Assembly (NCBI GenBank): GCA_051252005.1 | Contig: JBPOEZ010000003.1 | Span: 164,984 to 228,983 of the forward strand | Reading direction: 5' to 3' | Source: Alphaproteobacteria bacterium | GTDB lineage: Bacteria; Pseudomonadota; Alphaproteobacteria; Caulobacterales; Maricaulaceae | Length of the DNA: 64,000 nucleotides | Shown here: positions 1-64,000 of the stretch, piece after piece | Layout: each line of letters opens with the position of its first letter | How positions within the stretch are numbered: position 1 is the first letter of the stretch | The notes under the pieces: model-generated | The model's database searches: none | What the model saw: the letters and a program-made list of their open reading frames with translations, nothing else | Told to the model about the DNA's origin: nothing | Position numbers and translations under genes: made by a program

Positions 1-1595
1 CGACACAAGCTGAGAGCGGCGGGCCGCCTCAATTAGCATGGGCGGCTGATCAAGTAGCAGAGCCAATTTCGTGTGCTTCGATAGGGTTGAGGGCCTTGCT
101 TGAAAGCTCACTTGAGCAAGTCCGAGCGCTTTCGCTGACTCGAACACTGGATGCTGAAGGCTGGGCCACATCAGGATATCTTCCCACACCAACGATAGTT
201 GAAGCGGCACAAGCATTGTATCAAAACCATTCTGTTGAAGATATAGCGCGCTCGGATGCGGGCGCGAAGAACTTGAATGCGACGACGCAATGTCTACGAG
301 ATATCATTTCTGCCACGCATGAAAAACGAGAGAAGACGATTTGTTTTGTGACCGGCGTGCCAGGGTCAGGCAAAACGCTCGCTGGGCTAAATATGGCAAC
401 AGAGGCCGTCAATCGGCCTGACGGCGAGACGGCCGTTTTTCTATCGGGCAATGGACCTCTTGTCGATGTCTTAAGGGAAGCTCTCGCACGGGACCAAAAG
501 GAACGGACAGGCTGCTCGAAAATAGATGCTAAGCGCGAGGTCTCTAGCTTTGTTCAAAACATCCATCATTTCCGGGATGAGGCACTCAAGGATACTAAGG
601 CGCCGCCGGAGCACATCGTGATCTTCGATGAAGCGCAAAGGGCGTGGGACAAACATCAAGCCTCTAAGTTCATGCAGGCCAAAAGAGGTCAAACCGGTTT
701 CAATAAGTCCGAACCTGAATTTTTGATTGAAGTTATGGACCGCCATGAGGATTGGTCTGTCATCATTTGCCTTGTTGGCGGTGGCCAGGAGATCAACACG
801 GGCGAAGCGGGTCTTTCAGAATGGATAAGGGCCTTAGAGGGACGCTTCACCGAGTGGAATGTACATCTTTCAGATCGCCTCCTAGATCCGCATTATGGGC
901 TGGCAGAGACTGCGCTAGCGCTGAAGGCCGACAAAAGAATTCAGTGGCAACCGGATCTTCACTTAGGTGTCTCCATGCGGTCCTTTCGGGCGGAGGCTCT
1001 GTCCGGCTTTGTGGCTGCAGTGCTGGACGGTGATGCTGGAGAGGCATCTCGTCTTTTTGCGACGATCAAAACCCGCTACCCTATCGCTTTGGCACGGGAC
1101 CTGGAAACCGCACGCAAATGGCTAAGAGGCCATGCGCGTGGAAATGAACGGTTTGGATTTATGGCTTCCTCAGGCGCCCATCGCTTAAGGCCTGAAGGCT
1201 TGAATGTCCGCGTTAGTATTGATGCCGTGAATTGGTTTCTCAATGGGCCTGAAGATGTGCGCTCCGCTTATTACCTCGAAGAAGTTGCTACTGAGTTTGA
1301 TGTACAGGGCCTGGAAGTGGACTGGGCAGGTGTGTGTTGGGACGCGGACCTTCGTTATGTAGCCGGCGCTTGGGATATGTTGGCGTTTCGAGGGACCAAG
1401 TGGCAAAATGTTAACCAGGAAGCACGCAAAACTTATTTGATAAATGCCTATAGGGTTATTCTGACAAGGGCACGCCAAGGGCTCGTTATTTATATTCCAA
1501 AAGGGGATCCCTCAGATCCAACGCGTCCTCCGTGGTTTTATGACGAGACGGTGGAGTTTCTAGTTAGTTGCGGGATACCGATTTCAAGCATTTAG
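1..1595 (+). CDS. DUF2075-type (Schlafen-helicase-like) P-loop NTPase; the 5' end is probably outside the window
   Basis: Track ORF 87..1595. Walker A GVPGSGKT, Walker B IVIFDEAQRAW, SF1-like C-terminal motif ILTRARQGLVIYIP. The same frame has no stop from nt 3 up to the TTG at 87, so the gene probably begins upstream of the window. Confidence 0.7.
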   Translation, partial: TQAESGGPPQLAWAADQVAEPISCASIGLRALLESSLEQVRALSLTRTLDAEGWATSGYLPTPTIVEAAQALYQNHSVEDIARSDAGAKNLNATTQCLRDIISATHEKREKTICFVTGVPGSGKTLAGLNMATEAVNRPDGETAVFLSGNGPLVDVLREALARDQKERTGCSKIDAKREVSSFVQNIHHFRDEALKDTKAPPEHIVIFDEAQRAWDKHQASKFMQAKRGQTGFNKSEPEFLIEVMDRHEDWSVIICLVGGGQEINTGEAGLSEWIRALEGRFTEWNVHLSDRLLDPHYGLAETALALKADKRIQWQPDLHLGVSMRSFRAEALSGFVAAVLDGDAGEASRLFATIKTRYPIALARDLETARKWLRGHARGNERFGFMASSGAHRLRPEGLNVRVSIDAVNWFLNGPEDVRSAYYLEEVATEFDVQGLEVDWAGVCWDADLRYVAGAWDMLAFRGTKWQNVNQEARKTYLINAYRVILTRARQGLVIYIPKGDPSDPTRPPWFYDETVEFLVSCGIPISSI

Positions 1596-1691
1596 TGAAA
1601 GATTTTCCCCTCGCTAAATTTTGGGGTGGAAACATTCGTTGCTTACTTCTTCTCAGGGGGCAAACCGGACCTCAGCGAGTGCGGAATTTCA

Positions 1692-1742
1692 AACATTACC
1701 AGCGGCTGTTTTGGAGCGATTTTAGGACGCTGGTAAGAGGAC
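1692..1742 (+). repeat. Leader-head repeat copy A (AACATTACCAGCGGCTGTTTTGGAGCGATTTTAGGAC...GAGGAC)
   Basis: Aligns by eye with 2445-2506, 31643-31704 and the reverse complement of 8065-8125. All share the same 5' boundary (AACATTACC). Confidence 0.65.
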
Positions 1743-1777
1743 CGTTATTTGAACAGACTAGGCTTCAGGCCCGAGAT

Positions 1778-2320
1778 TTAGTCTAGGGGCGGACCAGGAA
1801 AACTGCTCTCATGTCGTTTCATATCTATTTCAAAAGTTTTAGAAATAGTGGGGTCTCCAGATTTGCTCGGGAATTCAGCCTCCAAACGTATGCAGAGTTT
1901 TTCAATATCGCTTTCGATATATACTTTATTAATTGCTCTTGCAGAGGTGTCGTGGTTATAGGCATCTTCAGACTTTTTGATTTCAATTTCTCCCATCTCC
2001 ATTTTAACGGGCCTATCACATCCCCCTGAATATGCAGATATTCCCGATGTAATCGCATCATAACGGGTGTCGAGATACTCAGGATAGCGCGATATTCGTG
2101 CCGAAATCCAAAAATCATGGTCGTCCCAAGACGCTCCGCTTGATCCGGAGAATGCAGTAACGCTAGCAGACACATTCCAGCCCTCAAAACTGACATCATT
2201 GGTTTGCTTAAACACGCGGGTCTTATAAATCACGCAGCCGCTTAAGGTGACCATTAGTCCAACGAGGGCAAAATTTAGACTAAGACGTCCAAGCCATCTC
2301 TTCATGGTGAGTTGAATCAT
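1778..2320 (-). CDS. Hypothetical lipoprotein
   Basis: Track ORF. N-terminal signal with lipobox LSGC. No recognisable family. Confidence 0.6.
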   Translation of the reverse strand: MIQLTMKRWLGRLSLNFALVGLMVTLSGCVIYKTRVFKQTNDVSFEGWNVSASVTAFSGSSGASWDDHDFWISARISRYPEYLDTRYDAITSGISAYSGGCDRPVKMEMGEIEIKKSEDAYNHDTSARAINKVYIESDIEKLCIRLEAEFPSKSGDPTISKTFEIDMKRHESSFPGPPLD

Positions 2321-2444
2321 GACGTCTATTTCGTCCCTCAGTAAATATCGTTCGACCTAATATTTTTAATTCTTACTTTAAGTTAAAGATTATAGAAAAC
2401 CACCGAGAATTATCCCATTTCCGATAGATGGTGGCGTATCGACT

Positions 2445-2506
2445 AACATTACCGGCGGCCGTTTTTGGGCGACAAAGGCCTCTGGGCTAATGTCCGCAAT
2501 GAGGAT
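2445..2506 (+). repeat. Leader-head repeat copy B (AACATTACCGGCGGCCGTTTTTGGGCG...GCTAATGTCCGCAATGAGGAT)
   Basis: Same head as copies A, D and E. Its last ~22 nt (GCTAATGTCCGCAATGAGGAT) recur at 4996-5016, where the leader of recombinase module 1 resumes. Confidence 0.7.
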
Positions 2507-2560
2507 GATCTTCTCAATCAGAGGGCTGAGTCGGATTTAAAATTCTGAACCACATTCATG

Positions 2561-3304
2561 TTATTGATGTGGTTCAATGGGCGGAAGTGACATCCCGTAG
2601 GCAGCGTAGTCGCCAAGTCCTGAAGAACGGTAAGGTGCGTGAAAGTATCCGTTATCCCCCCACGCTGACCCCAAACTATTCTTTATTCTCCAAAGTCTCG
2701 ACGTATTGTCGTATCCAGTGATGACAACCATGTGACTGTATTTCACGCCGTTAGGGTTCACCACAAAGGGATCACGACCTGTCCAGTTTATAAATGCATA
2801 ATCAATATCCATTGCCGCCGCGACAGGCGATCCACTCGCCAGAGTATATTTGACTTGGTCATCACCGGAGCAAGGTAAAAAGACTGGCGCGTAAATGTCG
2901 CGAAGGATATCGCAATTATCACTATCCCACGGAACACTCCCTTGGCTTGCCCGCGGGACATAGGAATCACTCAATTGCATGGAGACCGTTTCTGGATCAG
3001 CTCCGTTGTCACAGTGGACACCAGAAGAACAATTGTGGATCCACGCGGCTCCCACATCATAAAGCTTATTTGTGATCGCCAGATGGTAGCTTTCTATCAG
3101 CGCTGCGAAAGAGAAAGCTGTGCAAGCGCCTGAGCAGGGCAATTGGCTTTTTACAGGCGAAATTCTGCCTTCATTCACGAGATTCACGGATGGGCGTGCT
3201 GACAATGGCAGAAACTTAAACTCTCTGCCTAAAAAGTCCCCGGGCTGGTAACGCGCAATGAAATCATTTTCGGGAGGTTTGAACTTTACGGGGTGATCTA
3301 TCAT
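2561..3304 (-). CDS. Papain-like (C1 family) cysteine peptidase
   Basis: Motifs SPVKSQLPCSGACTAFSF (Gln / catalytic Cys region), HMVVITGYD (His) and WRIKNSLGSAWGDNGYF (Asn/Trp region). No obvious signal peptide. The 4-nt ATGA overlap with the upstream gene suggests translational coupling. Confidence 0.75.
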   Translation of the reverse strand: MIDHPVKFKPPENDFIARYQPGDFLGREFKFLPLSARPSVNLVNEGRISPVKSQLPCSGACTAFSFAALIESYHLAITNKLYDVGAAWIHNCSSGVHCDNGADPETVSMQLSDSYVPRASQGSVPWDSDNCDILRDIYAPVFLPCSGDDQVKYTLASGSPVAAAMDIDYAFINWTGRDPFVVNPNGVKYSHMVVITGYDNTSRLWRIKNSLGSAWGDNGYFHAPYRSSGLGDYAAYGMSLPPIEPHQ

Positions 3305-4749
3305 CCTCCCTCTAGCTCCGCGAGACGTGCCGCCGTTTCGAGCTGGGCAATACGTGCCTGATCAACCAAAGTATCAATTGTCAACATATCGATCAATTGC
3401 TGGCTTGCGGTAACATCTGGCGGGTTTAAAGTGGCAAGCGCCTCGCGACGTGCGACCTCGTCTTGCAATGCCTTAAGTTCTGCAGCTGCTTCTACCTCGC
3501 GAGCGGCCTCTAGTGCTTGCACTTCCGTTTTAATCGCATCCACTGCTGATGTCAGGGCGGCAATTGGTGCGCCAACCTGTTTGTAGCCGGCTTTTGTCAA
3601 ATTGCCCTTTTTCGAAAACTCAATGGTATATTCAAGACTCTCGAATGGGGCAGCAGAAACGACTAATTTATCTATGTAGCCAAGCTGAGCAACCTTGGCG
3701 CGATGGACGTGAATTTCAGACATAGCTACGGATGCAGGATATGGAAATGGTTTTGATGGATCTTTAATTTTCTCAAAGACCAACCGTCCCGGTTGCGGGG
3801 TGCGATAGGAAATTCCTTTGGCATTGATTGTTTTTTTGTCATCGAGATTGTCAATGCCATTTGCGTTGCTATCGGCTTCAAGCTTTACAAAGACATACAT
3901 GCTCTGCTTTTGGGTCGTGGTTGGGCTATTGCCTGCCCACTTCTTCAGAGTTGCTTCGGGAAGAGCATAGGGGGTCTTGTTTTCCCGGTCAGAGCCTTTT
4001 AGCGGCCAGTAAATAGGTTTTGTAGTGTGAGATATTGGCTTTAGCAAATCGGCGACATGTGCAATTTGTGCTTGCACTGCTGCGTTTGCGTCCCTCACTT
4101 CTGTAAGCTTAGCTTTAATATTTGGATCAAGGGCTGGGTCACTGGTATCAACTATGCCTTTGAATCCAGCTACCAGTTTGTTTAATTCAGTTTTACGTTT
4201 ATTAAGCGCTGCTGTTCTTGTTTTAAGTTCAGCTAATCCTGCATTAGCATCAGCTACGGCTGCTGGAATGCCCGCAGCGACGTTACAAGCATAAACGGGT
4301 GTTAATCCGGTTCCGGCTGGTACCCCCAGCGCTGCGCCAGCTACTTTGATCGCAGTTAATAATGCTGGCCCCGCCTCATCTTTAACGCTGGCATTTACTG
4401 TTTTCAGTAAGCGCGTGTCTTCATAAAAAGTAACTTCGACACCTGCTGAATTAAACCATGTCGAAAGTGATTGCGGATCAATAACAAATCGCGCATCAGC
4501 ATCTTCAATAGACCTATCTTTAACCGCGAAAGATGTAACAATTTTCATTTCGGCAGCAATATTATTCGCTGGATCAGCCTTTATGCATTCTGCAACACGG
4601 CGCGTTATATTGAATTCGAATTGTGTTAGCGGCAAGACATGAACAAGTCCCGTTTGAGGACCGGCTTGGTATTCATAGGTGTTGAGTGTTGAGCTACATC
4701 CAATCAGAACAATTGTCGCTGGAATGCTAATTCGCTTAATTTGTTTCAT
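3301..4749 (-). CDS. Hypothetical lipoprotein with coiled-coil segments
   Basis: Signal plus lipobox VLIGCSS. Ala/Leu/Glu-rich heptad-like stretches in the middle and at the C-terminus. No family recognised. Confidence 0.6.
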   Translation of the reverse strand: MKQIKRISIPATIVLIGCSSTLNTYEYQAGPQTGLVHVLPLTQFEFNITRRVAECIKADPANNIAAEMKIVTSFAVKDRSIEDADARFVIDPQSLSTWFNSAGVEVTFYEDTRLLKTVNASVKDEAGPALLTAIKVAGAALGVPAGTGLTPVYACNVAAGIPAAVADANAGLAELKTRTAALNKRKTELNKLVAGFKGIVDTSDPALDPNIKAKLTEVRDANAAVQAQIAHVADLLKPISHTTKPIYWPLKGSDRENKTPYALPEATLKKWAGNSPTTTQKQSMYVFVKLEADSNANGIDNLDDKKTINAKGISYRTPQPGRLVFEKIKDPSKPFPYPASVAMSEIHVHRAKVAQLGYIDKLVVSAAPFESLEYTIEFSKKGNLTKAGYKQVGAPIAALTSAVDAIKTEVQALEAAREVEAAAELKALQDEVARREALATLNPPDVTASQQLIDMLTIDTLVDQARIAQLETAARLAELEGG

Positions 4750-4995
4750 GCTGCGCCCCTAAATGTAGTTCCAACTAATTAGAAATAGCTCACCAAACTC
4801 GTTTTAGAGACGTTAGTATTCCAAATAAGTACATCTTATGATAGAGCATTGCCTGCAATTCGTCTAGTATATTTTGTAGAGACTTTAATTATTGAGAGTC
4901 ATAGGGAGGCCATATCACATGCATTTGTTTTATAGATTTTCGTACTCTGGGATTAACTCAGCCAATCCCCTAGATTAATCAAAGTGAGAGGTTTT

Positions 4996-5155
4996 GCTAA
5001 TGTCCGCTTTGAGGATCTTTTTCCGTTTTCAACATTCTCACACAATCCACTGGACTTTGTGCGCAAAGGAAGCGGTAGTGTGTTGCGGCCCAATGTGAGG
5101 GTCTTGTCTCGGTAGTAGCGGCCACGATGTGTGGGCGTCATTTACGGAGATTGAA
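4996..5155 (+). promoter_or_regulatory. Conserved 5' leader of recombinase module 1 (3' part only; the head is missing)
   Basis: Highly similar at the nucleotide level to 31684-31844. Contains hairpin candidates (GGCCCA..AGGGTC) and an RBS GGAGA before the ATG at 5156. Confidence 0.6.
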
Positions 5156-5404
5156 ATGGACATTCAAACACAAAAACCCGAAATTAAAGCACCGCGTACT
5201 GGAAGCAAACAAGCCAAGCTCGTTGTCATGCTCTCGCGCAAAAACGGCGTTACACTTGCGAAGGCCAGCGAGACTTTAGGATGGCTGCCGCATACCACCT
5301 CCGCAACCATGACAGGGCTGCGTGGGCGCGGCTATGAGATCACGCGGATTAAACGCGAGGGTAAAGATACGCTGTACGTCATCCATCCTGACGAGGCTGA
5401 GTAA
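5156..5404 (+). CDS. DUF3489-like small winged-helix protein
   Basis: Track ORF 5129..5404. I prefer the ATG at 5156 because it follows GGAGA and matches the start of the paralogue at 31845 (MDxQTQ..IKAPR.GSKQAKLV). HTH-like GVTLAKASETLGWLPHTTSA. Confidence 0.75.
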   Translation: MDIQTQKPEIKAPRTGSKQAKLVVMLSRKNGVTLAKASETLGWLPHTTSATMTGLRGRGYEITRIKREGKDTLYVIHPDEAE

Positions 5405-5904
5405 TGCGGCGGGCGAGCAAGATCGCATCAGAAGTCGCCGAGCTTGAAACACTGGACCGCGTTGCCCTCGCCGCGCAGTGGGAAGCTCTAATGAAACGTT
5501 CGCCGCCTAAGGCCTGTAGCCGTGTGTTTCTCCTCAGGGCTTTATCCTATGAACTGCAAAGTAAGCATGCTCCTGATCTCAGCAAGACGGACATGAGGGC
5601 ACTCAAAGCAAGCTTGGGCAAAGTACCAAGCAGTGCCGTTGAGAATGACAGGGAAGAGGATGCTGCGACCACAACACCTAACGCCAAGACCAAGCCGAGA
5701 CGCAAGGCCCCTGCCCGTCTGGCCCTTGTGCCGGGTGCCCGACTAGTGCGGGAATGGAACGGACAGGCCTATACGGTCTCGGTGATCAAAGAAGGTTTTG
5801 TCTATAAGGACAGAACTTGGAGCTCGCTGAGCGCTATCGCCAAGGATATCACGGGCGCACATTGGTCTGGGCCTCGCTTCTTTGGCTTGGATAAGGCAGC
5901 CTAA
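5404..5904 (+). CDS. DUF2924-like protein
   Basis: C-terminal WNGQAYTVSVIKEGFVYKDRTWSSLSAIAKDITGAHWSGPRFFGL. TAATG overlaps with both neighbouring genes. Confidence 0.75.
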   Translation: MRRASKIASEVAELETLDRVALAAQWEALMKRSPPKACSRVFLLRALSYELQSKHAPDLSKTDMRALKASLGKVPSSAVENDREEDAATTTPNAKTKPRRKAPARLALVPGARLVREWNGQAYTVSVIKEGFVYKDRTWSSLSAIAKDITGAHWSGPRFFGLDKAA

Positions 5905-7598
5905 TGTCTTCCCAGCGCAAACGCTGCGCTGTTTACACCCGCAAATCAAGTGAGGAAGGTTTGCAGCAAGACTTCAACTCTCTGGATGCGCAGGCCGAGA
6001 GTTGCTCAGCTTATATTCTGTCTCAAGCGGGTGAAGGCTGGTCCAAGGTCGATAAGGTCTATTCTGATGGCGGTATATCTGGAGGCCATATGGATAGGCC
6101 CGGTTTGATTGCCTTGATCGCGGATATCAAAGCGGGGCTGATTGATATCATCGTCGTTTACAAAGTTGACCGACTAACACGGTCACTGGCCGACTTTGCG
6201 CGGCTAGTAGATGTCTTTGATAAACATGACGTCTCGTTTGTGTCGATCACTCAAGCGTTCAATACAACGACCAGCATGGGACGGCTAACGCTGAATGTCC
6301 TGCTCTCCTTCGCCCAGTTCGAACGGGAAGTGACGGCGGAGCGTATCAGGGACAAGATCGCAGCCTCAAAGAAACGGGGGCAATGGATGGGCGGCCTTCC
6401 ACCTCTTGGATATGATAATATTAACAAGAAGCTGGTGGCAAATTCTGATGAAGCAAACACAGTCCAGCATATCATGACGCGGTATGTAGAGCTTAAGTCT
6501 GTCACAAAGCTCAAGCATGAACTTGACCTTGATGGTTATCTTACCAAAACCCGCATAACAAGGAAGCAGTCTCAGACAGGCGGCAAGCCCTTTAGCCGCG
6601 GCCACCTCTACAAGCTCCTTTGCAATCCCGTTTACATCGGCAAGACCACACATAAAGGCGTGGTCTTTGACGGACAGCATGATCCTATCGTTGATCAGGA
6701 ATTATGGAATTCGGTACAAGCAGGGCTCAAAGCAAATGCTCCTAAGCGAAGGCGTTCCATTAACATCGCATCGAATAGTCTTCTCACAGGGATGATCTTT
6801 GAAGATAGCGGAGACCGCCTTTCTCCCGTGCATTCTAGAAAGCCCAATGGAAGGCGTTACCGCTATTACATCTCGGCGCGATTATCAAAAGGCGAAATGG
6901 ATGACGGGACGGCCTTGAGGCTTCCGGCCAAACAGATTGAGGGTCAGGTGTTTAGGCGTCTGACAGACCTATTAAGCAATACAGGCCAATTGATGGGTAT
7001 GGTAGACGGCTCACACCTGACACCCCAACAGGTTTCAAAGGTAGAGCAGCATGCAAGCGAGCTAGCCGCGCGCCTCACATCAAACTGCGTTGAAACGCAG
7101 AGAACCCTACTGATTGATATCATTCAACGGATTACCATCTCGCCCAAGGACCTTATGTTGGAGCTTCGGAGGGACGCATTATTTCCAGATGGCATTTGCT
7201 CCCAAAAAGTCAAACTCGAAAACGACGCCATTACGCTCGCCTATCCGCTACAGATGAAGCGGCGCGGCATTGAGACTAAACTCATCATTGGCGGCGTGGC
7301 GTTAGGGCAGCCAGACCCCGAACTTATCAAACTTATTGCCAAGGCCAGAAACTGGTATGGTGGCCTTAAGACGGGACGCTTCAAATCTATCAAAGACATC
7401 GCAGCAATTGAAAAAATGGATGACGGTGATGTCAGCAGAACCTTATCCCTCGCCTTTCTTGCCCCCTCGATCATTCATGACATCATTGCTGGTAATCATG
7501 CTATAAATCTCACGCCAAGAGACTTAAGCCGCAAAGCTAATAGGCTTCCATTAGATTGGGCGCAGCAGCGCAGCTTTCTAGGCATGAAAGCTACCTAA
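5904..7598 (+). CDS. Large serine recombinase (resolvase/invertase N-domain plus recombinase domain)
   Basis: CAVYTRKSSEEGLQQDFNSLDAQ (catalytic Ser region), VVYKVDRLTRS, GHLYKLLCNPVYIGK. 564 aa. No CxxC pairs where a zinc ribbon would normally sit. Confidence 0.9.
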   Translation: MSSQRKRCAVYTRKSSEEGLQQDFNSLDAQAESCSAYILSQAGEGWSKVDKVYSDGGISGGHMDRPGLIALIADIKAGLIDIIVVYKVDRLTRSLADFARLVDVFDKHDVSFVSITQAFNTTTSMGRLTLNVLLSFAQFEREVTAERIRDKIAASKKRGQWMGGLPPLGYDNINKKLVANSDEANTVQHIMTRYVELKSVTKLKHELDLDGYLTKTRITRKQSQTGGKPFSRGHLYKLLCNPVYIGKTTHKGVVFDGQHDPIVDQELWNSVQAGLKANAPKRRRSINIASNSLLTGMIFEDSGDRLSPVHSRKPNGRRYRYYISARLSKGEMDDGTALRLPAKQIEGQVFRRLTDLLSNTGQLMGMVDGSHLTPQQVSKVEQHASELAARLTSNCVETQRTLLIDIIQRITISPKDLMLELRRDALFPDGICSQKVKLENDAITLAYPLQMKRRGIETKLIIGGVALGQPDPELIKLIAKARNWYGGLKTGRFKSIKDIAAIEKMDDGDVSRTLSLAFLAPSIIHDIIAGNHAINLTPRDLSRKANRLPLDWAQQRSFLGMKAT

Positions 7599-7633
7599 GC
7601 TAACAACTCCCCCAACACTTACATCATTGCAAC

Positions 7634-7831
7634 ATGCAGACTGCATCAGGCCGCAAACATCTTGGACGCTAAATTTGGGATCTGAGACGCTCTCGGAAAT
7701 AGGGCTAATTATCGGGCATTTTCCGTCTCATTTCGCGTCTCTACTCTGCATATATCCGGCTAAACCCCCGTTACTAGGGGACTTTCTCAGTCAGGACGTA
7801 TCGGCGGTGAAAAGCGCAGCGTGCGTGGTAG
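7634..7831 (+). repeat. Conserved non-coding arm downstream of recombinase 1 (copy 1 of 2)
   Basis: About 198 nt, near-colinear with 34344-34541. The similarity ends exactly after GTGCGTGGTAG. Contains GAGACG/CGTCTC hexamers and a CCCC..GGGG hairpin. Confidence 0.8.
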
Positions 7832-7839
7832 TGGACGCA
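7822..7839. other. attP-like junction between the two islands (TGCGT-N8-ACGCA dyad)
   Basis: The sequence tgcgtggtagtggacgca straddles the point (7831/7832) where homology with the tRNA-proximal arm stops. Confidence 0.5.
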
Positions 7840-7866
7840 GTCCGCAGATAGCCCGTCTCACGCCCA

Positions 7867-8058
7867 AATTCCCTGCTTTACAGGGAATTAACAGGGAATA
7901 TATTTGTTTTTCACCATAAATTCCGAATTCACCCCCTGCAAGCCACTGAAAACGCTATGAAATTTGGAGGTTTCCCTGCCTAAATTAACAGGGAATTTTA
8001 TTTTGCAAGCAGGGAAAGCTGATCGGGCGGCAGGGAATTACAAATTGGAAACAGGGTA
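7867..8058. repeat. Iteron-like cluster of CAGGGAA(T) motifs (8 copies)
   Basis: Copies at 7867-7875 (reverse complement), 7881-7889, 7892-7899, 7972-7978 (reverse complement), 7989-7997, 8010-8016, 8031-8038 and 8052-8058 (CAGGGTA). The first two form a perfect 9-bp inverted repeat AATTCCCTG/CAGGGAATT. Confidence 0.8.
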
Positions 8059-8064
8059 TATTAA

Positions 8065-8125
8065 AAACGCATAAGCCGCTGACATGGGAGTCCTAAACCG
8101 CCCAAAATAAGCCGCTGGTAATGTT
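8065..8125 (-). repeat. Leader-head repeat copy D (inverted orientation)
   Basis: The reverse complement reads AACATTACCAGCGGCTTATTTTGGGCGGTTTAGGACTCC..., which matches copies A and E. ATAAGCC(G/A)CT also recurs at 8071, 8107 and 8152. Confidence 0.7.
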
Positions 8126-8203
8126 TGTGAATACGGCAGAATTCGTCCAAAATAAGCCACTCATTTTATCTCCTACCAAACCCTGCGGACCTCAACTTGG
8201 TGG

Positions 8204-8983
8204 TTAAATTGCTTTCGCAATCATCCATATCCCCATGCCAATCATGGCTAGGTTTTCGGTGAGTGATACAAAGCCCAGCGGTACATTCGCCCCGCCGCCA
8301 ACACAGGCGCATTTTAGATCACGCTTATCGACATAGACCGCTTTAATAACTGAGATCGCGCCAATCGTCCCAATGAACAAAGCAATAGGCGCGGCTATCA
8401 ACCCAAATATTCCGCCTGCAACCATCAGGATTGCGGCCAGCGCTTCTGCAAACGGATAGACATAGGAATAACGCACAACCCGCCGCGCTAAAATATCATA
8501 GCCGACAAACATATTTGAGAAGGTTTCCAAATCTCGTAATTTGAGCATGGCCAGCATGCCCATTGAGAAGGCAATAAACCATTCCAGTGCTCGCAGATTG
8601 AGTACATCGCCTGATGTCGCCCAATTGGCCGCAATCGCGAGCAGTGCGGAGATATAGAAGACGACTAAAACAGGCGTGTAAGTCTTCTTATCCGGGTCTT
8701 TCACCTTATACCCGAAGTTCTCTCGCAGAGCATCAAAGCCGCCGATACGGTCACCGTCGATGAAAGTTTGCGGCGTGGTCTTTACATCATGCTTTTCTTT
8801 AAAGGCATCCGTGTCGACGCGGTTTGTCAGCCAATTATCCTCAACCTCAAACCCTTTGCGTTTGAGAAGGTCCACAGTCTTGATACCAAAGGGACAGATA
8901 TGTTTATCCGTCACCATGCGGTAGACAACGGCCTTTTTACCTTGAGACGTCTCTTTCACGGCAAGTTTGTCTGAAATACTCAT
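8204..8983 (-). CDS. Glutaredoxin-like domain fused to a MauE/DoxX-type membrane domain
   Basis: N-terminal Grx fold (VVYRMVTDKHICPFG...TPQTFIDGDRIGGFDAL) followed by about 4 TM helices typical of MauE. Confidence 0.7.
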   Translation of the reverse strand: MSISDKLAVKETSQGKKAVVYRMVTDKHICPFGIKTVDLLKRKGFEVEDNWLTNRVDTDAFKEKHDVKTTPQTFIDGDRIGGFDALRENFGYKVKDPDKKTYTPVLVVFYISALLAIAANWATSGDVLNLRALEWFIAFSMGMLAMLKLRDLETFSNMFVGYDILARRVVRYSYVYPFAEALAAILMVAGGIFGLIAAPIALFIGTIGAISVIKAVYVDKRDLKCACVGGGANVPLGFVSLTENLAMIGMGIWMIAKAI

Positions 8984-9005
8984 AACTGTCTCCTTCCAGT
9001 TTGAA

Positions 9006-9155
9006 TTATGCTTTAGCGGAACAACAACATTCGCTTTTTGGCTTAGTTAAAGGATCTACCTTTGGCTTGCTCGAAGGTGCATTATTATGGGTAGCGTTCG
9101 ATTTTTGGTTGCAACAGGCTGATTGCGAGGGAGCCGTTATGTGAGTGCAGGGCAT
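9006..9155 (-). CDS. Small Cys-rich peptide (49 aa), below the ORF-track cutoff
   Basis: Hand translation: MPCTHITAPSQSACCNQKSNATHNNAPSSKPKVDPLTKPKSECCCSAKA. RBS GGAAAGG lies 6 nt upstream. It starts ~40 nt downstream of a CsoR-type box and ends 22 nt before the Grx-MauE gene. Confidence 0.5.
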   Translation of the reverse strand: MPCTHITAPSQSACCNQKSNATHNNAPSSKPKVDPLTKPKSECCCSAKA

Positions 9156-9195
9156 GAAAAACCTTTCCTATGGATTGCATTTCCATATACATATA

Positions 9196-9212
9196 ATACC
9201 TATAGGGGGTAT
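9196..9212. promoter_or_regulatory. CsoR-type operator candidate ATACCTATAGGGGGTAT
   Basis: GC tract flanked by an AT-rich inverted repeat. Resembles the Bacillus copZA CsoR box (TACCCTACGGGGGTA) as I recall it. Confidence 0.6.
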
Positions 9213-9293
9213 ATTAAAGAGGCGGTATCATTTTTCTCTTATGCGGTGATCCAGCTAGCTTTCGGCAGTCATCTTGCCCAGCACTAGATAGCC

Positions 9294-10139
9294 CTAATGG
9301 TGATGGCCTCCGGGCCCCGTAAGGGTGGTTGCCAATAAGATACAGACGAGAACGAGTATAAATAAAGCGGCTTCAAGGCTTAATGATTTACGCAGCGCCG
9401 CACGTCCAAGCGATGGCGATTGCGTTAGGAGACCTGCAATTCGAAATTTATTATAAGCGCCCACACCCAATATCAACAAAGCCGAAATGAACTTGCCCAT
9501 TAACAGGCGGCCATAAAGCGTTGAGCTTAAATTGAGTAAATTACCGTTTAGCCGCCATAGCAAATAGAGCCCGGACACAAATAGAAGCGGCACAGCCCAA
9601 ACGGCAAAAAAACTAAACCGATCCGCCCTCGCGATTATGTCATTATCCGATGTCGCAGTTGAGGGCCAAAGACTGATCGGAGCCCATATCCAAAACCCCG
9701 CAATAAGACTATGAGGGACCACCCAGAGCGGAAGCAACGGCATGTTTTCGGCGCCTTGCGTATGCCCTGATGCCGCAAAACCTGCGCTCAATACGATTAT
9801 CGAAAAAGCCGCCGCTATTTTTCTCAAAGCGTTCGCGTTTATGAAGCTGGAGAGAATGGCTAAACCCGCGCCGCCCATGAACACCAAAAACTGAGTCCCA
9901 TTGGACTGCCAGACCCAGCCGAAAGTCTCTGGGTTAAAGGCCGGCGAAAGTGAGCCTGCTAATTGCGCATTGGCAATGATCAGCTTTGAGATGGCTCCTA
10001 TAATGAGAACCGCGACAAATACACGAAGACCCTTCAGTTTTTGCTGAATGCCGAGACAAAAATGCGACAAGATGCCGATTGTGACTAAAGCTGCAATATA
10101 GAGCGTTAGTTTTACAATCAGGGCTAAAGCGGTCAGCAT
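9294..10139 (-). CDS. copD: CopD-family copper resistance membrane protein
   Basis: Polytopic membrane protein immediately downstream of copC in the same operon. Confidence 0.7.
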   Translation of the reverse strand: MLTALALIVKLTLYIAALVTIGILSHFCLGIQQKLKGLRVFVAVLIIGAISKLIIANAQLAGSLSPAFNPETFGWVWQSNGTQFLVFMGGAGLAILSSFINANALRKIAAAFSIIVLSAGFAASGHTQGAENMPLLPLWVVPHSLIAGFWIWAPISLWPSTATSDNDIIARADRFSFFAVWAVPLLFVSGLYLLWRLNGNLLNLSSTLYGRLLMGKFISALLILGVGAYNKFRIAGLLTQSPSLGRAALRKSLSLEAALFILVLVCILLATTLTGPGGHHH

Positions 10140-10147
10140 AGAGACGC

Positions 10148-10507
10148 TTATTGAACTGTGAAGCTCAGGCCGCCTTTGACGATATGCCCGTCCTTAGAAA
10201 TGGCTCTCCACGTCATTTCGTATAGTCCGCTTTGAAACTTGGGCATGGGAATAGAGAATTTTTCTTCCCTGGATTTAGGCGGTGTGAAATCAACTGCAAT
10301 GTCTTTTCCCTCGCTATCTTTGAGAGAAAATGTCGCCAGTCCTACCTTTTGCGCGAACACCAGATCAAAGACTGCCGGCATCGTTTGATAAACGCCGCCG
10401 TCTTCTAATGTGGCGGATTGGACCTTAGTATGAGCCATAGCTGTAGGAGCCAGCAAAGACGCCATGAGAAAAGCCCCAAGCGTCAATTTTAAAAACGACC
10501 TTATCAT
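10148..10507 (-). CDS. copC: CopC-family periplasmic copper-binding protein
   Basis: Signal peptide ending AMA, followed by His as the first mature residue (HTKVQS...). C-terminal WRAISKDGHIVKGGLSF. Confidence 0.8.
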   Translation of the reverse strand: MIRSFLKLTLGAFLMASLLAPTAMAHTKVQSATLEDGGVYQTMPAVFDLVFAQKVGLATFSLKDSEGKDIAVDFTPPKSREEKFSIPMPKFQSGLYEMTWRAISKDGHIVKGGLSFTVQ

Positions 10508-10518
10508 CTGCTTATCCT

Positions 10519-10791
10519 TCAGCGTTTCAATTTATCAAAAAGGTCTACGAGTTCAGCGACTTTTTCGCGCTGAGCCGTCTCGTCACCGGACTGGATGGCT
10601 GCATTCACGCAACCCGCGGCATGTTCTTTGAGGATTTCGCTCTCCGCCCGCGCCATAGCGGATTTTACCGCCTGCATCTGGGTTAAGATATCAATGCAGT
10701 AGCGTTCATCTTCCAGCATTTTGATAATACCGCGCACTTGGCCCTCAATTCTTTTGAGGCGGTTAATTGTCTTAGGTGAGTGTACAGACAT
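10519..10791 (-). CDS. csoR: CsoR/RcnR-family metal-sensing repressor (C-H-C signature)
   Basis: [12 protein letters not shown] motif. Cys in ERYC and His-x3-Cys in KEHAAGC fit the Cu(I)-type C-H-C ligand pattern. Confidence 0.85.
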
Positions 10792-10844
10792 TTTTTCTCT
10801 TACATTAGATAGACACGAAAGCGTGACGCCTTTTGGGCGATAGC

Positions 10845-10861
10845 ATGCCCCATAGGGGTAT
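10845..10861. promoter_or_regulatory. CsoR-type operator candidate ATGCCCCATAGGGGTAT in a divergent promoter region
   Basis: CCCC-ATA-GGGG core between csoR (minus strand) and the cus-like operon (plus strand). Confidence 0.6.
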
Positions 10862-10896
10862 TTACTTTCTTAATCCTTTTGAGCTATGATGCAAGT

Positions 10897-11316
10897 ATGA
10901 GAGTCATTTCGACAGTCTTCTGCTTATTCGCAGCCTTCATCATGATGGCGACACCTGTCATGGCGTGCTGCGTCACAGGTCATGTTGATACGCCTATGAA
11001 TTCAGCACAGGCGGCTGATGCGTCAGCCCCGCCTTGTCACACGACGGCTGAGGCCAAATCAGGCGATAGCGACACGCAAACGCCAGAAAAATACTGTTCC
11101 TCTTGTGATGATTGCACTGTGTCATCTGCTTTCACGGCTTATACTGACCCGGTCACAAATACACAATCAGACCTGACCTTCGTAACGCTTATCAATAACC
11201 CTACGGCCCTGCCGCGTCCGGAAGTGCGCCTTTTGAGAACAACGGGACCGCCTCCAAGGCAACCCCTCGGGCCGTTTGACAGCCCGTTCTCACGCTTCGA
11301 CACTCAACTTATTTAA
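10897..11316 (+). CDS. Small secreted Cys-containing protein, first gene of the cus-like operon (CzcI/DUF2946-like architecture)
   Basis: Track ORF 10879..11316 starts at TTG; the ATG at 10897 is preferred. Signal peptide, then CC, C and CxxCxxC motifs, then a Pro-rich C-terminus (GPPPRQP). Confidence 0.5.
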   Translation: MRVISTVFCLFAAFIMMATPVMACCVTGHVDTPMNSAQAADASAPPCHTTAEAKSGDSDTQTPEKYCSSCDDCTVSSAFTAYTDPVTNTQSDLTFVTLINNPTALPRPEVRLLRTTGPPPRQPLGPFDSPFSRFDTQLI

Positions 11317-11385
11317 TCTCCAAACAGACTGACTGTTCAGAGTTTTCCTCTGAGCCTATTCGCCTGTTTAATTGGAGATTTTCGG

Positions 11386-12729
11386 ATGTTTATCCGCCAC
11401 ACAACATTTCATCAGACTCGGTTTCGTGCCGGAGCGCTCTCACTTTTACTTAGCGGCATAAGCGTCATGAGTTTGCAGTCCGCCGCCTTCGCTCAAGATA
11501 GGCTTTATGCGCCTGATTTACTTGATGCGACGCAAATCAGTGCCTTTGAACTGCCGCAAACTACAATGCGAGCTATGCCGTTTTCCGAATTAGAGGCTCA
11601 ATTGCGCGACCACCCATCATTGGACGCGCTTAGCCTAAGGGCGCAGGCCAATCGACACCGTGCAGAAGGCGCGCTGGGACTGCCTGATCCTGTGGTGTCG
11701 CTCCAACTTAACAATGTGCCGCTTTTTGATCCTTCTTTTTCCGAATATCTTCCGTCCAACAAAGCCGTCGGCATTCGGCAAGCCCTGCCAAGTCGATCTG
11801 ATCGCAAAGCCAATTCGCTTAAATCCCTGAGAAGCGCAGCGCAGCAAGAGCTCGATCGTGAGCAGCAATATGCCAGGCTTCGCGGACAGCTCTTGGTTTA
11901 CTTAATTGAGAAACAGAGCCTTGATACCCAGCGAGACTTAGCCCTCGCGCGCCAATCCAAATATAATGAATTGTCAGACATCATAGATATTGAAATCAAT
12001 GCGGGCCGCCCTTTGGTGTTCCGCCTCGCTAAAGTTGATGTAGAGCGCACAGAGGTTTCAAGAACCCTCTCGCAACTGGACGGTCAAAAGGCAGAAATTA
12101 ACGCAGAGCTTATCAATCTATTGGGCTTCATTCCTGAAACCGACACGCCTGCGCTTTCCAAGACGCCATGGACCGGGAATGCTCTTGGGTTTTATGCCGT
12201 CCGCGTCGCCGATGCGGATGTCGATATATCCGATGCTGATGTGCAGCGCGCAGAAGCCGACTTTAAGCCCAATTGGGGCGTCAATCTAACATACCAACAG
12301 CGCGAGTCTGGCCAAGGTCCACGATCAAATTTTGACGGTGAAGATTGGGTGTCAGGCGGCGTCAGTTTTTCAATCCCGCTTTGGGCAGGCAAACGTCAAG
12401 AACCCAATTTACGGGCCGCTAAGATTGACAAGATTGCCAGTATTGCGCGGCGCACAGCCATAGCGCGGCAAGTGCAATCCGAGTGGTCACGCTATGAGGC
12501 GCGGCGAGAGACCGCTGTCCAAAACATACGGATTATCGAGCAAAAAATTAGCGCGATTGAAGCGCAGACAGCCGCCCAATTGATCACATACGAATCCGGG
12601 GCTGGCGATTATTCCCCCATTCTGGACGGCGAGATTGCCATTCTTATGTTGCGCTCGGAAATCGTCAAAGAACAAACACGGCGCGATCAAATGATTGCAA
12701 AAATGAACAGCCTTTTGGTGACATCATGA
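11386..12729 (+). CDS. cusC: TolC-family outer membrane efflux protein (CusC-like)
   Basis: Signal peptide, OEP-type repeats, and operon position ahead of the adaptor and RND pump. Confidence 0.8.
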   Translation: MFIRHTTFHQTRFRAGALSLLLSGISVMSLQSAAFAQDRLYAPDLLDATQISAFELPQTTMRAMPFSELEAQLRDHPSLDALSLRAQANRHRAEGALGLPDPVVSLQLNNVPLFDPSFSEYLPSNKAVGIRQALPSRSDRKANSLKSLRSAAQQELDREQQYARLRGQLLVYLIEKQSLDTQRDLALARQSKYNELSDIIDIEINAGRPLVFRLAKVDVERTEVSRTLSQLDGQKAEINAELINLLGFIPETDTPALSKTPWTGNALGFYAVRVADADVDISDADVQRAEADFKPNWGVNLTYQQRESGQGPRSNFDGEDWVSGGVSFSIPLWAGKRQEPNLRAAKIDKIASIARRTAIARQVQSEWSRYEARRETAVQNIRIIEQKISAIEAQTAAQLITYESGAGDYSPILDGEIAILMLRSEIVKEQTRRDQMIAKMNSLLVTS

Positions 12730-14471
12730 CCCCTTTTAAATACGCCCTAATCCTAAGCAGCGCCTTCATTCTGGCGGCGTGCGAACCTGCATCCAAACAG
12801 CCATCGGCGTTAGACGCCGGACATGATCACGCGGCTATGCAGGCAGAGCAATCGCAGCAATCAAAAATGGATATGCCAGCAGAAGAGGTCAGCTCTTATA
12901 CCTGTCCAATGCATCCGCATTTTATTTCAACGGATCCCAATGGGAGCTGCCCAATTTGCGGTATGGATCTTGTGCCTGTCTCGACAGAGCCCAAAGGCAG
13001 TTCGGGCGTTTCCATCTCTCCTGAAATGCTCCAAACAATGGGTATCAGAACAGCCATCGTCTCCGTTTCAAACTTTAATCAAGCCTTGCGCGCTTACGGC
13101 ACAGTCGAGCCCAATACACGGCTGGAGTCTATGGCGGCCTCCCGTCTTGAAGGCTGGATCAATGGTCTGACCGTGAGGGCAGAGGGCGACAGCGTGCGCC
13201 GCGGACAACGTCTTTATAGCATTTACACACCTGAGCTAATCGCAGCCCAAAAGGACTACCTGGCCTCACTACAAATTGGCAATGAGCGCCGCATTGCTTC
13301 CGTCCGTCAAAGGCTAATATCTAAAGGCATGCAAGAAAGCCTTGTCGAGCGCCTGACCGAGACCCGCGAGCTCATTGAGCGCGTGCCCGTCTATGCGGAA
13401 AGTTCCGGCGTTGTAACGCAGCTTATGGTGCGCGACGGCGACTACCTCAAACCCGGTGACCCGATCATGCAGTTACAGGCTTATAATAAGGTTTGGGTTA
13501 TTGCGTCAGTACCGGAGTCTGATTTACCGAAAATGGTAATAGGGAAGACAGCAGCTTTGAAATTTGAAAGCGCGCCTGATGCCGCAAAATCAGGCAAGAT
13601 TGACTACATCTACCCAACCATTGATACAAAAACGAGAACGGCCCGCGTGCGTATCAGTGTTGATAATGCATCAGGCTCTTTACGCCCTGGCGCTTATGCG
13701 GACATAATCTTTGAAGCTGACAAAACTGAAACGCCGACATCACAGCTCTCTATCCCAAGCCAAGCCATATTACGCGATTCACGCGGAGCACATGTGATTG
13801 TCGCTCTAGGGGAAGGCCGTTTTGACTCCCGCGATATTACGATTGGCTCAAGTATTCGCGGCCGCACAGAGGTTTTATCAGGCCTTGCGGAAGGTGAGCG
13901 TATTGTCGCCAGTGGTCAATTCATGCTCGATTCTGAATCCAACCTGCGAGAAGGGTTTTCAAAACTCAGCGCGCCTACCTCAAATTTTGACGGAACAACC
14001 GCTTTGTCCGAGCTTCCAATAGACGGCTCTACACTGAGCCAAATTGATCACATGATTGATAGCGCGCTCTATTTCCATGAAGCCTTGATTGATGGCTATG
14101 CGATTGACCCTTACTTCCTAGATCCCACCCTCACATTGATTGAAAATCTAAAGGGCCGATTTGCAGGCTCCAAGCTGTCTCCGATTTTAGAAAAGGCTGA
14201 GACGTCCATAAGCGGCGCTAAAGAGAATAAAATGGGCGAGCCCTTAGCAGTCCAGCTTTCAAAGTTGATGACGGCTCTTGATCCGTGGCTGACGCTAGGC
14301 GCGCCCGCTCACTATAAAAGCAAGGGTCTCATATTTTATAGCGATGATGAAACGGCTCGTCTTTGGCTGCAAGAGGGCGGATTACCTGCTAATCCTTATT
14401 CGGATGCTACGGCTCAAGTCATTGCGTGGCCTGATCCCATGGCTGACGACATGTCTGGCACAACCCCATGA
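12726..14471 (+). CDS. cusB: RND periplasmic adaptor (CusB-like) with N-terminal CxxC metal-binding motifs and a C-terminal extension
   Basis: YTCPMHPHFIS..GSCPICGMDL, then an HlyD-type adaptor core, then an extra helical domain of ~180 aa (DUF3347-like). Confidence 0.8.
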   Translation: MTPFKYALILSSAFILAACEPASKQPSALDAGHDHAAMQAEQSQQSKMDMPAEEVSSYTCPMHPHFISTDPNGSCPICGMDLVPVSTEPKGSSGVSISPEMLQTMGIRTAIVSVSNFNQALRAYGTVEPNTRLESMAASRLEGWINGLTVRAEGDSVRRGQRLYSIYTPELIAAQKDYLASLQIGNERRIASVRQRLISKGMQESLVERLTETRELIERVPVYAESSGVVTQLMVRDGDYLKPGDPIMQLQAYNKVWVIASVPESDLPKMVIGKTAALKFESAPDAAKSGKIDYIYPTIDTKTRTARVRISVDNASGSLRPGAYADIIFEADKTETPTSQLSIPSQAILRDSRGAHVIVALGEGRFDSRDITIGSSIRGRTEVLSGLAEGERIVASGQFMLDSESNLREGFSKLSAPTSNFDGTTALSELPIDGSTLSQIDHMIDSALYFHEALIDGYAIDPYFLDPTLTLIENLKGRFAGSKLSPILEKAETSISGAKENKMGEPLAVQLSKLMTALDPWLTLGAPAHYKSKGLIFYSDDETARLWLQEGGLPANPYSDATAQVIAWPDPMADDMSGTTP

Positions 14472-17400
14472 GCGAGCATAATATCGACAACTTAGCGGGC
14501 AAAGATCCGTCAAAGTCAGCCATTGCCAAGCTGATTGCATGGTCTGTTGCCAATCAGCTTATCATCATTGTCCTCGCCATAGCATTAGCCGTCGGAGGCT
14601 GGCTGTCGCTCAAGGAAATGCCGCTCGATGCCATCCCTGACCTGACGGATACGCAGGTCATCATCCGGACCGAGTTTCCGGGACAGTCACCGCAAATTGT
14701 CGAAGATTTGGTGACCTATCCGCTTTCAACAAACTTATTAGGTCTGCCAAAGACGAAAGATGTACGCGGCTCGTCCATGTTCGGCACCAGTTTTGTTTAT
14801 GTCATCTTTGAAGAAAGCGTGGACCCTTATTGGGCGCGCTCACGCGTCGTCGAAGCGCTCTCTCGCCTCGGTTCTGAACTCCCCGAAAATGCCAATCCTC
14901 AAATTGGGCCCGACGCAACGGGCGTGGGCTGGATTTACCAATATGCCTTAGTCGATAAGACGGAGCAGACAGATTTGGCGGAGCTGCGGTCCCTCCAAGA
15001 TTGGTTCTTAAAGTTAGAGCTTTCAGGCGTAGAAGGCGTTTCAGAAGTGGCCTCCGTCGGCGGATTTGAACGGGAATATCAAGTCCACATCGACCCTAAT
15101 CAATTAGAGTCGTTTAACGTATCCATCGACCAGCTTGCTCGCGCCATTCGCGCCGCCAGCAGCGAGGTTGGCGGACGCGTGCTTGAGCAAGGCGAGACTG
15201 AATATGTCATCCGATCATCCGGCTATGTCAAAACAGCGCTCGACTTAGAACAAGTCGTGGTTTTGGCCGAAGACGGGACGCCTGTGATATTATCGGATGT
15301 GGCCCGCATCGTTGAAGGCCCAGCGCTTCGGCGCGGTATTGTCGAACTCAACGGCGAAGGCGAAACCGTGGCGGGCATCATCGTGATGCGTGACGGCGAA
15401 AATGCATTGGAGGTTATTGACCGGGTCAAAGATAAGCTCACAGAGCTGCAGCGTGGCCTTCCGGACGGTGTTGAGATCGTCACAGTCTATGATCGCGCGC
15501 CGCTCATTGAGGGGGCTGTGTCCTATCTGAAAAAGAAGCTGATTGAGGAAGGCCTTGTTGTCGCCCTCGTCATTTTTCTTTTCTTGCTGCATTTTAGAGC
15601 TGCCTTTGTCGCGGTGTTCACCTTACCGCTGGGCGTTCTAGGGGCTTTCATCATCATGTCAGGCCAAGGCGTAACAGCCAACATCATGTCTTTAGGCGGC
15701 ATTGCTATTGCGATTGGCGCGATGGTGGATGCGTCCATTGTCATGGTCGAAAACGGGGTGCGAAAACTCTCAGACTTGGGAGAGAAACCTGACGAAGCAA
15801 CGCGCAAACGCGTGCTAATTCAAGCCGCGCAGGAAGTCGGCCCCGGTCTCTTTTTCTCGCTATTGATTATCGTCGTCTCCTTTCTCCCTGTCTTCGCTCT
15901 AACTGGAGAAAGCTACCGTCTGTTCTCGCCGCTCGCTTTTACTAAAACCTACGCAATGGCCTTTGGCGCTTTGTTATCCGTTACGCTTATTCCTGTGCTG
16001 ATGATTTGGCTATTGCGCGGTAAGATGCGTCCGGAGACCGCCAACCCGCTTAACCGTTTCATTGTCTGGATTTATAAACCCATCATTTGGGCAGCACTCA
16101 AATTCAAATGGGTGACAGTGCTTATCGCCATAATCATCACGGCAAGCGTTATCATTCCCGCGCAAAAGCTAGGCACTGAATTCATGCCCGCGCTCTATGA
16201 GGGCGAGCTGCTATATATGCCGACCACCTTGCCGGGCGTTTCCTCAACTAAGATGCGTGAAATTCTCGGCCAGACTAACCGCGTGATTAAAACTGTTCCT
16301 GAAGTGGAGGCAGTCTTCGGTAAGGCGGGACGTGCCGATACGGCGACTGATCCCGCGCCGCTGACCATGATTGAGAGCTGGATTAAGCTAAAACCTAAAT
16401 CCGAATGGCGCGCAGGTATGACCGCTGACGGTATTGTCGATGATCTAAACAGCCGCCTTCAAATGCCGGGACTTGTAAACTCATGGGGTTATCCGATCAA
16501 AATTCGGATGGATATGGTCTCGACGGGTATCCGCACGCCTATTGGCATTAAGGTGACAGGTGACAACCTTACTCAGATTGAAGCTATCGCGCGCGAAATT
16601 GAAGGCGTTGTCACCGACATCCCCGGCACGCGGTCTGCTTTTGCTGACCGTGTTCTCGGCGGTAAATATCTTGAGATTACGCCTAACCGATTGGAACTGG
16701 CGCGTCGCAATATCGACATGGGGACTTTCCAAGGCGTTATCCAAACAGCGCTTGGCGGGATGACCTTGGCCGAGTCGGTGCAAGGACGTGAGCGCTATAA
16801 TATCATGCTGCGATATGAGCGGGCCTTCCGCGAAACGGATGCGGACATCGAGAACATTCTCATTCCCACACCAACGGGCGCGCATATACCGCTGCGCGAA
16901 GTTGCAAGCGTTGCCTACACTGAAGGGCCGCCGATGATCCGGTCTGAAAACGCGCGTCTTACGGGATGGGTATTTGTTGACATCGCGGGACGTGACCTTG
17001 GGGGCTATGTTGCTGAGGCCAAGGACATCGTTGCAAATGCTGTCACCTTGCCGCCGGGCTACGCCATTGGATGGTCGGGTCAGTATGAGCAATTACAGCG
17101 CGCCAATGAACGTCTAAAAATTGCAATACCTGCGGCTATCGGTCTTATCTTTCTGCTCCTAATGCTCCACTTTGGCCGTCTTGACCGCACACTGATCATC
17201 ATGCTGTCTCTGCCATTCGGCCTCGTTGGCGGTTTATGGGCCGTCTATTTAGCGGGCTATAACCTGTCTGTTGCGGTGGCTGTTGGCTTTATTGCTTTGG
17301 GCGGCATCGCTGTTGAAACCGCCGTGGTCATGCTGCTCTACATTGATCAACAAGTACGCACGGACGGCCCGAAAACACGCGATGAGCTTTTCCAAGCGGT

Positions 17401-17656
17401 TAGCCACGGCGCGGCGCTACGTGTCCGTCCTAAACTAATGACAGTTCTCACAGTCATGGCAGGTCTCGCCCCCATATTCCTGACTGAAGGGTTAGGCTCT
17501 GATGTCATGCGGCGCATCGCTCTGCCCATGCTCGGGGGCATGATTTCAACAACCCTGCTAACGCTCATCGTCATTCCAGCCATCTATTTCATCTGGGTCG
17601 GTCGCCAACTTCCAAAACTACCAACACATGCAACGCTTGAAGGAGAAACCGCATGA
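14468..17656 (+). CDS. cusA: CusA-type heavy-metal efflux RND pump (Cu/Ag type)
   Basis: Three-Met cluster positions are conserved relative to E. coli CusA: LLYMPTT, APLTMIES, RMDMVSTG. Confidence 0.9.
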   Translation: MSEHNIDNLAGKDPSKSAIAKLIAWSVANQLIIIVLAIALAVGGWLSLKEMPLDAIPDLTDTQVIIRTEFPGQSPQIVEDLVTYPLSTNLLGLPKTKDVRGSSMFGTSFVYVIFEESVDPYWARSRVVEALSRLGSELPENANPQIGPDATGVGWIYQYALVDKTEQTDLAELRSLQDWFLKLELSGVEGVSEVASVGGFEREYQVHIDPNQLESFNVSIDQLARAIRAASSEVGGRVLEQGETEYVIRSSGYVKTALDLEQVVVLAEDGTPVILSDVARIVEGPALRRGIVELNGEGETVAGIIVMRDGENALEVIDRVKDKLTELQRGLPDGVEIVTVYDRAPLIEGAVSYLKKKLIEEGLVVALVIFLFLLHFRAAFVAVFTLPLGVLGAFIIMSGQGVTANIMSLGGIAIAIGAMVDASIVMVENGVRKLSDLGEKPDEATRKRVLIQAAQEVGPGLFFSLLIIVVSFLPVFALTGESYRLFSPLAFTKTYAMAFGALLSVTLIPVLMIWLLRGKMRPETANPLNRFIVWIYKPIIWAALKFKWVTVLIAIIITASVIIPAQKLGTEFMPALYEGELLYMPTTLPGVSSTKMREILGQTNRVIKTVPEVEAVFGKAGRADTATDPAPLTMIESWIKLKPKSEWRAGMTADGIVDDLNSRLQMPGLVNSWGYPIKIRMDMVSTGIRTPIGIKVTGDNLTQIEAIAREIEGVVTDIPGTRSAFADRVLGGKYLEITPNRLELARRNIDMGTFQGVIQTALGGMTLAESVQGRERYNIMLRYERAFRETDADIENILIPTPTGAHIPLREVASVAYTEGPPMIRSENARLTGWVFVDIAGRDLGGYVAEAKDIVANAVTLPPGYAIGWSGQYEQLQRANERLKIAIPAAIGLIFLLLMLHFGRLDRTLIIMLSLPFGLVGGLWAVYLAGYNLSVAVAVGFIALGGIAVETAVVMLLYIDQQVRTDGPKTRDELFQAVSHGAALRVRPKLMTVLTVMAGLAPIFLTEGLGSDVMRRIALPMLGGMISTTLLTLIVIPAIYFIWVGRQLPKLPTHATLEGETA

Positions 17657-18105
17657 AACATCTAACTCAACTTACAATTACTGCCTTAGCTGCATTTATT
17701 CTGTCTGCGTGTGGCGGCTCCGGCGACATGGATCACAGTAAAATGGAACATGCTAAAACGGATGACGCCAAGATGGACCACAGCACAATGGACTACAGTA
17801 AATTGGATGAAGCGAAAACGATGGGCGGCACGGGCCATACAACAGGCGTAATATTATCCATCAGTCCAGACGGCACAGAAGCGACGATTGATCATCAGGC
17901 AATCGACGGCGTTGGCATGGGGGCGATGACGATGGGCTTTGGTATCACGTCTTCGGTCGATCTGTCCGGATTTGCGAAAGACGACAATGTCAGCTTCATG
18001 GTCAAAAAGGGCCGTGATGGAAGCTACCGCATCACCGCAATTTGTAACACAGATACAGAGGGCAAAGACTGCCTCAATGCGAAGATGGATCATAGCGGTC
18101 ACTGA
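17653..18105 (+). CDS. cusF: CusF-like periplasmic copper chaperone with a Met/His-rich N-terminal repeat
   Basis: Lipobox LSAC. MDHSKMEHAKTDDAKMDHSTMDYSK repeats. CusF-like core GVILSI..IDHQAIDGVGMGAMTMGF. Confidence 0.75.
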   Translation: MKHLTQLTITALAAFILSACGGSGDMDHSKMEHAKTDDAKMDHSTMDYSKLDEAKTMGGTGHTTGVILSISPDGTEATIDHQAIDGVGMGAMTMGFGITSSVDLSGFAKDDNVSFMVKKGRDGSYRITAICNTDTEGKDCLNAKMDHSGH

Positions 18106-18158
18106 TTGCTTGCGCCTGCGATTTTTGTCGTAGGCGCATCCGCTCTGAGGAGGGCACA

Positions 18159-18890
18159 ATGAATAAAGCGATATTAAACCGAAATTTGCGAAAGCTACAT
18201 TTATGGTTCGGGATTGGCATAGGTCTGCAATTGGGACTGTGGCTCATCTCTGGCTTATTCATGACACTTTTTCCAATCGACCAAGTGCGCGGTACACATC
18301 TGCGTAGTGACCAACCACCGCCGCTTTTAGAGCCGAGCCTGGATATATTAGGGCCCATGGACATTCTTATCCAACATGCCCTCACGCCGCAGTCTCTCAC
18401 ATTGCAATTAATTGAGACTGAGCCCGTTTATTTAGCGCTTAATGATGGCAAACCTCAGATTTTTGATGCCAAGACAGGTACCCCGCGCTCGCCGCTGAAC
18501 GAAGCTCTGGCGACTAAGATCGCCGTCACAAATTATGCCGGGCGCAGCACAGCTATGAGCGCAACACTTTTTTCAGGCAAAGCGCCGCGAGAATATGGAC
18601 GCGAAGGTCCAGTCTGGCGCATCGACTTCGCAAAGCCGGATGCTGCCAGTTTTTACGTCGATGCCACAACCGCCGAGGTCAAAGCGGTAAGAACGGGGCT
18701 TTGGCGCACCTATGATTTTATGTGGGGGCTGCACATCATGGATTGGAGCAACCGTGAGAATTTTAATTCGTGGTGGCTCAAGGCTTTTTCTGCACTTTCA
18801 ATTGTCTTCTTTCTTTCTGGATTTGGGCTCGCCGTTCTGAGGTTTCTCAGCACAGTTAAACGTCGCCGCCAAACCAAGATTGGAGGCTAA
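18159..18890 (+). CDS. PepSY-TM-like membrane protein
   Basis: N-terminal LRKLHLWFGIGIGLQLGLWLISG, typical of PepSY-associated TM helices, plus a C-terminal TM helix. Confidence 0.6.
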   Translation: MNKAILNRNLRKLHLWFGIGIGLQLGLWLISGLFMTLFPIDQVRGTHLRSDQPPPLLEPSLDILGPMDILIQHALTPQSLTLQLIETEPVYLALNDGKPQIFDAKTGTPRSPLNEALATKIAVTNYAGRSTAMSATLFSGKAPREYGREGPVWRIDFAKPDAASFYVDATTAEVKAVRTGLWRTYDFMWGLHIMDWSNRENFNSWWLKAFSALSIVFFLSGFGLAVLRFLSTVKRRRQTKIGG

Positions 18891-18892
18891 GC

Positions 18893-19960
18893 ATGGTCTC
18901 AACACTCCCGGAAACTCCAAATGATCCGTTATTTGGGAGTAATCATCTCACGCCTATTCGGTGGGTTCTTGCGGGCCTCGTTGCCCTAGGGCACTTTTGG
19001 CTTACGACTACGGGCTATGAACCTTTTCGCCTGCATCAATGGACGGGCGGCTATATGGCGGTGAACGGGTTTTTTGTGCTCTCTGGTCTGCTTATCATGA
19101 AAAGCCTCGCGACACGAAACGACTTGAAGTCCTATGCGGTTTCTCGGCTCCTTAGGATTTATCCGGCTTTAATAGCCCTCATGGTTGCTTTCATATTTAT
19201 CTTCTCAACCGTCTTTTCTAAACCGGGCGGTCTGCCTAATTTGACGTCACTCGATACATGGTCTTATGCGCTACGTGTCTTATTGATGGGAGATCCGGAA
19301 GGCGCGCCAAGCGGTATATTCATGGGTAATGTTGAGCAGGATTTTAATGGCCCGCTTTGGACTATCAGATATGAACTGGCGGCTTATGTTTTAGCGGCCT
19401 TCGCCTTTGCTATAGGTCTCGCAAAACGTTTATGGACAACCGTGGCAATGCTTATGGTGGTCCAAGCCATATATATTCTCGCGCCTTTAGCCGCTGATGT
19501 TTCCGCCCTGCCAACATCTCTATTGCCTTTGTTTAGACTATCAGGCTGCTTCCTTCTTGGCATGGCCCTCTGGCACTGGCCAGCAGGCCGCAGACCGCCT
19601 TTGTGGAGTATTGGGGTTGTCGCTATTCTATTCGCCGTCTTTGGCGCTGGGTTTGCGGGAGAGCTACTTGCAACACTTTTACTCACGGGGCTGATGTTGA
19701 GACTGGGGCTTTCGCGCCGTCAATTTAAGCCGCTGCTCAAACTGCCGGATTACTCATACGGCATTTATATTTGGCATTACCCAATTATCCAAGCGGTGCT
19801 ATTCTTCATCCCGGGTTTAGGGCCATTTGAAATCATGGCGATTTCAACGCCTCTATTCATTCTTTTTGCAGGACTGTCTTGGCACATGATCGAAAAGCCT
19901 GCGTTAAGGCTTAAATCGCGTATACCTAACGCCCGTGTTAATCCTAAGTCGAACAAGTGA
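18893..19960 (+). CDS. Acyltransferase family 3 membrane protein
   Basis: About 10 TM helices. Family-typical LRIYPAL and IYIWHYPI motifs. Confidence 0.7.
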   Translation: MVSTLPETPNDPLFGSNHLTPIRWVLAGLVALGHFWLTTTGYEPFRLHQWTGGYMAVNGFFVLSGLLIMKSLATRNDLKSYAVSRLLRIYPALIALMVAFIFIFSTVFSKPGGLPNLTSLDTWSYALRVLLMGDPEGAPSGIFMGNVEQDFNGPLWTIRYELAAYVLAAFAFAIGLAKRLWTTVAMLMVVQAIYILAPLAADVSALPTSLLPLFRLSGCFLLGMALWHWPAGRRPPLWSIGVVAILFAVFGAGFAGELLATLLLTGLMLRLGLSRRQFKPLLKLPDYSYGIYIWHYPIIQAVLFFIPGLGPFEIMAISTPLFILFAGLSWHMIEKPALRLKSRIPNARVNPKSNK

Positions 19961-20147
19961 GCCTTTCCACGGAGTGTCCAAGCGCGAGCTATTATTTAGA
20001 GCGAGTTTAATTACCCAGTTTTTTGGTCAATATGGAAGCTTGAGGCAATTTCCATATAACGGTTGTGAATGTCCAATTATGCATGTCTTTGCCCCTTAAA
20101 ACTGAACCATCTTTTACTTAGTAGTTTTGATGGAAAGGAATTGAGTT

Positions 20148-20435
20148 ATGGCAAGGAAGAGGTTTTCGGATGAGGACGTTATTCGGTTATTGCGTCAGAT
20201 TGAGGTTGAGTTGGCGTCTGGTGTGACGGTAGCGACGGCGTGCCGGTCTGTTGGCGTTAGTGATGCGACCTATTATGGCTGGCGAAAGAAATTCGGCGGC
20301 ATGGGGCCTTCTAAAGTCAAGCAGATGAAGGTTTTGGAGAAAGAGAACCAACGGCTTCGTAAAGCTGTATCGGATCTGACATTGGACAAGTTGATCTTGC
20401 AGGAGAGCCTTGATTATTTAAAGCCCAAGGCCTGA
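20148..20435 (+). CDS. IS3-family transposase OrfA
   Basis: KRFSDEDVIRLL...GVSDATYYGWRKKFGGM followed by a leucine zipper. Confidence 0.9.
   Translation: MARKRFSDEDVIRLLRQIEVELASGVTVATACRSVGVSDATYYGWRKKFGGMGPSKVKQMKVLEKENQRLRKAVSDLTLDKLILQESLDYLKPKA
20417..20423 (+). promoter_or_regulatory. Candidate -1 programmed frameshift heptamer T_TTA_AAG
   Basis: X_XXY_YYZ pattern in the orfA frame. The orfB frame (-1) is open from 20414 and overlaps the end of orfA. Confidence 0.6.
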
Positions 20436-20548
20436 CAGCTTCTAAGCTACGTCAGGCCATTATTCATTGTCGACAAAGGCTCAACACATCTGAACGTCGT
20501 ACGTGTCAGACCATAGGTGTATCCCGCAGTAGCTTCCGTTATCAATCA

Positions 20549-21268
20549 GTGCCGAAAGATGACGAAGCGGAACTGCGATTAGCTCTCATCCGGCTTGCTA
20601 AAAAATATGGCCGTTATGGCTACCGCAAGATAGCTGCACTTCTGCAAATGGAAGGCTGGATGATCAACCACAAAAAGGCTGAACGGTTGTGGAGAGAGGA
20701 AGGCCTTCAGCTTCCCAAGCGGCATAAGAAGCGTAAACGGCTGTATCACAAAGACAGCTCGGTCATAAGGCTCAGACCTCAGTATAAGAACCACATTTGG
20801 AGCGTAGACTTCGTACATGACAAGCTCAGTTCTGGCCGCTCTTATAAGATGCTGACAGTGCTGGATGAATATACCCGTCAGGCATTATGTGTTGAAGTGA
20901 AGTCAAAGATGGGCTCGGCGGATGTATTGGAAGCTTTGTATCCTCTTCTGCTAAAACACGGAAAGCCGGAATACATCCGCTCAGATAATGGCTCTGAGTT
21001 TATCGCAACTGCGCTCCAGCTCTGGTTACGCAAGGTTGGGGTCAAGCCGATACAGATCTACCCTGGGTCACCTTGGGAAAATGGATATAATGAGCGCTTC
21101 AATGGAACTCTCCGCCATGAAGTCCTCAATGCAGAATGGTTCACCAGCATCAATCAGGCCCAAACAGTTATCAACATGTGGCTCAAAGAGTACAATCACA
21201 TAAGGCCGCATCAATCCCTAAACATGCGTCCGCCGGTCCCAGAGACTCTACATCAAAGTGGTACATAA
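20549..21268 (+). CDS. IS3-family transposase OrfB (DDE integrase core), probably made as an OrfAB fusion
   Basis: WSVDFVHD, SDNGSEF and ERFNGTLRHEV motifs. The frame is open upstream to 20414 without its own obvious start. Confidence 0.85.
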   Translation: MPKDDEAELRLALIRLAKKYGRYGYRKIAALLQMEGWMINHKKAERLWREEGLQLPKRHKKRKRLYHKDSSVIRLRPQYKNHIWSVDFVHDKLSSGRSYKMLTVLDEYTRQALCVEVKSKMGSADVLEALYPLLLKHGKPEYIRSDNGSEFIATALQLWLRKVGVKPIQIYPGSPWENGYNERFNGTLRHEVLNAEWFTSINQAQTVINMWLKEYNHIRPHQSLNMRPPVPETLHQSGT

Positions 21269-21372
21269 AAAAGGGGCTGGACACTATAGTCAGCAGTTTC
21301 TTGATAGTTCTGCATTATGGCGAATCTAAACGCCGGGGACAGGAGCCATCCACACCATCCGCTATGGGGATC

Positions 21373-21456
21373 AACCTACGTTTCTGCGAGCGGCCGTAGT
21401 TGGCGATTTTAAGCCGCTCAGTTTTCGGCAGCGCGGGGGTTGCGGACGTTAGAATC
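21373..21456 (+). repeat. Leader-head repeat copy F (diverged)
   Basis: GAGCGGCCGTAGTTGGCGATTTTAAGCCGCT...GTTAGAATC aligns with copy A (CAGCGGCTGTTTTGGAGCGATTTTAGGACGCT) and copy E (..CTTAGAGGATC). Its head is poorly conserved. Confidence 0.4.
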
Positions 21457-21507
21457 AAATGAAGAACGGTATAAAAAATAAATTCCGAACGATGCGCGCC
21501 GCCGCGA

Positions 21508-23541
21508 TTACGATGTATGCTTGCTACGTTTGTATCCTAACAACCGCAGCGCATTGAAAACCACAATCAAGGTGGAGCCTTCATGGATTAAGACCGCCGG
21601 ACCAATCCCTAGTCCAAATAAAGTCGCCGGAATAAGCAGCGCAACAGTACCGAGGCTCGCCCATAAATTTTGCCGAATGATCCGGCTGGTCTGACGGCTA
21701 AGCCCAACGGCAAAGGGCAAGGTTTCCAAATCATCCGCCATCAAGGCAATGTCTGCGGTTTCGAGCGCCACATCAGAACCTGCAGCGCCCATGGCGATAC
21801 CAACCGTTGCATTGGCCATAGCGGGCGCATCATTGACGCCATCCCCAACCATAGCGACGCCACCTTGAGCTTTCAGTTCTGCGATTTTGGTCACTTTATC
21901 TTCGGGCATCAGGTCGCCGAACGCGATATCCAATCCAACCTCTTTCGCTACAGCATTGGCCACATTCTGATTGTCTCCCGAGATCATCATCATGCGCTTG
22001 AGACCAATAGCGCGAAGGTCAGCGATAACGGTTTTGGCCGTCTCGCGCGGCGTATCCATGAGGCCTATTGCACCTAAATATCGCTCGCCCGCGCGCACGA
22101 TCATCGTCGTGCGGCCTTTGGTTGATAGTTCTTCAACGAGCCTGCGTAAGTCATCCGGTAACGGCGAACCCTCGGCCTCATCAAACAGCGCTGTCTTACC
22201 GATATGTACGAGTTCACCATTCACTCTGGCCGATACGCCTTGGCCGATAATATTCGCAAAATCTGTTGCCTCACGGGGATTATCTCCCAAGCGCTTTTTG
22301 ACATCTTCAACAACGGCCTGCGCTAATGGATGGTCACTGAGCGCTTCGACCGCCGCGCTGATTTCAAGGAGTTCTGTTTCCGATGTGTCGCCATAAGGCA
22401 CGATGTCCACCAGAAGAGGCTCACCAATGGTCAGCGTGCCAGTCTTGTCAAAAGCAATTGCGTCGAGACGACCCAGTGCTTCAAGCGGCGCGCCGCCTTT
22501 TATCAAAACGCCGCCGCGCGCAGCTCGGGCAACGCCTGACAATATGGCGCTCGGCGTTGCAATCGCCAGCGCGCAGGGACTGGCCGCGACTAAGACCGCC
22601 ATGGCGCGGTAAAAACTCGTGGCGGGACTCTCATCTAAGACAAGGAATGACAGGCTCGTCAAAACGGCCAAGACAATCACGCACGGCACGAATATTCTTT
22701 CAAACTTCTTGGTGAAGCTCTGCGTCGGAGATTGTCGAGTTTGCGCTTCGGCGACCATTGTCATCACGCGCGCCAATGTTGTTTCACCCGCCAGTTTTGT
22801 GACGAGCACTTCAAGACTACCGCTGCCGTTAATTGAGCCGGCAAAGACGCGGCCCGATGCAGAGACAGCATCCGGATTTTCTAATGCCCGTGCGCGGTCC
22901 TCAACCGGCAATTTGTCTACAGGCGCGCTTTCACCTGTAATCGGCGCTTGATTGACGGCGCTTGCACCTTTGACAACAAATCCGTCTGCAGGCAGGCGTT
23001 CATTTGAGCGCACAATAACAATGTCGCCAATTTTGAGCGCGTTGATATGAACAGTTTCCGTTTTATCGCCGCGCCGAACCAAAGCCTCATCGGGCGTTAA
23101 ATCGGCGAGCGCTGCAACAGCATTTCGGGCGCGGGCCATAGCATAATTCTCAAGCGCATGGCCAATACTGAATAAGAAAAGTAAAAATGCGCCTTCCGCC
23201 CATTCGCCTAAAAATGCGGCTCCCGATGCGGCCACTATCATCAGAAAATCTATTTGGAATTGCCCTTTGAGTATTTTCCCGAGCGCTTCGCGCAAAGCGA
23301 AATACCCGCCGAAGAAATAAGCGGCAAGCAAAAACCCAAACCCGACTTGTCCGGGAATGAGATTAAGTTTCGGCCCAAGCCAGCCCGTCAGCAAACAAAT
23401 CCCGCAAAGGGCCGCAAATATGATTTCAGCGCGTCCGCCTAGAAGACGGTTTAAGACATCATCATGGGCGTGGTTGTGTCCGTCATTTTCAGTGTGATCA
23501 TCGCCATCAGGCTCATTTGAATGTTCGTGTTTATCAGACAT
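21508..23541 (-). CDS. P1B-type heavy-metal ATPase with an SPC motif (P1B-4-like, Co/Zn/Cd type)
   Basis: DKTGTLT, GDGVNDAPA, TM motif ASPCALAIATP, His-rich N-terminus (HEHSNEPDGDDHTENDGHNHAHDD). No ferredoxin-fold CxxC metal-binding domain. Confidence 0.85.
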   Translation of the reverse strand: MSDKHEHSNEPDGDDHTENDGHNHAHDDVLNRLLGGRAEIIFAALCGICLLTGWLGPKLNLIPGQVGFGFLLAAYFFGGYFALREALGKILKGQFQIDFLMIVAASGAAFLGEWAEGAFLLFLFSIGHALENYAMARARNAVAALADLTPDEALVRRGDKTETVHINALKIGDIVIVRSNERLPADGFVVKGASAVNQAPITGESAPVDKLPVEDRARALENPDAVSASGRVFAGSINGSGSLEVLVTKLAGETTLARVMTMVAEAQTRQSPTQSFTKKFERIFVPCVIVLAVLTSLSFLVLDESPATSFYRAMAVLVAASPCALAIATPSAILSGVARAARGGVLIKGGAPLEALGRLDAIAFDKTGTLTIGEPLLVDIVPYGDTSETELLEISAAVEALSDHPLAQAVVEDVKKRLGDNPREATDFANIIGQGVSARVNGELVHIGKTALFDEAEGSPLPDDLRRLVEELSTKGRTTMIVRAGERYLGAIGLMDTPRETAKTVIADLRAIGLKRMMMISGDNQNVANAVAKEVGLDIAFGDLMPEDKVTKIAELKAQGGVAMVGDGVNDAPAMANATVGIAMGAAGSDVALETADIALMADDLETLPFAVGLSRQTSRIIRQNLWASLGTVALLIPATLFGLGIGPAVLIHEGSTLIVVFNALRLLGYKRSKHTS

Positions 23542-23595
23542 AGTAAATTCCTTTAGTCAGGCTCCGACGGGCAGAGGCCAATCGGAGCCCTTTAA

Positions 23596-26500
23596 TCATT
23601 CAGCCAAAGCCGCGTTACCTTCATGCAACGTCTCAACCATAGAATGGTGCCCGCCGGGTTTTGGCGCGAACCATTTATGGAGCGCGGGCATAACAAGGAG
23701 CGTGAGTAAGGTTGATGTTACTAAGCCGCCAATGACCACGGTTGCCAATGGGCGTTGCACTTCTGCGCCGACGCCTGTCGCGAGCAATAAAGGCGCAAGC
23801 CCCAGTGCGGTTGTCAGGGCCGTCATTAAGACGGGGCGCGCCCGAAGTCCGGCGGCATCAATCGCGAGCGTATCGCGGTCGCGTCCGGCGCGGGCAAAAT
23901 CATCCATGAAGCTCACCAGCACCATGCCGTTTCCGAGCGCAATACCAAACAGCGCAATGAAACCAACTGTTGCAGGCACTGAAACAGGCAGGCCCGTTAT
24001 CCACAGCGCCAAAGCACCGCCCGTCAAAGCCAGCGGGATATTCAACAAGATGAGTATAGCCGATTTCATTCTGCCGAATGTGATGAGCAATATGAAGAAC
24101 ACAATGGCCAGCGTGATCGGAATGACAACGGCAAACCTTGCATTGGCCTGTTGTTGCAATTCGAATTGCCCGCCCCAAATCAGGCGATAGCCCGGCGGTA
24201 GATTAAGCTGTTCGTCCGTCAACGCCTGCGCGTCTAAAACGAAAGACCCAATATCACGTCCGCGTACATTGGATTGCACCGTGATGAAACGCTCACCATC
24301 CTCTCGCGTGATCTGGCGCGGACCGATAACGGTTTCAATACTGGCAACGGTCTCTAAAGGCACGCGCGCACCAGTAGAGGATTTTAAAATTATCCGACTA
24401 ATTGCCTCCGGCGTATTTCTGTCCTCGGCATGGAAGCGCACAACAATCGGGAATTGCCTAACACCCTCAAAGAGCGCACCCGCTTCAGCGCCGCCAACAG
24501 AGGCACGCAGGGCATCCAACGCATCTTCGACATCCAAACCGTAACGGCCCAACGCTGCCCGATCCATTGTCACAACGAGCTGCGGAGCGCCTGTGATCTG
24601 GTCGGCCTGCACTTCGGCGGCTCCCTCGACTTGCTGTAGCAGAGCCTGCAAAACCTTTGACTGCTCAAGCAAAACATCAGAATCGGGTCCAAATATTTTG
24701 ACGGCTAATTCTGCTCGGGTGCCTGTTAGTAGCTCATCAACTGACATCGCAATGGGCTGACCAATATTAACGACAATTCCCGGATAACTTTCTAGGTTTT
24801 CAGAAATGCCAGCACGCAAATCCTCAGCCGACAGTCCAGCCCGCCATTGATCTTGCGTCTTAAGCTCAACAAAGCTTTCCGCACTATTGGTCGGATCGGC
24901 ATGAGCACCGACTTCGCCGCGCCCGATACGTGTCACAATAGATTTGATTTCAGGGAAGGTTTCCAGAAGACGTTTTTCGACACGCGTTGTGGTCGCAGAC
25001 GCTTCGGTCAATGAAATAGACGGCGCCATAGTCATGCGCAGTAAAATATCCCCTTCTTCTAAGGCTGGCGTAAATTCAGAGCCAAGGCGCGACCCCGCCA
25101 ATCCTCCGGCAAGCAATAAAATGCCGGCAAGCACTATGGCGGCAAATCTTTTCCTCACGAAAAAGCTTGAAGCCATACTTACATATTTGGCTAATGGGTC
25201 TGGCTTGTCAGATTTACGTTTAGATGAGCGGCGCATGAGTCCATTGGCCATCGCAGGCGCGATAAGCGCGGCATAAAAAAGAGACCCTGTCATCGCCAAG
25301 GCAGCCGAAGCAGCCAGCGGCCTAAATGTCTTACCTTCTACGCCTTGAAGAGAAAATAAGGGCAAAAAGACAACGATAACCACGATCACGGCGGCAACCA
25401 GAGGCGCAATAACCTCAGCCGATGAGCGCGCGACAATCGTGCGTGTGTCAACACTGAAATCGCTTTCTCGCAATCCCCGGTCAACATTCTCGGTAATGAC
25501 AATAGCGCCGTCCACCATCATACCGATGGCAATAGCCACGCCGCCCAATGACATGAGGTTAGCGCCTATCCCCAAGACATGCATCGCAATGAACGCAAAG
25601 CCAACCGAAAACGGAATTGAGAGGACGACGACCAAGCTTGGACGCCAACCGCCTAGGAAAATAAATACGACCACCGCTACCAGTAGAGCGCCTTGCCACA
25701 AAGCCGTTGTGACGGTGGCTGACGCTTTATTGACTAGATTGCCTTGATCATAATAGGGAATGGCTGTGACGCCTTCGGGGAGTGTTGTATTGATTTCATC
25801 GAAACGGGTCTGCACTTTGGCAATCACGTCAGATGTGTTGGTTCCGTAGAGCTTTAAGACGAGACCTGCGACGACTTCACCTTCACCATTGGCTGTCGCA
25901 AGGCCTTGGCGCACACCGCCGCCAATAATGATTTCGCCCAAATCGCGAACCCGAATAGGACGTCCATCATCAACATTAACAACGATTTCGGCTAAGTCTT
26001 CGACTGACCGCGCAAGACCTACGCCGCGAACCGTATATTGCTCCGCGCCGATTTCAAGAAATTGAGCGCCCTCGGTTTTATTTCCGCGCTCCAGCGCCGT
26101 CATCACATCACCGATTTGAATATCATAGGCAAGTAAGGCATCCGGATCTAGCTGAACCTGATATTGTTTCTCAAAACCGCCGAGCGACAAAACTTCAGTA
26201 ACGCCAGGAACCGTTTGCAATTGATATTTAATTATCCAGTCTTGTATTTCGCGCATATCAACAAGACTTCGTGTGCCCGTTTCATCCGCCAGTCTGAAAT
26301 ATAGAATAATGCCGAGGCCGGTAGAAATTGGCCCCATTTGCGGGTCGCCAAACCCGTCGGGAATATTGCCGCGCGCTTCCGCTAACCTCTCGCCGACAAC
26401 CTGCCGGGCAAAGTAAACATCCGTGCCGTCTTCAAAGTATATATTGACCACTGAAAGGCCAAAGTTTGAGACCGAACGCATGTTTTTAAGCTTTGGCAAG

Positions 26501-26721
26501 CCTGCCATGGCTGTCTCAATCGGATAGGTGACGTAGCGTTCGACTTCTTCAGGGGCGAGGCCTTCGGTTTCGGTGAACACCTGAACCAGTGAGGGTGTAA
26601 CGTCGGGAAAGGCGTCAACAGGCAATGCGCGGAACGCGTATATGCCGCCAAGTGTAATGGCGAGTGCGGCGATTGCAGCCAACAGGCGGCCTCCCGCAAT
26701 GCGATGCATAAAATTAAACAT
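23596..26721 (-). CDS. czcA: CzcA-type heavy-metal efflux RND pump
   Basis: 1041-aa HME-RND protein in a czcCBA-ordered operon. It lacks the CusA Met triad. Confidence 0.85.
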   Translation of the reverse strand: MFNFMHRIAGGRLLAAIAALAITLGGIYAFRALPVDAFPDVTPSLVQVFTETEGLAPEEVERYVTYPIETAMAGLPKLKNMRSVSNFGLSVVNIYFEDGTDVYFARQVVGERLAEARGNIPDGFGDPQMGPISTGLGIILYFRLADETGTRSLVDMREIQDWIIKYQLQTVPGVTEVLSLGGFEKQYQVQLDPDALLAYDIQIGDVMTALERGNKTEGAQFLEIGAEQYTVRGVGLARSVEDLAEIVVNVDDGRPIRVRDLGEIIIGGGVRQGLATANGEGEVVAGLVLKLYGTNTSDVIAKVQTRFDEINTTLPEGVTAIPYYDQGNLVNKASATVTTALWQGALLVAVVVFIFLGGWRPSLVVVLSIPFSVGFAFIAMHVLGIGANLMSLGGVAIAIGMMVDGAIVITENVDRGLRESDFSVDTRTIVARSSAEVIAPLVAAVIVVIVVFLPLFSLQGVEGKTFRPLAASAALAMTGSLFYAALIAPAMANGLMRRSSKRKSDKPDPLAKYVSMASSFFVRKRFAAIVLAGILLLAGGLAGSRLGSEFTPALEEGDILLRMTMAPSISLTEASATTTRVEKRLLETFPEIKSIVTRIGRGEVGAHADPTNSAESFVELKTQDQWRAGLSAEDLRAGISENLESYPGIVVNIGQPIAMSVDELLTGTRAELAVKIFGPDSDVLLEQSKVLQALLQQVEGAAEVQADQITGAPQLVVTMDRAALGRYGLDVEDALDALRASVGGAEAGALFEGVRQFPIVVRFHAEDRNTPEAISRIILKSSTGARVPLETVASIETVIGPRQITREDGERFITVQSNVRGRDIGSFVLDAQALTDEQLNLPPGYRLIWGGQFELQQQANARFAVVIPITLAIVFFILLITFGRMKSAILILLNIPLALTGGALALWITGLPVSVPATVGFIALFGIALGNGMVLVSFMDDFARAGRDRDTLAIDAAGLRARPVLMTALTTALGLAPLLLATGVGAEVQRPLATVVIGGLVTSTLLTLLVMPALHKWFAPKPGGHHSMVETLHEGNAALAE

Positions 26722-26732
26722 ATCTGATTTCC

Positions 26733-28007
26733 TTAATGTCCGTGACCATCGCCAAAGGCATCTTTTTCGAGCTGAGCTTTAAGCGTGAACGCACCTTCTG
26801 AGACAAAACTATCTCCGGCGCGTAGGCCTGACTGTATTTCGACGTAACCACCGGATTCAGATCCAATCGCCACAGATTGCGGGCTAAATCCGCCCTCGAC
26901 AGGCACGAAGACAGATATTTTGTTTTCGACTGTTTGAACGGAGCCGAGCGGAACACGTAGAACCGGCTGGGATTGCCCGACGCTGATGTCTGCTGTTACA
27001 AACTGCCCGGGGCGCAAGTTACCACCGGGATTATCTAGGATAACCCGCGCCGTGGCTGTGCGTGAGGTCTCATTAATTATGGGAAGAATAAAGGCGACGC
27101 TCGACTCTGCCAAAATATCGCCGTCATCAGATTTAAGAACAACGCGCGCCTGTTTTTTTATGCGGCTGATATCTTGCTTATAAACACCAATATCTGCCCA
27201 AACTACACTATCGTCAGCTATCGTGAACAGCGTTTGCGAACTTGCGTCGCCTGCGGAAACGGTTTCACCTAACGTCACGCTACGGCGGACTATTGTGCCG
27301 CTGATCGGCGCTCTCAAATATGAGTTGGAATTATCGCCGTCATCTGCCGTTGCGACTTTTTCCAATGCAGCATCGCTCACCCCCGCAGCATGGAGCTCAT
27401 TCTCAGCAGCGTCTTTTGCAGCTGTCATGGCTTCAAAATTGGCGCGGGCGGCTTGAACGTCAGCCTCGGCAGTAATTTTTTCAGCAAAGAGGTTTTCTTC
27501 TCGCGCCAGCGCTTTACCCGCTAAGGCCGATTGAGTTTGCGCTTTCAGCCAAACCGCTTTCAACCCTGCTAATTCGCGGCTGGAAATCAGCGCCAGCGTA
27601 TCCCCGCGCTTTACAGCATCGCCTTCGCTTGCATAAAGTTTGGCAATGATACCGCTGACCCTCGGCGATATATTGGCGACCCGATCTGCATCAAAACGGA
27701 TTTCAGCCGGTAGGCTGATATATTGACCTAGCTCTCCGAGCGTTGCTTGGGACACAACTATACCGGCTTCACGCGCGGCAGGCTCGGTCAATTTCACGAT
27801 GTCTTCATCACCGTCTTCGTCGCCATGCTCATCACCATGTTCGTCTTCATGGCCACCCTTATCAGCTCCATGATCATCGGAGCTTTGGGCCGAAGTTGGT
27901 GATATATTGGTGTCGGATTGTTGAATAACCCCTTTGTCGGCTCCGCAGGCTGTCAAAAGCAAAGCGGTTACGACTAAGGCCGTATTCAGTAGAAAATACT
28001 TTTTCAT
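26733..28007 (-). CDS. czcB: RND adaptor subunit (CzcB-like) with His/Asp/Glu-rich N- and C-termini
   Basis: Lipobox LTAC. DDHGADKGGHEDEHGDEHGDEDGDED. Ends in GDGHGH. Confidence 0.85.
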   Translation of the reverse strand: MKKYFLLNTALVVTALLLTACGADKGVIQQSDTNISPTSAQSSDDHGADKGGHEDEHGDEHGDEDGDEDIVKLTEPAAREAGIVVSQATLGELGQYISLPAEIRFDADRVANISPRVSGIIAKLYASEGDAVKRGDTLALISSRELAGLKAVWLKAQTQSALAGKALAREENLFAEKITAEADVQAARANFEAMTAAKDAAENELHAAGVSDAALEKVATADDGDNSNSYLRAPISGTIVRRSVTLGETVSAGDASSQTLFTIADDSVVWADIGVYKQDISRIKKQARVVLKSDDGDILAESSVAFILPIINETSRTATARVILDNPGGNLRPGQFVTADISVGQSQPVLRVPLGSVQTVENKISVFVPVEGGFSPQSVAIGSESGGYVEIQSGLRAGDSFVSEGAFTLKAQLEKDAFGDGHGH

Positions 28008-29299
28008 TGGATGTCTCCATTAAAGGGGGACGCACCTGTAAGGCTGCGTAATTTCATGTCTTGAGTGTTGACGATGCGCGCTGCATCAATGACCGCAAGC
28101 CCGGCTTCAATCAGGGCTTTACGGGCATTGAGCGTTGTCGTGAGGTCAAACTTTCCTGCCTGATACCCTTTGACAGACGCGTCATAGGCTGACCGTGCGT
28201 CAGGAAGCGCTTCATTTTCCAAAAGTATGAGCTGCTTTTGCGCAGATATGAGCTGCGCGCGCGCGGCATTTTGTTGTGAGCGCAGATCACGTTCAACCGC
28301 AACGCGGTTAAGTATTTCTGCCTGATGCCGAAACTCGGCGGCTTTCACGGCACCCTTGTTTCGATCAAATATTGGAAAGGGAACGCTCACGCCAAATAAC
28401 AGGGCGTTATCATTACCCTGCTCAAATCGCCTCAAACCGGCACTGAGGGTTATATCAGGCATAGATTGGGACTTAGCCAAGTCTTGATTAGCTTCGCTGA
28501 CAACAGTCTGTGCGCTCGCCATATTCAATAAAGGATGGCCTGCAATCCGGCTTTCGCCAATCACCGAAGACGGCAATGGCGCTGGCGTTCGGGCAATAGG
28601 CGCGGCAAATTTGGGATCAGCGTTGCCCCACATGCCCGCCAACATATAACGGAGTGTGTCCGTGCGCGCATTTGCGCGTTCAGCGGCGGCTTTCAGAGCC
28701 ACAGCATCAGCCCGGGATCTCGAAAGCTCAGGCGGAGCGCTTGCTCCGGCTTTCACCCGCTTACCTACAGTTTCTACGAGCGTTTGAGCTAAAAGAGCGG
28801 ACTCATTTGCAAAATTCGCGACCTGAAAAGCGGCCTCCAATTCATAGAATAAGATTGCCGCTTCGAGTTGGGTTTCCCGCAATATAGCGCTGCATTCTGC
28901 ACTCGCGAGTGCAGCATTCGCGCTTGCTGCGTCTCTACGAAGACGACGTTTATCGCCAAGCTCTAAAGTTTGAGCGAAAGAGAACGTCGCTTCCGATTGC
29001 CCAAATCCTGACAGAGCGCCCGATCCTGCAAAGTTTTCCAGTTCAACACCCACGACAGGGTTAAGTCGGCGTCCGGCTTGCTCCACTTCGGCCTGACGGG
29101 CTTTCGTTTCTAAAGCGGCGCGCCGAACCTGCGGAGAGGCATTAGTGATTTCTGCCATAACGGCAGGCAAAGTAAGCGGCGCGCCGGGCATAATTGCCGA
29201 CGCAGATTGATTCGACTCACCGCAGGGAGCCGCGACCGCAACACCCGCAAAGGCGGTTGCGGTCAGAACGCATACCGCGCCCCGTAATAATTTTAACAT
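28004..29299 (-). CDS. czcC: TolC-family outer membrane factor (CzcC-like)
   Basis: OEP repeats, and a 4-nt overlap with the adaptor gene. Confidence 0.8.
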   Translation of the reverse strand: MLKLLRGAVCVLTATAFAGVAVAAPCGESNQSASAIMPGAPLTLPAVMAEITNASPQVRRAALETKARQAEVEQAGRRLNPVVGVELENFAGSGALSGFGQSEATFSFAQTLELGDKRRLRRDAASANAALASAECSAILRETQLEAAILFYELEAAFQVANFANESALLAQTLVETVGKRVKAGASAPPELSRSRADAVALKAAAERANARTDTLRYMLAGMWGNADPKFAAPIARTPAPLPSSVIGESRIAGHPLLNMASAQTVVSEANQDLAKSQSMPDITLSAGLRRFEQGNDNALLFGVSVPFPIFDRNKGAVKAAEFRHQAEILNRVAVERDLRSQQNAARAQLISAQKQLILLENEALPDARSAYDASVKGYQAGKFDLTTTLNARKALIEAGLAVIDAARIVNTQDMKLRSLTGASPFNGDIQ

Positions 29300-29364
29300 T
29301 GAAATTTATTCCTCGTGATAACCTAGAGACAAAACCAAGTGACAACTTGGCTATTTGCTAAAGG

Positions 29365-29721
29365 TTAGGCACGGGGAGGACGATACAGACCCATAGGAGC
29401 CGCGCGAGGCGCGACGTCGTAGACATTAAGACTATATCCGAGCCTGGCTGATATAGTATCAGCAGCCGACGCCAGTTGGAGCGAGGTTGCATGGATATGA
29501 CAGCTTCCACAGTTGTGAGCATGATGATCATGTGGCGGCTTGTTCGGTCGTTCCTGCTTTTGATCAACAGAGGCTGAGGACACAGCACCTTCATCCTGAC
29601 AAGCAATCTCATCCGGCTCTACGGGATGAATATCCGGCGTCACCGTTGCAAAGCTCATCATAACCGCCACGCAGACAGTCAGCCAAAATTTGGCAAGGGA
29701 TATGTAGCGTGTTGCAAACAT
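29365..29721 (-). CDS. CzcI-like small periplasmic His/Cys protein
   Basis: N-terminal TM/signal segment, HDHHAHNCGSCHIH motif, C-terminal RPPRA. First gene of the czc operon. Confidence 0.5.
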   Translation of the reverse strand: MFATRYISLAKFWLTVCVAVMMSFATVTPDIHPVEPDEIACQDEGAVSSASVDQKQERPNKPPHDHHAHNCGSCHIHATSLQLASAADTISARLGYSLNVYDVAPRAAPMGLYRPPRA

Positions 29722-29727
29722 TGGGTC

Positions 29728-29758
29728 TAATTAGCACCTACAGTCACTGGAGGGTCAA
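29728..29758 (-). promoter_or_regulatory. MerR-type promoter (TTGACC-N19-TAATTA) with dyad CCTCCAGTGACTGTAGG
   Basis: Read on the minus strand. The 19-bp spacer contains an imperfect copy of the operator found at 30245-30259. Confidence 0.6.
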
Positions 29759-29776
29759 GAGAATAATACAGTCTGC

Positions 29777-30226
29777 TTATCCGATAGGTGTAAATTCTTT
29801 GTGAGTGTGATGATCGTCCAGACATTCGTCATGATTTGAAAGTGTTTGCAGTACTTTGCAATTCGCAATAACGCCGCCTGCGCAAGTAGACACCATGTGT
29901 TTTAATTCTGCCTCTAACGCTTCGAGTTGACTAAGCCGCCGCCTAACATCAGCGAGTTGTCGCCGCGCTATGCGGTCAACGCTGGCGCAATCAGTACCGG
30001 GGCTTTCTTGAAGATCAATCAAGTCTCGGATAGCTTCAATGGGAAAGCCTAGGTCTCTTGCGTGACGGATAAAATTTAAGCGCTCAACCGCAGCCTCGTC
30101 ATATATACGTTGCCCGCTGCCCGTTCTGTCAGGCTCCCGAATGAGTCCTATAGATTCATAGTAACGAATGGTCGTGACTTTTACGCCGCATTCGCGGGAC
30201 AGGATGCCAATGGTTTTCCGGCTCAT
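29777..30226 (-). CDS. MerR-family metal-responsive regulator (ZntR/CadR-like)
   Basis: The N-terminal HTH KVTTIRYYESIGLI. Cys in PGTDCAS plus CAGGVIANC in the metal-binding loop, a pattern expected for divalent-metal sensors. Confidence 0.8.
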   Translation of the reverse strand: MSRKTIGILSRECGVKVTTIRYYESIGLIREPDRTGSGQRIYDEAAVERLNFIRHARDLGFPIEAIRDLIDLQESPGTDCASVDRIARRQLADVRRRLSQLEALEAELKHMVSTCAGGVIANCKVLQTLSNHDECLDDHHTHKEFTPIG

Positions 30227-30238
30227 ATCATTTTTCTC

Positions 30239-30269
30239 TTGCCTCTACAGTGACTGTAGACAGTAGATT
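30239..30269 (+). promoter_or_regulatory. MerR-type promoter TTGCCT-N19-TAGATT with a perfect dyad CTACAGT-G-ACTGTAG
   Basis: Lies between the divergent merR-family gene and the CDF gene. The 19-bp spacer is the MerR-family hallmark. Confidence 0.7.
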
Positions 30270-30302
30270 ATTCTCGAAATTGCACAAGAGGACGATGATA
30301 AG

Positions 30303-30935
30303 ATGAGTGGATGTTGCGACGATAAAGTTTTTGAGGGTATGTCAGACGGCTATAAACGCGCCTTGATGACGGTAATCCTGATCAATGCTATCATGTTCTT
30401 TGTGGAGATAACAGCGGGTCTCAAATCAGGTTCCCAAGCTCTACTCGCTGACTCTCTGGATTTTGCAGGCGATAGCGCGACCTACACGATTAGCTTCTTG
30501 GTGATCGGCGCGTCATTGCGCACGCGCGCCATGGCATCTCTCTTTAAGGGGGGCAGCCTTGCTGTCATTGCCATGATTATCTTGGCATCGTCTTTATATC
30601 GCTTTTTAGGTGACACAGTCCCGGCGGCGGAGACTATGGGCCTCATCGGGTTTCTGGCCCTGCTGGCCAATCTCACGAGCCTGTTGGTTTTAATGCGTTG
30701 GCGCGATGGCGATTCAAATGTGCGGTCTGTCTGGCTTTGTTCGCGCAATGACGCCATTGGTAATGTCGGCGTTATCATCGCCGGGATCGTGGTCGCAATA
30801 ACGGGCGCGGCTTGGCCAGATTTACTGGTCGCTATCCTACTTGCAACACTGTTCTTACGCTCTGCCGTCTCAATCGTTTCACAGGCGCGAGCCGAACTTA
30901 AATTTGGTGAGGTTATCCAACATGATAAATGCTGA
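30303..30935 (+). CDS. Short cation diffusion facilitator (CDF) transporter, membrane domain only
   Basis: LLADSLDFAGDS and SRNDAIGN motifs. About 6 TM helices and no cytoplasmic C-terminal domain. Confidence 0.7.
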   Translation: MSGCCDDKVFEGMSDGYKRALMTVILINAIMFFVEITAGLKSGSQALLADSLDFAGDSATYTISFLVIGASLRTRAMASLFKGGSLAVIAMIILASSLYRFLGDTVPAAETMGLIGFLALLANLTSLLVLMRWRDGDSNVRSVWLCSRNDAIGNVGVIIAGIVVAITGAAWPDLLVAILLATLFLRSAVSIVSQARAELKFGEVIQHDKC

Positions 30936-31485
30936 AACAGGTCTGATTGGACTGATGCTCTTTAATGGCTTTCTATCAATTCCATTTGGGATTCTCGCTA
31001 AACGCTCCTTTGCAAAAAACGGTAATCTCACGCCTTTTCTGGCCGCTTGGTCTGGCGTTGCGATGCACGGCCACGCTTTGATGACCTTTGGGATTGCATG
31101 GATAAACCGAGGAACCCTTTACAAGCCGCTATATTGGACGGTTTTGCCGGGGCTTCTGGTCCTAACAGTGGGCGCTTATATTATCTATCTTGGGCGGAAG
31201 GCTTATGGTGATCAATCACGGGTCTACGGGCTAAAAGAAGATTCCCTGATTACTCACGGCATTTATACCCGATCTCGAAACCCGCAATATTTTGGTTATG
31301 GCCTCATGTTCTTGGGAGCTGCGATTGCGTCAGGGTCAATGCTGGCCTTTGTCTTCGTCGCTGTGTTTGCCCTCATGGTGCATGTTGGAATAACAAAGGT
31401 TGAAGAACCGCATCTTGAATGCATATTTGGCAGACCATTTTCAGACTATAAAAAAAGGGTTGGTCGATATTTTACTTTATTGTGA
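30922..31485 (+). CDS. ICMT / phospholipid-methyltransferase-family membrane protein
   Basis: Track ORF 30841..31485. The ATG at 30922 is preferred because it overlaps the CDF gene by only 14 nt. RSRNPQYFGYGLMFLG motif. Confidence 0.65.
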   Translation: MINAETGLIGLMLFNGFLSIPFGILAKRSFAKNGNLTPFLAAWSGVAMHGHALMTFGIAWINRGTLYKPLYWTVLPGLLVLTVGAYIIYLGRKAYGDQSRVYGLKEDSLITHGIYTRSRNPQYFGYGLMFLGAAIASGSMLAFVFVAVFALMVHVGITKVEEPHLECIFGRPFSDYKKRVGRYFTLL

Positions 31486-31642
31486 AAAGAGATTTGCCTT
31501 TCAAGGTGACTACTTTCAAACTTAAGGCTGTCAGCGATAGTCTTAGCATCGCCTCAAGAATAGTACGGGGCTAATGACCAATTTGGGGATGGACTTTCTT
31601 TTTTTAAGTGCCCGAAATAGATCGAATACTCTGCATATCGCA

Positions 31643-31844
31643 AACATTACCAGAGGCCGTGTTTGGGCGTTTTAAGACTCCGAGCTAAGGTCGTCTTAGA
31701 GGATCTTTTTCCGTTTTCCATTATCTTCCACAACCCACTGGACTTCCTTCGCAAAGGAAGCAGTAGTGTCTTGCGGCCCTGATGTGAGGGCCTTGTCTCA
31801 GTAGTAGCGGTCACATTGAGTGATCGCCAATCACGGAGACCAAA
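31643..31844 (+). promoter_or_regulatory. Complete conserved leader of recombinase module 2 (head = repeat copy E, 31643-31704)
   Basis: Begins with AACATTACCAGAGGCCGTGTTTGGGCG. Hairpins CTTCCTT-cgca-AAGGAAG and GGCCCT-gatgtg-AGGGCC. RBS GGAGA before the ATG at 31845. Confidence 0.65.
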
Positions 31845-32090
31845 ATGGACACTCAAACACAAACATTAGATATCAAAGCCCCGCGCGCAGGGAGCAAACA
31901 GGCAAAGCTTGTGGCCATGCTATCGCGTAAATCAGGGGTCACGCTTGCAAAGGCGAGTGAGGCATTGGAATGGCTTCCTCATACAACGTCAGCCGCCATG
32001 ACTGGCTTGCGTAAGCGCGGTTACGTCATCACCAGCATAAAACGGGAAACCAAAGACATGCTATATGTCATTCACCCGGATGAGGCATAG
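31845..32090 (+). CDS. DUF3489-like small winged-helix protein (paralogue of 5156..5404)
   Basis: MDTQTQTLDIKAPRAGSKQAKLVAMLSRKSGVTLAKASEALEWLPHTTSAAMTGLRKRGY. Confidence 0.8.
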   Translation: MDTQTQTLDIKAPRAGSKQAKLVAMLSRKSGVTLAKASEALEWLPHTTSAAMTGLRKRGYVITSIKRETKDMLYVIHPDEA

Positions 32091-32092
32091 CC

Positions 32093-32608
32093 GTGGCAAG
32101 CAGCCATAAAGTAGCGGCGGGCCTTCTTGAACTATCAGACATGGACCGCGCGGGATTAGCGGCTAAGTGGCAGGATATTATGCACCGCCCTGCCCCAAAG
32201 GCCGCCAGCCGTATATTTCTCCTTCGGGCCTTATCTTTTGAGCTTCAAAGCAAACATGCACCCGGTCTGGGCAAGGCAGACCTAAAGGCCCTGAGGGCAA
32301 GCTTTGGTAAAATCTCCAGTGTCGGGGCCGACAACATCAGGGAAGATGTAGGCGGCACTGCAGTGAGTGTAGATCAGCCCTTGGGACCTAAGGCTAAGCC
32401 AAAACGGAAGTCTTCGCCTCGCCTTAGCTTAGTCCCCGGCTCCCGCCTTGTGCGCGAATGGAACGGTCATGCCTATACGGTGGCCGTTATCAAAGAAGGC
32501 TTTGTCTATAAAGACAGGACATGGAGCTCGCTCTCTGCCATTGCCAAAGATATCACGGGCGCCCACTGGTCTGGCCCGCGCTTCTTTGGGCTGGATAGTG
32601 CCGCCTGA
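32093..32608 (+). CDS. DUF2924-like protein (paralogue of 5404..5904)
   Basis: GTG start. C-terminus WNGHAYTVAVIKEGFVYKDRTWSSLSAIAKDITGAHWSGPRFFGL. Confidence 0.75.
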   Translation: MASSHKVAAGLLELSDMDRAGLAAKWQDIMHRPAPKAASRIFLLRALSFELQSKHAPGLGKADLKALRASFGKISSVGADNIREDVGGTAVSVDQPLGPKAKPKRKSSPRLSLVPGSRLVREWNGHAYTVAVIKEGFVYKDRTWSSLSAIAKDITGAHWSGPRFFGLDSAA

Positions 32609-34302
32609 TGCCCTCGGGTCGTAAACGCTGCGCGGTCTATACGAGGAAGTCCACTGAGGAAGGACTGCAGCAGGACTTTAACTCTCTGGACGCGCAAGCT
32701 GAGAGCTGCTCGGCCTATATCCTGTCTCAAGCGGGGGAGGGCTGGAGCCATATAGGCAAAGTCTATTCAGACGGCGGTATATCGGGCGGTCATATGGAAC
32801 GGCCCGGTTTATTGGCCATGATTGCCGACATTGAATCGGGGTTAATTGATATTGTTGTTGTCTATAAGGTGGATAGGCTTACCCGGTCTCTGGCCGACTT
32901 TGCCAAGCTTGTAGATGTGTTTGATAAGCACCGTGTGTCCTTTGTCTCAATCACCCAAGCTTTTAATACCACCACCAGTATGGGACGGCTGACACTCAAT
33001 GTCCTGCTCTCCTTTGCCCAATTTGAACGCGAAGTCACAGCAGAGCGTATCAGGGATAAGATAGCCGCCTCTAAGAAGCGCGGACAGTGGATGGGAGGCT
33101 TGCCGCCCCTTGGGTATGATAATATTGATAAGAAGCTCGTGGTGAGTGCTGGTGAAGCCAGAACAGTAAAACATATCATGAAACGCTATGTGGATATGAA
33201 GTCCGTGAGCAAGCTTAAGACCGAACTGGATAGGGATGGCTATCTGACAAAGAGCAGAATGACCAAGAAAAAGTCACAAACGGGCGGCAGGCCCTTTAGT
33301 CGGGGGCATCTCTACAAGCTGCTTTGTAATCCCGTTTACATAGGCAAGATCACGCATAAGGGCGAAGTGTTTGACGGGCAGCATGAGCCCATTGTTGATC
33401 AAGAATTATGGGAGCAAGTTCAGGCGGGTCTGAAGCATAATGCACCCAAGCGCAGGCGATCCATCAACATCGCGTCCAATAGTCTTCTCACAGGTATGAT
33501 ATACGGCGAGGAAGGTGAGCGTCTTACGCCCATCCATTCTAAGAAGCCCAATGGCCGGAGATATCGCTACTATATCTCCGCAAGGTTATCCAAAGGTGAG
33601 ATGGATGATGGGACAGCTCTGCGGCTTCCGGCCAAACAGATAGAAGGCCATGTCATCAACCGGCTGACTGATCTGCTGGGCCATACAAGCCAAATGATGC
33701 AGATGGCTGGCAGCCAGCAGATAAAGCCGCATCAGGCCTCTAAGCTGGACGTGCATGCTAATGAGCTCTCACAGCGCATCACATCAGATAATATTGATAC
33801 CCAGAGAACCGTGCTGATTGATCTCATCTCCCAGATAACTATTAGCCCCAAAGACCTAACACTGGACCTACGAAGAGACGTCTTACTCCCCGAGTGCCTT
33901 AAATCCAGCAAACCCAAAAGCGGAGGCGACAACATCGCCTCCCTCAGCTACCCGCTGCAGATGAAACGGCGCGGGGTTGAGACCAAGCTTATTATTGGCG
34001 GCGTAGCCTTAGGCCACCCGGACCCCGAACTTATAAAGCTGATTGCCAAAGCTAGGGGTTGGTATGACGGGCTTAAGAGAGGACGATATGAATCCATCAA
34101 AGACATCGGGGTCGCCCATAAATTGGATAACGGCGATGTCAGCCGCACGCTGTCTCTCGCCTTCCTCGCTCCGTCAATCATTCATGATATCATTGCAGGA
34201 AAACATCCCGTTGATCTCACGCCAAGAGACATAAGCCGCAAAGCTTCACGGCTACCATTAGATTGGGCTCAGCAGCGCAAGTTTCTGGGCATGAAAGCCT
34301 AG
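32608..34302 (+). CDS. Large serine recombinase (paralogue of 5904..7598, same 564-aa length)
   Basis: CAVYTRKSTEEGLQQDFNSLDAQ. Highly similar to copy 1 over the N-terminal two thirds and more diverged around residues 350-450. Confidence 0.9.
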   Translation: MPSGRKRCAVYTRKSTEEGLQQDFNSLDAQAESCSAYILSQAGEGWSHIGKVYSDGGISGGHMERPGLLAMIADIESGLIDIVVVYKVDRLTRSLADFAKLVDVFDKHRVSFVSITQAFNTTTSMGRLTLNVLLSFAQFEREVTAERIRDKIAASKKRGQWMGGLPPLGYDNIDKKLVVSAGEARTVKHIMKRYVDMKSVSKLKTELDRDGYLTKSRMTKKKSQTGGRPFSRGHLYKLLCNPVYIGKITHKGEVFDGQHEPIVDQELWEQVQAGLKHNAPKRRRSINIASNSLLTGMIYGEEGERLTPIHSKKPNGRRYRYYISARLSKGEMDDGTALRLPAKQIEGHVINRLTDLLGHTSQMMQMAGSQQIKPHQASKLDVHANELSQRITSDNIDTQRTVLIDLISQITISPKDLTLDLRRDVLLPECLKSSKPKSGGDNIASLSYPLQMKRRGVETKLIIGGVALGHPDPELIKLIAKARGWYDGLKRGRYESIKDIGVAHKLDNGDVSRTLSLAFLAPSIIHDIIAGKHPVDLTPRDISRKASRLPLDWAQQRKFLGMKA

Positions 34303-34343
34303 CCAGCCCAACACCTCCCTCTAATCATTTACATCACGCCAGT

Positions 34344-34541
34344 ATGCAGACTACATCTGGCAGGAAACATGTTGGACGCGGAATTTGGGATCTGAGACGC
34401 GTCTCAAAATAGGCCCTATTATAGGCCAATTACCGTCTCTTATCGCGTCTCTACTTCGCTCATATCCGGCTAAACCCCCGTTACTACGGGGCTTTCTCAG
34501 GTAGTACGTATCGGTGGTGAAAAGCGCAGAGTGCGTGGTAG
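34344..34541 (+). repeat. Conserved non-coding arm downstream of recombinase 2 (copy 2 of 2), running into the tRNA 3' end
   Basis: Colinear with 7634-7831. The last bases, TGGTA, are the complement of the tRNA ..TACCA end. Confidence 0.8.
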
Positions 34542-34612
34542 GGGGAGAGGGACTTGAACCCCCGACCAGTCCGTTATGAGCGGACGGCTCTAACCAACTG
34601 AGCTATCCCCCC
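34536..34612 (-). tRNA. tRNA with anticodon CAT (elongator Met, or Ile2 if lysidine-modified)
   Basis: Hand-folded: GGGGGGA/TA/GCTC-AGTTGGTTA-GAGC/C/GTCCG-CTCATAA-CGGAC/TGGTC/GGGGG-TTCAAGT-CCCTC/TCCCCCT-A-CCA. 77 nt with an encoded CCA. A G1-U72 pair rules out the initiator type. Confidence 0.85.
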
Positions 34613-34754
34613 ATTGGTAATCAGCGCGCGGTATAGCGCGGGATCGCGTCTGTGGAAAGACCTTTTATGACGTCAAAGTACGCATGTTTTCTGTCTGCTA
34701 CGCAATATTGTTTCGCGCATACGCCTATGCCATAATGAGGCATGGAGATTTACT

Positions 34755-35462
34755 ATGAAAACTATTCTTACCTTATGCGCCGGACTGCTTCTTATGAGTG
34801 CTAGTACCGCGAGCGCGCAGTCCTGTTGTAATACCCCGCAGGCTGGCCAGATATCCGTATCGGCCACAGGGCAGTCCTACCGCGTGCCTGACACGGCGAC
34901 AGTTTCGGCCGGCGTTGTAACCCAGGCTGCAACGGCGGGCGAGGCTATGGCCGCCAATTCGCGCCAAATGAACGCGACGTTTAACGCGCTTTTGCAAGCG
35001 GGTGTCGCGCAGCGTAACATTCAAACTTCTCAGCTCTCACTGCAGCCCCGTTATGACTATACGGACCGCCAAGCGCCTAAAATCACGGGCTATGAGGCGC
35101 GCAACACGGTGACAGCGAAAAGCGAGAACCTCGAAAGTGTCGGCGCAATGCTCGACGCGCTAGTCCGCGCGGGCGCGAATAACATTAACGGCGTGACGTT
35201 CTCGATTAAAAATCCTGAGGCGGCGAAATCTGAAGCCCGCGCTATGGCGATCCAAAACGCCCGCAGACAGGCCGAAGAAATGGCGGGCGCAGCGGGCATA
35301 CGGCTTGGGCGCATTGTGAGCCTCACAGAATCAGGCGGCTACAATCAACCCCGCCCTATGATGATGTCCGCGCGCGCTGATAGCATGGAAAGCACGCCCG
35401 TGGCTGCCGGTGAGCAAGCGCTGTCCGTGACTGTCAACATTACCTACGAAATTGTGCAATAA
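34755..35462 (+). CDS. SIMPL (DUF541) domain periplasmic protein
   Basis: Signal peptide. GYEARNTVTAK and AIQNARRQAEEMAGAAG motifs. Confidence 0.75.
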   Translation: MKTILTLCAGLLLMSASTASAQSCCNTPQAGQISVSATGQSYRVPDTATVSAGVVTQAATAGEAMAANSRQMNATFNALLQAGVAQRNIQTSQLSLQPRYDYTDRQAPKITGYEARNTVTAKSENLESVGAMLDALVRAGANNINGVTFSIKNPEAAKSEARAMAIQNARRQAEEMAGAAGIRLGRIVSLTESGGYNQPRPMMMSARADSMESTPVAAGEQALSVTVNITYEIVQ

Positions 35463-35492
35463 AACCTTAGACGCAAAACATTTCAATAAACG

Positions 35493-35521
35493 AAAGCCGC
35501 CCTCTGAAGGCGGCTTTTTTT
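35493..35521 (+). terminator. Rho-independent terminator
   Basis: AAGCCGCC-ctctga-aGGCGGCTT followed by a T7 run. Confidence 0.75.
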
Positions 35522-35555
35522 ATGCTTCGAATATTATGGCTAGGGTGCGTTCAGC

Positions 35556-35945
35556 TCAATCTTCAACATCACGGGATTGGACATCACGATGTCCGGCTTC
35601 TCGGGCCTGGTTCACCCATTGCAGGCTAAACATAATGCCGCGTAGAGGTCTAAGGAGCGCAAGACAGCTCATGACAAGGATGGGCATCCAGATCAGCATG
35701 GTGAGCCACATAGGCGCATCTGTGATGAGCTGAAAGGCGAGCGCGAGGGGAATGATAACAATCCCGACGATGAGGATAACAAAGACGGCTGGCCCGTCGC
35801 CCGCATCCTCAATATCAAAATCAGCACCGCAGCCTTCGCAGCGCTGAGAAAACTTTAGAAAACCATCAAATAAAGCTCCCTCCCCGCAAGCAGGACACCG
35901 ACCTTTTAGGCCGGTGGTAAAGGGTGACAAAGTGGGTTTCGTCAA
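35556..35945 (-). CDS. DUF983-family protein
   Basis: CPACGEGALFDGFLKFSQRCEGCGADF zinc-ribbon-like motif plus 2 TM helices. The position after ctaE is typical. Confidence 0.75.
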   Translation of the reverse strand: MTKPTLSPFTTGLKGRCPACGEGALFDGFLKFSQRCEGCGADFDIEDAGDGPAVFVILIVGIVIIPLALAFQLITDAPMWLTMLIWMPILVMSCLALLRPLRGIMFSLQWVNQAREAGHRDVQSRDVED

Positions 35946-35952
35946 AGCTTAG

Positions 35953-36906
35953 TTAGCTAAAGGCGACGTAGATAAAGGCAAACAAGAAGAGCCATACCAC
36001 GTCAACAAAGTGCCAATACCAAGCGGCTGCTTCGAGGCCGAAATGCTTCTGCGGTGTAAAGCCGCCGCGTATAAGACGCAGGTAACACACGAAGAGGAAG
36101 ATCGTACCGATCAAAACATGCAGACCGTGGAAACCTGTCGCAAGGAAGAACGCAGACCCGTAAACATTTGTCGAGAGCCAGAAAGAGCCGCCCGCACCGT
36201 CAATATCACGGTGAGCAAAAGCTTCCATATATTCAACGCCTTGAAGGTAGGTAAAGAATATACCGAGGATAACCGTCAGTAATAACCCCCACTTCGCGCC
36301 CTTACGGTCGCCATGGATCAAGGCATGGTGCGCCCAAGTTACGGTCGTTCCAGACAGTAGCAATACCAATGTATTCATAAGCGGCAAATGCCATGGATTG
36401 ATGGTTTCAATACCGGGCGGCGGCCAGCTTTCATAACCCGCAGCCGTTTCTAGAATATCTGGGTTCCATTTGGCGCGGACTTTGTGGAAAAGGCCGAGCT
36501 CGAAAAACATCCAGAACCATCCAACAAAGAACATAGCTTCTTGCATGATGAACATGATCATGCCGTAGCGTAGACCAATATCAACAACTGGCGTATGATC
36601 ACCGGCTGCAGATTCACGGGCCACATCACGCCACCAACCGAACATTACATACGCGGCAAACAAAGTTCCTAAGACGAGGATAATCCAGCCACCATTAGAA
36701 ACATCGCGGCCTTGCAGCGTCGGCAAACCGCGCGCAAAGAAAAACTCCATCATGGTGTTAGGGTCAGCCGGATTTCGCTCTACGAGTCCTGCAAAAAATG
36801 TGACCATGCCCAAACCCCAAACGAGGCAGGCACAACCAGACAGGAAGGGCCAAGGGCTGGGCGGTATTAGGTGATAGTCATGTTCTACGACGGCATGTCC
36901 AGCCAT
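35953..36906 (-). CDS. ctaE: Cytochrome c oxidase subunit III
   Basis: Track ORF extends to 36936. The ATG at 36906 is preferred because GGAGGG lies upstream. HDYHLIPPSPWPF is the typical N-terminus. Confidence 0.85.
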   Translation of the reverse strand: MAGHAVVEHDYHLIPPSPWPFLSGCACLVWGLGMVTFFAGLVERNPADPNTMMEFFFARGLPTLQGRDVSNGGWIILVLGTLFAAYVMFGWWRDVARESAAGDHTPVVDIGLRYGMIMFIMQEAMFFVGWFWMFFELGLFHKVRAKWNPDILETAAGYESWPPPGIETINPWHLPLMNTLVLLLSGTTVTWAHHALIHGDRKGAKWGLLLTVILGIFFTYLQGVEYMEAFAHRDIDGAGGSFWLSTNVYGSAFFLATGFHGLHVLIGTIFLFVCYLRLIRGGFTPQKHFGLEAAAWYWHFVDVVWLFLFAFIYVAFS

Positions 36907-36988
36907 ATGATCCCTCCGCGGATTCGCGTAATTCAATATTTATAAGATGCTATAGCCAAGCGAGCGCTGACCTGCAACATCCTAGTTT

Positions 36989-37564
36989 TCAGTTTAAGGC
37001 ATCGCGGCCTTGCGCCGCAGGGGATGCCTCTTTTTTTATTTCTGGGTTTTCAACCCGGAAAAATGTGTAGGACAGCGTAATATCCTTAACGTCCTTTAAG
37101 CGTTCTTCTTCGTCCAGAGTAGAGTCCACATAGAATAAAACCGGCATGGAAACTTCTTGCCCCGGTTCTATGCGCTGCTCTGTGAAGCAAAAGCACTCTG
37201 TTTTAACGAAATAGGTCGCTGCTTTCATCGGCGTCACGTTAAACGTTGCCGTGCCAGTGATGGCTTCATTCGATACATTTTTGACCTTGTAATAGGCAAG
37301 CCCTGACTGACCCAGGTGTAGCTCCATAGAGGCTTGTTCGGGTACAAAATCCCAAGGCAATCCCATAGAGACATTCGAGTCAAAGCTAACTTTGACCATC
37401 CGGTCAATGACTTCGCTTGTATTGGCATCAGCCTTCTGGGTTGTTCCCCCAAAGCCAGTGACCTTACAAAACGTATCGTAAAGCGGCTTGGATGCGAACC
37501 CGAGCCCTAACATCCCAAAGGCAACAGCGACTAAGACTAATCTTATATGTTGGTTACGGCCCAT
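36989..37564 (-). CDS. ctaG: Cytochrome c oxidase assembly protein CtaG/Cox11
   Basis: LYDTFCKVTGFGGTT and CFCF motifs. Confidence 0.9.
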   Translation of the reverse strand: MGRNQHIRLVLVAVAFGMLGLGFASKPLYDTFCKVTGFGGTTQKADANTSEVIDRMVKVSFDSNVSMGLPWDFVPEQASMELHLGQSGLAYYKVKNVSNEAITGTATFNVTPMKAATYFVKTECFCFTEQRIEPGQEVSMPVLFYVDSTLDEEERLKDVKDITLSYTFFRVENPEIKKEASPAAQGRDALN

Positions 37565-37566
37565 GC

Positions 37567-37710
37567 TTAAATAGCGCCGACGCGAGCGAGCATAGAAAAG
37601 AACACGAACACCATAAAAGCAGCAAGCAGCAAGCCTATGGCGACGTTACGTTTACGGCGCGCGGATAGCTCTGCTTCTGTTGGCTGGTAGGTTGTTAGAT
37701 CATCAGACAT
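37567..37710 (-). CDS. Small single-TM protein (47 aa) between ctaB and ctaG, below the ORF-track cutoff
   Basis: Hand translation: [47 protein letters not shown]. Its ATG overlaps the ctaB stop (TAATG), and its stop lies 2 nt before the ctaG ATG. Confidence 0.55.
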   Translation of the reverse strand: MSDDLTTYQPTEAELSARRKRNVAIGLLLAAFMVFVFFSMLARVGAI

Positions 37711-38726
37711 TAGGTCAATCCCCGCATCAAATTCTCCGCCGCAAGAACGCCGAATGTTACAAACAAATAGAGTAGCGAGAACGCGAAGAGATTACGCGCC
37801 GCAAGGTCGCCAGCTTTGACAGCGTAGAGCGACGCTTCGTCTGCGCTATCGGCCTGTTCGCCCGCGCGTGACCGCCAGACTTTAAAGGCAAGGGCGACAA
37901 AGCTAAGATTGAGAACCGCCGCAACAAAGCCGTAAAGCATGCCGCCAAGTCCAGTCATAAACGGGATAGCGCAAACAACAGCTAGTACAACGGCATAGGC
38001 AAAAATTTGAAACCGCGTGGATGCCGCGCCTTTAACATTGGGCATCATCGGAATTCCAACTTTGGCGTAATCCCCAGTTTTATAAAGCGCGAGAGCCCAA
38101 AAATGCGGCGGCGTCCAGAGAAAAATAATCAAAAACAACGCAAAGGAATTGAGCGATACATCGCCGGTAACCGCAGCCCAGCCAATCATCGGCGGGAGCG
38201 CGCCGGGGGCGCCGCCAATAACAATGTTTTGCGGGGTACTGCGCTTTAGCCACATCGTGTAAATGACGGCATAGAAGAAAATAGTGAAAGCCAATAGCCC
38301 AGCGGCGACGGCGTTTGTCGTGTGGTAAAGCGCCCAAACTGAGATGACAGAGAGTAAGAAGCCAAACGTCAGAGCGGTCCCTGCTTTCACGCTTCCGCGC
38401 GGAACGGGACGTGTTTTCGTGCGGGACATTTTCGCGTCAATATCGGCGTCATACCACATATTAAGCGCGGCAGATGCTCCCGCGCCAACGGCGATGCAAA
38501 GAATTGCGGCAAACGCTTTGAACAAAGAAATTTCGCCTGGCGCGCAGACAAGTCCGGCCCATGCTGTGAACACTACCAAAGACATAACGCGCGGTTTCAT
38601 CAGCGCAAAATAGTCACGAGGCTCCGCCGCGCCAAGAATCAAGGCGGCCGCTTTACCAGATGAGGCAAAGGCCGGATCTGTCTCCAGTCCGGCCTCTGAC
38701 GCTTTTATGTCAGCAGATATGGTCAA
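37710..38726 (-). CDS. ctaB: Protoheme IX farnesyltransferase (heme O synthase)
   Basis: UbiA-family motifs [19 protein letters not shown]. Confidence 0.9.
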
Positions 38727-38735
38727 ATCATATCC

Positions 38736-40358
38736 TTAGTGATGATTGTCTTTACCGATAACCGGCAAAGTGTTGAACTGGTGGTACGGCGGAGGAGAAG
38801 ACAGTGTCCACTCCAATGTCGTCGCGCCCTCGCCCCAGTAATTATCACCAACGCGCTTACGCTGAATGAAAGACGCGATGAGCATACAGAAGAAGAAGAA
38901 CACACCAGCAAGCGTGATAAACGCACCGATAGATGAGACATAGTTCCAGTGAGCAAACTCTTCAGGGTAATCCACGTAACGTCGCGGCATGCCCTGCATT
39001 CCAAGGAAATGCTGCGGGAAGAACACGACGTTCACGCCAACGAAGAAGAACCAGAAGTGAAGCGTCGCAAAGAAGCGGTTATACTGATAGCCGCTCATTT
39101 TACCGAACCAGTAATAGAAGCCGCAGAAGATACCAAACACAGCGCCCATTGAGAGCACGTAATGGAAGTGAGCAACAACATAATATGTATCGTGCAGGGC
39201 CGCATCAATACCCGCATTAGCGAGCATAACGCCGGTCACACCGCCAATAACGAAGAGGAAGATAAAGGCAATCGCCCACATCATCGGGATCGTATAACGG
39301 ATTGACCCGCCCCACATAGTCGCGAGCCATGAGAAGATTTTAACACCTGTTGGCACCGCAATCACCATGGTCGCCGCAAGGAAGTAAGCCTTAAGGTTCA
39401 CATCCATACCGACCGTATACATGTGGTGAGCCCAGACAACGAAGCCGACAACACCGATGGCAACCATCGCGTAAGCCATGCCGAGATAACCAAAGATCGG
39501 CTTTCTCGAGAACGTTGAAATAACATGCGAAACGATACCGAAAGCCGGCAAGATCATGATGTATACTTCAGGGTGACCAAAAAACCAGAACAAGTGCTGA
39601 TACATAACCGGATCGCCGCCCATGGACGGGTCGAAAAAGCCAGTACCGCCTGGAATACGGTCAGTGAAGAGCATGAACAAAGATGCCGCGAGAACGGGAA
39701 GCGCCAAGAGAAGCAAGAAAGCTGTCACAAGAACAGACCACGCAAACAATGGCATTTTATGCATTGTCATGCCCGGCGCGCGCATATTCAAAATTGTCGT
39801 GATGAAGTTAATCGCGCCAAAAATAGACGAGAAGCCAGCCGCAAGAAGACCTATGATAATAAAATCAAACGCCGGCCCCGGCGATCCGGTCGTCGACAAC
39901 GGCGGATACATCACCCACGAGCCTCCAAAGCCGTCTCCAGACGCGCTGCCTGGGACGAAGAATGAAATCATCAAACAAATCAGCGCAACAGGAAGAAGCC
40001 AGAACGACAGATTGTTCATACGCGGGAACGCCATATCAGGCGCGCCAATCATAAGTGGCACGAACCAATTACCAAACCCGCCAATAACGGCTGGCATCAC
40101 CATGAAGAAGATCATGATAAGACCGTGCATCGAAACATAGACGTTAAAGGTATAAAGATCGTGGAAGTGCTGAATACCAGGTTCCATCAACTCTAAGCGC
40201 ATCATGAAGGATAAATATCCGCCAATCAGACCCGCAAGTATCGAGAACATTAAATAGAGCGTACCAATGTCTTTGTGGTTTGTTGAATAAAACCAACGCG
40301 CAAAAAAGGCTGGTTTGCCATCATCATGTGCGGCGTCGCCGCCATATCCTGCTGCCAT
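38736..40358 (-). CDS. ctaD: Cytochrome c oxidase subunit I
   Basis: [10 protein letters not shown] and HHMYTVG motifs, with the canonical His ligands. Confidence 0.95.
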
Positions 40359-40367
40359 GATCAGTTC

Positions 40368-41213
40368 CTACTTCTTCGCGGCGGACATAAACGTCCCGCC
40401 AGTTACATTTGAGGCCAAGTCCGTATTCAGAACGCCGTCATTCGCCACAAAGGCTTCAAACGCTGATTTACTGACCACTTTAATTTCAATCGGCATATAC
40501 GCATGGCGTACGCCGCATATCTCGGAACACTGTCCGTAATATGTACCTTCTTTACCGGCGTTTACTTTGAACCAAGTTTCGTTGATGCGCCCTGGAACGG
40601 CATCAATTTTAATACCAAAAGCAGGCATAGCAAACGCATGGATATTATTGTTGGACGTCACAAGCACCTTAACAACCGTATCGACAGGCACGACAAGCGG
40701 CGCGTCAGAACCGAGCAAGTAAGGCTTGCCCGCAGCAATAGCGTCTTCTTTTTCAAGAACATTTGAAACGAACGAGTCGATATTTTCAAACCCGGGATAA
40801 GAATATTCCCAGTTCCATGTATTGCCCGTCGCCTTAATGGTCATTTCAGCTTCAGGAATATCGTCCTGCAAATAAAGGAGCTGCATACTTGGGACGACCA
40901 TCACAAGCAAAATAGCAACCGGAGCGATCGTCCAGATAATTTCGATCAACGCATTGTGTGACGTTTTGGACGGAACAGGGTTCGCCTTCTCGCGGAACCT
41001 AATCATAATGAAGAGCAGTAGTACCGTAACAAAAATGGTAATCGCAGCGATGATTGGGAAGACCATCGTGTTATGGAACCAAGTCAAGCGCTCCATCACA
41101 GGCGTAACTGCCTCTTGGAAGCCTATATCGCCGTCAACGGGTATAGCTGCGAAGGCTGTGTTGGCAAATGCCGCTATAGCAGAGCCAGTTAGAAAAAGAC
41201 GTGTTAGACGCAT
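40368..41213 (-). CDS. ctaC: Cytochrome c oxidase subunit II
   Basis: CuA motif HAFAMP...CSEICGVRHAYMP. Confidence 0.95.
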   Translation of the reverse strand: MRLTRLFLTGSAIAAFANTAFAAIPVDGDIGFQEAVTPVMERLTWFHNTMVFPIIAAITIFVTVLLLFIMIRFREKANPVPSKTSHNALIEIIWTIAPVAILLVMVVPSMQLLYLQDDIPEAEMTIKATGNTWNWEYSYPGFENIDSFVSNVLEKEDAIAAGKPYLLGSDAPLVVPVDTVVKVLVTSNNNIHAFAMPAFGIKIDAVPGRINETWFKVNAGKEGTYYGQCSEICGVRHAYMPIEIKVVSKSAFEAFVANDGVLNTDLASNVTGGTFMSAAKK

Positions 41214-41406
41214 GAATGCCCCTCAAGTTTTGTGCGCGGCATTATTTGCCGCAAATTTGCCTGTGTATACGCATAAAAGCCACGCGGGTCAGCCCTTTGA
41301 CTCGCGCGGATTGTCGCATTTGCCCTAGACTATCTCGCGCGGCCCCTTAAATAAAGCCGTAAGACAAAGAAAAATAAGATTTTTAAGTTTGATCGAAGAC
41401 ACGCCT

Positions 41407-42822
41407 ATGACCGATTTCGTATTTGATGACAGTGACCTGTCCTCCAGTTTTGCGCAAAAATGCGTGGACGAAGTCATGACAGGCGCCGACGACGGCGAGC
41501 TTTTCATTGAACGCGGCATCTCAGAATCGCTGACATTTGACGATGGACGCCTTAAAAACGCTAGTTTTGACACTTCCCGCGGGTTTGGCCTGCGCTGCGT
41601 CGCGGGAGAAACGACAGGTTTCGCCCAAGGTACGGACCTCAGCCCCGCAGCCTTAACTCGCGCGTCCAACGCCGTAATCATGGCGAAATCAGGTTACTCT
41701 GGCACGCTCGCGCCTTCGCCTCAACGGACAAACCGCAAGCTCTATTCCGACATTGACCCAGTCAGCCATCCTGAATTTGCAGGCAAAGTTGAGCTTTTAC
41801 AGGAAATCGACGCTTATTGCCGAAGCCTATCTGATTCGATTGTACAAGTATCCGCCACAGTAAGCGGAGAGCGGCGCGCTATTTCCATTATCCGAGCAGG
41901 CGGAGCGCGATTCGATGATATGCGCCCCCTCGTCCGCATCAGCATCTCTATCACGGCCGAAAAAGACGGCCGCCGAGAAACTGGATTCGCAGGCGCCGGT
42001 GGCCGCACCTCATATGAACGCTATATTGACCCTGCTCATTGGAAACCGCTAGCGCAAGAAGCCCTACGCCAAGCCGAAGTCAATTTGCGCGCCGTCCCTG
42101 CCCCCGCCGGACAGATGGATGTTGTACTCGGCCCTGGCTGGCCCGGCGTCTTACTCCACGAAGCAATCGGACACGGCCTAGAAGGTGATTTCATTCGCAA
42201 AGGCACTTCGGCGTTTGCGGGTATGATCGGGCAGCGCGTCGCAGCGCCCGGTGTTACGATTGTAGATGACGGCTCTATACCTGATCTTCGCGGCTCGCTC
42301 ACTATGGACGATGAAGGCACGCCGACATCGCGCACCACCCTTATCGAAGACGGTATCTTAAAAGGCTTTATGCAAGACCGCATGAATGCCCGCTTGCTCG
42401 GCGTTCCGGCCACAGGCAATGGCCGCCGTGAAAGCTTTGCCCACGCCCCCATGCCGCGTATGACCAACACCTTTATGCTTGGCGGCGACAAAGACCCTGC
42501 GGAAATTGTTGCTGACCTTAAAGACGGCATCTATGCCACCAACTTCGGCGGCGGACAGGTCGACATCACCTCTGGAAAATTCGTCTTCCAGTGCACAGAG
42601 GCCTATAGAGTCCGTAATGGTAAAATCGAAGAACCCGTCACAGGCGCGACGCTTATCGGCGACGGGCCAACCGTGCTCACCCAAATCCGGCACCTCGGCA
42701 ATGATATGGAACTTGATCCCGGTATCGGAGTCTGCGGCAAAGCCGGACAAGGCGTCCCTGTCGGCGTAGGACAGCCCACGGTCTATGTCGAAAACCTCAC
42801 CGTAGGTGGCAGCGCGGTTTAG
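41407..42822 (+). CDS. tldD: Metalloprotease TldD
   Basis: HEAIGHGLEGD motif. Track ORF starts at the TTG at 41389; the ATG at 41407 is preferred. Confidence 0.9.
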   Translation: MTDFVFDDSDLSSSFAQKCVDEVMTGADDGELFIERGISESLTFDDGRLKNASFDTSRGFGLRCVAGETTGFAQGTDLSPAALTRASNAVIMAKSGYSGTLAPSPQRTNRKLYSDIDPVSHPEFAGKVELLQEIDAYCRSLSDSIVQVSATVSGERRAISIIRAGGARFDDMRPLVRISISITAEKDGRRETGFAGAGGRTSYERYIDPAHWKPLAQEALRQAEVNLRAVPAPAGQMDVVLGPGWPGVLLHEAIGHGLEGDFIRKGTSAFAGMIGQRVAAPGVTIVDDGSIPDLRGSLTMDDEGTPTSRTTLIEDGILKGFMQDRMNARLLGVPATGNGRRESFAHAPMPRMTNTFMLGGDKDPAEIVADLKDGIYATNFGGGQVDITSGKFVFQCTEAYRVRNGKIEEPVTGATLIGDGPTVLTQIRHLGNDMELDPGIGVCGKAGQGVPVGVGQPTVYVENLTVGGSAV

Positions 42823-42954
42823 AGTGCGAGTTCGTAGCGACTACGCCTCTACATGAACTGAAAATAACAGCCATTTCGCGACCTGAAATTCGCCCTCGCC
42901 TAAAACCGTCACGCTCTCTATAGAAGACGTGTAAGAAAATTGGAGGGCTTAAAC

Positions 42955-43620
42955 ATGGCTATGAACTTACTTGATATGATTATGCAGGCACAAGGCGGCG
43001 CATCTGCGCAGCAAGCTGGGCAAACTTTAGGACTTGATCAGTCTCAAACACAAAAAGCGATTGCGGCGCTTCTGCCTGCTGTTTCGTCTGCACTCAAACA
43101 AAACACAAGCTCACCACAGGGCCTCGCAGGGCTTTTGGGCGCTCTGCAAAACGGCAATCACAGCCAGTATATTGACCAGCCGGAAGCGCTAGCACGGCCT
43201 GAAACTGTCGCAAACGGTAACGCCATCCTTGGACATCTTTTTGGGTCCAAAGAAGTCAGCCGCGCTGTTGCAGGACGCGCCTCAGAACAAAGCGGCATCA
43301 GCAGTGACCTACTTAAGAAAATGCTCCCGCTTGTCGCGACTATGGCGATGGGTAGCCTCTCGAAGCAAACACAAGCGCCTGATATGAAATCACAGCTTGC
43401 GCAAATGGCCATGTCTCAAATGATGGGCGGTAGCGCGAAATCCGGCGGACTTGGCGGATTACTCGGCGGCCTCCTCGGCGGCGGAGCGAAAAAGCAACAA
43501 GCTCAAGCGCAACAAAGCCATCAACAAGGCCTCGGCATGCTCGGTAAAATGCTCGACGCAGACGGCGACGGCAGCATGATGGATGACATCCTGCAAATGG
43601 CGATGAATAGCCGCCGCTAA
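42955..43620 (+). CDS. DUF937-family protein
   Basis: N-terminal MNLLDMIMQAQGG..AIAALLPAV. GGAGG lies 8 nt before the ATG at 42955. Confidence 0.7.
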   Translation: MAMNLLDMIMQAQGGASAQQAGQTLGLDQSQTQKAIAALLPAVSSALKQNTSSPQGLAGLLGALQNGNHSQYIDQPEALARPETVANGNAILGHLFGSKEVSRAVAGRASEQSGISSDLLKKMLPLVATMAMGSLSKQTQAPDMKSQLAQMAMSQMMGGSAKSGGLGGLLGGLLGGGAKKQQAQAQQSHQQGLGMLGKMLDADGDGSMMDDILQMAMNSRR

Positions 43621-43642
43621 AACCGGCCCTTATTAAATGCGG

Positions 43643-43674
43643 AAAGCCCGGCTCATTGAGCCGGGCTTTTTTTG
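43643..43674. terminator. Bidirectional rho-independent terminator between convergent genes
   Basis: AAAGCCCGGCTC-att-GAGCCGGGCTTTTTTT. Confidence 0.8.
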
Positions 43675-43694
43675 CATCTAAAATTTGAAACTGA

Positions 43695-45812
43695 TTATTC
43701 GTGACCAACAGGCTCCATCATGTTCGCGGCATCAACTTCGACTTCGTCCATCCAGCGCTTCACGATTGGAGAGATTAAGAGCATAAGAACGCCGATACCC
43801 ATACCGATATAACCGATAGACGAGAACACTTGAATATAGTTCTTCTTAGCTCCCGCCACATCAACGATTTGTCCGCCAACAGTTTCAGCACCCGCTGCCG
43901 CAGCGATGACGCCGGACATAGCATTACCTAATCCAGAATAAACAAACCAACCGGCCATAAACAAGCCTACGAGTTTGGCTGGCGCTAGTTTGGTCATTGC
44001 AGAGAGACCTACTGGGCTGAGCATGAGCTCGGCCATAGTATGTACCCAATAGATCGCGAAGATAAAGAACACAGGCGTTAGGGCCGCAGGTCCTACTGAC
44101 TTCATACCAAAGACAAGAACCATATAACCAAGACCCGCGCCAAATACGCCAAGAGCAAACTTAACGGGTGTAGAAGGTTCCCATTTCCGTTTAGCGAGCC
44201 ATATCCATAACCACGCAACAATCGGCGCGAAGATAAAGATAAAACCAGCGTTCAGAGACTGGAAGACAGGTGTTGGAACATCCCAGCCAGCAATATTCGT
44301 ATTGACCAAGCGGCTCGTTACAAGTGTGAGCGATGACCCAGCTTGTTCAAACAATGACCAGAAAGGAATTTGAGCAACGGCGAAATAGAGAGCGGCCCAC
44401 ATCCGTGTCCGCGCTCGCCCTTTAAGCTTGATAAATGAGTAAGCGATGAAGCCTGCGAAAAACGCTACCCCAACAAAAGCGGCGATCGGGCCAATAACTT
44501 TCGCGTAGTTAAGTAGTGTCATACAAAGAATTACAACAATGACCGCAGACAAGTAACAGGCCCATTCGACATTGATCGGGCCAAGCACTTTTTCTTTGAG
44601 CTTAGTAACAGACGGAGGATTTGCCACGCCTTTGAGCCAACCTTGGCCAAAATGGAAGACAAGCAAACCAAAGAGCATACCGATACCCGCTAGCCCAAAG
44701 CCCCAAGCCCAACCATAAACGATCCCAAGAATACCACACGACCATGTCGCTAAGAAACTACCGAGGTTGATACCCATATAGAAGAGCGTGAAGCCACCGT
44801 CACGTCTTGGATCACCTTTCGGGTACAAGTCACCAACAATAGTAGAAATATTGGGCTTTAAGAAACCCACGCCAGCGATAATCAAGGCCAACGAAAGGAA
44901 CAGAATGTTGACATAGAGGGGCTGTTTTTCAATAGACGTACTGTAGTCACCTTCTGCTACAACTGTTAGCGGCGTGCTAATTTCAGCCGTTTCATCATTA
45001 TCATCTTCAAAGGCATGAACCTCAAAAGGCGCGCCTACAGCATCACGTCTAACTTTAATAACGTCGCGGCTATCAGATTGTAATAGAACGATGTCACTAG
45101 AAGTTTTTTCGGCGAAGACAACATCGTTACCAGCGTAAGAAATAACCATATCAGCTCCGCTCTCAGTTTCCCGAAGCGTGACTGGATAGGTTGTCTCATT
45201 TATAACAATTTCAGTAAAGGGATCAGGTCCAGCGCAGCCTAAGCCGACAACATTACAAATATTTTGAATAACACCCCGTGTTGTACGGTTGATAATATAA
45301 TCACCATTACCATCATCGCCTATAGGCACCAAACGCTGCCCAGAAAGCGTTACGAACTTATCTGTATCAAAGACCATACGGCGGTTTTGACCATCATAAT
45401 CGATGAAGAGTTTCCGGTGCTTATCACGGGCTTCGTCTTGAATTTCATAGGCGCTATCATTGAAACTCAAGGTTTCAACGGAACCAGCACCTTCAAAGGC
45501 CATGCCGAAGTGCCCGAGGACAAGAAGTATAGCGCCGTATGTGACGGCCTTGCGCTGTCCAAGATATCGATCGGATAAAATACCGCCAACCATAGACATA
45601 ATATAGACGAGCGCGATGTAGCCGCCATATATAAGATTAGCTTCGGTATCCGAGAACAAGAAGTGTTGAACCAGATACAGGGTCAGAAGACCGCGCATTC
45701 CATAATAGGAAAAACGTTCCCACATTTCTGTTAAAAAGCAAATTACGAGACCTCTTGGATGACCCAAGAAGGTTTCCTCTTCGCGTGGCACGGCTACAGT
45801 ATCAGTCATACG
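43695..45812 (-). CDS. POT/PTR2-family peptide:proton symporter with a large inserted loop domain
   Basis: WERFSYYGMRGLLTLYL signature. The ATG at 45812 (after GGGGGGAG) is preferred over the track start at 45866. A soluble insert of ~190 aa follows GHFGMAFEG. Confidence 0.8.
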   Translation of the reverse strand, partial: RMTDTVAVPREEETFLGHPRGLVICFLTEMWERFSYYGMRGLLTLYLVQHFLFSDTEANLIYGGYIALVYIMSMVGGILSDRYLGQRKAVTYGAILLVLGHFGMAFEGAGSVETLSFNDSAYEIQDEARDKHRKLFIDYDGQNRRMVFDTDKFVTLSGQRLVPIGDDGNGDYIINRTTRGVIQNICNVVGLGCAGPDPFTEIVINETTYPVTLRETESGADMVISYAGNDVVFAEKTSSDIVLLQSDSRDVIKVRRDAVGAPFEVHAFEDDNDETAEISTPLTVVAEGDYSTSIEKQPLYVNILFLSLALIIAGVGFLKPNISTIVGDLYPKGDPRRDGGFTLFYMGINLGSFLATWSCGILGIVYGWAWGFGLAGIGMLFGLLVFHFGQGWLKGVANPPSVTKLKEKVLGPINVEWACYLSAVIVVILCMTLLNYAKVIGPIAAFVGVAFFAGFIAYSFIKLKGRARTRMWAALYFAVAQIPFWSLFEQAGSSLTLVTSRLVNTNIAGWDVPTPVFQSLNAGFIFIFAPIVAWLWIWLAKRKWEPSTPVKFALGVFGAGLGYMVLVFGMKSVGPAALTPVFFIFAIYWVHTMAELMLSPVGLSAMTKLAPAKLVGLFMAGWFVYSGLGNAMSGVIAAAAGAETVGGQIVDVAGAKKNYIQVFSSIGYIGMGIGVLMLLISPIVKRWMDEVEVDAANMMEPVGHE

Positions 45813-45925
45813 ACTCCCCCCGGGAAATTCGTTAATGTTATATTTTGCGATCCTCATGCCCTGCAATTAACCGTCACTCAAGTATTTTTTGAAAAATTGG
45901 TATATGTCAAAATTTTAACTTTCAA

Positions 45926-45944
45926 ATACGACGCATGTCGTTTA
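45926..45944. promoter_or_regulatory. Candidate BlaI-family operator ATACGAC-gcat-GTCGTTTAT
   Basis: Inverted repeat 11 nt upstream of the blaI-like start. Confidence 0.4.
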
Positions 45945-45954
45945 TGGATGATTC

Positions 45955-46332
45955 ATGACAAAAATTAGAAAACCTTCTGAAGCTGAAACCGCTATCTTGC
46001 ATGTCCTCTGGGAAAGACAGCCTTGCCTCGTCAAGACGGTCCACGACGCCCTGAGCGCAACTAAAGATGTCGGTTACACAACAACCTTGAAACAAATACA
46101 GCGCTTACTCGACAAGGGCCTCGTCAAACGCGAGCCCGGCCCCGGCAAATCCTTCCTCTACAGCGCCGCTGTTACCGAGGAAGACACAAAGGGGAAATTA
46201 TTCGACCGGTTTGTAGAGACCACTTTTTCGAATTCCGTCTCCGAGCTTGTTATGCACGCACTAGGCAACGGGAAACCGTCCGACGCGGAAATAGACGAAA
46301 TTAGAAAATTTTTGGATCAACTCGATCATTAA
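45955..46332 (+). CDS. BlaI/MecI/CopY-family transcriptional repressor
   Basis: Winged-helix N-terminus AETAILHVLWERQPCLVKTVHDAL..GYTTTLKQIQRLLDKGLV. Confidence 0.85.
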   Translation: MTKIRKPSEAETAILHVLWERQPCLVKTVHDALSATKDVGYTTTLKQIQRLLDKGLVKREPGPGKSFLYSAAVTEEDTKGKLFDRFVETTFSNSVSELVMHALGNGKPSDAEIDEIRKFLDQLDH

Positions 46333-46444
46333 AATTCGCTTGCTGAGGACATCAGCTAACACGTTGAAGGCAGGACAACTCAGGAGCGCGGCTCCGCACG
46401 AAAAATATAAGGGGGAAAACCCCATATAAATAAGGGAGAGATAT

Positions 46445-49051
46445 ATGGGACCGGAGTTAGGGCATTTCTTAGATAGTCTCGGATGGGCGATCGTCCATAG
46501 TGTTTGGCAAGGGGCCTTGGCCGCTATTGCCGTTGTTATCTTCCGTAATCTTACCAAAGACAGTCATGCATCCCTTCGATACGGCTTTCAGGTCATATGC
46601 CTCATCGGTACCCTTGCCGCGTTTTTAACGACCTTCACCCTCTATCAACTTCGTGCGCCTTCAAACATAAGCATAACATTTCAAACCGGAGCAGTTTTTG
46701 AGCCAATCTCGGCCTTGCTTAATCAGAAATCGGCTCTCCCCGAAGGGCGAACTTTTTCTGATCTATTGACGCTCTACATGCCGTTTTTAGGGGTACTTTG
46801 GTGCTTAGGGTTTGCACTCTTAGCGGCTCGCTATAGCGGGGCATTCATCATGACGCAGCGCCTGCGCCGCCTTGGTCTCTCGGACGCGCCTGCTGCTTGG
46901 CAGTCCCGCTTTCACACACTTGTTTTAAATGCAGGTCTACGCCGCGATGTTAGAATATTCATCTCAAACCGCGTAAGCGGGCCTTTAACATTAGGGTTTT
47001 TCAAGCCTATCGTTCTCGTTCCAGCTAGTTTTTTCACCGGCCTCACAGCGCCGCAGGTCGAAGCCATATTGCTCCATGAAATCGCACATATTCGCCGCCA
47101 TGATTATCTCATAAATCTGTTCCAGACAGCCGTGAAGTCCATCTTCTTCTTCCACCCCGCTATTCATTATATCTCCCGCCGTATCGATCAAGACCGCGAA
47201 CATGCATGCGATGATTTCGCTGTTGCTCTAACACGGGACCCACAAGCCCTCGCCCGAGGACTAGCTGCCCTTCGGCTTAATCTTACGCCGAAAACCTTTG
47301 CGCTCGCCGCAGATAACGGGAATACGCCACTCGTCGCTCGTCTTAAACGACTCGGCAATATAAACGACACACGCCGCAGACCTGAGCATGTTTTAACATC
47401 TGCTGCGACGCTCCTTATCGCGGCAGGCCTATATGTCTTCGCAAGCCCTCTTGCCGACGCACATCAGCCCGCTTCACTCGACACTGATAACGCAGACACA
47501 CACCCATCAAAAAAATCAACGAATTACTACTTTGAGCAAGCAACCCTTAACGGCCAAACCTTCACCGTCAAAGTCGCAGAAGATGGGTCACGCTGGATCA
47601 ATGTGAACGGCGCGTGGTATGATGTTGACAAAAACCCTGATATGATTGGCAAGCTTCCCCAAGCTCCTGAACCCCCGAAACCGCCCGCGAGCTACTCTGA
47701 CGATAGCCAATATGCAGTCGATATGGACTACTATATCGCGCAACTTAGACAGTCCGAGACCCCAGAAGATATGCCCGAGCTTGCAGGTAAGCCCCATCAC
47801 GTCCCGAACGTGCACAATGAAACCGCAAAAGCCGAACTAACCAGAAACCGCATCGAGCGCATCGTAGACGAGGCTCTAACCGAAGGCATGAAGGAAAGAG
47901 ATAATGCTTGGGACGAAGCGAAAAAGTCTCTGAGCCAATCCTCTATGGCACCAGGTCTATATATTGACGGAGAATATTTTGACGCGCCCGACGCCAAATC
48001 GTGGACTCATGAATTTGAAAAAGCCATGGCGAAAATCAATAAGGACGTCATTAAAGGCCGAATTAATGCCGAACAGGCGCAAGAGGCACGTGACCGCGCC
48101 GAAGAAAGCCTAGAAGCCCGTATAGAGCAGGTGACTGACCTACGGGAAGCAGCGCATGACCGAGCGCAGGAACAACGCGAACGCGCACTGGAGCGCGCTG
48201 AAGAACAACGTGAACGCGCAATTGAACGTGCAGAAGAACAACACGAGCGGGCTATGGAGCGCGCAGAAGAACAACGTGAACGGGCCATGGAACGCGCTAT
48301 GGAGCGTGCAGAAGAGGCACGCGAAAAAGCCCATGCCTTTGATGAAGCCATGCTATCGCAGCTCAAAGCTGACAAACTTATTTCGCAAGATGCTAAAACC
48401 GTTACCATTAGCTTCCCGAACAAAGCAATGGCTGTGAACGGGACTTTAGTCTCAAATGAAGTTGAAGGAAACTACTGCGATATATTAGAGACTTACGGCA
48501 TTGAAAAGAACAGCAACACCGAGATAAAAATAACGTTTGGCGCATTCACCCATAAAACCTCGTCACAAAACAAACGATCTAGCCGCCAATCTTATGAGAG
48601 CGGGATGGCTAATGCGCATAGCGAAAACATGCAATTAGCCGCAACACCCATATCGATAAAATTACCGCCTCTCCCCTTCATTAATCCTGCGCCGCAAAGC
48701 TGGGTCAGCCAATCCTACTCAGCTTTGAGCAGCGCGCATAAGTCCCACGGCGGAATTGACCTCGCTTCCCCCAGAAACACTACCATCAATGCCAGTGCGC
48801 CTGGCCTTGTCACCTATGCAAAAACCAAGGGGAAATGGGGCAATATGGTGAAAATCAAGCATAAAGACGGATACGAAACCCATTACGCACATGTCGGAGA
48901 AATCTGCGTGGACGAAGGCAAAACTGTTAATCAGGGGGACCCGATTGGCTTGGTGGGCTCTACCGGCGCGTCATCGGCCCCTCACTTACACTTCGAAATT
49001 CGCCAACATGGCCAAAGCCTTAATCCAGAAAAAATGATCACCGGTACGTAG
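46445..49051 (+). CDS. BlaR1-like M56 peptidase/sensor fused to a coiled-coil repeat region and a C-terminal M23 peptidase domain
   Basis: HEIAHIRRHD (HExxH) after 3-4 TM helices. ERAEEQRERA repeats. M23 motifs HGGIDLAS and GSTGASSAPHLHFEI. Confidence 0.8.
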   Translation: MGPELGHFLDSLGWAIVHSVWQGALAAIAVVIFRNLTKDSHASLRYGFQVICLIGTLAAFLTTFTLYQLRAPSNISITFQTGAVFEPISALLNQKSALPEGRTFSDLLTLYMPFLGVLWCLGFALLAARYSGAFIMTQRLRRLGLSDAPAAWQSRFHTLVLNAGLRRDVRIFISNRVSGPLTLGFFKPIVLVPASFFTGLTAPQVEAILLHEIAHIRRHDYLINLFQTAVKSIFFFHPAIHYISRRIDQDREHACDDFAVALTRDPQALARGLAALRLNLTPKTFALAADNGNTPLVARLKRLGNINDTRRRPEHVLTSAATLLIAAGLYVFASPLADAHQPASLDTDNADTHPSKKSTNYYFEQATLNGQTFTVKVAEDGSRWINVNGAWYDVDKNPDMIGKLPQAPEPPKPPASYSDDSQYAVDMDYYIAQLRQSETPEDMPELAGKPHHVPNVHNETAKAELTRNRIERIVDEALTEGMKERDNAWDEAKKSLSQSSMAPGLYIDGEYFDAPDAKSWTHEFEKAMAKINKDVIKGRINAEQAQEARDRAEESLEARIEQVTDLREAAHDRAQEQRERALERAEEQRERAIERAEEQHERAMERAEEQRERAMERAMERAEEAREKAHAFDEAMLSQLKADKLISQDAKTVTISFPNKAMAVNGTLVSNEVEGNYCDILETYGIEKNSNTEIKITFGAFTHKTSSQNKRSSRQSYESGMANAHSENMQLAATPISIKLPPLPFINPAPQSWVSQSYSALSSAHKSHGGIDLASPRNTTINASAPGLVTYAKTKGKWGNMVKIKHKDGYETHYAHVGEICVDEGKTVNQGDPIGLVGSTGASSAPHLHFEIRQHGQSLNPEKMITGT
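48161..48330 (+). repeat. Tandem 33-nt (11-aa) coding repeat RAEEQRERA(L/I/M)E, about 4.5 units
   Basis: Read directly from the sequence. The units differ mostly at synonymous positions. Confidence 0.8.
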
Positions 49052-49098
49052 TTCACCCACTAACGCCACATTAATTATAAAAACCTAAGAGTTTTCAC

Positions 49099-51150
49099 AT
49101 GACTATACACCTCAAAAGGCCGCTTTTGGCGGCAATGGCTGGACTCATCCTAATTTCTGGGACAGCATCAGCGCAAACGGACAAAACGAATGCAAAGTCC
49201 TCAGAGGCAAAACGCGCGTTTGAACCCGCCTATTTCACGCAATATGCCCCCCGCACTGCACTCGATATGATCGGCCGCATTCCCGGCTTTCAGCTCGACG
49301 GCGGAGACAGCAAACGCGGCCTTGGGCAAGGCGGCGCGAATGTTCTCATCAATGGCCAGAGACTATCAGGAAAAGCTGACGATCCATTTGATCAAGTCGG
49401 GCGCATCGCCGCTAAAAACGTGGTTAAAATTGAGATCGTCGACGGCAACTCTCTCAACATTCCCGGCCTATCTGGACAAGTTGCCAACGTCACAACAAAA
49501 TCCACGGGCATGACAGGCACATGGGAATGGCGTCCCGAATGGCGCGAAGGACTGGAGCCCAACCTATTCGCGGGAGAGGCTACAATCTCCGGAGAAAAAG
49601 GGAACCTTGCTTACACAGCCAAAATACAAAACGACTCACAGCGCAACGGACATTGGGGGCCGGAAAAACGCAGCACGGCCGCTGGGGATTTGTTTGAAAT
49701 TCGCGATGAGTTCGGACGCTACAATGGCGACAGACCAGGCGGTTCTCTAAGCCTAAAATGGACACCAGATGAAGAGCGCGTAGGCAACTTAAATTTTGAG
49801 TACAATGTCAGCAATTTCAATGAGCAGACCCGCTCTACCCTTACCAAAAAGGGGCCTAATGGCAAAGATGGCCAGCATTTATTCACGTTTGCGGAAGATG
49901 AATGGAACGCAAAAATAGATGGTGACTATGAATTTCCGCTGGCCGACGGCAAGCTCAAACTCATAGGCTATTACCGCGCTGAGCACTCCCCTACCGTTAG
50001 CCGTTTTGATGTTTATGATGCGACAACTCATCGAGTCAGTGATCGCTTCTTTCAAGTCGCCGACGAAGGCGAGGCCATTGCGAGAAGCGAATATTCTTGG
50101 TCTGCGAAAGAAGGCCGTGACTGGCAAATTGGCGTCGAAGGCGCGTTTAATTTCCTTGATATAGAAAATCAATTTATTGACCTTCTAACGCCTGCTAACT
50201 CTGGCAATGTCGACACGTCTCGTGTCGAAGAAAAACGCGCCGAAGCCACGCTGACACACACGCGAACACTCTCCCCGAAATGGGATACACAAGTCTCAGT
50301 GGGCGGTGAATATTCACAGCTTGCACAAGGCGCATTGCAAAGAGATTTTTTCCGGCCGAAAGGTTTCATCTCCGCAACTTATAAGCCCGAAGACAATTTT
50401 AACATCGTCACCAAAATTGAACGCGATGTGGGGCAGCTCAACTTCTTCGACTTCACCTCATCAGTAGACTTGCAAAACAATCAAGGCACGACGGGTAACC
50501 CTAATCTTGTCCCAAGCCAAAGTTGGGTAGGAGAGGTCGAATTCAGTAAACAGTGGACAGCTGGACACAGCTTTAAGGCCCGTGTTTACGGTCAGAAAAT
50601 TTCAGACCTCGTTGACCGCATTCCTATCGGCCTCACCGGAGATGCAGTTGGCAATATCGATAGCGCCGAACTCTACGGCGTTGACTTTAATGCCACGGTC
50701 AAAGGCGATCCCTATGGCCTGAAAGGCGTTGAACTGGAACTCGAACTCGATTTCCGGAATTCCTCCGTTGAGGATCCGGTCGAAGGATTTTCGCGGCGCC
50801 TGAACGGCGATAAAAAATCATATTGGAGCGTGAGTTTCCGCCATGATATCCCAAATTCCGATTGGGCTTATGGCTTCTTCGCTGATCAATATAACGAAGC
50901 GCCTGTTTACCGGCTCCATTCGATCAACACGTTTCAATTTGACGGCCCTTTTGGCCTCGCCTTTATTGAACATAAAGATATCTTTGGCCTCAAAGTAAGG
51001 GCTGACATTCGCAACCTGTTTGATGGCTCCGATGATTTTAAACGCGAGGTTTACACAGGCCGGCGCGACCAAGGCACACTCGACTTCATCGAAGACCGCA
51101 CGCGGCCCTTTGGTTACTTTTTCCGGCTTAATATTAGCGGGACTTTTTAA
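49099..51150 (+). CDS. TonB-dependent receptor
   Basis: Signal peptide, plug region (GANVLINGQRLSGK), and a beta-barrel ending in a C-terminal Phe. Confidence 0.85.
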   Translation: MTIHLKRPLLAAMAGLILISGTASAQTDKTNAKSSEAKRAFEPAYFTQYAPRTALDMIGRIPGFQLDGGDSKRGLGQGGANVLINGQRLSGKADDPFDQVGRIAAKNVVKIEIVDGNSLNIPGLSGQVANVTTKSTGMTGTWEWRPEWREGLEPNLFAGEATISGEKGNLAYTAKIQNDSQRNGHWGPEKRSTAAGDLFEIRDEFGRYNGDRPGGSLSLKWTPDEERVGNLNFEYNVSNFNEQTRSTLTKKGPNGKDGQHLFTFAEDEWNAKIDGDYEFPLADGKLKLIGYYRAEHSPTVSRFDVYDATTHRVSDRFFQVADEGEAIARSEYSWSAKEGRDWQIGVEGAFNFLDIENQFIDLLTPANSGNVDTSRVEEKRAEATLTHTRTLSPKWDTQVSVGGEYSQLAQGALQRDFFRPKGFISATYKPEDNFNIVTKIERDVGQLNFFDFTSSVDLQNNQGTTGNPNLVPSQSWVGEVEFSKQWTAGHSFKARVYGQKISDLVDRIPIGLTGDAVGNIDSAELYGVDFNATVKGDPYGLKGVELELELDFRNSSVEDPVEGFSRRLNGDKKSYWSVSFRHDIPNSDWAYGFFADQYNEAPVYRLHSINTFQFDGPFGLAFIEHKDIFGLKVRADIRNLFDGSDDFKREVYTGRRDQGTLDFIEDRTRPFGYFFRLNISGTF

Positions 51151-51162
51151 AGTCCCGCTAAT
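51134..51162. terminator. Perfect 13-bp hairpin TTAGCGGGACTTT-tt-AAAGTCCCGCTAA spanning the receptor stop codon
   Basis: Lies between convergent genes. There is no long T-run, so terminator function is tentative. Confidence 0.5.
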
Positions 51163-51171
51163 ACGCTCCCC

Positions 51172-53316
51172 CTATTGCCCCGGCGTGTAGTCACGCTCTG
51201 CGAGCGGTAGAACCTCATCAAGTGTCATTGGCATAGCCTTATACTCGCCGCGCGCAAAAAGCGGCGCTTGATCGGCATAATGCGGCGAGGTTTCGTCGAG
51301 TGTCGCCGCGCCGAACTGATGAATAGATTCCAACGATAGCACACCGTTTTCATCCCAATCCGCATACATAATATGCGTATCGCCGGCGACCCCAGTCAGG
51401 CCTTTATTCTCAACAAATTTTTCTCGAAGGCCATATATAGCGCGCAGCGTATCCGGTCCGCCCGTAAGTGGTAAGTCAACATCGCCTCGGCGAAGACGGT
51501 TCACCTCGCCCCATGTCGGATCAATGCGGCCATAAACCATCATAAGCTCGTCAACCGTCTCCTCTAAGGCCTGCATCACATCCATTTTATCTTCGATGAT
51601 TTCATAGCCGCCGACTTTCATAGCCGTCAAAACGGCGAGCGCCGTCGCGCGGTTTTCCAAATTGGTTTCTCCATCCCAGGATTTCAACAAAGCTATAGGT
51701 TCAGCTAGGTCAGCATTCGCCGTATCCGCCTTAGCAAATATTTCTTCGAGGCGCTTACGGATCGGCGAGTCAGGGTGATATTGCCCGTTGGCACGGTACG
51801 AGAGAAGCTCTTCGCCTGATATAGACTCGTCTGCCGGAATGAGCGCAAGCGCCATCATAGCCCGGTTTGTCATACGCGGTTCAATACCCATGGTTACAGA
51901 ATAATCCTCGCGTTTATTATCAAAAGCCGGATCCGTGATCCGAAACGGCGTAGAATTGGCGGAGAACAGCCAGCCGCTTTCAGGGTTATAGTGCTGCGGT
52001 AGATCAGACACAGGTCGATACTCGTTCCAAATCAGCTCTGGCTTATCTCCCGGAAGAACGCCTGACCAATCGGGGCCTTCAATACGTTTAGGCATTTTCG
52101 CATTATATATTTCGCTAATATTGCCGTTCTTATCGGCGTAAGTGATATTGAAACTAAGAACGGTATTGAGAGCAATCGCGGCCTTCCAATCTTCAAGGCT
52201 TTGCGCCTTACCCATCATATACCACTGCTCCATCGCGCCGACTTCTTGAAGCCCTGCAAATTTAATCGCGTAAAACCCAGACGGGGCGTCCAAAACGGGG
52301 CCGTGCTCTGACCAAAGGACATCACGCGTAATCGGCAAGGAAAAAGGCCCCCATAGCTTCACGCGAAATTTAGACTTAGAGCGCTCAAAATCTTTCCACG
52401 TACCATCGAATTTATACTGCGTTGGTTTTTTGGTATCGTTCACTTCAAGCTCGTAAATGTCAACAAGATCAGGGCGATTAACCGTCTGCGCCCAGCCATG
52501 ATGCGGCGTGACGCCTTGGGTCAAGATCGGCGTTCCTGGGAAGCCAGCGCCTGCAAGGTTAAGTCCTTCTTCTGATACAACGTGCGCTTCAAACCACGCA
52601 TAAGGCCCAACAAATGGCTGATGCGAGTTGACAATAAGGCGCGTATGGCCATCTGTAGAGCGTTTGGGGGCCACGGCAAAAGCGTTAGACCCGCGCACCG
52701 CTTCCGGTAAGTTTAGTTTTGTTTCTTGCCGCCAAGGGGAAACGGCCGGCTTTCCCTCAGCCGAAAACAAGTCCTGAATATAACCATCCATACGATAAAA
52801 GAACGGCGTGTTCCACGTAAATCCAGCGATGATATCTTTGTCTGTCACCGGCAAAATTGATGGCAGAACTCTATCTTTATTCTCCGACGCCCAGAGGTTT
52901 AACCCGTCAGCATAGGCAGTCGCCATAGCCCGTGTTTGCGGCGAAAGGTCAGTGTCAATTTTCTCGTCGACAGCTTCGCGAACCTTAAAAAGGTCAAGCA
53001 AATAATCTGTGGCCGCACCGGACTTGCCATTATACTGCCCAGACATCCCGCGCGAAGAGATCACGGAAACCTGTATCGTCTCCCAATCGTCTTCGGCATG
53101 AGAATATCCAAGACCAAAGGATGTATCGGGGTCTGTCTTGCCAAAAATATGCGCCACGCCCCAATTATCCCTAATGATACGGGCGTCATAAGCTTTTGCT
53201 GCCGCCTTGATTGTGGCCTCATCCACTTTAGGTCCGTTCGGTGTTCTCAGCCATATAGCGGCGGCCAAAAGCCCTACTAAAATCAAACCACCTGCAGTTT
53301 TCAAAAATAAGCGCAT
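51172..53316 (-). CDS. Penicillin acylase (S45, Ntn-hydrolase) family protein
   Basis: Signal peptide. Nucleophile region RGSNAFAVAP. Size is typical of the family. Confidence 0.8.
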   Translation of the reverse strand: MRLFLKTAGGLILVGLLAAAIWLRTPNGPKVDEATIKAAAKAYDARIIRDNWGVAHIFGKTDPDTSFGLGYSHAEDDWETIQVSVISSRGMSGQYNGKSGAATDYLLDLFKVREAVDEKIDTDLSPQTRAMATAYADGLNLWASENKDRVLPSILPVTDKDIIAGFTWNTPFFYRMDGYIQDLFSAEGKPAVSPWRQETKLNLPEAVRGSNAFAVAPKRSTDGHTRLIVNSHQPFVGPYAWFEAHVVSEEGLNLAGAGFPGTPILTQGVTPHHGWAQTVNRPDLVDIYELEVNDTKKPTQYKFDGTWKDFERSKSKFRVKLWGPFSLPITRDVLWSEHGPVLDAPSGFYAIKFAGLQEVGAMEQWYMMGKAQSLEDWKAAIALNTVLSFNITYADKNGNISEIYNAKMPKRIEGPDWSGVLPGDKPELIWNEYRPVSDLPQHYNPESGWLFSANSTPFRITDPAFDNKREDYSVTMGIEPRMTNRAMMALALIPADESISGEELLSYRANGQYHPDSPIRKRLEEIFAKADTANADLAEPIALLKSWDGETNLENRATALAVLTAMKVGGYEIIEDKMDVMQALEETVDELMMVYGRIDPTWGEVNRLRRGDVDLPLTGGPDTLRAIYGLREKFVENKGLTGVAGDTHIMYADWDENGVLSLESIHQFGAATLDETSPHYADQAPLFARGEYKAMPMTLDEVLPLAERDYTPGQ

Positions 53317-53404
53317 AAAAATCTCCCGTCAGTCACCATTCATGTAGCCTCCTTATAAATCAAGTCCATATTGGGATTTCATTTTATCTATGTTAGGAAC
53401 AGAC

Positions 53405-54121
53405 ATGAGCAACACCGCCCTATCCGCACAAGAACTCATCGATCAAATTCTTTCAGCGGGGCGTGACCTTGCAAATGAGGGCAAAGCCCGCTCAGGAGAG
53501 CTTACGAAAAAGGGCAAAGATATTGCAGCGAAAGGCGAGGATATTCTTGTCGACAAACTCGGTATCGAAGATATTGACGTATCCCGAGACGCGCTACGCA
53601 AAGGCCTAGGCGCCGGAGCCGCAGCAGGCGCTCTGGCACTGCTTCTTTCTTCCCGATCAGGCCGCAAAATGGCAACCCTCGGCGGCCTCGCTGGACTAGG
53701 CGTTCTGGCCTATAAGGCTTTTGAGAGAAACGGCGGCAAAATGCCGAGCTGGAAAGACGAAGTCGTAGGCCTCATTGGCGGCCCAAAAGCGGAAACCCGC
53801 GCAGAGGCCTTGATACGCGCGATGATCGCAGCGGCGAAGGCCGACGGCGGGATCAGCGACGACGAAATAGCCCTGATAGAGGCCCATGATAAAGCCTCCC
53901 CGCAAATTCTGCAGGACGCGCTCAATCAAGCCCCTGACGCAGCCGCCATCGCGGCGCTCGCAGATGGCCCGCAGGCCGCCCGAGAAATTTACGCCGTGTC
54001 CTGCCGCGTCGCTAGCGAGCTCTCTGCTTCTGAGCGCGATTATCTCGACGCCCTCGCCATGGCCCTAAAGCTCGACCCTGAGCTTGCCGCCCGCATAGAA
54101 ACGGATGTTAGAACTGGATGA
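53405..54121 (+). CDS. DUF533/TerB-like protein
   Basis: C-terminal TerB-like region AMIAAAKADGGISDDE. A central TM helix. An alternative ATG is at 53390. Confidence 0.6.
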   Translation: MSNTALSAQELIDQILSAGRDLANEGKARSGELTKKGKDIAAKGEDILVDKLGIEDIDVSRDALRKGLGAGAAAGALALLLSSRSGRKMATLGGLAGLGVLAYKAFERNGGKMPSWKDEVVGLIGGPKAETRAEALIRAMIAAAKADGGISDDEIALIEAHDKASPQILQDALNQAPDAAAIAALADGPQAAREIYAVSCRVASELSASERDYLDALAMALKLDPELAARIETDVRTG

Positions 54122-55548
54122 AAAAGCCCTTAACCGCCCTACTCTTCGCCCTACTCTGCGCCGCGCCTATCGCGGCGCACGCCCAAAATGACGCGCGAGA
54201 ACAAAGGCTCGAAAACGTTTTAGCCCTCACGTCTGTAGATGCAAAACTGGAAGGGCTGAAAGCGCTACTCGTAGACAGCACAGAGCCCGACGAGCAGATC
54301 ATGCTCAACTATCATATCGCCCAAGCTTATATAAGCACATCCCACTTTGGTTCGGCCATAGAGCCACTCAAAGCCGCCGTAGCGCTCAACGAAAAGCATA
54401 CTCCGGATCATCACAAACGCCGCGATGCTCTCTCGAGCCTCTTACAGAAATCCCTTCTAAAAGCGGGCCGAGTAGCTGAAGGCATGCAAGTCTCAAACGC
54501 CCTCGTTGAGAAAAACGACGCGCTCCTCATTGATATGTGGAGCCGCAATGACAGCTCGATCATTCACCGTACAACGGCCCTTACATGTCCGCACACAATC
54601 GGAAAATTTGATAGAACAAAATCTCACAGTTTTGACACAAGCGGTCGTGACCTTGGGTGCTCCTACAAAATTCACGGCGAGACAGAAAACCTGCTCACGG
54701 TTTACTTTACTGACTACCAAGACGAAGCGCTAAGCTCGTCTGCCGCCCATGCTTCCGCGACGAAAATGATGTCGGACGCCAGAAGTTCCAAAGATGCAGA
54801 GCTTATCTACGCTGCGAGGGCAACGGATGTTGACAGCCCCGCCGTGCATGATGTTTTGGGAACATTATACCTTCGAAGTAAAGGCACGCAATATACGGGA
54901 ACTTGGACAGCCGTGATCGAGGGCTGGGTTTTAAAAACCCGCGTCACATGGGACGTTTCCTTAGGAAAAAATTTCGGCGAGACCGCAAGCAAAAAAGCAT
55001 TTGCCTTAACGCCCATGCATACTGCCGCTCAGATAAAGGCTTGCAAAACCGCGACATGGCCAGAAAAGGGAGAACCCGTTCCAGACACTACGCAGATGCA
55101 ATATGTTATGTTTGAAGCCATGAACACGGCGAGCGAAAGACCGCCGCTAGAATGTATGCTCGGCAGTTCCAATACCGGTAATGCTTTCATCGCGGGCCAT
55201 ATGAATGAGCGCCGCCTGTATACGATTGCTGGGACGGCCATTGAAACCGATGTGTTCGTTGAGACGGGCCACAGCTCAGGCGGCGTCGTTGACCTGATTA
55301 CATCACCAGAATATATTCTAAAATCGAAGCTTACCGCCAGTAAAGATCACAAAGCCAGTACCATCATACTCAAAGCTTACAAAACTAAACCCAGCCCCAA
55401 TCAGGTGTTTCAGGATTTCATCGGCGTCTATTCCGGTAAAGTGAAAGAATATGGCCACGTAGAATATGATGAAACTGGCGGCACAAATATTGTTATCCGC
55501 CCTATGGAAACAGACGAAGACACACCCCAGAATGAGCCTAAGGAGTAA
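54118..55548 (+). CDS. Hypothetical secreted protein
   Basis: Signal peptide ...AAHA/QN. No family recognised. 4-nt overlap with the upstream gene. Confidence 0.55.
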   Translation: MKKPLTALLFALLCAAPIAAHAQNDAREQRLENVLALTSVDAKLEGLKALLVDSTEPDEQIMLNYHIAQAYISTSHFGSAIEPLKAAVALNEKHTPDHHKRRDALSSLLQKSLLKAGRVAEGMQVSNALVEKNDALLIDMWSRNDSSIIHRTTALTCPHTIGKFDRTKSHSFDTSGRDLGCSYKIHGETENLLTVYFTDYQDEALSSSAAHASATKMMSDARSSKDAELIYAARATDVDSPAVHDVLGTLYLRSKGTQYTGTWTAVIEGWVLKTRVTWDVSLGKNFGETASKKAFALTPMHTAAQIKACKTATWPEKGEPVPDTTQMQYVMFEAMNTASERPPLECMLGSSNTGNAFIAGHMNERRLYTIAGTAIETDVFVETGHSSGGVVDLITSPEYILKSKLTASKDHKASTIILKAYKTKPSPNQVFQDFIGVYSGKVKEYGHVEYDETGGTNIVIRPMETDEDTPQNEPKE

Positions 55549-55550
55549 TC

Positions 55551-55913
55551 ATGTTATCTTCATTCAAAGCGCTTTGCGTCTCCCTTCTTTTTCTTGCGGC
55601 CTGCGCGCCTTATTCTTACGGTCCGCCTTCAAATCCTGGGCCTCAAGTTCCGCCAAACCGTGTCGTTGATACGGGAGCGGCGTGCGGCGGTATGATGGGG
55701 CTAGTCTGCGGACAGTCTCAAGATTTTTGCCGCATCCCTATAGAAGGCCAATGCGGGGCGGCCGATCAGATGGGCACTTGCAGCCCGCGTCCGCAAATTT
55801 GCACGCAAGACTATCGCCCTGTCTGCGGCTGCGACGGGAAAACCTACGGCAATCAATGTATGGCAAACGGCGCAGGTGTTAGCGCCGCCTATAGCGGTGA
55901 ATGCCGGAATTAA
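55551..55913 (+). CDS. Kazal-type protease-inhibitor-domain lipoprotein
   Basis: Lipobox LAAC. Kazal signature C..DYRPVCGCDGKTYGNQCMANGAGV..YSGEC. Confidence 0.75.
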   Translation: MLSSFKALCVSLLFLAACAPYSYGPPSNPGPQVPPNRVVDTGAACGGMMGLVCGQSQDFCRIPIEGQCGAADQMGTCSPRPQICTQDYRPVCGCDGKTYGNQCMANGAGVSAAYSGECRN

Positions 55914-55922
55914 TCCTGATGC

Positions 55923-57104
55923 CTAATCTCGTAACCAAGGCCAAAAAATGCGCTCTCGGCACCACAGTGTCGCGAGCCACTTTTCGCCTGATGTCACGGG
56001 CGTTCCGGCATGGAGCGAGTCTTGTATAGGCACGCCGCTCGCGGCGGTATTTTGAAATAAAAGCCCCTGCCCGCGCGCGCCTTTGACAGAAATGTCCAGT
56101 TTTGGAAACGCCGTTTTCCCGCCCGTGTAACCCTCATTCAAATAAGTCAGAAGCGTATGGCTACGTTGCCCGCAGGCTTTGACCTTTGAATAGTCGCCTG
56201 CGTCTTCTTCAAGGAAGTCATGATGCGGGCGGTATTCTTGCCCAGGCCTGTACCGCAATAAGGTGATAAATTCACCGTTCTCAGGCGGAATGCCTGCCGC
56301 GAAAGACAATTTGCGCTGCAACAGAGCGCTCACAACATCCATCGACGCCGGAAGCAAAACCGCCCCATCAGATGTGCGGTATTGCGCGCGCGCCGCAGTG
56401 GCCGCCTCCGCATCCACGACCTTTGACGGCTGCATCAAAGATGAAGACACAGCGACAAGATAATCACATTCTAGGGACGAGAGAACACCGCCGAGGGTTT
56501 CCACATTCGGGTTTTTCGCTAGTCCAGTTCGCTCAAACACGGGCTGCGCCTCAAACGCCGCTTCCAAAGCCCTTTCACATACGCCCTGACTAAAAGGCAC
56601 GGTTTTTATGTCTGGCGTATCGCCCGCCGCGTTTAATTGCTTCACGCTTTCAAAAAACGGCACAGCAGGGCTAAGCCGCGCGGCCAGCGCGGAGAGCTCT
56701 GCTGCGGGCGCATAAATGTGCCCGCGGCCCGCTTCGCGCAAAAGTAAAAATGCGGCGATCCAGTCGCCCGATTGCGCGGCGCGGCGAAGAAGGCTTGCGC
56801 CTAAACCCCGGCTTGCATCCTGTCCCAACAGGATAACTGCGAGGCCGCGTACCGCAGGAGGGAACCCGCCCATGGCCGCCCGTAAAAACAAAGCTTGCGC
56901 GGCCTTGTCGTTGCTAGCCTCGTGGCATCGCAGCATATGCAAAGCCGCTAGCTGCGCTGCTATCACCGGAGAGCTATCTTTGATTGCCTCTAAACTACGG
57001 CAAGCCTCCTGGACATCTGCGCGCGAAGGATCCGCCCCGCCGCCTGACAAGAGCGCCATGGCCCGCGTATAAATCCCGCGCAACTGTTCCTGATTATGAA
57101 CCAT
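55923..57104 (-). CDS. Sel1/TPR-like repeats fused to a prolyl-4-hydroxylase-type 2OG-Fe(II) oxygenase
   Basis: C-terminal RYRPGQEYRPHHDF (HxD) ... SLHAGTPV...KW. Confidence 0.65.
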   Translation of the reverse strand: MVHNQEQLRGIYTRAMALLSGGGADPSRADVQEACRSLEAIKDSSPVIAAQLAALHMLRCHEASNDKAAQALFLRAAMGGFPPAVRGLAVILLGQDASRGLGASLLRRAAQSGDWIAAFLLLREAGRGHIYAPAAELSALAARLSPAVPFFESVKQLNAAGDTPDIKTVPFSQGVCERALEAAFEAQPVFERTGLAKNPNVETLGGVLSSLECDYLVAVSSSLMQPSKVVDAEAATAARAQYRTSDGAVLLPASMDVVSALLQRKLSFAAGIPPENGEFITLLRYRPGQEYRPHHDFLEEDAGDYSKVKACGQRSHTLLTYLNEGYTGGKTAFPKLDISVKGARGQGLLFQNTAASGVPIQDSLHAGTPVTSGEKWLATLWCRERIFWPWLRD

Positions 57105-57148
57105 AGGTTCTCCTAGCAGACACGCATCTTGTTTGATATAGCGCCAAC

Positions 57149-57814
57149 ATGGAACACACGAAAAATGCCGCGTCGGAATATAGCCAAAAGGGCCGCGCGC
57201 TTCTGCCTGCGCTGATGTCGCCTTTAGCCGCGTCGAACATGACGTTTGAAATTCAAAAGATCATCGCCCAAGTCGGCGACCACCTTTTGGCGGCGCCCCG
57301 TGTCGGCGAAAAACCCGCTTACGAGCTTTACGGTTATAAATGGTGGCCCATGGCGACCTTCCACATGGGCCTTACAGCCTATATGGAAACTGTCACAGGC
57401 AAAGCGCTCTTACCGACCTATGCGTTTTTCAGATCCTACCAGAAAGGCGACATTTGCCGTATTCACGCTGACCGCGCGGCCTGTGAACATTCTTTGTCGC
57501 TTACCCTTGCTTACGGCGACAAGCAGCCTTGGGCGCTTAGCGTCGAAGACCAGCCGCTCACCGAGAACACATATTTCAAAGCCGGACAGGCGGCGGATTA
57601 CGGCGGCAACCCTTATACGGATTTCCCCATGTCACCTGGCGACGCCGTCCTTTATAAAGGCATAGAGCACCGCCACGGACGCCTTGCCCCCAATCCGAAC
57701 AGATGGTCGGCGCATATGTTTTTACACTGGGTTGAAAAAGACGGACCTTATGCCGGTGAGGCCTATGACGGCCATACACTGCCCGCCCATGGCGACATTG
57801 TTTTCCCCGCATAA
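57149..57814 (+). CDS. Hypothetical protein, possibly a 2OG-Fe(II)-oxygenase-like fold
   Basis: IHAD ... GIEHRHGR is reminiscent of an HxD...H triad. Weak evidence. Confidence 0.4.
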   Translation: MEHTKNAASEYSQKGRALLPALMSPLAASNMTFEIQKIIAQVGDHLLAAPRVGEKPAYELYGYKWWPMATFHMGLTAYMETVTGKALLPTYAFFRSYQKGDICRIHADRAACEHSLSLTLAYGDKQPWALSVEDQPLTENTYFKAGQAADYGGNPYTDFPMSPGDAVLYKGIEHRHGRLAPNPNRWSAHMFLHWVEKDGPYAGEAYDGHTLPAHGDIVFPA

Positions 57815-57817
57815 TTG

Positions 57818-59005
57818 ATGAGTGCGAAAGCCTACAACATTGGCATTGCAGGCTCTGGCATCGCTGGGTTATCTGCGGCTCTGTTTCTGCAGCGTGCGGG
57901 CCACACGCCAACGCTCTATGACCAAATGGAAACGCCGAAGCCTATCGGCTCAGGCCTAATGCTACAGCCCACGGGCCTCGCCGTAATGGAGAGACTTGAC
58001 CTTCTCAACGCGATTAAAAGTTACGGACAGCCTATAGAACGGCTCATCGGCGTCGCAGGCAAGCGCCCAATACTTGACGTCCGCTATGACGCTTTGAAGG
58101 GCAGATATAGCGGCCTCGCTGTTCACCGCGCCGCGCTTTTTGATGTGCTCTACCAAGCCGTAATAGCCGAAAACATTCCGATCCAAACCGGACGCGCTGT
58201 GCGTTCTGTGAAAAATGGCGCTTTGGTTTTCTCAGACGGTAAAATCTCAGGGACACATGATTTCGTCATCGACGCCCTCGGCGTTACCTCGCCGCTTAAA
58301 CCCAAACAGGCTAAACCCCTGCCCTACGCCGCGCTTTGGGCGACGCTGGACTGGAATGCAGCGGGCGGGTTTAACGAGGAATGGCTTGAGCAGCGCTATA
58401 AGGCAGCGCGTAAAATGATCGGGGTTCTGCCCGTCGGGACAATTCCGGGTGACCCTATCCCTAAAGCCACGTTCTTTTGGAGCCTGAAACATACAGATTA
58501 TGCCAAATGGCAAGAGCGTGGGTTGGATGCGTGGAAAGCGGAAGTCAAAGCCCTCTGGCCGGAAACTACGCAGTTACTTTCGCAGATTACAAAGCCGGAA
58601 CAGCTCACCCTTGCACGCTATGCAAGCCAAACTCTCTCTCCGCCATACATTGGTAAATTAGTCCACATCGGCGATGCCTATCACTGCGCCTCGCCGCAAC
58701 TTGGCCAAGGGGCGAACATGGCGCTCCTCGATGCTTACGCCCTTGCGGAGACTATCACGCAAGAACCCTCTCCTGAAATGGCCTTCCACGCTTTCCATAG
58801 AAATCGCCGAATGCATGTCAATCTTTATCAACTCATGGCGAGCGCTTTCACGCCTGTCTATCAATCTGACGGCCGGATTATTCCGTGGCTAAGAGATCAC
58901 ATCGTCCCGATCATTGCCCGCATTTGGCCGTTCCCAAAGATATTAGCCGCAATCGTCGCCGGTTTGATTGGAAGCCCGCTCAAAACTTTAGGCCTTAAAA
59001 AATAA
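57818..59005 (+). CDS. FAD-dependent monooxygenase (UbiH/salicylate-hydroxylase class)
   Basis: GIAGSGIAGLSAALFL dinucleotide fold and GDAYHCASPQLGQGANMALLDA. Confidence 0.8.
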   Translation: MSAKAYNIGIAGSGIAGLSAALFLQRAGHTPTLYDQMETPKPIGSGLMLQPTGLAVMERLDLLNAIKSYGQPIERLIGVAGKRPILDVRYDALKGRYSGLAVHRAALFDVLYQAVIAENIPIQTGRAVRSVKNGALVFSDGKISGTHDFVIDALGVTSPLKPKQAKPLPYAALWATLDWNAAGGFNEEWLEQRYKAARKMIGVLPVGTIPGDPIPKATFFWSLKHTDYAKWQERGLDAWKAEVKALWPETTQLLSQITKPEQLTLARYASQTLSPPYIGKLVHIGDAYHCASPQLGQGANMALLDAYALAETITQEPSPEMAFHAFHRNRRMHVNLYQLMASAFTPVYQSDGRIIPWLRDHIVPIIARIWPFPKILAAIVAGLIGSPLKTLGLKK

Positions 59006-59116
59006 GCAGCAAAAGAAGCCGCAGCCCACTCATACAAAAAGGCTGCCCAGCAAAATGCCTGCAGCCTCTATAGTTAGTTAGGTATGTCTTAAGCGATTTA
59101 TACCGCGTAGACTCCG

Positions 59117-59929
59117 CTAGAATTTGTGCGCAAAGGCAAGAGAGACACTATCTAAAGCACTGCTCGTACTATCTTCTTCATACCGCGTATAATCAACGCG
59201 CACAGAGTTACGAGGATTCCAAGCATATTCTGCGCCGCCGCCATACGCCACGCCGTCTAAGGTCACCGAACCGCCGCCTATGCCAATTTGAGTGCTATGA
59301 TAACCCCCACGCGCATGCACGGCAATTCTATCCGTGATCGGCAACCGGCCGACCGCAAAACCTGCAATCTGGTAATCAACATTTGCTGCACTCGCAGACT
59401 CTTTGATCACCCCGACAGAGCCTTCCAGTTCTGCGCCAACATAGTAAGCGGATTGATATCCCAAGCGCGCTTGCAAGCCAATCGCATCAGAATCTACATC
59501 ATATAAACTCGTGCCTAATGAGCCATATATATATCCATTTCGGCGAGCTTTATGCGGCCCGCGAAGCTGCGGAGCGCCGTAAGTATACTGCCCGCCTTGA
59601 GCGTATGCCGCCGGAGTATAATGTCCGCCCTGAACCTGTGTGCCATAAACGTGTGGATCAGGCTGTTGAGCGTAATCATAGGAATAACTCTGGGCTTGAG
59701 GCTGTTGTTGATAGCCTTGGTTATAGTCATACTGTGTAGAACTTTGCTGGTTTGCGACTGAATAAGTCGCCCCTGTCGGGCATTGACTGACATAACATCC
59801 AGACGCGCACTGACTGACGTAGCAGCCCGAAGAAGCTGTTTGGCTATGGCCATATGTTCTAGCCTCATTGTTCATAGAACAGGCTGAAATGAGAACTGCC
59901 GAGGACGACAGAAGAAGAATACGATACAT
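59117..59929 (-). CDS. Outer-membrane beta-barrel protein with a Q/Y-rich low-complexity N-terminal region
   Basis: Lipobox-like ISAC. A QQSSTQYDYNQGYQQQPQAQSYSYDY stretch. Alternating beta-strand pattern ending in ...FAHKF. Confidence 0.65.
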   Translation of the reverse strand: MYRILLLSSSAVLISACSMNNEARTYGHSQTASSGCYVSQCASGCYVSQCPTGATYSVANQQSSTQYDYNQGYQQQPQAQSYSYDYAQQPDPHVYGTQVQGGHYTPAAYAQGGQYTYGAPQLRGPHKARRNGYIYGSLGTSLYDVDSDAIGLQARLGYQSAYYVGAELEGSVGVIKESASAANVDYQIAGFAVGRLPITDRIAVHARGGYHSTQIGIGGGSVTLDGVAYGGGAEYAWNPRNSVRVDYTRYEEDSTSSALDSVSLAFAHKF

Positions 59930-60091
59930 AATTTAGCCCACCTAATTCAAAAACGCCTATGTAGCCTATCAAGTTTAAAATACGTTGAATCCTCCTTTAA
60001 GGTTTGATTCAAGGTTTGTGATCGTTTGGCCCTACATAATCGTGCCGCCTTTACCCTTGATCACCTCTGAGCAGCGGCGTAACAACACCCT

Positions 60092-61279
60092 ATGTTTCAG
60101 ACCTTTTTCTCCGAGCTACGCTCTGCAAAAATTCCCGTTACCATAAGGGAGTACCTCACCTTGCTTGAAGGACTTGAAAAAGACGTGCCGGGCGAGAGCC
60201 TTGATGGGTTCTATTATCTATCCCGCACAGCCCTTGTCAAAGATGAGCGTGATCTTGATAAGTTTGATCAGGTCTTCTCTCATGTCTTTCGGGGAATGGA
60301 TTATCTTTCTGATATTTTCGGACAGTCAGAAGCAGAAATCCCGTCAGATTGGCTCAAGGCGCTCGCTGAAAAATATCTGACCCCTGAAGAGATGGCAGAA
60401 ATACAAGGCCTCGGCGACCTCGACAAAATCATGGAAGCCCTCAAAGAACGGCTTGAAAACCAAGATAAACGCCATGAGGGCGGCAATAAGAATATTGGCA
60501 CGGCAGGTACATCCCCGTTTGGCGCGCATGGGTATAACCCCGAAGGCGTTCGCATAGGCCAAGACAAAGGCCGACACGGCAAGGCTGTGAAAGTTTGGGA
60601 TAAGCGGCAGTTTAAAAACCTTGACGGCGACAAAGAACTCGGCACCCGCAACATCAAAGTCGCTCTGAGGCGTCTACGCCGTTTTGCCCGCGAAGGCGCG
60701 CAGGACGAACTTGATTTAGACGGCACCATTAAAGGCACGGCAAAGCAAGGCTGGCTCGACATTCAAATGCGAGCCGAGCGCCGCAACGCGGTGAAAGTTC
60801 TCGCGCTGTTTGACATTGGCGGGTCCATGGATGCCCACGTTAAACAGGCCGAGGATCTCTTTTCCGCTGCCAAATCCGAGTTCAAACGGCTTGAATATTT
60901 CTATTTTCATAACTGCATCTATGAGCACGTTTGGAAGGATAATATCCGCCGCATGCGCGAAGTCACGCCGACGTGGGACATCCTGCATAAGTTCCCATCC
61001 GACTACCGCGTTGTGTTTATTGGCGACGCGGCCATGAGCCCTTACGAAGTGGCCATGCGCGGCGGCTCGGTCGAACACTGGAACGAAGAAGCTGGCGCGG
61101 TATGGTTACAGCGCTTTGTTGATGTCTACCCGCACATAATTTGGATCAACCCGACGCCCGAAAAATATTGGCAATATTCACAATCGACGAATATGATCCA
61201 AGAAATAATCGGCAAAGACCGCATGTTCCCAATGACCCTCTCGGGCCTCGAAAATGCAATGAAAGAATTGGCGCGTTAA
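60092..61279 (+). CDS. VWA domain protein (CoxE-like)
   Basis: The N-terminal FFSELRSAKIPVTIREYLTLLEGL. The C-terminal half has a MIDAS-like motif, FDIGGSM. Confidence 0.65.
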   Translation: MFQTFFSELRSAKIPVTIREYLTLLEGLEKDVPGESLDGFYYLSRTALVKDERDLDKFDQVFSHVFRGMDYLSDIFGQSEAEIPSDWLKALAEKYLTPEEMAEIQGLGDLDKIMEALKERLENQDKRHEGGNKNIGTAGTSPFGAHGYNPEGVRIGQDKGRHGKAVKVWDKRQFKNLDGDKELGTRNIKVALRRLRRFAREGAQDELDLDGTIKGTAKQGWLDIQMRAERRNAVKVLALFDIGGSMDAHVKQAEDLFSAAKSEFKRLEYFYFHNCIYEHVWKDNIRRMREVTPTWDILHKFPSDYRVVFIGDAAMSPYEVAMRGGSVEHWNEEAGAVWLQRFVDVYPHIIWINPTPEKYWQYSQSTNMIQEIIGKDRMFPMTLSGLENAMKELAR

Positions 61280-61280
61280 C

Positions 61281-62603
61281 ATGAATTATGACCTTATCAT
61301 TTCCGGCGGCACGGTCGTCAATCAAGACGGAATGGGAGTCGCCGATATTGGCATAGTCAGTGGCAAAATTGCGGAAATCGGTGATCTTTCCACGGCAAGT
61401 GCGGGACGCACCCTGAACGTAAAAGGGCTGCATGTCCTCCCCGGCGTTATCGATACGCAGGTGCATTTCAGAGAACCTGGCCCCACCCATAAAGAAGACT
61501 TAGAGCACGGCTCACGCGGTGCGGTGCTTGGCGGCGTTACGGGCGTGTTTGAGATGCCCAACACCAACCCAACCACAAGCACACCCGCTATGCTCGAAGA
61601 TAAATTATCCCGCGCGCGAAACCGTATGCATTGTAATTTCGCCTTCTATGTCGGCGGGACACACGATAATGCTGACCACCTCAATGAGCTTGAACGCCTA
61701 CCCGGATGTTGCGGCGTCAAAGTGTTTATGGGCGCTAGCACAGGCGATTTGCTAATCGCTGATGATGACGGACTGCGCCGTGTTTTAGCCTCCATCAATC
61801 GCCGCGCGAGTTTTCATTCCGAAGACGAAGAGCGCATGAACGGCCGCAAACACCTCGCCCGCAAAGGCGACTGGACGAGCCATACGGATGTCCGCGATAA
61901 AAAAGCTGCGCTGATCTCGACTGAACGGCTCATTCGCATGGCAAGGGAAGCGCGCAAACGCATTCACGTTCTGCATATTTCAACCATGGAAGAACTGCCT
62001 ATTCTTGCGGCGAACAAAGATTTGGTGAGCTGCGAAGTCACCCCTAATCACCTCACTCTGATCGGGCCAGAGGACTACGCAAACCTCAAAGGCCGCGTGC
62101 AGCAAAACCCTCCGATCCGCGATAACGCGAACCGCCTTGGCCTCTGGGCCGGCGTCGCCAATGGCACGATTGATATTCTGGCGACAGATCACGCACCGCA
62201 TACGCTAGAAGAAAAATCTAAGCCTTATCCGGCCTCGCCGTCTGGCATGCCGGGCGTGCAAACGCTCGTGCCGATGATGCTTGATTGGGTCAGTAAAGGC
62301 GCGCTTACACTACAACGTTTCGTCGACCTTACCTCTCACGGCCCGAACCGCATTTGGGGAATCGCCGGAAAAGGTCGTCTCGCAGTTGGGTATGACGCCG
62401 ACATCACCATTGTAGACATGAAGGCGAAACGCGCGATCCTTGATAAAGACCAAGCTAACAAATCTGGCTGGACACCTTATCATGAACGCGAAGTTACAGG
62501 CTGGCCAACGCACACCATCATCGACGGCAACGTCATCATGGAAAATGACGAAGTCGTCTTAGAAGCGCAGGGGCAAGCCTACCATTTTAGTGAGTGCCTT
62601 TAA
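61281..62603 (+). CDS. pyrC: Dihydroorotase (long, allantoinase-like class)
   Basis: DTQVHFREPG, VKVFMG, HVLHIST and ATDHAPH motifs. Confidence 0.85.
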   Translation: MNYDLIISGGTVVNQDGMGVADIGIVSGKIAEIGDLSTASAGRTLNVKGLHVLPGVIDTQVHFREPGPTHKEDLEHGSRGAVLGGVTGVFEMPNTNPTTSTPAMLEDKLSRARNRMHCNFAFYVGGTHDNADHLNELERLPGCCGVKVFMGASTGDLLIADDDGLRRVLASINRRASFHSEDEERMNGRKHLARKGDWTSHTDVRDKKAALISTERLIRMAREARKRIHVLHISTMEELPILAANKDLVSCEVTPNHLTLIGPEDYANLKGRVQQNPPIRDNANRLGLWAGVANGTIDILATDHAPHTLEEKSKPYPASPSGMPGVQTLVPMMLDWVSKGALTLQRFVDLTSHGPNRIWGIAGKGRLAVGYDADITIVDMKAKRAILDKDQANKSGWTPYHEREVTGWPTHTIIDGNVIMENDEVVLEAQGQAYHFSECL

Positions 62604-62616
62604 AACTGCCCAATAA

Positions 62617-62645
62617 AAAAGGCCCCGAAATCGGAGCCTTTTTAA
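62617..62645. terminator. Rho-independent terminator between convergent genes
   Basis: AAAAGGCCCCGA-aa-TCGGAGCCTTTTT. Confidence 0.7.
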
Positions 62646-62658
62646 ATATATTTCTACG

Positions 62659-63264
62659 CTAATGCCCGTTACGGCGATTGTGGTAACGTCTGCGATTGTG
62701 GTTATTATAACGATGCCCGTAATTACGACCACCGGAATAATTATAGCCCGTGCCGACAGTAATGCTCACACCTGAACGGGGCGCGTAATAAGGATTTCCG
62801 TAATAATAGGTTGGCTGTGGTTGGTAGTAAGTGCCGCCGTAATAGGGCTGCGTTTGATATGTCTGCGTATACGTTGTCTGCGGATAATACCCACCAGAGC
62901 TGTACCCATTATTGTAATAGCCGTTATTGTAACCGCCGCTATACCCATTGTTGTAGTGCCCACCGCCATAAGTCCGGCTTTGGTGGCTACTATTATCCCC
63001 CGCAATAGCTGCGCCGGCTACGCCGCCTATGACAGCGCCAAGTACAGAGCCTTCTGTCCGCGCGCCGCTACCTGCTACTTGTGACCCAATAACACCGCCA
63101 GCGATTGCGCCGATAACGCCGCCGACAAGCTGCTGGTCACCATTACTGCTTTGATGACGGTGATTATAGCCGTTATCGTGGGCGGTTGCCGTCATAGGCA
63201 AGAACCCAACAATAGCGGTTGCCGCGATGGCATATCCAAATTGTTTAATCATGATTGTCTCCAT
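62659..63264 (-). CDS. Glycine-zipper (17-kDa-antigen-like) envelope protein with a G/Y/N-rich tail
   Basis: GGVIGAIAGGVIGSQVAGSGARTEGSVLGAVIGGVAGAAIAG, followed by YNNGY/YYQP repeats. Confidence 0.75.
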   Translation of the reverse strand: METIMIKQFGYAIAATAIVGFLPMTATAHDNGYNHRHQSSNGDQQLVGGVIGAIAGGVIGSQVAGSGARTEGSVLGAVIGGVAGAAIAGDNSSHQSRTYGGGHYNNGYSGGYNNGYYNNGYSSGGYYPQTTYTQTYQTQPYYGGTYYQPQPTYYYGNPYYAPRSGVSITVGTGYNYSGGRNYGHRYNNHNRRRYHNRRNGH

Positions 63265-63421
63265 TTATCGCGGATAACCCCGCTCCCATTCCGTGCCATT
63301 ATAGCAAAACCGTAAACTTAGTGCAAAAGGAAGACACAGTCGTCCGCCAAGCAGGAAAGCCCGGCCAGTAGCCGAGCTTTATTATTCTATGATCCGTGTT
63401 CACATTAGGCCTTTTAAGGCT

Positions 63422-64000
63422 CTACCGTGTGCGGTTTTTCACGTCACGCTTGCGGTCTTTTAACCGATCAAGGTCTTGTCCGATTTGCGTGATCCGTTGA
63501 GCACGGTGTTGACTATACCCATAACGCTGCTGCGCTTGCAATCTATCCCGTTCTGCCCGCAAGCCATCAATTCTGTCCTTGATGTTCTCTACGCGGTTAA
63601 CGCCGTGACCATAACCATGGCCGTAATTTACTGGGCGCGAATTATGCGAGGTCGTTGTATAACCGCCGCCATAAGTGCGTGATGGGCCGGAGCTATAGGT
63701 CGTTGTCGTCCGAGTCGTTCCGCCGTAAGTACGGGTTGGCGTAGAGCGGTAAGTCGTGCCGTATGTATTGCCGCCATTATAGGTCGTTGGATATAATGAT
63801 CCGCCAGAGTAACCGCTTCCGTATACTTGGGCGCTTTCCTGGCGGCAGTTGCGCTTATCACCGGCAATACCGGCTCCGGCTGCTGCGCCGAGGACTGCGC
63901 CAATGGCTGAACCTTCACTGCGAGCGCCGTTACCAGAGACTTGTGATCCGAAGACACCACCTGCGACAGCGCCAAGAAGGCCGCCGACAATTTGGTTGTT
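63422..64000 (-). CDS. Second glycine-zipper envelope protein, N-terminus outside the window (not in the ORF track)
   Basis: The hand-translated minus frame is open from nt 64000 down to the TAG at 63424-63422: NNQIVGGLLGAVAGGVFGSQVSGNGARSEGSAIGAVLGAAAGAGIAG...TYGG repeats...RLKDRKRDVKNRTR. Paralogous to 62659..63264. Confidence 0.7.
   Translation of the reverse strand, partial: NNQIVGGLLGAVAGGVFGSQVSGNGARSEGSAIGAVLGAAAGAGIAGDKRNCRQESAQVYGSGYSGGSLYPTTYNGGNTYGTTYRSTPTRTYGGTTRTTTTYSSGPSRTYGGGYTTTSHNSRPVNYGHGYGHGVNRVENIKDRIDGLRAERDRLQAQQRYGYSQHRAQRITQIGQDLDRLKDRKRDVKNRTR

Follow-up and report, generated by a model that had tools for sequence, protein, structure and literature searches.

The window, i.e., the whole 64-kb stretch of DNA analyzed here, contains two related recombinase modules, M1 and M2. 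The region immediately upstream of M1 (positions 1620 to 5016) is a small, co-oriented array, with the island 1 cargo on one side and the true M1 leader on the other (Table 1). In order, it consists of a T1-type repeat (copy A), a gene for a 180-aa protein, a T2-type repeat (copy B) with its core, a short linker, a protease operon, and a second, headless core, after which the leader is reached. The two genes of the operon, one coding for a Peptidase_C1 protein and the other for a 482-aa protein with a lipobox but no Pfam match, together with the AT-rich region upstream of them, are all that lies between the two cores, in agreement with the original prediction for this locus. The PADLOC defense annotation gave no match for the cassette proteins.

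Table 1. Features of the array upstream of M1 and related repeat copies in the window
Positions	Strand	Feature	Basis
1620..1682	+	Decayed linker and L1 module (…CTTCTCAGGGGGCAAACCGGACCTCAGCGAGTGCGGAATTTC) upstream of copy A	L1/linker consensus 5′ of metagenome T1 sites
1683..1740	+	Copy A, T1-type: H = AAACATTACCAGCGGCTGTTTTGG, R1 hairpin GGAGCGATTTTAGGACGCT	nhmmer head profile, 25.9 bits; class L1R1
1778..2320	-	Cassette 1: 180-aa ORF filling the A-B interval (753 bp head to head)	No Pfam or PADLOC match
2436..2485	+	Copy B, T2-type: L2-like flank, H, R2a tail GGGCGACAAAGGCCTCTGG	nhmmer, 23.1 bits; M2 alignment; T2 class
2486..2506	+	Core copy 1: GCTAATGTCCGCAATGAGGAT	21-mer search; M2 alignment
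2507..2535	+	Short linker and degenerate R1 remnant, a family-typical post-core continuation	Same class as L159, L102
2561..4749	-	Cassette 2: operon of 482-aa lipoprotein-like protein (3301-4749) and papain-family C1 peptidase (2561-3304)	
4750..4995	-	AT-rich region upstream of the operon	One promoter-like site (4866-4838), consensus match only
4996..5016	+	Core copy 2, headless: GCTAATGTCCGCTTTGAGGAT	21-mer search; M2 alignment
5017..5048	+	T-rich spacer common to M1, M2, L046, and L005 only	
5049..5156	+	Recombinase operon leader, conserved across nine modules	Alignment and consensus fold
5157..7598	+	M1: DUF3489, DUF2924, large serine recombinase	Pfam
8086..8134	-	T2 copy in inverted orientation, immediately within the left end of island 2	
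31634..31704	+	Complete T2 and core, directly upstream of the M2 leader	

The two 21-mers agree at 19 of 21 positions and differ solely at positions 13 and 14 (AA versus TT), bearing out their description as near-identical. A search of the 64 kb with up to three mismatches allowed recovered no third copy, and an equivalent match arose in none of 100 dinucleotide-preserving shuffles; a chance match was accordingly rejected. A transposon target-site duplication was also rejected: such duplications are identical, 2 to 14 bp long, and unique to their site, whereas these are 21 nt long, carry two mismatches, and both belong to a family with about 40 core copies by a relaxed pattern.

When aligned with the uninterrupted region upstream of M2 (31634-31779), copy B matches through the head and the core and then diverges; M1, in turn, has no head, and its alignment with M2 (96 nt, 83% identity) opens at the first core base. 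Hence, M1 indeed lacks a head and resumes at the 21-mer; the 21-mer, however, is not part of the leader, as had been supposed, because the leader common to nine related recombinase modules starts at ACTGGACTT (5049), downstream of both head and core. The homology of loci L001, L002, L008, and L031 likewise starts at the leader. Head, core, and tail run unbroken in M2 and in L046. A known RNA family in the “leader” was considered and rejected; Rfam gave no match at the gathering threshold in the window, nor any at E ≤ 1 in 1550-5200. Further, the similarity of copy B to its relatives does not end at 2506, contrary to the initial reading; positions 2507 to 2535 (GATCTTCTCAATCAGAGGGCTGAGT) resemble the post-core sequence of other copies, e.g., that of L159 (GATCTTCCCAATAGCTGAGTG), and the continuation beyond GAGGAT groups with those of L159 and L102. 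In the informative part of R2, the alignment shows copy B and M2 agreeing at just 6 of 14 positions, and copy B, an intact member of the family, represents a different R2 subtype.

A dispersed family of mosaic repeats

Repeats of this kind are scattered through Algimonas-like marine Alphaproteobacteria, where they lie at the joints between exchangeable gene cassettes. They are composed of the modules L2, H, R2, core, linker, L1, and R1, which occur in many combinations at dispersed, intergenic locations. The head, H, is roughly 30 nt long (AAACATTACCAGCGGCYGTTTTTGGGCG). The head pattern (~41 bits) matched 107 metagenome contigs, on which an nhmmer profile detected 190 head copies; since this pattern also served to retrieve the metagenome loci, head conservation is in part a consequence of the selection. 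The genes around the repeats are diverse housekeeping genes, and the 555 kb of fetched metagenome loci contain none of DUF3489, DUF2924, the serine-recombinase module, and the leader tail. The head pattern had no match in viral contigs. Of the roughly 40 core copies recovered with a relaxed pattern, 12, M1 itself among them, have no recognizable head 5′ of them, and about 20 of the copies have unrelated sequence 3′ of them; the continuations after GAGGAT fall into four classes, namely, long-linker, short-linker, module-tail, and unique. The core can pair with an inverted copy within L1, with 10 to 12 of 12 pairs formed in 6 of 15 composites; position 6 of this stem shows G-C, C-G, and T-A changes, indicative of covariation, and in L078 the stem reaches 16 bp. 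The heads themselves are direct, not inverted, repeats.

Head and core thus belong to a mosaic repeat family with dispersed copies, and not to the recombinase leader. Since the fetched stretches contain the family but not the module, copy B and the M1 leader, which had been read as the head and the remainder of one element, have independent origins. As the 21-mers and the head are scattered repeat copies that mark cassette joints, the locus is a small cassette array beside the recombinase operon and not a split leader. The proposed tie between the 21-mer and the adjacent serine recombinase likewise found no linking evidence: the att site of the island, GCGTGCGTGGTAG, lies at the 3′ end of tRNA-Met (7832-7846 and 34532-34544) and has no resemblance to head or core. 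A tRNA-Met gene adjoins the recombinase module in L002, L003, L005, and L008 as well. With the island ends at the tRNA-Met 3′ end and repeats occurring without the module, the core or head as the att site of the DUF3489-DUF2924-serine recombinase island was rejected. The plasmid collection contained only distant matches, to the N-terminal region of the recombinase, and in the literature on DUF2924 and DUF3489 we found no description of the recombinase module or of the repeats.

In its strict form, the original prediction holds that a head-core-tail leader was split at its core by a circular 2.5-kb cassette and that the core is a secondary site of the island serine recombinase. The uninterrupted head-core-tail of M2 and L046 is consistent with this, as are the opening of the M1-M2 homology exactly at the core, the breakpoint between the window and L144 at the left core edge (see below), and the fact that insertion at the core would yield the present structure with no extra deletion. 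Yet the 190 head copies unaccompanied by the module in the fetched stretches, the position of head and core upstream of the conserved leader, the distinct R2 subtype of copy B, and the dissimilar island att site make it very improbable. So do the homologues of the operon, which was expected to be flanked by the same core elsewhere: the lipoprotein/C1-peptidase gene pair is retained in L043, L044, and L045 with neither head nor core. A homologue of the 180-aa gene in L164 (84% identity at the nucleotide level) extends over the ORF only and lies in another context, with no repeats around it.

Array order and cassette exchange

Within contigs, all adjacent head pairs are co-oriented (76/76); the median distance between heads is 846 bp, and an interval usually contains a single ORF. 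Clustering divides the 57 ORFs found in these intervals into 54 groups, and one or two ORFs match each of the 27 Pfam families represented. The direction of the ORFs is mixed, 39 being opposite to the heads and 28 the same. Exceptions in orientation are the inverted T2 copy in the window (Table 1) and inverted cores in L003 and L144. By our count, 36 arrays display the order (T1)n-T2, along which the classes run L1R1, L2R1, L2R2; one locus has T2 and then T1 across a cassette. Simple attL/attR hybrids, for which the first site would be L2R1 and the last L1R2, were rejected, the actual first and terminal sites being L1R1 and L2R2. A simple att model in which every crossover takes place in the core also fails, given that a core precedes just 4 to 5 of the approximately 25 array starts of the L1 type. 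Collapsed or truncated junction variants are common, including spacings of 45 to 58 nt and right-half-only sites, and T2-core-linker-T1 composites resemble attP-type joints between tandem units.

Comparisons between loci reveal exchange at the repeats. L148 and L158 have common flanks around different cassettes, and the converse, a common cassette with different neighbors, is seen in L092/L080, L062/L143, L117/L124, and L158/L129. L107 and L148 share a cassette that is 99.9% identical, inclusive of L2 and H, and differ in R2 and the flank, and in L072 and L122 100% identity begins exactly at H. The homology between the window and L144 (88%) stops between 31683 and 31684, which is the left core edge. 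The best-resolved breakpoints of allelic contigs fall in the head (AAACATTACC...GGGCG) and not in the core, and breakpoints are spread over several modules instead of being confined to one point; still, both core edges are recurrent junctions. The view of the core as a recombination site is accordingly upheld by the junctions at its two edges and weakened by the breakpoints in the head; similarly, the notion of a discrete cassette at a specific core retains the block between direct 21-mers and the exchange of DNA at the repeat in relatives, with the leader as the split entity having to be given up. We consider it probable that the two 21-mers are core modules of the family located at the joints of independently assorting cassettes. 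Such cassettes would be gained or replaced by recombination within conserved modules, mostly H and sometimes the core. Points that weigh against this reading are the mixed ORF directions, the small number of array starts preceded by a core, the L164 and L043-L045 homologues with no repeats around them, and the inverted T2 and core copies, as well as the insignificant folding of single T1 and T2 units, the uniform arrangement in the public contigs, and the absence of a recombinase from the best 25 of the 113 families near the arrays (see below).

The recurrence of junctions at either edge of the core keeps a join there plausible for the protease operon. At the same position, M2 has a single complete T2 with a core, and from an M2-like precursor the shortest path would be a Campbell-type join at the core. 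Specifically, a circle made up of the core, the short linker, the R1 remnant, and the operon may have recombined with a resident T2-core-leader, a scenario to which we assign slightly less than an even chance. Alternatively, the operon might formerly have ended in a full T2 and core, with the later loss of L2-H-R2 mimicking a core-flanked insertion. That T2 ends canonical arrays and that collapsed or truncated junctions are common would suit such a deletion remnant; nevertheless, the deletion would have had to stop precisely where the core begins, and the eleven other headless cores suggest a recurrent process instead of an accident, leaving the deletion remnant with hardly any likelihood. As all five public contigs with this exact operon or recombinase share the same arrangement, the anticipated empty site, in which copy B would run straight into the M1 leader, was seen in none of them (0/5).

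Relation to known systems and a possible mechanism

Several parallels are offered by integrons and CALINs, the latter being clusters of attC sites that lack an integrase. As in these, we find arrays of co-oriented short sites (76/76 pairs), mostly with a single, highly diverse ORF between them (57 ORFs in 54 clusters), a distinct terminal site, and the same cassette beside different neighbors; further, the recombinase need not adjoin the array, as in CALINs. Unlike integrons, however, the repeats have no RYYYAAC/GTTRRRY ends, these motifs being absent from both strands of the T1 and T2 consensus, and no significant hairpin, with single T1/T2 units showing no significant fold (DNA folds of T1, copy B, and the M2 site; z from +0.43 to -1.13); hence, their identification as attC sites was rejected. 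Moreover, the ORFs run both ways, apparently with their own promoters, and dozens of short arrays are dispersed among housekeeping genes as against one platform beside intI. Phage_integrase was absent from the gene calls of the czc/cop block and of the segment extending from 6.7 kb to the left of the window as far as about +21 kb. Near the arrays, the best 25 of the 113 families from 105 array-flanking ORFs include neither Phage_integrase nor any other recombinase.

The family also has features of BIME/REP (REPIN-RAYT) elements, the RIME of rhizobia, and the NIME/dRS3 of Neisseria, in that many copies of a few modules of 20 to 150 nt, some of them palindromic, are dispersed in intergenic regions in varying combinations. 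In Neisseria, mosaic repeats of this type are used as sites of integration and border genes that differ between strains. In REP clusters, closely spaced units of alternating orientation are the rule, whereas the repeats described here are strictly direct, with one ORF between them and a polar order extending over whole genes. One might therefore view the family as passive mosaic repeats, spread by a transposase of their own or having a structural or regulatory role, with the gene differences caused by ordinary homologous recombination and deletion and no cassette mobility involved. This would agree with their mosaic, dispersed distribution, the REPIN-like pairing of core and L1 with its changes at position 6, the breakpoints at several modules, and the lack of a nearby recombinase among the best 25 of the 113 families. 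However, uniform co-orientation and the (T1)n-T2 order are unexpected for REP clusters, and the single ORF per interval and identical cassettes with different neighbors and breakpoints precisely at the repeats also speak against it; we deem it unlikely.

Tandem-accreted att sites of the CIME/IME type are another point of comparison, given the recombinase-less block between direct 21-mers and the attP-like composites; they differ from the present arrays, most of which start without a core and show crossovers mainly in H. The serine-recombinase islands of the window itself use the tRNA-Met 3′ end, a true att site of unrelated sequence. The pdif modules of Acinetobacter plasmids are gene modules bounded by Xer sites, and they, too, are small, lie between short recombination sites in many contexts, and rely on a recombinase encoded elsewhere. 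The pdif sites are dif-like and occur as inverted pairs around their modules; by contrast, the sites here are direct, and neither H nor the core is dif-like.

In keeping with the cassette interpretation, the recombining enzyme would be encoded elsewhere. We see an even chance that a dedicated site-specific recombinase is behind the exchange, while a homology-driven process is possible but the less probable of the two. More speculatively, and with less than an even chance for the complete picture, Algimonas-like Alphaproteobacteria may harbor a cassette system that is integron-like but mechanistically distinct: dozens of dispersed T2 sites, with or without a core, would be the recipients of single-gene cassettes bearing T1-type sites, a recombinase supplied in trans would act on double-stranded H or core, and genomic islands, the two described here among them, would gather cargo such as the metal-resistance block and the protease operon at a resident T2-core 5′ of the recombinase operon.

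Whereas a split leader would make the 21-mers a local curiosity, the finding points to a repeat family by which accessory genes are arranged as interchangeable single-gene units, both on mobile islands and at numerous places in the chromosome. The setting is the Alphaproteobacteria, a class from which integrons have been reported to be entirely absent (PMC9668308). A dedicated recombinase, if it exists, would constitute a second and independent way of capturing cassettes and provide a handle on how small islands take up defense-like and metal-resistance cargo; homologous exchange would still explain strain-level gene turnover in these alga-associated bacteria. Either way, such repeats should not be taken for regulatory leaders.

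An inversion between inverted heads was also considered for L005, a locus that is truncated at 10 kb, and was set aside. The partner site in the window (21376-21445) resembles a head only weakly, and the stop codon of an IS3-family transposase gene is situated about 130 nt from it.

Island ends, integration site and recombinase leader

Two genomic islands stand in tandem in the window, both terminating in the same kind of three-gene set, which encodes a DUF3489 protein, a DUF2924 protein and a 564-aa large serine recombinase; the resulting recombinase modules, M1 and M2, share 74-82% nucleotide identity, and the paired 21-mers discussed below are found at the right-hand end of island 1. Downstream of both modules are ~230 conserved nt ending in GCGTGCGTGGTAG, which in M2 provide the tRNA-Met 3' end; the modules and the DNA that follows them, up to and including tRNA-Met in the case of M2, occupy 5157-7846 and 31846-34612. 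The module also adjoins tRNA-Met in four genomes (Algimonas arctica, A. ampicilliniresistens, an uncultured Algimonas and a Maricaulaceae MAG). This location, together with the supply of the tRNA 3' end by the conserved stretch, indicates that the islands integrate at the tRNA-Met 3' end, where the recombinase has its own att site. Between the island junction and the inverted T2 copy, the stretch 7866-8060 has some six occurrences of (A)CAGGGAA(T), to which an accessory or directionality factor may bind.

In nine related modules (M1, M2 and those of the retrieved relative loci L046, L005, L008, L031, L002, L001 and L003), a highly conserved leader of ~110 nt starts at ACTGGACTT (5049 in M1), upstream of the DUF3489 start codon, and extends to the ribosome-binding site. 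Its predicted fold is conserved across the nine, the consensus having 27 predicted pairs with few compensatory changes; it has no Rfam match, and it may act as a regulatory RNA or comprise several sites for protein binding. The DNA upstream of the leader start is unrelated in L008, L031, L002 and L001, and head and core precede it only in M2, L046 and, partly, L005 and L003, with the core alone in M1. Head and core thus lie outside the leader, and the original prediction that a 2.5-kb cassette splits the M1 leader is not supported.

Features of the island ends and of the repeat/cassette array in the window
Feature	Position	Strand	Remarks
Decayed linker + L1	1620-1682		
Copy A, T1 site	1683-1740		
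180-aa gene			between copies A and B
Copy B, T2 site	2436-2485		
Core copy 1	2486-2506		
Short linker + R1 remnant	2507-2535		
Operon + own upstream region			between R1 remnant and headless core
Papain-family C1 peptidase gene	2561-3304	minus	between the 21-mers
Lipoprotein-like gene, 482 aa	3301-4749	minus	overlaps C1 peptidase gene
Promoter-like site	4866-4838	minus	within AT-rich region between the 21-mers
Headless core	4996-5016		then T-rich spacer + conserved leader
Leader of M1	5049-5156		upstream of DUF3489
M1 (DUF3489-DUF2924-large serine recombinase)	5157-7598		
Inverted T2 copy	8086-8134		just inside island 2
Leader of M2	31737-31845		upstream of DUF3489
M2 (DUF3489-DUF2924-large serine recombinase)	31846-34302		
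tRNA-Met	34536-34612	minus	adjoins M2

A dispersed family of modular repeats

The 21-mers GCTAATGTCCGCAATGAGGAT (2486-2506) and GCTAATGTCCGCTTTGAGGAT (4996-5016) are the sole matches in 64 kb at ≤3 mismatches, and no match was obtained in 100 shuffles. When the uninterrupted region upstream of M2 (head 31634-31683, core 31684-31704, then tail) is taken as the reference, copy B with its core (2436-2506) aligns with head and core, and M1, which has no head, aligns from core base 1 onwards (96 nt, 83%). Coordinates, shuffles and alignment together confirm that the near-identical 21-mers enclose only the operon of the lipoprotein-like and C1 peptidase genes and an AT-rich region.

A degenerate head pattern, AACATTRCCRGMGKCYKNKTTKGRGC (~41 bits), matches 107 marine metagenome contigs and none of the viral contigs searched, and a profile built from six copies, applied to the window and the fetched loci, recovers 190 heads. 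The 555 kb of fetched loci, close to the window in GC (0.505 versus 0.51), are free of leader tails and of all three module genes. The repeat-adjoining ORFs are diverse housekeeping genes (topoisomerase IV/gyrase A subunit, Met-tRNA synthetase, DNA polymerase III alpha, GidA and thiolases), and recombinases are absent from the 25 families listed for neighbouring ORFs. Head and core are members of a dispersed repeat family. Since that family is present without the module in the fetched loci, copy B and the M1 leader are of independent origin, contrary to the common origin first proposed for them and in agreement with one of the outcomes named beforehand as refuting it.

The family has two main site types, T1 and T2, with a common segment H (AAACATTACCAGCGGCYGTTTTTGGGCG). 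In T1, H is followed by GGAGCGATTTTAGGACGCTC (module R1) and often preceded by GGGGGCAAACCGGACCTCAGCGAGTGCGAAATCTC (L1); in T2, it is followed by GGGCGACAACGGCCTCTG or GGGCGTTTTAAGCCGCTC (R2) and usually preceded by TATTTTGGGCGAATACTGCC.TATTGCC (L2). The 21-nt core is an additional, optional module, of which a relaxed pattern recovers ~40 family copies, preceded by T2 or its right half or, 12 times, by no recognisable head. After its terminal GAGGAT, 16 cores run through a long linker into L1-T1, three, including that of copy B, run through a short linker into R1, those of M1, M2, L046 and L005 enter a module-specific T-rich tail, and the remainder adjoin unrelated DNA. The continuation of copy B, GATCTTCTCAATCAGAGGGCTGAGT, matches GATCTTCCCAATAGCTGAGTG of L159, so copy B is an intact family member and not, as had been supposed, a truncated head ending at 2506. 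Six of the 15 long-linker composites have, inside L1, an inverted copy that is complementary to the core at 10-12 of 12 positions, position 6 covarying, and a 16-bp stem is formed by the composite of L078. Taken singly, T1 and T2 units have no significant fold, and the family has no Rfam match. A core-like 21-mer stands inverted directly behind a T2 head in L003 (4209-4229) and L144 (about 2654), and an extra conserved module of ~100 nt (GGGGGCTTAGGAGACGTTAGGCGAAGCCTAAAAATCGATCC...GGCCACGGCAGTGGCAAGCGGACC) lies ahead of many L1-T1 sites (L062, L068, L078, L085, L090, L140 and L143).

Co-oriented cassette arrays

Heads are co-oriented in every multi-head contig (76 intervals), with a median spacing of 846 bp usually filled by one ORF. 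Clustering of the 57 ORFs from these intervals gives 54 groups, and the ORFs match 27 Pfam families in all, each with one or two ORFs; the matches are of the accessory-gene-array kind (DUF6624, DUF4274, DUF4279, WG repeats, LRR, HAD and acyltransferase). By our count, 36 cases have the polar order (T1)n-T2, and T2 precedes T1 across a cassette at a single locus, sampled twice; flank classes run L1R1, L2R1, L2R2 along the arrays. Between near-identical contigs, exchange falls exactly at the repeats. L148 and L158 have the right flank (99.9-100%) and left flank (~90%) in common and carry one and two cassettes, respectively, which differ; L107 and L148 have a cassette in common, 99.9% identical including L2 and H, and diverge from R2 outwards; and L072 and L122 are 100% identical over 5 kb from base 1 of H. 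The same cassette has different neighbours in L092/L080, L062/L143, L117/L124 and L158/L129. These comparisons of sequence indicate that the repeats behave as joints between cassettes.

In working organisation the arrays resemble integron cassette arrays and CALINs, but no intI is listed among their neighbours, the RYYYAAC/GTTRRRY ends and a significant hairpin are lacking, and their ORF direction is mixed. Integrons are reported to be wholly missing from Alphaproteobacteria (PMC9668308). In make-up the repeats recall the mosaic intergenic BIME/REP, RIME and NIME elements, which are not, as a rule, strictly co-oriented and polar over whole genes. We file the arrays as a variant of repeat-bounded gene cassettes; the wider result, that an alphaproteobacterial lineage would have such arrays, dispersed and each co-oriented, is in our view the more interesting one.

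Origin of the operon and island cargo

The window itself holds a small array of this kind (1620-5016), in which heads A and B are 753 bp apart, near the family median. At the equivalent place M2 has a single complete T2 and core. Starting from such a precursor (T2-core-leader), a circle comprising core, short linker, R1 remnant and operon would have entered by a Campbell-type join at the core, which is the shortest route to the M1 arrangement. It is possible, with the balance tilted slightly against it, that the operon arrived in this way. Consistent with a core join, both core edges are recurrent junctions, M1/M2 homology begins at the core, and the homology between the window and L144 (88%) stops between 31683 and 31684. 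Against a general role for the core, it lies upstream of only 4-5 of ~25 L1-type array starts, the two best-resolved crossovers fall in H, and homologues of the operon, in an ICE and in two other contigs beside defence-type genes, are without such repeats. The alternatives to a core join are an L2-H-R2 deletion or another repeat-mediated event. The proposal of a discrete cassette at a specific, recombination-prone 21-mer is partly supported. No recombinase is implicated in the cassette joins by these sequences; the adjacent serine recombinase has an att site of unrelated sequence, and the fetched stretches have the repeats but not this recombinase.

The lipoprotein-like protein is seldom paired with the C1 peptidase (4 clusters among 5.8 billion proteins), and the pair recurs in variable regions (window 2561-4749; L043, L044 and L045). 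Its neighbours elsewhere are SIR2, OLD/UvrD (Gabija-like) and ArdA genes in an ICE, and also TIR/ThsB genes. The two genes have no PADLOC hit and, judged by sequence, may form an accessory or defence pair that has gone unrecognised. At 87-1595 lies the gene of a Schlafen-group-3 helicase, 659 aa long when the full contig is read, which is assigned with E 2e-230 to PDC-S41, a candidate defence family of PADLOC; just left of the window are an M78 peptidase/HTH pair, an N6/N4 methyltransferase and a DUF5681 gene.

The cargo of island 2 (8204-31485) is a copper/czc-type metal-resistance cluster collinear with metagenome contigs L047-L056. Those contigs have PEMT and MauE side by side; once island 2 is circularised, its recombinase module, its att region and its pair of inverted T2 copies come to lie between the two genes. 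An ATPase/RND block in the Maricaulaceae MAG (L005, 1-9050) has 92% identity to window 21403-30461; it abuts the core and runs in the inverted sense with respect to the MAG's module, which is 80% identical. Exchange or inversion of the cargo has therefore gone on separately from the module. An IS3-family transposase gene (rve, rve_3, HTH_21; 20549-21268) lies beside the joint of the metal cluster's two halves. A 33-nt in-frame tandem repeat in five copies (GAACG[CG]GC...GAAGAACAACGTGAA; 48179-48325) lies within an 868-aa ORF (46445-49051).

What the first reader, a model, noticed from the sequence alone, without database searches (positions are those of the whole stretch)
5156..7598. Conserved three-gene recombination module with a Cys-less 'zinc ribbon' recombinase
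In both copies the three genes are coupled by TAATG/TGATG overlaps. The order is a small winged-helix DUF3489 protein, a DUF2924 protein and a 564-aa serine recombinase. Large serine recombinases normally carry a four-Cys zinc ribbon after the recombinase domain. Here the equivalent segment (LLTGMIFEDSGDRLSPVHSRKPNGRRYRYYIS) has no cysteines in either paralogue. The roles of DUF3489 and DUF2924 (directionality factor, regulator or target selector) are unknown as far as I am aware. The paralogues look roughly 80 percent identical by eye, with divergence concentrated around residues 350-450. That region would be the coiled-coil or site-selectivity part in known enzymes.
Basis: partly seen in the sequence, partly recalled or inferred. 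Interest (0 to 1): 0.6.

Follow-up and report, generated by a model that had tools for sequence, protein, structure and literature searches.

The report
tRNA-targeting serine integrase three-gene module
Two intact, anciently diverged copies of a three-gene cassette (a winged-helix protein, a DUF2924 protein and a large serine recombinase without its usual zinc-binding cysteines) each sit at the end of a genomic island at a tRNA gene; the cassette is widespread but unstudied, and it probably inserts and removes such islands.

Summary
Both trios are intact: 5156-7598 and 31845-34302. Pfam assigns them to DUF3489, DUF2924 and Resolvase+Recombinase. Protein identities between the copies are 81, 65 and 80 %. 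Divergence in the recombinase is concentrated at residues 361-450.

The segment after the recombinase domain is homologous to the zinc ribbon. It gives a full-length but sub-threshold Pfam match, and Cys-bearing relatives align residue for residue. All four zinc ligands are gone (to E/D300, G303, S324, about G335). The same is true of 114 homologues and of all readable loci of 29 drawn from other Alphaproteobacteria.

This clade also has a coiled-coil region about 68 residues shorter and an extra C-terminal domain of about 125 residues.

DUF2924 lies directly upstream of the recombinase in every locus with enough upstream DNA, across five phyla and in phages AcaML1 and WO. DUF3489 is alphaproteobacterial and present in about two thirds of loci.

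The modules sit 170-660 nt from the 3' end of a tRNA gene. The shared core is only 5-6 bp. About 200-nt non-coding arms on both sides of the core carry fixed repeats.

My best reading is an island integrase that works with accessory DNA-binding proteins. Their exact roles are inferred, not shown.

This scan has noted the same trio before on other DNA (68 notes in at least 52 genomes).

The parts
4996..5155 (+). Conserved leader of module 1. It contains GTCTC ... hairpin ... GGAGAT immediately before the ATG.
   Evidence: 80 % identical to the copy-2 leader although synonymous sites are saturated. About 115 nt are conserved in all five modules of this genome. The predicted hairpin pairs with the Shine-Dalgarno sequence. 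No Rfam match.
5156..5404 (+). DUF3489 winged-helix protein, 82 aa (copy 1)
   Evidence: PF11994 at 4e-15, with a weak HTH_39 match. GGAG lies 7-8 nt before ATG 5156.
5404..5904 (+). DUF2924 protein, 166 aa (copy 1). It has a helical N-domain, a disordered basic linker and a beta-rich C-domain.
   Evidence: PF11149 at 7e-38. AF2 model. TAATG overlaps at both ends of the gene.
5904..7598 (+). Large serine recombinase, 564 aa (copy 1). It has the catalytic domain (S15), the recombinase domain, a Cys-less beta-ribbon at 293-353, a short helical insert and an extra C-terminal helical domain at 472-558.
7599..7831 (+). Recombinase-side arm (P arm) of island 1. It carries GAGACG at 7684 and CGTCTC at 7724 and 7736, a terminator-like hairpin, and ends in the core TGGTAG at 7826-7831.
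   Evidence: 81 % identical to the copy-2 arm.
7832..8060 (+). Far-side arm (P' arm), the left end of island 2. It carries CAGTC, GTCTC at +25 from the core, and TTCCCTG/CAGGGAAT repeats.
   Evidence: Seven such arms in this genome align from the tRNA-derived core onward.
31684..31844 (+). Conserved leader of module 2
31845..32090 (+). DUF3489 protein, 81 aa (copy 2)
   Evidence: PF11994 at 1.5e-16.
32093..32608 (+). DUF2924 protein, 171 aa (copy 2, GTG start)
   Evidence: PF11149 at 5.5e-34. Junction sequences.
32608..34302 (+). Large serine recombinase, 564 aa (copy 2)
34303..34541 (+). Recombinase-side arm (P arm) of island 2. GAGACGCGTCTC begins at 34394, with further CGTCTC at 34434 and 34446. 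The arm ends in TGGTAG, which is the last 6 nt of the tRNA.
34536..34612 (-). tRNA-Met(CAT), the attachment target. Its 3' end faces the recombinase gene.
   Evidence: ARAGORN. The same geometry is seen at tRNA-Ala and tRNA-Pro in this genome and at many tRNAs elsewhere.

Best explanation
Each trio is the integration/excision module of a genomic island that inserts at the extreme 3' end of a tRNA gene.

The 564-aa enzyme is the catalytic large serine recombinase, with S15 as the nucleophile. It belongs to a large clade with three changes from the canonical enzyme. It keeps the zinc-ribbon fold position but has lost all four Cys ligands. Its coiled-coil region is about 68 residues shorter. It has gained a helical C-terminal domain of about 125 residues.

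DUF2924 is always encoded immediately upstream and usually overlaps the recombinase start. I read it as an obligate partner in recombination. I read its conserved beta-rich C-domain as a possible DNA-binding domain, tethered by a basic disordered linker to a helical domain.

DUF3489 is a winged-helix protein added in Alphaproteobacteria. It is most likely an autoregulator, a Cox/Xis-like arm-binding factor, or both.

I infer that the small proteins act on the unusually long conserved arms that flank the 5-6-bp core. One arm carries a GAGAC-N36-39-GTCTC dyad. The other carries GTCTC at +25 from the core and CAGGGAA repeats. Together these would form a complex attP of about 430 bp. That would be a serine-recombinase counterpart of the arm-dependent complexes used by tyrosine integrases.

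Shown here: the gene content, the domain make-up, the loss of the cysteines, the synteny, the adjacency to tRNA genes, the short core, the conservation of the arms, and purifying selection.

Inferred: catalytic activity, the binding of DUF2924 and DUF3489 to the arm repeats, and their roles in directionality.
For: Catalytic identity:
- Resolvase plus Recombinase domains are present.
- R13, S15, D89, R90 and R93 are invariant in 114 homologues.
- Residues 6-143 align to the TP901-1 catalytic domain.
- The AF2 model (pLDDT 84) matches full-length Bxb1, SprA, phiC31 and A118 integrase structures at E = 1e-11 to 1e-17.

Cys-less ribbon.

Short coiled-coil region and long tail. In phage AcaML1 the tail is a separate ORF.

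Partnership:
- DUF2924 lies directly upstream in about 30 loci from Alphaproteobacteria, Planctomycetota, Acidobacteriota, Myxococcota and Verrucomicrobiota.
- It is upstream in 27 of 27 evenly sampled alphaproteobacterial loci that have upstream DNA.
- It is also upstream of the recombinase in AcaML1 and in phage WO.
- DUF2924 and recombinase distances co-vary, r = 0.5-0.64.
- DUF3489 is present in 18 of those 27 loci.

Island function:
- This genome has five trios.
- In three of them a tRNA 3' end faces the recombinase stop codon 185-235 nt away.
- The same geometry holds in 16-17 of 29 sampled loci.
- The far ends of the islands start with the matching tRNA tail (TGGTAG, TGGTGG or GGTCG) followed by a conserved arm.
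- Six relatives have the same tRNA-Met with no trio within the fetched flank (10 kb in five, 2.7 kb in one).

Constraint:
- dN/dS is about 0.08 and synonymous sites are saturated.
- The leader and the arm are nevertheless 80-81 % identical.
- The dyad spacing of 41-44 bp recurs in 14 of 37 foreign loci and in three of the genome's own five arms. Chance expectation is about 0.001 per locus (my estimate).
Against: - No experiment or read data shows excision.
- No tool could model complexes.
- DUF2924 has no significant fold match in the PDB or the viral library.
- Its similarity to the RAMA domain is weak: hhalign probability 37 %, E = 3.6e-4.
- The mirror-tree test found no specific partner segment in the recombinase.
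- DUF2924 also accompanies canonical recombinases with four Cys and a long coiled coil. It therefore does not exist to compensate for the lost zinc site.
- The GAGAC dyad is missing from many family members. It occurs in two loci that lack DUF3489, so no motif can be assigned to a protein.
- Known large serine recombinases need no cofactor for integration.
Confidence: 0.72

Rival explanations
1. DUF2924 (or DUF3489) is simply the recombination directionality factor. It would be needed only for excision (attL x attR) and would bind the recombinase, as gp3, gp47 or SprB do. The recombinase alone would integrate at a simple att site.
For: Directionality factors of serine integrases are small, diverse and often encoded next to int. 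Between the two paralogues, the DUF2924 N-domain and recombinase residues 361-450 both diverge, while the DNA-binding parts stay similar. Winged-helix proteins such as Xis and Cox are classic directionality factors (general knowledge).
Against: Start/stop overlap places DUF2924 upstream of the recombinase in one operon. The recombinase would therefore rarely be made without it, and that would block integration if DUF2924 were a pure excision factor. The mirror-tree test gave no specific signal for the 355-450 segment (partial r = 0.10). The long conserved arms remain unexplained.
Confidence: 0.25
2. The two small proteins are only transcriptional regulators of the operon, acting as a repressor or autoregulator, and take no part in the recombination complex.
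For: DUF3489 is a winged-helix protein encoded first in the operon. The leader is highly conserved and carries GTCTC/GAGAC motifs around the ribosome-binding site.
Against: The DUF2924-recombinase adjacency survives across five phyla while the first gene and the leader change. That fits a physical partnership better than regulation. GTCTC-type motifs also sit at fixed positions in both att arms.
Confidence: 0.15
3. The modules are inactive relics, or the enzyme is a resolvase, invertase or transposase rather than an island integrase.
For: Activity was not observed. Some relatives carry broken copies, for example L003, L008 and L082.
Against: All six genes in the window are intact with dN/dS below 0.1. 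The placement at tRNA 3' ends is precise and the far-end arms match. Occupancy of the tRNA-Met site varies among relatives. A relative with the same module, phage AcaML1, is a temperate phage integrated at 'srrA' with 10-bp repeats (PMC3826726).
Confidence: 0.05

Closest known systems
Large serine integrases of phages and transposons (A118/LI Int, TP901-1, Bxb1, phiC31, SPbeta SprA)
   Same: The catalytic domain with its serine nucleophile, the recombinase domain, a beta-ribbon in the zinc-ribbon position, a helical insert and the C-terminal beta-hairpin are all present. Full-length fold matches reach E = 1e-11 to 1e-17.
   Different: The four Cys are absent. The canonical site is described in PMC3783163. 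The helical insert is about 68 residues shorter and there is an extra C-terminal domain of about 125 residues. A DUF2924 gene is always upstream. The conserved arms of about 200 nt contrast with simple att sites of about 50 bp. The targets are tRNA 3' ends.
Acidithiobacillus phage AcaML1 Gp5-Gp4-Gp3-Gp2 ('site specific recombinase large/small subunit')
   Same: The recombinase is 49 % identical over residues 5-367 and its ribbon is also Cys-less. Gp4 is a DUF2924 protein directly upstream. A small ORF precedes Gp4. AcaML1 is a real temperate phage, with attB listed as 'srrA' and 10-bp repeats (PMC3826726).
   Different: The C-terminal extension is a separate ORF (Gp2). The first small protein (Gp5, 63 aa) has no Pfam match and is not DUF3489. 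The module is only annotated, and I found no functional study of it.
Wolbachia phage WO gp30-gp31
   Same: A DUF2924 protein (gp30) overlaps a large serine recombinase (gp31). The recombinase is 34 % identical over its full length.
   Different: gp31 keeps a significant Zn_ribbon_recom match (44 bits). There is no DUF3489, and ankyrin genes lie upstream. I saw no evidence of a tRNA target.
Multi-protein serine recombinase systems: Anabaena XisF with XisH and XisI, SCCmec CcrA/CcrB, Dehalococcoides DsiB/DsiA at ssrA
   Same: In each, a large serine recombinase works with co-encoded helper proteins. The Dehalococcoides islands insert at a tRNA-like gene (PMC3146451). NCBIfam gives sub-threshold matches to the CcrB and XisF models.
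   Different: The helpers are unrelated proteins: XisH/XisI in one case and a second recombinase in the others. None of them is DUF2924 or DUF3489. All NCBIfam scores are far below the cut-offs.
Arm-dependent tyrosine integrase systems (lambda Int/Xis, P2 Int/Cox)
   Same: They target tRNA 3' ends and use a long attP with repeated arm sites. Small winged-helix factors double as regulators. This is an analogy of function only.
   Different: The catalytic family and chemistry are entirely different. The shared core here is 5-6 bp, not 15 bp or more.

Membership tests
Large serine recombinase (serine integrase) | N-terminal resolvase-type catalytic domain with a serine nucleophile and the Arg/Asp pocket | tested here: met
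   PF00239 at 5e-37. R13, S15, D89, R90 and R93 are invariant in 114 homologues. Residues 6-143 align to the TP901-1 catalytic domain.
Large serine recombinase (serine integrase) | Recombinase domain (PF07508) after helix E | tested here: met
   PF07508 at 3e-13 over residues 182-277. Aligns to Bxb1 up to residue 299.
Large serine recombinase (serine integrase) | Zinc ribbon domain with four Cys ligands | tested here: not met
   Pfam Zn_ribbon_recom scores only 15.7 bits against a cut-off of 25.3, although the whole profile aligns. None of the four ligand columns holds Cys: they are E300, G303, S324 and about G335. A beta-hairpin is still predicted there.
Large serine recombinase (serine integrase) | Long coiled-coil insert within the zinc ribbon domain | tested here: inconclusive
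   Helices are predicted at 342-406. The span from RYRYY to the C-terminal hairpin motif is 84 residues, against about 152 in Cys-bearing relatives.
Large serine recombinase (serine integrase) | Simple att sites of about 40-50 bp with a 2-bp crossover and no cofactor needed for integration | not testable with these tools
   The shared core is only 5-6 bp, which fits serine chemistry. The conserved arms of about 200 nt suggest extra sites.
Pfam DUF2924 (PF11149) | Match above the gathering score over the whole profile | tested here: met
   130 and 118 bits against a cut-off of 31.2, covering profile positions 2-134 of 135.
Pfam DUF3489 (PF11994) | Match above the gathering score | tested here: met
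   56 and 61 bits against a cut-off of 29.5.
RAMA DNA-binding domain (PF18755), proposed for the DUF2924 C-domain | Profile similarity to RAMA | tested here: inconclusive
   The Pfam RAMA model does not match the protein. It also did not pick up the five DUF2924 genes in this genome. hhalign against CcrM-type RAMA gives probability 37 % and E = 3.6e-4 over 60 columns. The claim of a partial match comes from PMC11342252.
Recombination directionality factor | Switches the integrase to attL x attR recombination | not testable with these tools
   No sequence family defines these factors. An assay is required.

The most novel reading that the evidence does not exclude
This clade of serine recombinases may have given up the self-contained logic of phage serine integrases (simple sites, zinc ribbon, long coiled coil). 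In its place it would use an arm-dependent, multi-protein complex. DUF2924, and DUF3489 in Alphaproteobacteria, would bind fixed repeats in an attP of about 430 bp. They would be required to aim the enzyme at tRNA 3' ends and to set the direction of the reaction. That would be a serine-recombinase analogue of the lambda-type complex.
Probability: 0.35. Interest if true: 0.8.

Novelty: new variant of a known kind. Interest (0 to 1): 0.62.

Why it matters
Serine integrases are prized genome-engineering tools because they are thought to need only short sites and no helpers. Their directionality is understood through the zinc ribbon and the coiled coil.

Here a very large natural clade is present in 68 of 301 sampled alphaproteobacterial genomes. 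It lacks the zinc ligands, has a truncated coiled-coil region, always travels with an uncharacterised partner, and carries long conserved arms. The DUF2924 family behind that partner has about 5,700 cluster representatives at 50 % identity.

The clade also inserts at tRNA genes. A 2015 reference database paper said serine integrases were not known to use that niche (PMC4383910).

Working out the roles of DUF2924 and DUF3489 would assign a function to two widespread DUFs. It could also reveal a new way of controlling serine recombination. These elements move metal-resistance and defence cargo in marine bacteria.

Tried and rejected
- **PDB sequence search.** A profile search with DUF2924 gave nothing below E = 0.9.
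- **Fold searches.** The DUF2924 model had no match below E = 0.1 in the PDB or BFVD libraries.
- **NCBIfam and PHROGs.** NCBIfam has no model for either small protein. PHROGs lists both only as 'unknown function'.
- **Rfam.** No match on the leader. With five sequences there is too little variation to test covariation. Only the first leader element is found outside the close relatives.
- **Mirror-tree test.** I tested whether the DUF2924 N-domain co-evolves specifically with the variable recombinase segment. It does not, with partial r = 0.10.
- **Empty-site synteny.** I tried to place island 1's left flank by synteny with relatives. The tRNA-Met neighbourhoods are rearranged and many contigs break at the tRNA. 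The left end was found through the conserved far-side arm instead.
- **Promoter scan.** No sigma-70-type promoter was found in the leader.
- **Sigma-54.** I read the CTGGAC...GC element as a possible sigma-54 promoter and rejected it by eye. The -12 GC is not conserved.
- **Compensation idea.** I rejected the idea that DUF2924 compensates for the lost zinc site, because Cys-bearing relatives and phage WO have it too.
Full report
**What is in the window.** Three tightly packed plus-strand genes occupy 5156-7598. They encode 82, 166 and 564 residues. A second set lies at 31845-34302.

Pfam assigns them to DUF3489, DUF2924 and Resolvase+Recombinase in both copies. Neither copy has a Zn_ribbon_recom match above threshold. 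In copy 1 both gene junctions are TAATG overlaps. In copy 2 the DUF2924/recombinase junction is TGATG. The DUF3489/DUF2924 junction there is TAG-cc-GTG, a 2-nt gap.

The DNA similarity runs from 4996 to 7834 and from 31684 to 34544, at 74 % identity. It therefore includes a leader of about 160 nt and a downstream arm of about 236 nt.

Protein identities are 81, 65 and 80 %. In the recombinase, 30-residue windows between 361 and 450 are 40-63 % identical, while the rest are 63-100 %.

Synonymous sites are saturated (pS 0.68-0.80) and dN/dS is about 0.08. The copies are therefore old, independently acquired relatives under purifying selection, not a recent duplication. The leader and arm are nevertheless 80 % and 81 % identical, and similarity drops to about 50 % just outside them. 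These non-coding parts are constrained.

**The recombinase.** Residues 6-143 align with the TP901-1 catalytic domain, and the chain aligns with Bxb1 integrase up to residue 299. R13, S15, D89, R90 and R93 are invariant in 114 full-length homologues.

An AlphaFold2 model (pLDDT 84) shows these elements in order:
- the catalytic domain;
- the recombinase domain;
- a beta-hairpin at 298-324 and a strand at 339-341;
- helices at 342-406;
- beta strands at 407-461;
- a six-helix C-terminal domain at 472-558.

The model matches full-length Bxb1, SPbeta SprA, phiC31 and A118 integrase structures at E = 1e-11 to 1e-17.

**The Cys-less ribbon.** Scanned alone, residues 293-564 align to the whole Zn_ribbon_recom profile (positions 1-57 of 58). 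The score is 15.7 bits against a cut-off of 25.3.

Relatives from Planctomycetota and Acidobacteriota also have DUF2924 upstream and keep the ligands. Their ...LLRCAPCDCAMVHS..KRYRYYVCTKAQKRGWYTCPSKSVPAGELE aligns with our ...MIFEDSGDRLSPVHS..RRYRYYISARLSKGEMDDGTALRLPAKQIE. The four cysteines correspond to E300 (Asp in the family consensus), G303, S324 and about G335.

No ligand column holds a conserved Cys in 114 homologues of 48-85 % identity. The same holds in every locus, of 29 drawn from evenly sampled Alphaproteobacteria, where the segment could be read. The surrounding residues L306, K313, Y321, Y322 and R339 are invariant.

The canonical site and its four Cys are described in PMC3783163, which also cites evidence that zinc is required for phiC31 integrase activity.

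The Cys-less clade differs in two further ways:
- The span from RYRYY to the conserved C-terminal hairpin motif is 84 residues, against about 152 in the Cys-bearing relatives.
- The tail after that motif is 152 residues, against about 28.

In phage AcaML1 the recombinase (Gp3) is also Cys-less. Its tail is a separate ORF, Gp2, annotated as the 'small subunit'. The tail matches a stand-alone phage protein family, phrog_14161.

**Synteny.** In 39 loci recovered from a species-level genome collection, DUF2924 lies immediately upstream of the recombinase in about 30. It was not detected in six: two lack upstream DNA, one has a deleted enzyme, and three are distant recombinases of 27-32 % identity. 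The hosts include Alphaproteobacteria, Planctomycetota, Acidobacteriota, Myxococcota and Verrucomicrobiota.

In an even sample of 301 alphaproteobacterial genomes, 68 (63 of 254 genera) have a homologue at E <= 1e-60, often in several copies. Among the 29 best loci:
- DUF2924 is upstream in 27 of the 27 that have upstream DNA.
- DUF3489 is present in 18 of those 27.

DUF3489 was not found upstream of the recombinase outside Alphaproteobacteria. Planctomycete loci carry a different small ORF with no Pfam match.

Phage AcaML1 (Gp4) and Wolbachia phage WO (gp30) also have DUF2924 directly before the recombinase.

DUF2924 has 5,668 cluster representatives at 50 % identity with E <= 1e-3.

This genome alone has five trios. 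Their recombinases are 46-80 % identical to the copy-1 enzyme.

**What the small proteins look like.** DUF3489 is a winged-helix protein, with a weak HTH_39 match.

The DUF2924 model has three parts:
- a four-helix N-domain at 2-72;
- a disordered linker rich in Lys, Arg and Pro at 73-105;
- a four-strand-plus-helix C-domain at 113-159.

The model has no significant match in the PDB by sequence or by fold, and none in a viral structure library.

One paper states that a RAMA DNA-binding domain partly matches DUF2924 (PMC11342252). A profile comparison with the CcrM-type RAMA domain from this genome and nine relatives gives probability 37 % and E = 3.6e-4 over the whole C-domain. That is suggestive only.

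Across 29 modules the DUF2924 C-domain is more conserved (mean distance 0.45) than the recombinase's own DNA-binding domains (0.57). The modules use different tRNAs, so the C-domain probably recognises something common to all of them.

**Context and att sites.** The copy-2 arm runs straight into the 3' end of tRNA-Met(CAT), at 34536-34612 on the minus strand.

Between the two trios lie copper and cation efflux genes, a P-type ATPase, a MerR regulator and an IS3-type transposase. To the left of copy 1 are a Schlafen-type helicase and a papain-like protease. To the right of the tRNA are core cox genes.

In the same genome the C12 and C13 modules face tRNA-Ala(GGC) and tRNA-Pro(TGG), 185-210 nt from the stop codon and in the same geometry. 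In other genomes the target is tRNA-Met, Leu, Ser (three anticodons), Val, Ala or Gln, always on the opposite strand and 170-660 nt downstream.

Searching the genome with the DNA just after the copy-1 arm found seven related far-end arms. Each begins with the complement of the matching tRNA tail: TGGTAG for Met, TGGTGG for Ala, GGTCG for Pro. Each then continues with TG..C.CAGTC, a GTCTC at +25, and TTCCCTG-N5-CAGGGAAT-TAA-CAGGGAAT.

This result sets the island boundaries:
- Island 2 spans window 7832-34541.
- Island 1 begins outside the window at contig C10:85064.
- The two islands are about 26.7 kb and 87.7 kb long and lie in tandem.

The sequence shared by the two ends of an island is only 5-6 bp. 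That fits serine-recombinase chemistry and not the 15 bp or more typical of tyrosine integrases.

Six relatives carry the same tRNA-Met with no trio within the fetched flank (10 kb in five, 2.7 kb in one). One relative has the trio there.

**The arms.** The recombinase-side arm carries GAGAC and GTCTC with a start-to-start spacing of 41-44 bp. This recurs in 14 of 37 foreign loci and in three of this genome's five arms, including a Vicinamibacterales genome. A second GTCTC often follows 12 nt later. The genome-wide density of the hexamers is 0.46 per kb, so I estimate the chance expectation at about 0.001 per locus.

The dyad occurs in two loci that lack DUF3489, so it cannot be assigned to that protein.

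The leader of about 115 nt is conserved in all five modules of this genome. It can fold so that GTCTC pairs with the GGAGAC that contains the Shine-Dalgarno sequence. It has no Rfam match.

**Interpretation.** The enzyme is an island integrase of the large serine recombinase kind. The constant DUF2924 partner, the operon coupling, the conserved arms with fixed repeats, and the remodelled C-terminal half point to a multi-component system. This differs from the self-sufficient phage paradigm.

DUF2924 could be an architectural or targeting cofactor, a directionality factor, or both. That cannot be decided here. Co-translation with the recombinase argues against a factor used only for excision.

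DUF3489 is best read as a lineage-specific winged-helix regulator or arm-binding factor, by analogy with P2 Cox.

**Prior knowledge.** I found only passing mentions of DUF2924 (three papers) and DUF3489 (one paper). The Islander paper stated that serine integrases were not known to target tRNA genes (PMC4383910). Serine-recombinase islands at ssrA are described in Dehalococcoides (PMC3146451). AcaML1 is listed with attB 'srrA' and 10-bp repeats (PMC3826726).

This scan has already noted the trio 68 times in at least 52 genomes. Follow-up reports there also reach the tRNA-targeting reading. I treated those notes as leads and re-derived the points above independently.

Noticed in passing
window 5040-5155 and 31728-31844; also own-genome contigs C12, C9 and C13 upstream of their trios: A leader of about 115 nt is more conserved than the proteins in all five modules. 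It contains ACTGGACTT..CAAAGGAAGCGGTAGTG and then a hairpin in which GTCTC pairs with the GGAGAC that holds the Shine-Dalgarno sequence. It has no Rfam match. Only the first element is found in distant Alphaproteobacteria.
   Followed up: partly
own genome, outside the window: C11:141272-141447 and C16:56294-56468: Two far-side arms with the tRNA-tail core and CAGGGAA repeats have no trio in the genome to go with them. They may be remnants, or islands that rely on a recombinase supplied in trans.
   Followed up: no
own genome C9:357035-357095 and C9:389630-389900: The left flank of the C9 island looks like another recombinase-side arm (CCCCGTTAGGAGGGG hairpin). Its own arm ends in an attP-type junction (GGTAGTGGCGGAGACGAAGTCCG) rather than a tRNA. 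This suggests further tandem or decayed elements.
   Followed up: no
L001 (Algimonas arctica NZ_BMZH01000023.1, a 23-kb contig), locus positions about 7900-8000: This trio ends in an attP-type junction with the same far-side arm as island 2 in the window. A near-identical trio on another contig (L002) abuts tRNA-Met. The 23-kb contig could be a tandem copy or a free circular form.
   Followed up: no
L059 (phage AcaML1 JX507079.1), locus 3850-4233: Gp2, annotated as 'site specific recombinase small subunit', corresponds to the C-terminal extension that is fused to the recombinase in the window. The extension therefore exists as a separate gene in a real phage.
   Followed up: partly
relatives G004, G008, G012, G014 and G015: Several assemblies have contigs that begin or end exactly at this tRNA-Met. 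This fits repeated island ends breaking the assembly at a hot spot.
   Followed up: no
protein P0126: A 977-aa protein matches the DUF2924 query in four stretches. The best-scoring stretch falls in the C-domain.
   Followed up: no
window 20549-21268: An IS3-family transposase (rve, rve_3, HTH_21) sits between the two metal-efflux blocks of island 2.
   Followed up: no

Follow-up and report, generated by a model that had tools for sequence, protein, structure and literature searches.

A helically phased CAGGGAA repeat array at the ends of large serine recombinase islands, a putative accessory arm of their attachment site

The stretch of DNA analyzed here (the window; 64 kb) comprises two tandem islands, and the right end of each encodes DUF3489, DUF2924 and a large serine recombinase of 564 amino acids (Table 1). 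The Pfam domains Resolvase (PF00239) and Recombinase (PF07508) document that the latter is a serine recombinase. An arm of about 235 nt with TGGTAG at its end follows the module in both islands, and the tblastn comparison of module 2 with module 1 revealed identities of 79% for DUF3489, 63% for DUF2924 and 80% for the recombinase. The homology of the two right ends ceases at position 7834, thus identifying position 7835 as the first base of island 2. The first gene inside this island is a convergent MauE-like gene, and its metal-resistance cargo (copper, czc) is bracketed by an inverted pair of 44-nt repeats. The conserved backbone of island 2 is therefore composed of the left-end unit (7835-8059) and the recombinase module, which would be contiguous in the excised circle. 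The cargo-flanking repeat (CAAACATTACCAGCGGC..., about 40 nt) is found again at cassette joints of island 1 (1690-1725, 2443-2478). Island 1 also harbors genes for a ParB-methylase and DUF5681 just left of the window (C10:162,348-164,281), without a large terminase; they are followed by a Schlafen-type helicase gene (PF09848) at positions 3-1595 of the window.

The arms on the recombinase side have a repeat of their own. The arm of island 1 contains GAGAC at 7684-7688 and GTCTC at 7725-7729 and 7737-7741; the same inverted pair is present in the arm of island 2 (34393-34450), and one more GTCTC is located in the P' arm (7855-7859). Many other elements also have the GAGAC...GTCTC pair in their arms; its two halves are mostly 40-45 nt apart, and it lies some 100-150 nt away from the crossover. 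The pair resembles a second candidate binding site for the recombinase, with the size of an att site. Island 2 carries CAGGGAA heptamers on its left end only; its right arm has GAGAC/GTCTC instead.

The heptamers form two groups, box A and box B, which are separated by a spacer (Table 1). Seven of the 12 exact CAGGGAA copies of the window lie within 170 bp. The whole genome of 3.25 Mb harbors 310 copies, 40 of them in seven clusters. At the background rate, a stretch of 170 bp is expected to contain 0.014 copies, and the observed seven are thus far beyond chance (Poisson P(>=7) ~2e-17). The first-pass annotation had described eight copies within about 190 bp; the dense cluster is real, but it consists of seven exact heptamers and one CAGGGTA variant. 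Its further details were recovered as described, namely the perfect palindrome AATTCCCTG-CTTTA-CAGGGAATT (7867-7889, with CTTTA as N5), the two exact ATTAACAGGGAAT repeats (7887-7899 and 7984-7996), the start of the array 32-35 bp inside the island boundary, where the homology of the right ends stops at 7834/7835, and the non-coding nature of the stretch, which is not spanned by any long ORF. The genome-wide count and the pattern searches in other genomes show that the clusters belong specifically to these elements and do not represent a common genomic repeat. An Rfam search of the array stretch returned no family that reached the threshold.

Table 1. Coordinates of the repeat array, the attachment site and the recombinase modules in the window
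Feature	Position	Strand	Remark
Module 1	5129-7598	+	DUF3489 5129-5404, DUF2924 5404-5904, large serine recombinase 5904-7598; Pfam
Recombinase-side arm of island 1	7599-7834	+	Ends in crossover core TGGTAG; 82% identical to 34326-34544
P' half-site TGGACGCAGTCC...CCGTCTCACGCCCAAA	7835-7866	+	Directly right of core TGGTAG
Box A, whole	7867-7899	+	Spacings 12 + 11 nt
A1, TTCCCTG	7869-7875	- (inverted)	Exact heptamer
A2, CAGGGAA	7881-7887	+	Exact heptamer
A3, CAGGGAA	7892-7898	+	Exact heptamer
Spacer between box A and box B	7900-7971	n/a	Sequence not conserved, length constrained
Box B, whole	7972-8059	+	Direct repeats 21, 21 and 22 nt apart
B0, TTCCCTG	7972-7978	- (inverted)	Exact heptamer
B1, CAGGGAA	7989-7995	+	Exact heptamer
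B2, CAGGGAA	8010-8016	+	Exact heptamer
B3, CAGGGAA	8031-8037	+	Exact heptamer
B4, CAGGGTA (variant)	8053-8059	+	One base off the heptamer
44-nt repeat, inner limit of the backbone	8087-8130	n/a	Inverted relative to 31638-31681, 82% complementary
Module 2 (island 2, owner of the array)	31830-34302	+	tblastn and ORFs
Genes of module 2	DUF3489 ~31830-32087, DUF2924 32093-32608, large serine recombinase 32608-34302	+	tblastn
Right arm of island 2	34303-34612	-	Enters 3' end of tRNA-Met(CAT), 34536-34612, minus strand

The bipartite layout is present in seven copies in the host genome, each at an element end. Four of them (C9, C12, C13 and island 2) are located at the recombinase-distal end, 16-32 kb from the DUF3489-DUF2924-recombinase module, and the contigs of two others (C11, C16) contain no module. 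The copy at C10:85,064-85,290 is degenerate; it comprises the TGGTAG core, a P' arm of the island 2 type and an intact box B, but its box A is decayed. It is located about 80 kb left of the window and probably forms the left extremity of the entire tandem array at tRNA-Met, which in that case has a span of about 114 kb. Together with the copies in other genomes, it answers in the affirmative the earlier question of whether the cluster is also present at the left end of island 1 and in homologous elements. The C9 island (C9:357,068-389,860; L160, L161) has a size of 32 kb and encodes a ParB-methylase, DUF5681, the large terminase TerL, a STAND NTPase of 1765 amino acids and a DUF4365-TPR protein; no capsid, portal or tail genes were found in it. 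Island 2 (7835-34544) and the C12 and C13 islands gave no match to DUF5681, TerL or the ParB-methylase, and their arrays are perfect.

The conservation of the array over large taxonomic distances is directly seen in the genomes that were searched. Box A, with one mismatch allowed, was detected in 17 of the 201 genomes of the taxonomic family of the host (eight of 26 genera), while the reversed control pattern was found in none of the same 201. The exact 21-base pattern TTCCCTG-N5-CAGGGAA-N4-CAGGGAA is present in at least 119 further genomes, with about 0.3 expected by chance. The hosts among the matches listed represent many orders of Alphaproteobacteria and several phyla, and the labels of the metagenome-assembled genomes (MAGs) among them include delta proteobacteria, Binatus, Acidobacteriota, Elusimicrobiales, Planctomycetota, Gemmatimonadaceae and others. 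Five viral contigs of IMG/VR harbor the exact box A pattern. In nearly all cases the order is a TGG(T/C)GG core, the P' arm (GCAGTC, GAACC.GTCTC), box A, the spacer, box B and further direct repeats. Of about 150 loci, most have TGG(T/C)GG and then ..GCAGTC..GAACC.GTCTC.. in front of box A, and box B is usually TTCCCTA-N9/10-CAGGGAA. The heptamer is nearly invariant, and no element with a deviating heptamer was found, although the proteins have diverged to a mean identity of 32-50%.

Blastn searches with the array retrieved only chance matches among cultured phages and a single true match among plasmids, which is an integrated copy in a Methylocapsa megaplasmid. The array is absent from the available parts of AcaML1, two human-gut contigs and the Ralstonia phage YO134_1, all of which have related DUF2924 or recombinase genes. 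Terminal repeats marking circular contigs were not found. Many assemblies end 100-300 nt outside box A, which may be due to the repeats and tRNA genes rather than to ends of packaged DNA. Our search of the full-text literature retrieved no description of the array or of accessory sites for large serine recombinases.

The position and orientation of the unit are constant, as is directly evident from the comparison of three gene orders. In all of them the sequence is crossover, P' arm, box A, box B and island interior, and the unit is always located at the element end, with box A outermost, regardless of the gene order. In the first type, represented by island 2, the recombinase is found at the opposite end of the island from the array. 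In the second type, box B is immediately followed by the recombinase and DUF2924 genes, which are encoded on the other strand (L182, L194, L223, L242, L056, L096, L125, L136 and L139). In the collinear forms, the ParB-methylase, DUF5681 and TerL genes are encoded on the same strand as DUF2924 and the recombinase. One example is L133, where the terminase genes precede DUF2924/recombinase and the att site with the array follows the recombinase. Another example is L155, where the terminase genes are located after DUF2924/recombinase and the array after TerL. Two loci (L055 and L150) exhibit mirror-image CCCTGTT repeats, 22 nt apart, in the recombinase-side arm, thereby documenting that the repeats can flank the crossover on both sides. 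In addition, five loci of Elusimicrobiales MAGs (L081, L144, L135, L035 and L048) carry the array 1-119 nt after the stop codon of the recombinase, with neither a recognizable P' arm nor a DUF2924 gene; this layout is a third architecture of the element family.

The geometry of the array was investigated in a set of 128 unique arrays, and the distance between the two boxes was measurable in 86 of them. From the start of box A to the left half of box B, it amounts to 103-105 nt in 62 of the 86 arrays (103 nt in island 2), and the minor classes of 94-96, 113-115 and 124 nt differ by steps of about one helical turn. Box A consists of an inverted pair and one direct repeat, and box B of an inverted pair and one to four direct repeats. 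Successive direct repeats are separated by 21 nt in 98 and by 22 nt in 28 of the 156 cases from 86 clusters (together 126), and most of the other spacings are near 10-12, 32-33, 42-43 or 52 nt. The spacing of A2 and A3 is 11 nt. Given distance classes about 10 nt apart, repeats of 21-22 nt and the 11-nt step in box A, all sites are located on one face of the helix. This phasing, which can be read directly from the spacings, points to a cooperative, wrapped or looped protein-DNA complex. The spacer itself has no conserved sequence across the arrays. The gap between the GTCTC of the P' arm and box A is mostly 8-10 nt and ranges from 4 to 21 nt; the array thus adjoins the core site but is not rigidly phased with it.

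For the DNA-binding protein of such a complex, the earlier note had proposed two candidates encoded in the module. DUF3489 is restricted to this lineage and a few others. Most elements with the cluster from other lineages lack it, for example beside the recombinases of L056, L067, L088, L096, L125, L133, L136, L139 and L155, and it was rejected as the general binder for this reason. DUF2924 regularly accompanies the recombinase but is not universal; our profile search found no DUF2924 gene beside the complete recombinase genes of L054, L081 and L144, all of which have the array. DUF2924 exhibits the near-invariant C-terminal motif SLSxIAxxITGxxWSGPxFFG. According to PMC11342252, which cites Iyer et al., it partly matches the RAMA domain, and this domain is described there and in PMC4738411 as predicted to bind DNA and as a possible reader of adenine methylation. 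The confident structural model of DUF2924 (pLDDT 82.6) comprises an N-terminal helical domain and a small C-terminal sheet-helix domain; its comparison with solved structures yielded no significant match by fold or sequence profile and no DNA-binding fold. The recombinase is the only protein that is always present, and its last ~120 residues are moderately conserved. The putative binder may thus be the C-terminal region of the recombinase, DUF2924 or a host protein.

The gene content of the family raises the possibility of a different function. The conserved backbone comprises the recombinase, DUF2924, sometimes DUF3489 and sometimes the ParB-methylase, DUF5681 and TerL. The family is a capsid-less, terminase-carrying integrative element: its members insert into tRNA genes and have the DUF2924-recombinase pair, and many of them harbor ParB-methylase, DUF5681 and TerL genes, whereas island 2 has only the module and the array. 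A ParB-nuclease fused to an N6-N4 methylase is encoded in 17 array-bearing loci, and in several of them DUF5681 and the large terminase come after it; the ParB-Tls locus has been discussed previously (PMC4738411; PMC6536676). The frequent presence of these genes, which had been overlooked in the first-pass annotation, makes a packaging (pac) site a serious rival, and in fact the main one. The heptamers would then bind the small-terminase-like DUF5681, perhaps aided by the ParB-methylase, and the large terminase would cleave the DNA close to them and load it into a borrowed capsid; for islands without a terminase, the siblings would provide packaging in trans. We regard this scenario as rather unlikely, but it has tangible arguments on its side. 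The three genes often belong to the backbone without any capsid genes (C9 island; G112, G108, G003), and 45 of the best 80 IMG/VR loci from a DUF5681 profile search also carry the recombinase, most of them with ParB-methylase, TerL and DUF2924 within a few kb. Genes of the terminase trio begin no more than 3.5 kb right of the array in 10 of the 54 loci with enough sequence. Moreover, a terminase needs a site in cis, and among the non-coding elements the array is the only further one that is conserved. The N-terminal motif GYxKPPxxxxFxxGxSGNPxGRPxG of DUF5681 is nearly invariant.

The packaging sites of P1 (pac, with 4+3 hexamers) and SPP1 (pacL-pacC-pacR) are repeat clusters, and the arrangement of two short-repeat groups around a spacer of about 70 nt resembles them, as does the combination of methylase and terminase genes in the family. 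However, the array is always joined to the recombination site and is often far from terminase genes or occurs without them. There is no reason why a pac site should border on the crossover in a fixed orientation in every gene order, or have a mirror-image copy on the other arm as in L055 and L150. The array is 11-18 kb away from the terminase genes in the C9 island and G112. Terminase genes are absent from island 2 itself and present in sibling elements, and the arrays of the terminase-less islands (island 2, C12, C13) are perfect. The spacer has no conserved sequence that could serve as a cut site. Furthermore, the 33 DUF5681 loci with neither a large serine recombinase match nor an exact-heptamer cluster lack the array, and none of the cultured phages of the collection searched contains it.

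The spacing of the repeats is also reminiscent of replication origins. Direct repeats at about two helical turns and inverted partial repeats are typical of the iteron origins of RK2, P1 and F and of the SaPI ori, and the direct repeats of 21-22 nt and the inverted partial repeats of the array agree with this pattern. An iteron-type origin or a centromere-like site could maintain the excised circle, and some sibling elements encode a protein with a ParB N-terminal domain. Nevertheless, the replication or partition-like site that the first-pass annotation had offered as another possibility proved to be weak and is in our opinion highly improbable. The conserved backbone lacks a Rep, primase or helicase initiator as well as ParA. 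Unlike iteron origins, the array lacks a conserved AT-rich element for unwinding; the spacer, whose sequence differs between arrays, is by eye not AT-rich in the G+C-rich hosts. Apart from the integrated copy in the Methylocapsa megaplasmid, the plasmid search yielded no similar array.

Transcriptional control was considered as well. The repeats might represent an operator or silencer, i.e. repressor or activator sites that control transcription across the island end, for example of a packaging operon once the element is circular. In island 2, box A overlaps with a promoter-like sequence (TTTACA-16-TATATT, 7877-7904), and in L076, L077 and L112 the last repeat is separated by 60-130 nt from the start of the ParB-methylase gene behind it. 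However, only four of the 128 unique arrays have a sigma-70-like promoter at the position of box A, and the first island gene is constant neither in identity nor in strand (MauE-like here, an insertion sequence in C12, C13 and C16), which makes this explanation very unlikely. A CtrA box of the alphaproteobacterial pattern (TTAA-N7-TTAAC), composed of A2-A3 and TTAA linkers in some copies, was rejected on the grounds that the conserved bases are those of N7 and not the TTAA, and the pattern is probably coincidental. Perfect TTAA-N7-TTAAC matches are present at C11:141,297-141,325 and C13:128,090-128,124.

The fixed position and orientation at the crossover and the helical phasing are best explained by arm-type binding sites. 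We tentatively propose, with slightly more doubt than confidence, that the unit is a putative accessory arm-type array beside the P' half-site, where a phased nucleoprotein complex would control recombination. The idea that the repeats are arm-type sites for an accessory DNA-binding protein had already been put forward in the first-pass annotation; it was partly supported in our analysis and is the best-fitting reading, but DUF3489, which had been suggested there, is not the general binder. Several observations are in agreement with it. The copies are element-specific, and each of the seven in the host genome marks an element end. The heptamer has been conserved despite the divergence of the proteins, and the boxes and direct repeats are helically phased. 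Order and orientation of the unit are the same in the three gene orders, with mirror-image arrays in L055 and L150. Perfect arrays are retained in islands without ParB-methylase, DUF5681 and TerL (island 2, C12, C13). The near-invariant motif of DUF2924 and its partial RAMA match also point in this direction.

From this pattern we infer that a protein binds the repeats, which protein this could be and how it may affect recombination. The array would represent the accessory arm of an unusually complex attachment site, in which the two boxes share a face of the DNA at a distance of about ten turns and directly adjoin the P' half-site on its inner side. The heptamers would be bound by multiple copies of a single DNA-binding module encoded by the element, most likely the conserved C-terminal region of the recombinase or its coupled partner DUF2924 with the RAMA-like domain, and some 200 bp of DNA would thereby be wrapped or looped against the recombinase at the crossover. 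After integration, the complex would sit on attL, and in the excised circle or at a tandem junction on attP. It might set the direction or the efficiency of recombination, or hold the site closed.

A number of findings argue against arm-type sites. According to PMC1470463 and 10.1101/2024.06.11.598349, the large serine recombinases studied use simple sites of less than about 50 bp without accessory sites, recombine short substrates of about 40-50 bp and need a second protein, the recombination directionality factor, for the reversal, which binds the enzyme and not the DNA. DUF2924 is absent in L054, L081 and L144, and its model matches no DNA-binding fold. The gap between GTCTC and box A varies from 4 to 21 nt, and the arrays of L081 and L144 follow the stop codon of the recombinase without a recognizable P' arm. 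Another conceivable function of the array, which we judge to be highly speculative, is a switch that reads methylation. The ParB-methyltransferase would mark the heptamer adenines at packaging, and the RAMA-like DUF2924 or the C-terminal region of the recombinase would read the mark next to the crossover, so that newly delivered, marked DNA integrates and resident DNA is held or excised. If true, the directionality of a large serine recombinase would be set via the DNA and not via an enzyme-binding protein.

Accessory sites at recombination sites are a known kind of device, which would here occur in an enzyme class where it is unexpected. The array resembles the arm sites of lambda-type attP in its short non-core repeats, which form phased groups next to the crossover, as parts of a site that extends over several hundred bp, and occur on both arms in some members (L055, L150). 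As in lambda, the heptamer is distinct from the sequence of the core, i.e. the P' arm (GCAGTC...GTCTC). The lambda system, however, is based on a heterobivalent tyrosine integrase with a separate arm-binding domain and on Xis, IHF and Fis, whereas the present elements have a large serine recombinase of different fold and mechanism. Sites II/III of res, used by small serine resolvases, and the Xer sites cer/psi are comparable in another respect, because accessory DNA of about 200 bp flanks the crossover on one side and appears to form a wrapped complex that controls a site-specific recombinase. The resolvases even belong to the same enzyme superfamily as the large serine recombinase of the array. 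Two differences stand out. The accessory sites of res resemble its crossover site, while the heptamer is unrelated to the core arms, and res sites are present on both partners in direct repeat, while the heptamers of island 2 are located on one partner only. One-sided accessory sites next to the crossover are thus shared with res, but their presence on both partners is not, with the exception of L055 and L150.

Large serine recombinases are tools of genome engineering, as they are thought to need merely two short sites and one partner protein for reversal. The family described here is distributed over several phyla, carries metal-resistance and anti-phage cargo, and maintains about 200 bp of phased repeats at the crossover. 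If these repeats control recombination, they would represent a new DNA-based layer of control for large serine recombinases and possibly a handle for switching them. If they are a packaging signal, they would mark how capsid-less islands enter borrowed virus particles. Either way, the exact box A is a cheap and highly specific marker for island ends in genomes and metagenomes.

A final observation concerns the insertion sequences that represent the first feature inside the island in the C12, C13 and C16 copies. An IS66-type terminal repeat (GTAAGCGTCC...) directly adjoins box B on its inner side or lies within it at C12:71,480-71,520 and C13:127,930-127,960. The same type of repeat is found at or in box B in L015, L016, L036 and L060, and its presence in several independent elements from different genomes suggests that the array creates a preferred target for IS66-type insertion.

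Follow-up and report, generated by a model that had tools for sequence, protein, structure and literature searches.

Based on the comparison of nine related loci, we propose that a 49-codon open reading frame (ORF) within the 64,000-nucleotide stretch of DNA analysed here, referred to as the window, is very probably a real protein-coding gene, few positions of which matter. Its significance is decided by comparison with relatives, as frame, start, stop and five cysteines are kept in nine versions. For the whole chain of the preferred reading, i.e. a genuine, translated, lineage-restricted mini-gene for a CsoR-controlled cytoplasmic Cu(I)-thiolate buffer, we consider the case to be evenly balanced.

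The cysteine-cluster frame and its nine versions

The ORF occupies 9006..9155 on the minus strand, starting at ATG and ending at TAA, as defined by the ORF listing and the nine-version alignment. Its translation is MPCTHITAPSQSACCNQKSNATHNNAPSSKPKVDPLTKPKSECCCSAKA, and the product obtained by hand in an earlier sequence-only reading of this DNA is identical to the listed one. The position given there, behind a CsoR box and ahead of a glutaredoxin-MauE (Grx-MauE) gene, is borne out as well. That reading counted seven cysteines; there are six (positions 3, 14, 15, 43, 44 and 45), of which Cys3 is found in the window only, with Arg or Gly at position 3 in the other versions. A Shine-Dalgarno-like sequence, AGGAAAGG (9162..9169, minus strand), is located 6 nt ahead of the ATG, in agreement with the good ribosome-binding site described previously. 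Its GAAAGG core is the same in all nine versions, within a box-to-ATG segment where 33% of the sites vary. The spacing from box to start, estimated at about 40 nt, was measured as 40 nt, and the stop codon precedes the next ATG (8983), that of the Grx-MauE gene, by 22 nt, as also noted in the earlier reading.

The 49-aa peptide is rich in Lys, Pro, Ser, Thr and Asn. Among the 530 window ORFs of 30-80 aa its Cys fraction ranks fourth, and a CCC run is present in one other random ORF of this size range. As the Cys content is not exceptional there, the window cannot by itself establish the ORF as real. Two further frames were considered and rejected. A 60-aa form with its start at an ATG further upstream (MEKYN...) can be read in L001, L082, L083, L085 and L087 (L numbers denote related loci) and closed by TAG in four versions (window, L081, L002 and L088), and hence does not offer a common start. 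An opposite-strand 47-aa ORF (9001-9144, plus strand) does not stay open in L002 and L082. Of the remaining frames on both strands, none is uninterrupted across all five versions examined.

No relatives of the peptide were found among 5.8 billion proteins, first using the window peptide and then a nine-sequence profile. Likewise, the Pfam and NCBIfam families returned no match at E up to 1, the PDB contained no relatives, and plasmids yielded neither a match to the peptide by tblastn nor a match to the locus by megablast. The single phmmer match among 1.84 billion representatives, a 350-aa tandem-repeat protein aligned over four stretches, was judged spurious, as were weak tblastn matches in L050, L031 and L077, which represent off-frame translations of high-GC genes. 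In Rfam, nothing scored above the gathering score for the ORF, the only match being a sub-threshold one to a snoRNA. By sequence, the gene has no known family. The peptide is thus absent from the 5.8-billion-protein collection and from the 1.84 billion representatives, in line with the earlier claim that the gene is unannotated, and in five related contigs with calls shown the gene callers have left a gap or placed an antisense ORF at the site. The antisense calls overlap the 3' end of copD, with 81 aa in L087 (3254-3499, minus strand) and 65 aa in L088 (1464-1661, minus strand), the 49-codon ORF itself being uncalled there; these are probably spurious calls in public data.

Following the empty protein searches, homologues were sought in the DNA beside the neighbour genes. 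The ORF is present in two of 80 Grx-MauE loci from reference genomes (L002 and L001); L081 and L082 were added by a metagenome scan using the peptide, and L083 (identical to L084), L085, L087 and L088 via contigs encoding CopD relatives. Together with the window, and with L083 standing also for L084, these constitute the nine distinct versions. All derive from marine Caulobacterales-type genomes or marine metagenomes, their peptides being 57-90% identical to that of the window and the CopD of the ORF-bearing loci approximately 85-93% identical to the window's. The nine versions are one young lineage of closely related islands.

All nine are exactly 150 nt long, free of indels and stops, and have ATG and TAA in common; one-base indels are present in both flanks of the ORF. 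Variable sites make up 63 of the 150 positions (42%), versus 51% in the adjacent non-coding spacer. In the peptide, 19 residues are invariant (M1, P2, Q11, C14, C15, Q17, K18, T22, N25, S28, K30, P31, P35, L36, K38, C43, C44, C45 and S46), with synonymous variants at Q11, N25, C44, C45 and S46, and the positions beside the synonymously changing C44, C45 and S46, namely 41, 42 and 47-49, vary in amino acid. When 63 variable sites were placed at random in simulations, the ORF stayed intact in 0.2% of the trials (P = 0.002) and at least five of the six cysteines remained untouched in 0.3% (P = 0.003), the two occurring jointly in none of 40,000 trials. Simulating 88 parsimony events instead, a type of count that may be raised by mosaic recombination, gives a joint probability of 2e-5. 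The median pairwise dN/dS of the ORF is 0.51 (34 pairs), versus 0.22 for CopD and 0.07 for Grx-MauE.

Several features of the alignment are also compatible with a frame that is open by chance and non-functional, located in a copper-regulated leader or spacer, or with DNA or RNA constrained in some other manner. The ORF is 77-79% identical to those of L082 and L001, equal to the flanking intergenic DNA, versus 89-97% for csoR, copC and copD, and the substitutions are spread evenly over the codon positions (29/27/32), i.e. without an excess at the third, which counts against coding. Chance would moreover agree with the lack of a homologue in the protein databases searched, with the absence of the ORF from close relatives and with a Cys richness that is unexceptional within the window. 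Some pairwise dN/dS values reach 1 or more (window versus L002, 1.65; window versus L088, 1.09), but the median of 0.51 points in the other direction, and a non-coding reading drawn from the first pair, window versus L002, was rejected, as this value proved an outlier once nine sequences were compared. We nevertheless hold a chance frame to be unlikely, as joint retention of frame, start, stop and five cysteines is hardly expected under random substitution, and as synonymous changes at Cys44, Cys45 and Ser46 occur amid non-synonymous neighbours, with an invariant Shine-Dalgarno core. Neither RNA structure nor an Rfam family accounts for constraint at the nucleotide level; an RNA element was considered and rejected (fold z-score +0.95, weak consensus structure, no meaningful covariation). 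The even spread over codon positions, combined with a divergence near that of the non-coding flanks, indicates that most of the peptide is barely constrained. Within these bounds, the small gene proposed earlier appears genuine, conserved and overlooked, in agreement with nine intact versions behind a conserved CsoR-type box.

The ORF is absent from csoR-copCD loci in which CopD is at most 76% identical to the window's (L003, L089, L090, L092, L093 and L094), and also from L098, although CopD there is 91% identical, with homology ending exactly at the box. As judged from these loci, the ORF is dispensable in the near relatives L003, L089 and L098. In L098 (approximately 2440-2460), the homology downstream of copD terminates at the 5' edge of the box (...GCCTCTTTAA, followed by GTCG...). 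Beyond it come a gene for an unrelated acyltransferase and another gene of the CsoR family, so that a rearrangement breakpoint appears to coincide with the operator in this locus. Comparing the window to L002, the identity is about 96-97% over the 3' half of the ORF (9006-9074), the spacer and early grx-mauE (together 8950-9005), versus 81% in the 5' half of the ORF and 89% over grx-mauE as a whole, and the same tract is highly similar between the window and L081. Such uneven identity is suggestive of recent tracts of recombination in the island.

CsoR-type boxes and the surrounding island

The putative operator of the ORF, ATACCTATAGGGGGTAT (9196..9212; ATACCCCCTATAGGTAT on the coding strand), is a palindrome of the CsoR type, ATACC-N7-GGTAT, and represents the sole perfect match to this pattern in the 64-kb window. 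Immediately downstream follows an AT-rich, -10-like TATTAT/TATATG. Across the nine loci one of its 17 sites is variable, versus 51% in the adjacent spacer, and the CsoR box recognised earlier ahead of the ORF can be retained as a nearly invariant candidate operator. A simple scan detected no sigma-70 promoter on the coding strand at the box, which counts against our best explanation.

Upstream of the ORF are copD (9294-10139), copC (10148-10507) and csoR (10519-10791), all on the minus strand, the last encoding a CsoR-family repressor 1.4 kb from the ORF. The repressor falls within Pfam Trns_repr_metal (5.8e-30), and its best NCBIfam match is RicR (2.6e-23), which at 82.5 bits is below the curated cut-off of 175. 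A search of the stretch from copD to the 9196-9212 box revealed nothing resembling a terminator, so that read-through may also reach the ORF. A second CsoR-like box, ATGCCCCATAGGGGTAT (10845..10861, one mismatch), is situated between csoR and a divergent CopL-like Cys-rich gene, where it marks a putative local CsoR regulon. Having a box 40 nt upstream, csoR nearby and this second box, the ORF is assigned by operator sequence to the predicted regulon. The divergent gene (10879-11316, plus strand) encodes a 145-aa Cys-rich protein (MACCVTGH..., CSSCDDC) that matches the CopL family weakly (E 3.5e-4, below the cut-off) and is kept in L082 and L003; this CopL-like protein represents another poorly characterised thiol-rich member of the local CsoR regulon.

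The same type of box is located ahead of DUF305/Grx-MauE in L001, L003, L006, L082, L089 and L093. Tandem CsoR-type boxes 24 nt apart (ATACCCTATATAGGTAT ... ATACCCACATAGGGTAT, as an example) are found in L003, L089, L093 and L006, preceding DUF305-Grx-MauE or Grx-MauE directly, and firmly place Grx-MauE and DUF305, both uncharacterised, in the predicted CsoR regulon of these bacteria. Other genera have a divergent MerR-type regulator at Grx-MauE in place of CsoR boxes. Separately, a conserved 150-aa protein without a Pfam match is encoded downstream of copD or DUF1775 in L090, L091, L092 and L098, csoR-copCD loci without the small ORF, and is preceded by a CsoR-like box (ATACAGTAAGGGGGTAT / ATACTATAGGGGGGTAT). 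A CusF-like ORF of 150 aa is present in the window at 17653-18105.

The ORF is part of a metal-resistance island of approximately 24.5 kb, flanked by two modules of DUF2924 and a large serine recombinase (5404-7598 and 32093-34302) that are in direct orientation and share about 74% identity across 2.87 kb. Two RND efflux systems, CusF, a P-type ATPase, MerR and a CDF transporter are among the contents of the island, and the window beyond it is ordinary chromosome, including cytochrome oxidase genes. PEMT-family genes are convergent and directly after Grx-MauE in L001, L082, L085 and L093, and the PEMT gene of the window (30841-31485) is found at the island's other end. Such an arrangement looks like circular permutation or mobile element integration.

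Relation of the frame to Grx-MauE

The gene following the ORF in the window (8204..8983, minus strand) encodes a glutaredoxin-MauE/DoxX-like fusion membrane protein of 259 aa, assigned through Pfam matches above the gathering scores (MauE 2.8e-11, Glutaredoxin 8e-6), which has at least 559 relatives. The unit that follows the 9196-9212 box in the window has this gene in second place. Two arrangements are seen among the nine loci. In the first (L001, L082 and L085), copD is followed by box 1, the ORF, a spacer of about 145 nt, box 2, DUF305 and Grx-MauE. In the second (window, L081, L002, L083, L087 and L088), the stretch from just after the ORF's stop codon through DUF305 is missing, box 1 being shared by the ORF and Grx-MauE. 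The gap from the ORF to Grx-MauE is 21-22 nt in six of the nine versions, and this tight spacing fits a deletion of roughly 0.75 kb. More distant relatives possess box 2 only, often doubled, and then DUF305 and Grx-MauE, straight after copD. As deduced from these layouts, the ORF with its own putative operator is a separate module, present in a narrow set of closely related islands only, and was probably joined to Grx-MauE secondarily, an order of events that we infer. Elsewhere, Grx-MauE is a broadly distributed metal-stress gene, found for example behind MerR-type regulators.

The sequence-only reading envisaged the ORF and Grx-MauE as a possible functional pair. Given that the ORF and its putative operator form a module apart, this idea gains little from the present comparison: in three of the nine versions (L001, L082 and L085) spacer, second box and DUF305 separate the two, and the presence of the ORF in two of the 80 Grx-MauE loci from reference genomes contradicts an obligate partnership. 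The accompanying expectation, that frame and Cys positions be conserved upstream of orthologous Grx-MauE genes, holds where the ORF occurs, with frame and five cysteines kept, and fails in that the ORF is missing upstream of most of these genes.

Spelled out, the pair idea would make the peptide a dedicated cytoplasmic thiol substrate or partner of Grx-MauE in a redox or Cu(I) relay, the Grx domain of which would reduce or load the vicinal thiols. Grx-MauE is indeed located within about 1 kb downstream in all nine ORF-bearing loci, six of them having the 21-22 nt gap and one common operator, and the Grx domain, which lacks a signal peptide, would reside on the peptide's side of the membrane. 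However, the nine loci are one island lineage, so that their co-occurrence is not independent evidence, and in the other arrangement a separate operator and the DUF305 gene intervene. At least 78 of the 80 reference-genome Grx-MauE loci moreover do without the ORF, and strong purifying selection acts on Grx-MauE (dN/dS 0.07), not on the peptide. We consequently find a dedicated partnership rather improbable.

The ORF may also be envisaged as a cis-acting upstream ORF or leader peptide that tunes grx-mauE or DUF305-grx-mauE, the peptide itself having no role; ribosomes could, for instance, pause at the Cys codons when copper depletes cysteine or thiol pools. The window ORF ends 22 nt before the next ATG, beside the Shine-Dalgarno sequence of that gene, its Cys codon runs resemble amino-acid-sensing leaders, and constraint outside the Cys codons is poor. 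What renders such a leader distinctly doubtful is that neither a terminator nor an antiterminator was found between the ORF and grx-mauE, that no stable fold is predicted, as attenuation would call for, and that in the arrangement with DUF305 the downstream genes have a CsoR box of their own about 145 nt after the ORF. In addition, many non-Cys residues are invariant (KP..., PL.K, QK, T22 and N25), needlessly so for a pure codon sensor. A terminator hairpin after the ORF in L082 was considered and rejected, as it has no counterpart in L001 or L085 and did not pass the terminator scan.

Proposed role of the peptide and known systems

The peptide has a mass of 5.1 kDa, a pI of 8.9, a GRAVY of -0.73 and no aromatic residues. 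The maximum Kyte-Doolittle value of an 11-residue window is 0.23, i.e. there is no hydrophobic stretch, and therefore no signal peptide and no membrane helix. Single-sequence AlphaFold prediction gave a mean pLDDT of 60.9 and a pTM of 0.33, which is of low confidence, and the peptide is predicted to be disordered and cytoplasmic. Its vicinal-thiol clusters, CC (14-15) and CCC-S (43-46), are 27 residues apart and invariant in the nine versions; His5 is present in eight of the nine, and a His at 23 or 24 always. With five in 49 residues (approximately 10%), the conserved cysteines are below the density of typical metallothioneins. Vicinal Cys pairs, known from mercury transport proteins, are among the classic ligands of soft metals, and Cu(I) favours multinuclear thiolate clusters.

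We propose that the peptide operates as follows. At low cytoplasmic Cu(I), CsoR, encoded three genes upstream, would occupy the 9196-9212 box and block transcription. With rising Cu(I), CsoR would leave the box and the 49-residue peptide would be made, in the window along with Grx-MauE from the same transcript. Being basic, hydrophilic and unfolded alone, the peptide would be retained in the cytoplasm, where Cys14-Cys15 and Cys43-Cys44-Cys45-Ser46, together with the nearby His (His5 and His23/24), would bind Cu(I) as a thiolate cluster, perhaps formed when the two ends of the peptide fold onto each other or when two peptides pair; this cluster may possibly bind Ag(I) or Hg(II) as well. Free Cu(I) would then be buffered by the peptide until efflux systems remove the metal, and the peptide would be metallothionein-like in function, not in ancestry. 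In this scheme, we infer CsoR binding, copper induction and translation as well as metal binding of the peptide. The thiol clusters, the CsoR operator and the surrounding copper genes make a Cu(I) buffer the most economical reading, and the metallothionein-like Cu(I) buffer suggested from the sequence would still be the best one. Alternatively, the gene may be of recent birth, having possibly originated de novo in intergenic sequence along with a CsoR operator copy of its own, and may encode a dedicated cytoplasmic vicinal-thiol carrier for Grx-MauE. The two would make up a two-component relay, by which Cu(I) or another soft metal would be captured in the cytoplasm and the metal, or reducing equivalents, passed to the membrane. 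We see a slim chance of this, and know of no such relay described for the widespread Grx-MauE family.

The sequence-only reading also raised a modified-peptide system, i.e. a RiPP precursor yielding a modified copper-binding peptide of the bufferin or methanobactin kind. A small Cys peptide in a copper-stress locus beside a MauE/DoxX-like protein would be in agreement with this, as bufferins are copper-stress Cys peptides, found in Caulobacterales and others, with operons that include a DoxX/MauE-like protein, and a DoxX-type gene is present in bufferin operons too (PMC11626156). Bufferins are periplasmic, with cysteines turned into thiooxazoles by MNIO and DUF2063 enzymes; the MNIO (DUF692) protein BufB and the DUF2063 protein BufC are required, BufA carries a Sec signal, and the DoxX protein BufD is dispensable (PMC11626156). 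In contrast, the window peptide has neither a Sec signal nor a leader-like segment and matches no Pfam or NCBIfam precursor family, and the MNIO, DUF2063, radical SAM, YcaO and lanthipeptide families, hence any RiPP-maturation enzyme among them, are absent by Pfam from the 46 large ORFs scanned in the window. In the related loci, the genes seen are limited to cop, DUF305, Grx-MauE and PEMT. Because the MNIO and DUF2063 enzymes and the Sec signal that bufferins need are all missing here, a RiPP is disfavoured, and we regard it as highly improbable.

The Cu(I) buffer of the preferred reading can be compared to other systems in which thiol-rich polypeptides occur. As with methylamine dehydrogenase (MADH), a MauE-family membrane protein is located beside a Cys-rich polypeptide. 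The small subunit of MADH is an exported, disulfide-rich enzyme subunit encoded in the mau cluster. The window, on the other hand, has no mau genes and its peptide no signal peptide, unlike a MauE-dependent disulfide-rich substrate, and Grx-MauE orthologues are widespread without the ORF. With SmtA/BmtA the peptide has in common that these are small thiol-rich bacterial metal buffers induced by their own metal. SmtA, a Zn/Cd binder under the control of an ArsR-type repressor, has a zinc-finger-like fold with approximately nine cysteines. The peptide differs in giving no match to Pfam Metallothio_Pro at E up to 1, and neither another profile match nor a PDB relative nor a confident fold connects it to this type.

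The closest parallels come from copper-responsive small proteins of actinobacteria. In M. tuberculosis, according to PMC3944814, the CsoR paralog RicR represses mymT, which encodes a cytoplasmic metallothionein binding up to six Cu+. Like the peptide predicted here, MymT (Gold et al. 2008, cited in PMC3944814) is a small cytoplasmic Cys/His peptide of narrow lineage that early annotation missed. The palindromic operator in its promoter serves a CsoR-family Cu(I) sensor, and its proposed function is that of a Cu(I) soak (PMC3944814). Similarly, socAB are lineage-specific 'small ORFs induced by copper' that are RicR-repressed, and like the window ORF they are orphan small ORFs directly under a CsoR-family operator (PMC3944814). 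The differences lie in sequence and in phylum. By Pfam and NCBIfam profiles, no sequence relationship of the peptide to MymT was detected, and it is found in marine Alphaproteobacteria, with a lower Cys density and vicinal CC/CCC runs. The Cys motifs of MymT are of the CxC/CxH type. Nor are socAB related in sequence to the window ORF; to our knowledge they have no conserved Cys clusters. Functionally, and by analogy, the peptide would be a minimal version of a copper-inducible bacterial metallothionein, set apart by its unusual CC/CCC motif and by a phylum new to this kind of gene.

In conclusion, the immediate importance of the gene is limited by its narrow distribution and by a purely inferred function. 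Proteins of fewer than about 50 codons routinely escape annotation, and one setting in which they emerge seems to be the metal-stress regulon, with mymT and socAB as earlier cases. Nine sequences and simple statistics suffice here to show that such an ORF is maintained, with no homologue in approximately 6 billion predicted proteins. Should the peptide indeed bind Cu(I), it would be the first of the metallothionein-like kind under CsoR control outside the actinobacteria, and would provide a minimal CC/CCC vicinal-thiol metal site that is easily synthesised and studied. The ORF also offers a route to the function of the widespread and uncharacterised Grx-MauE and DUF305 copper-stress genes.
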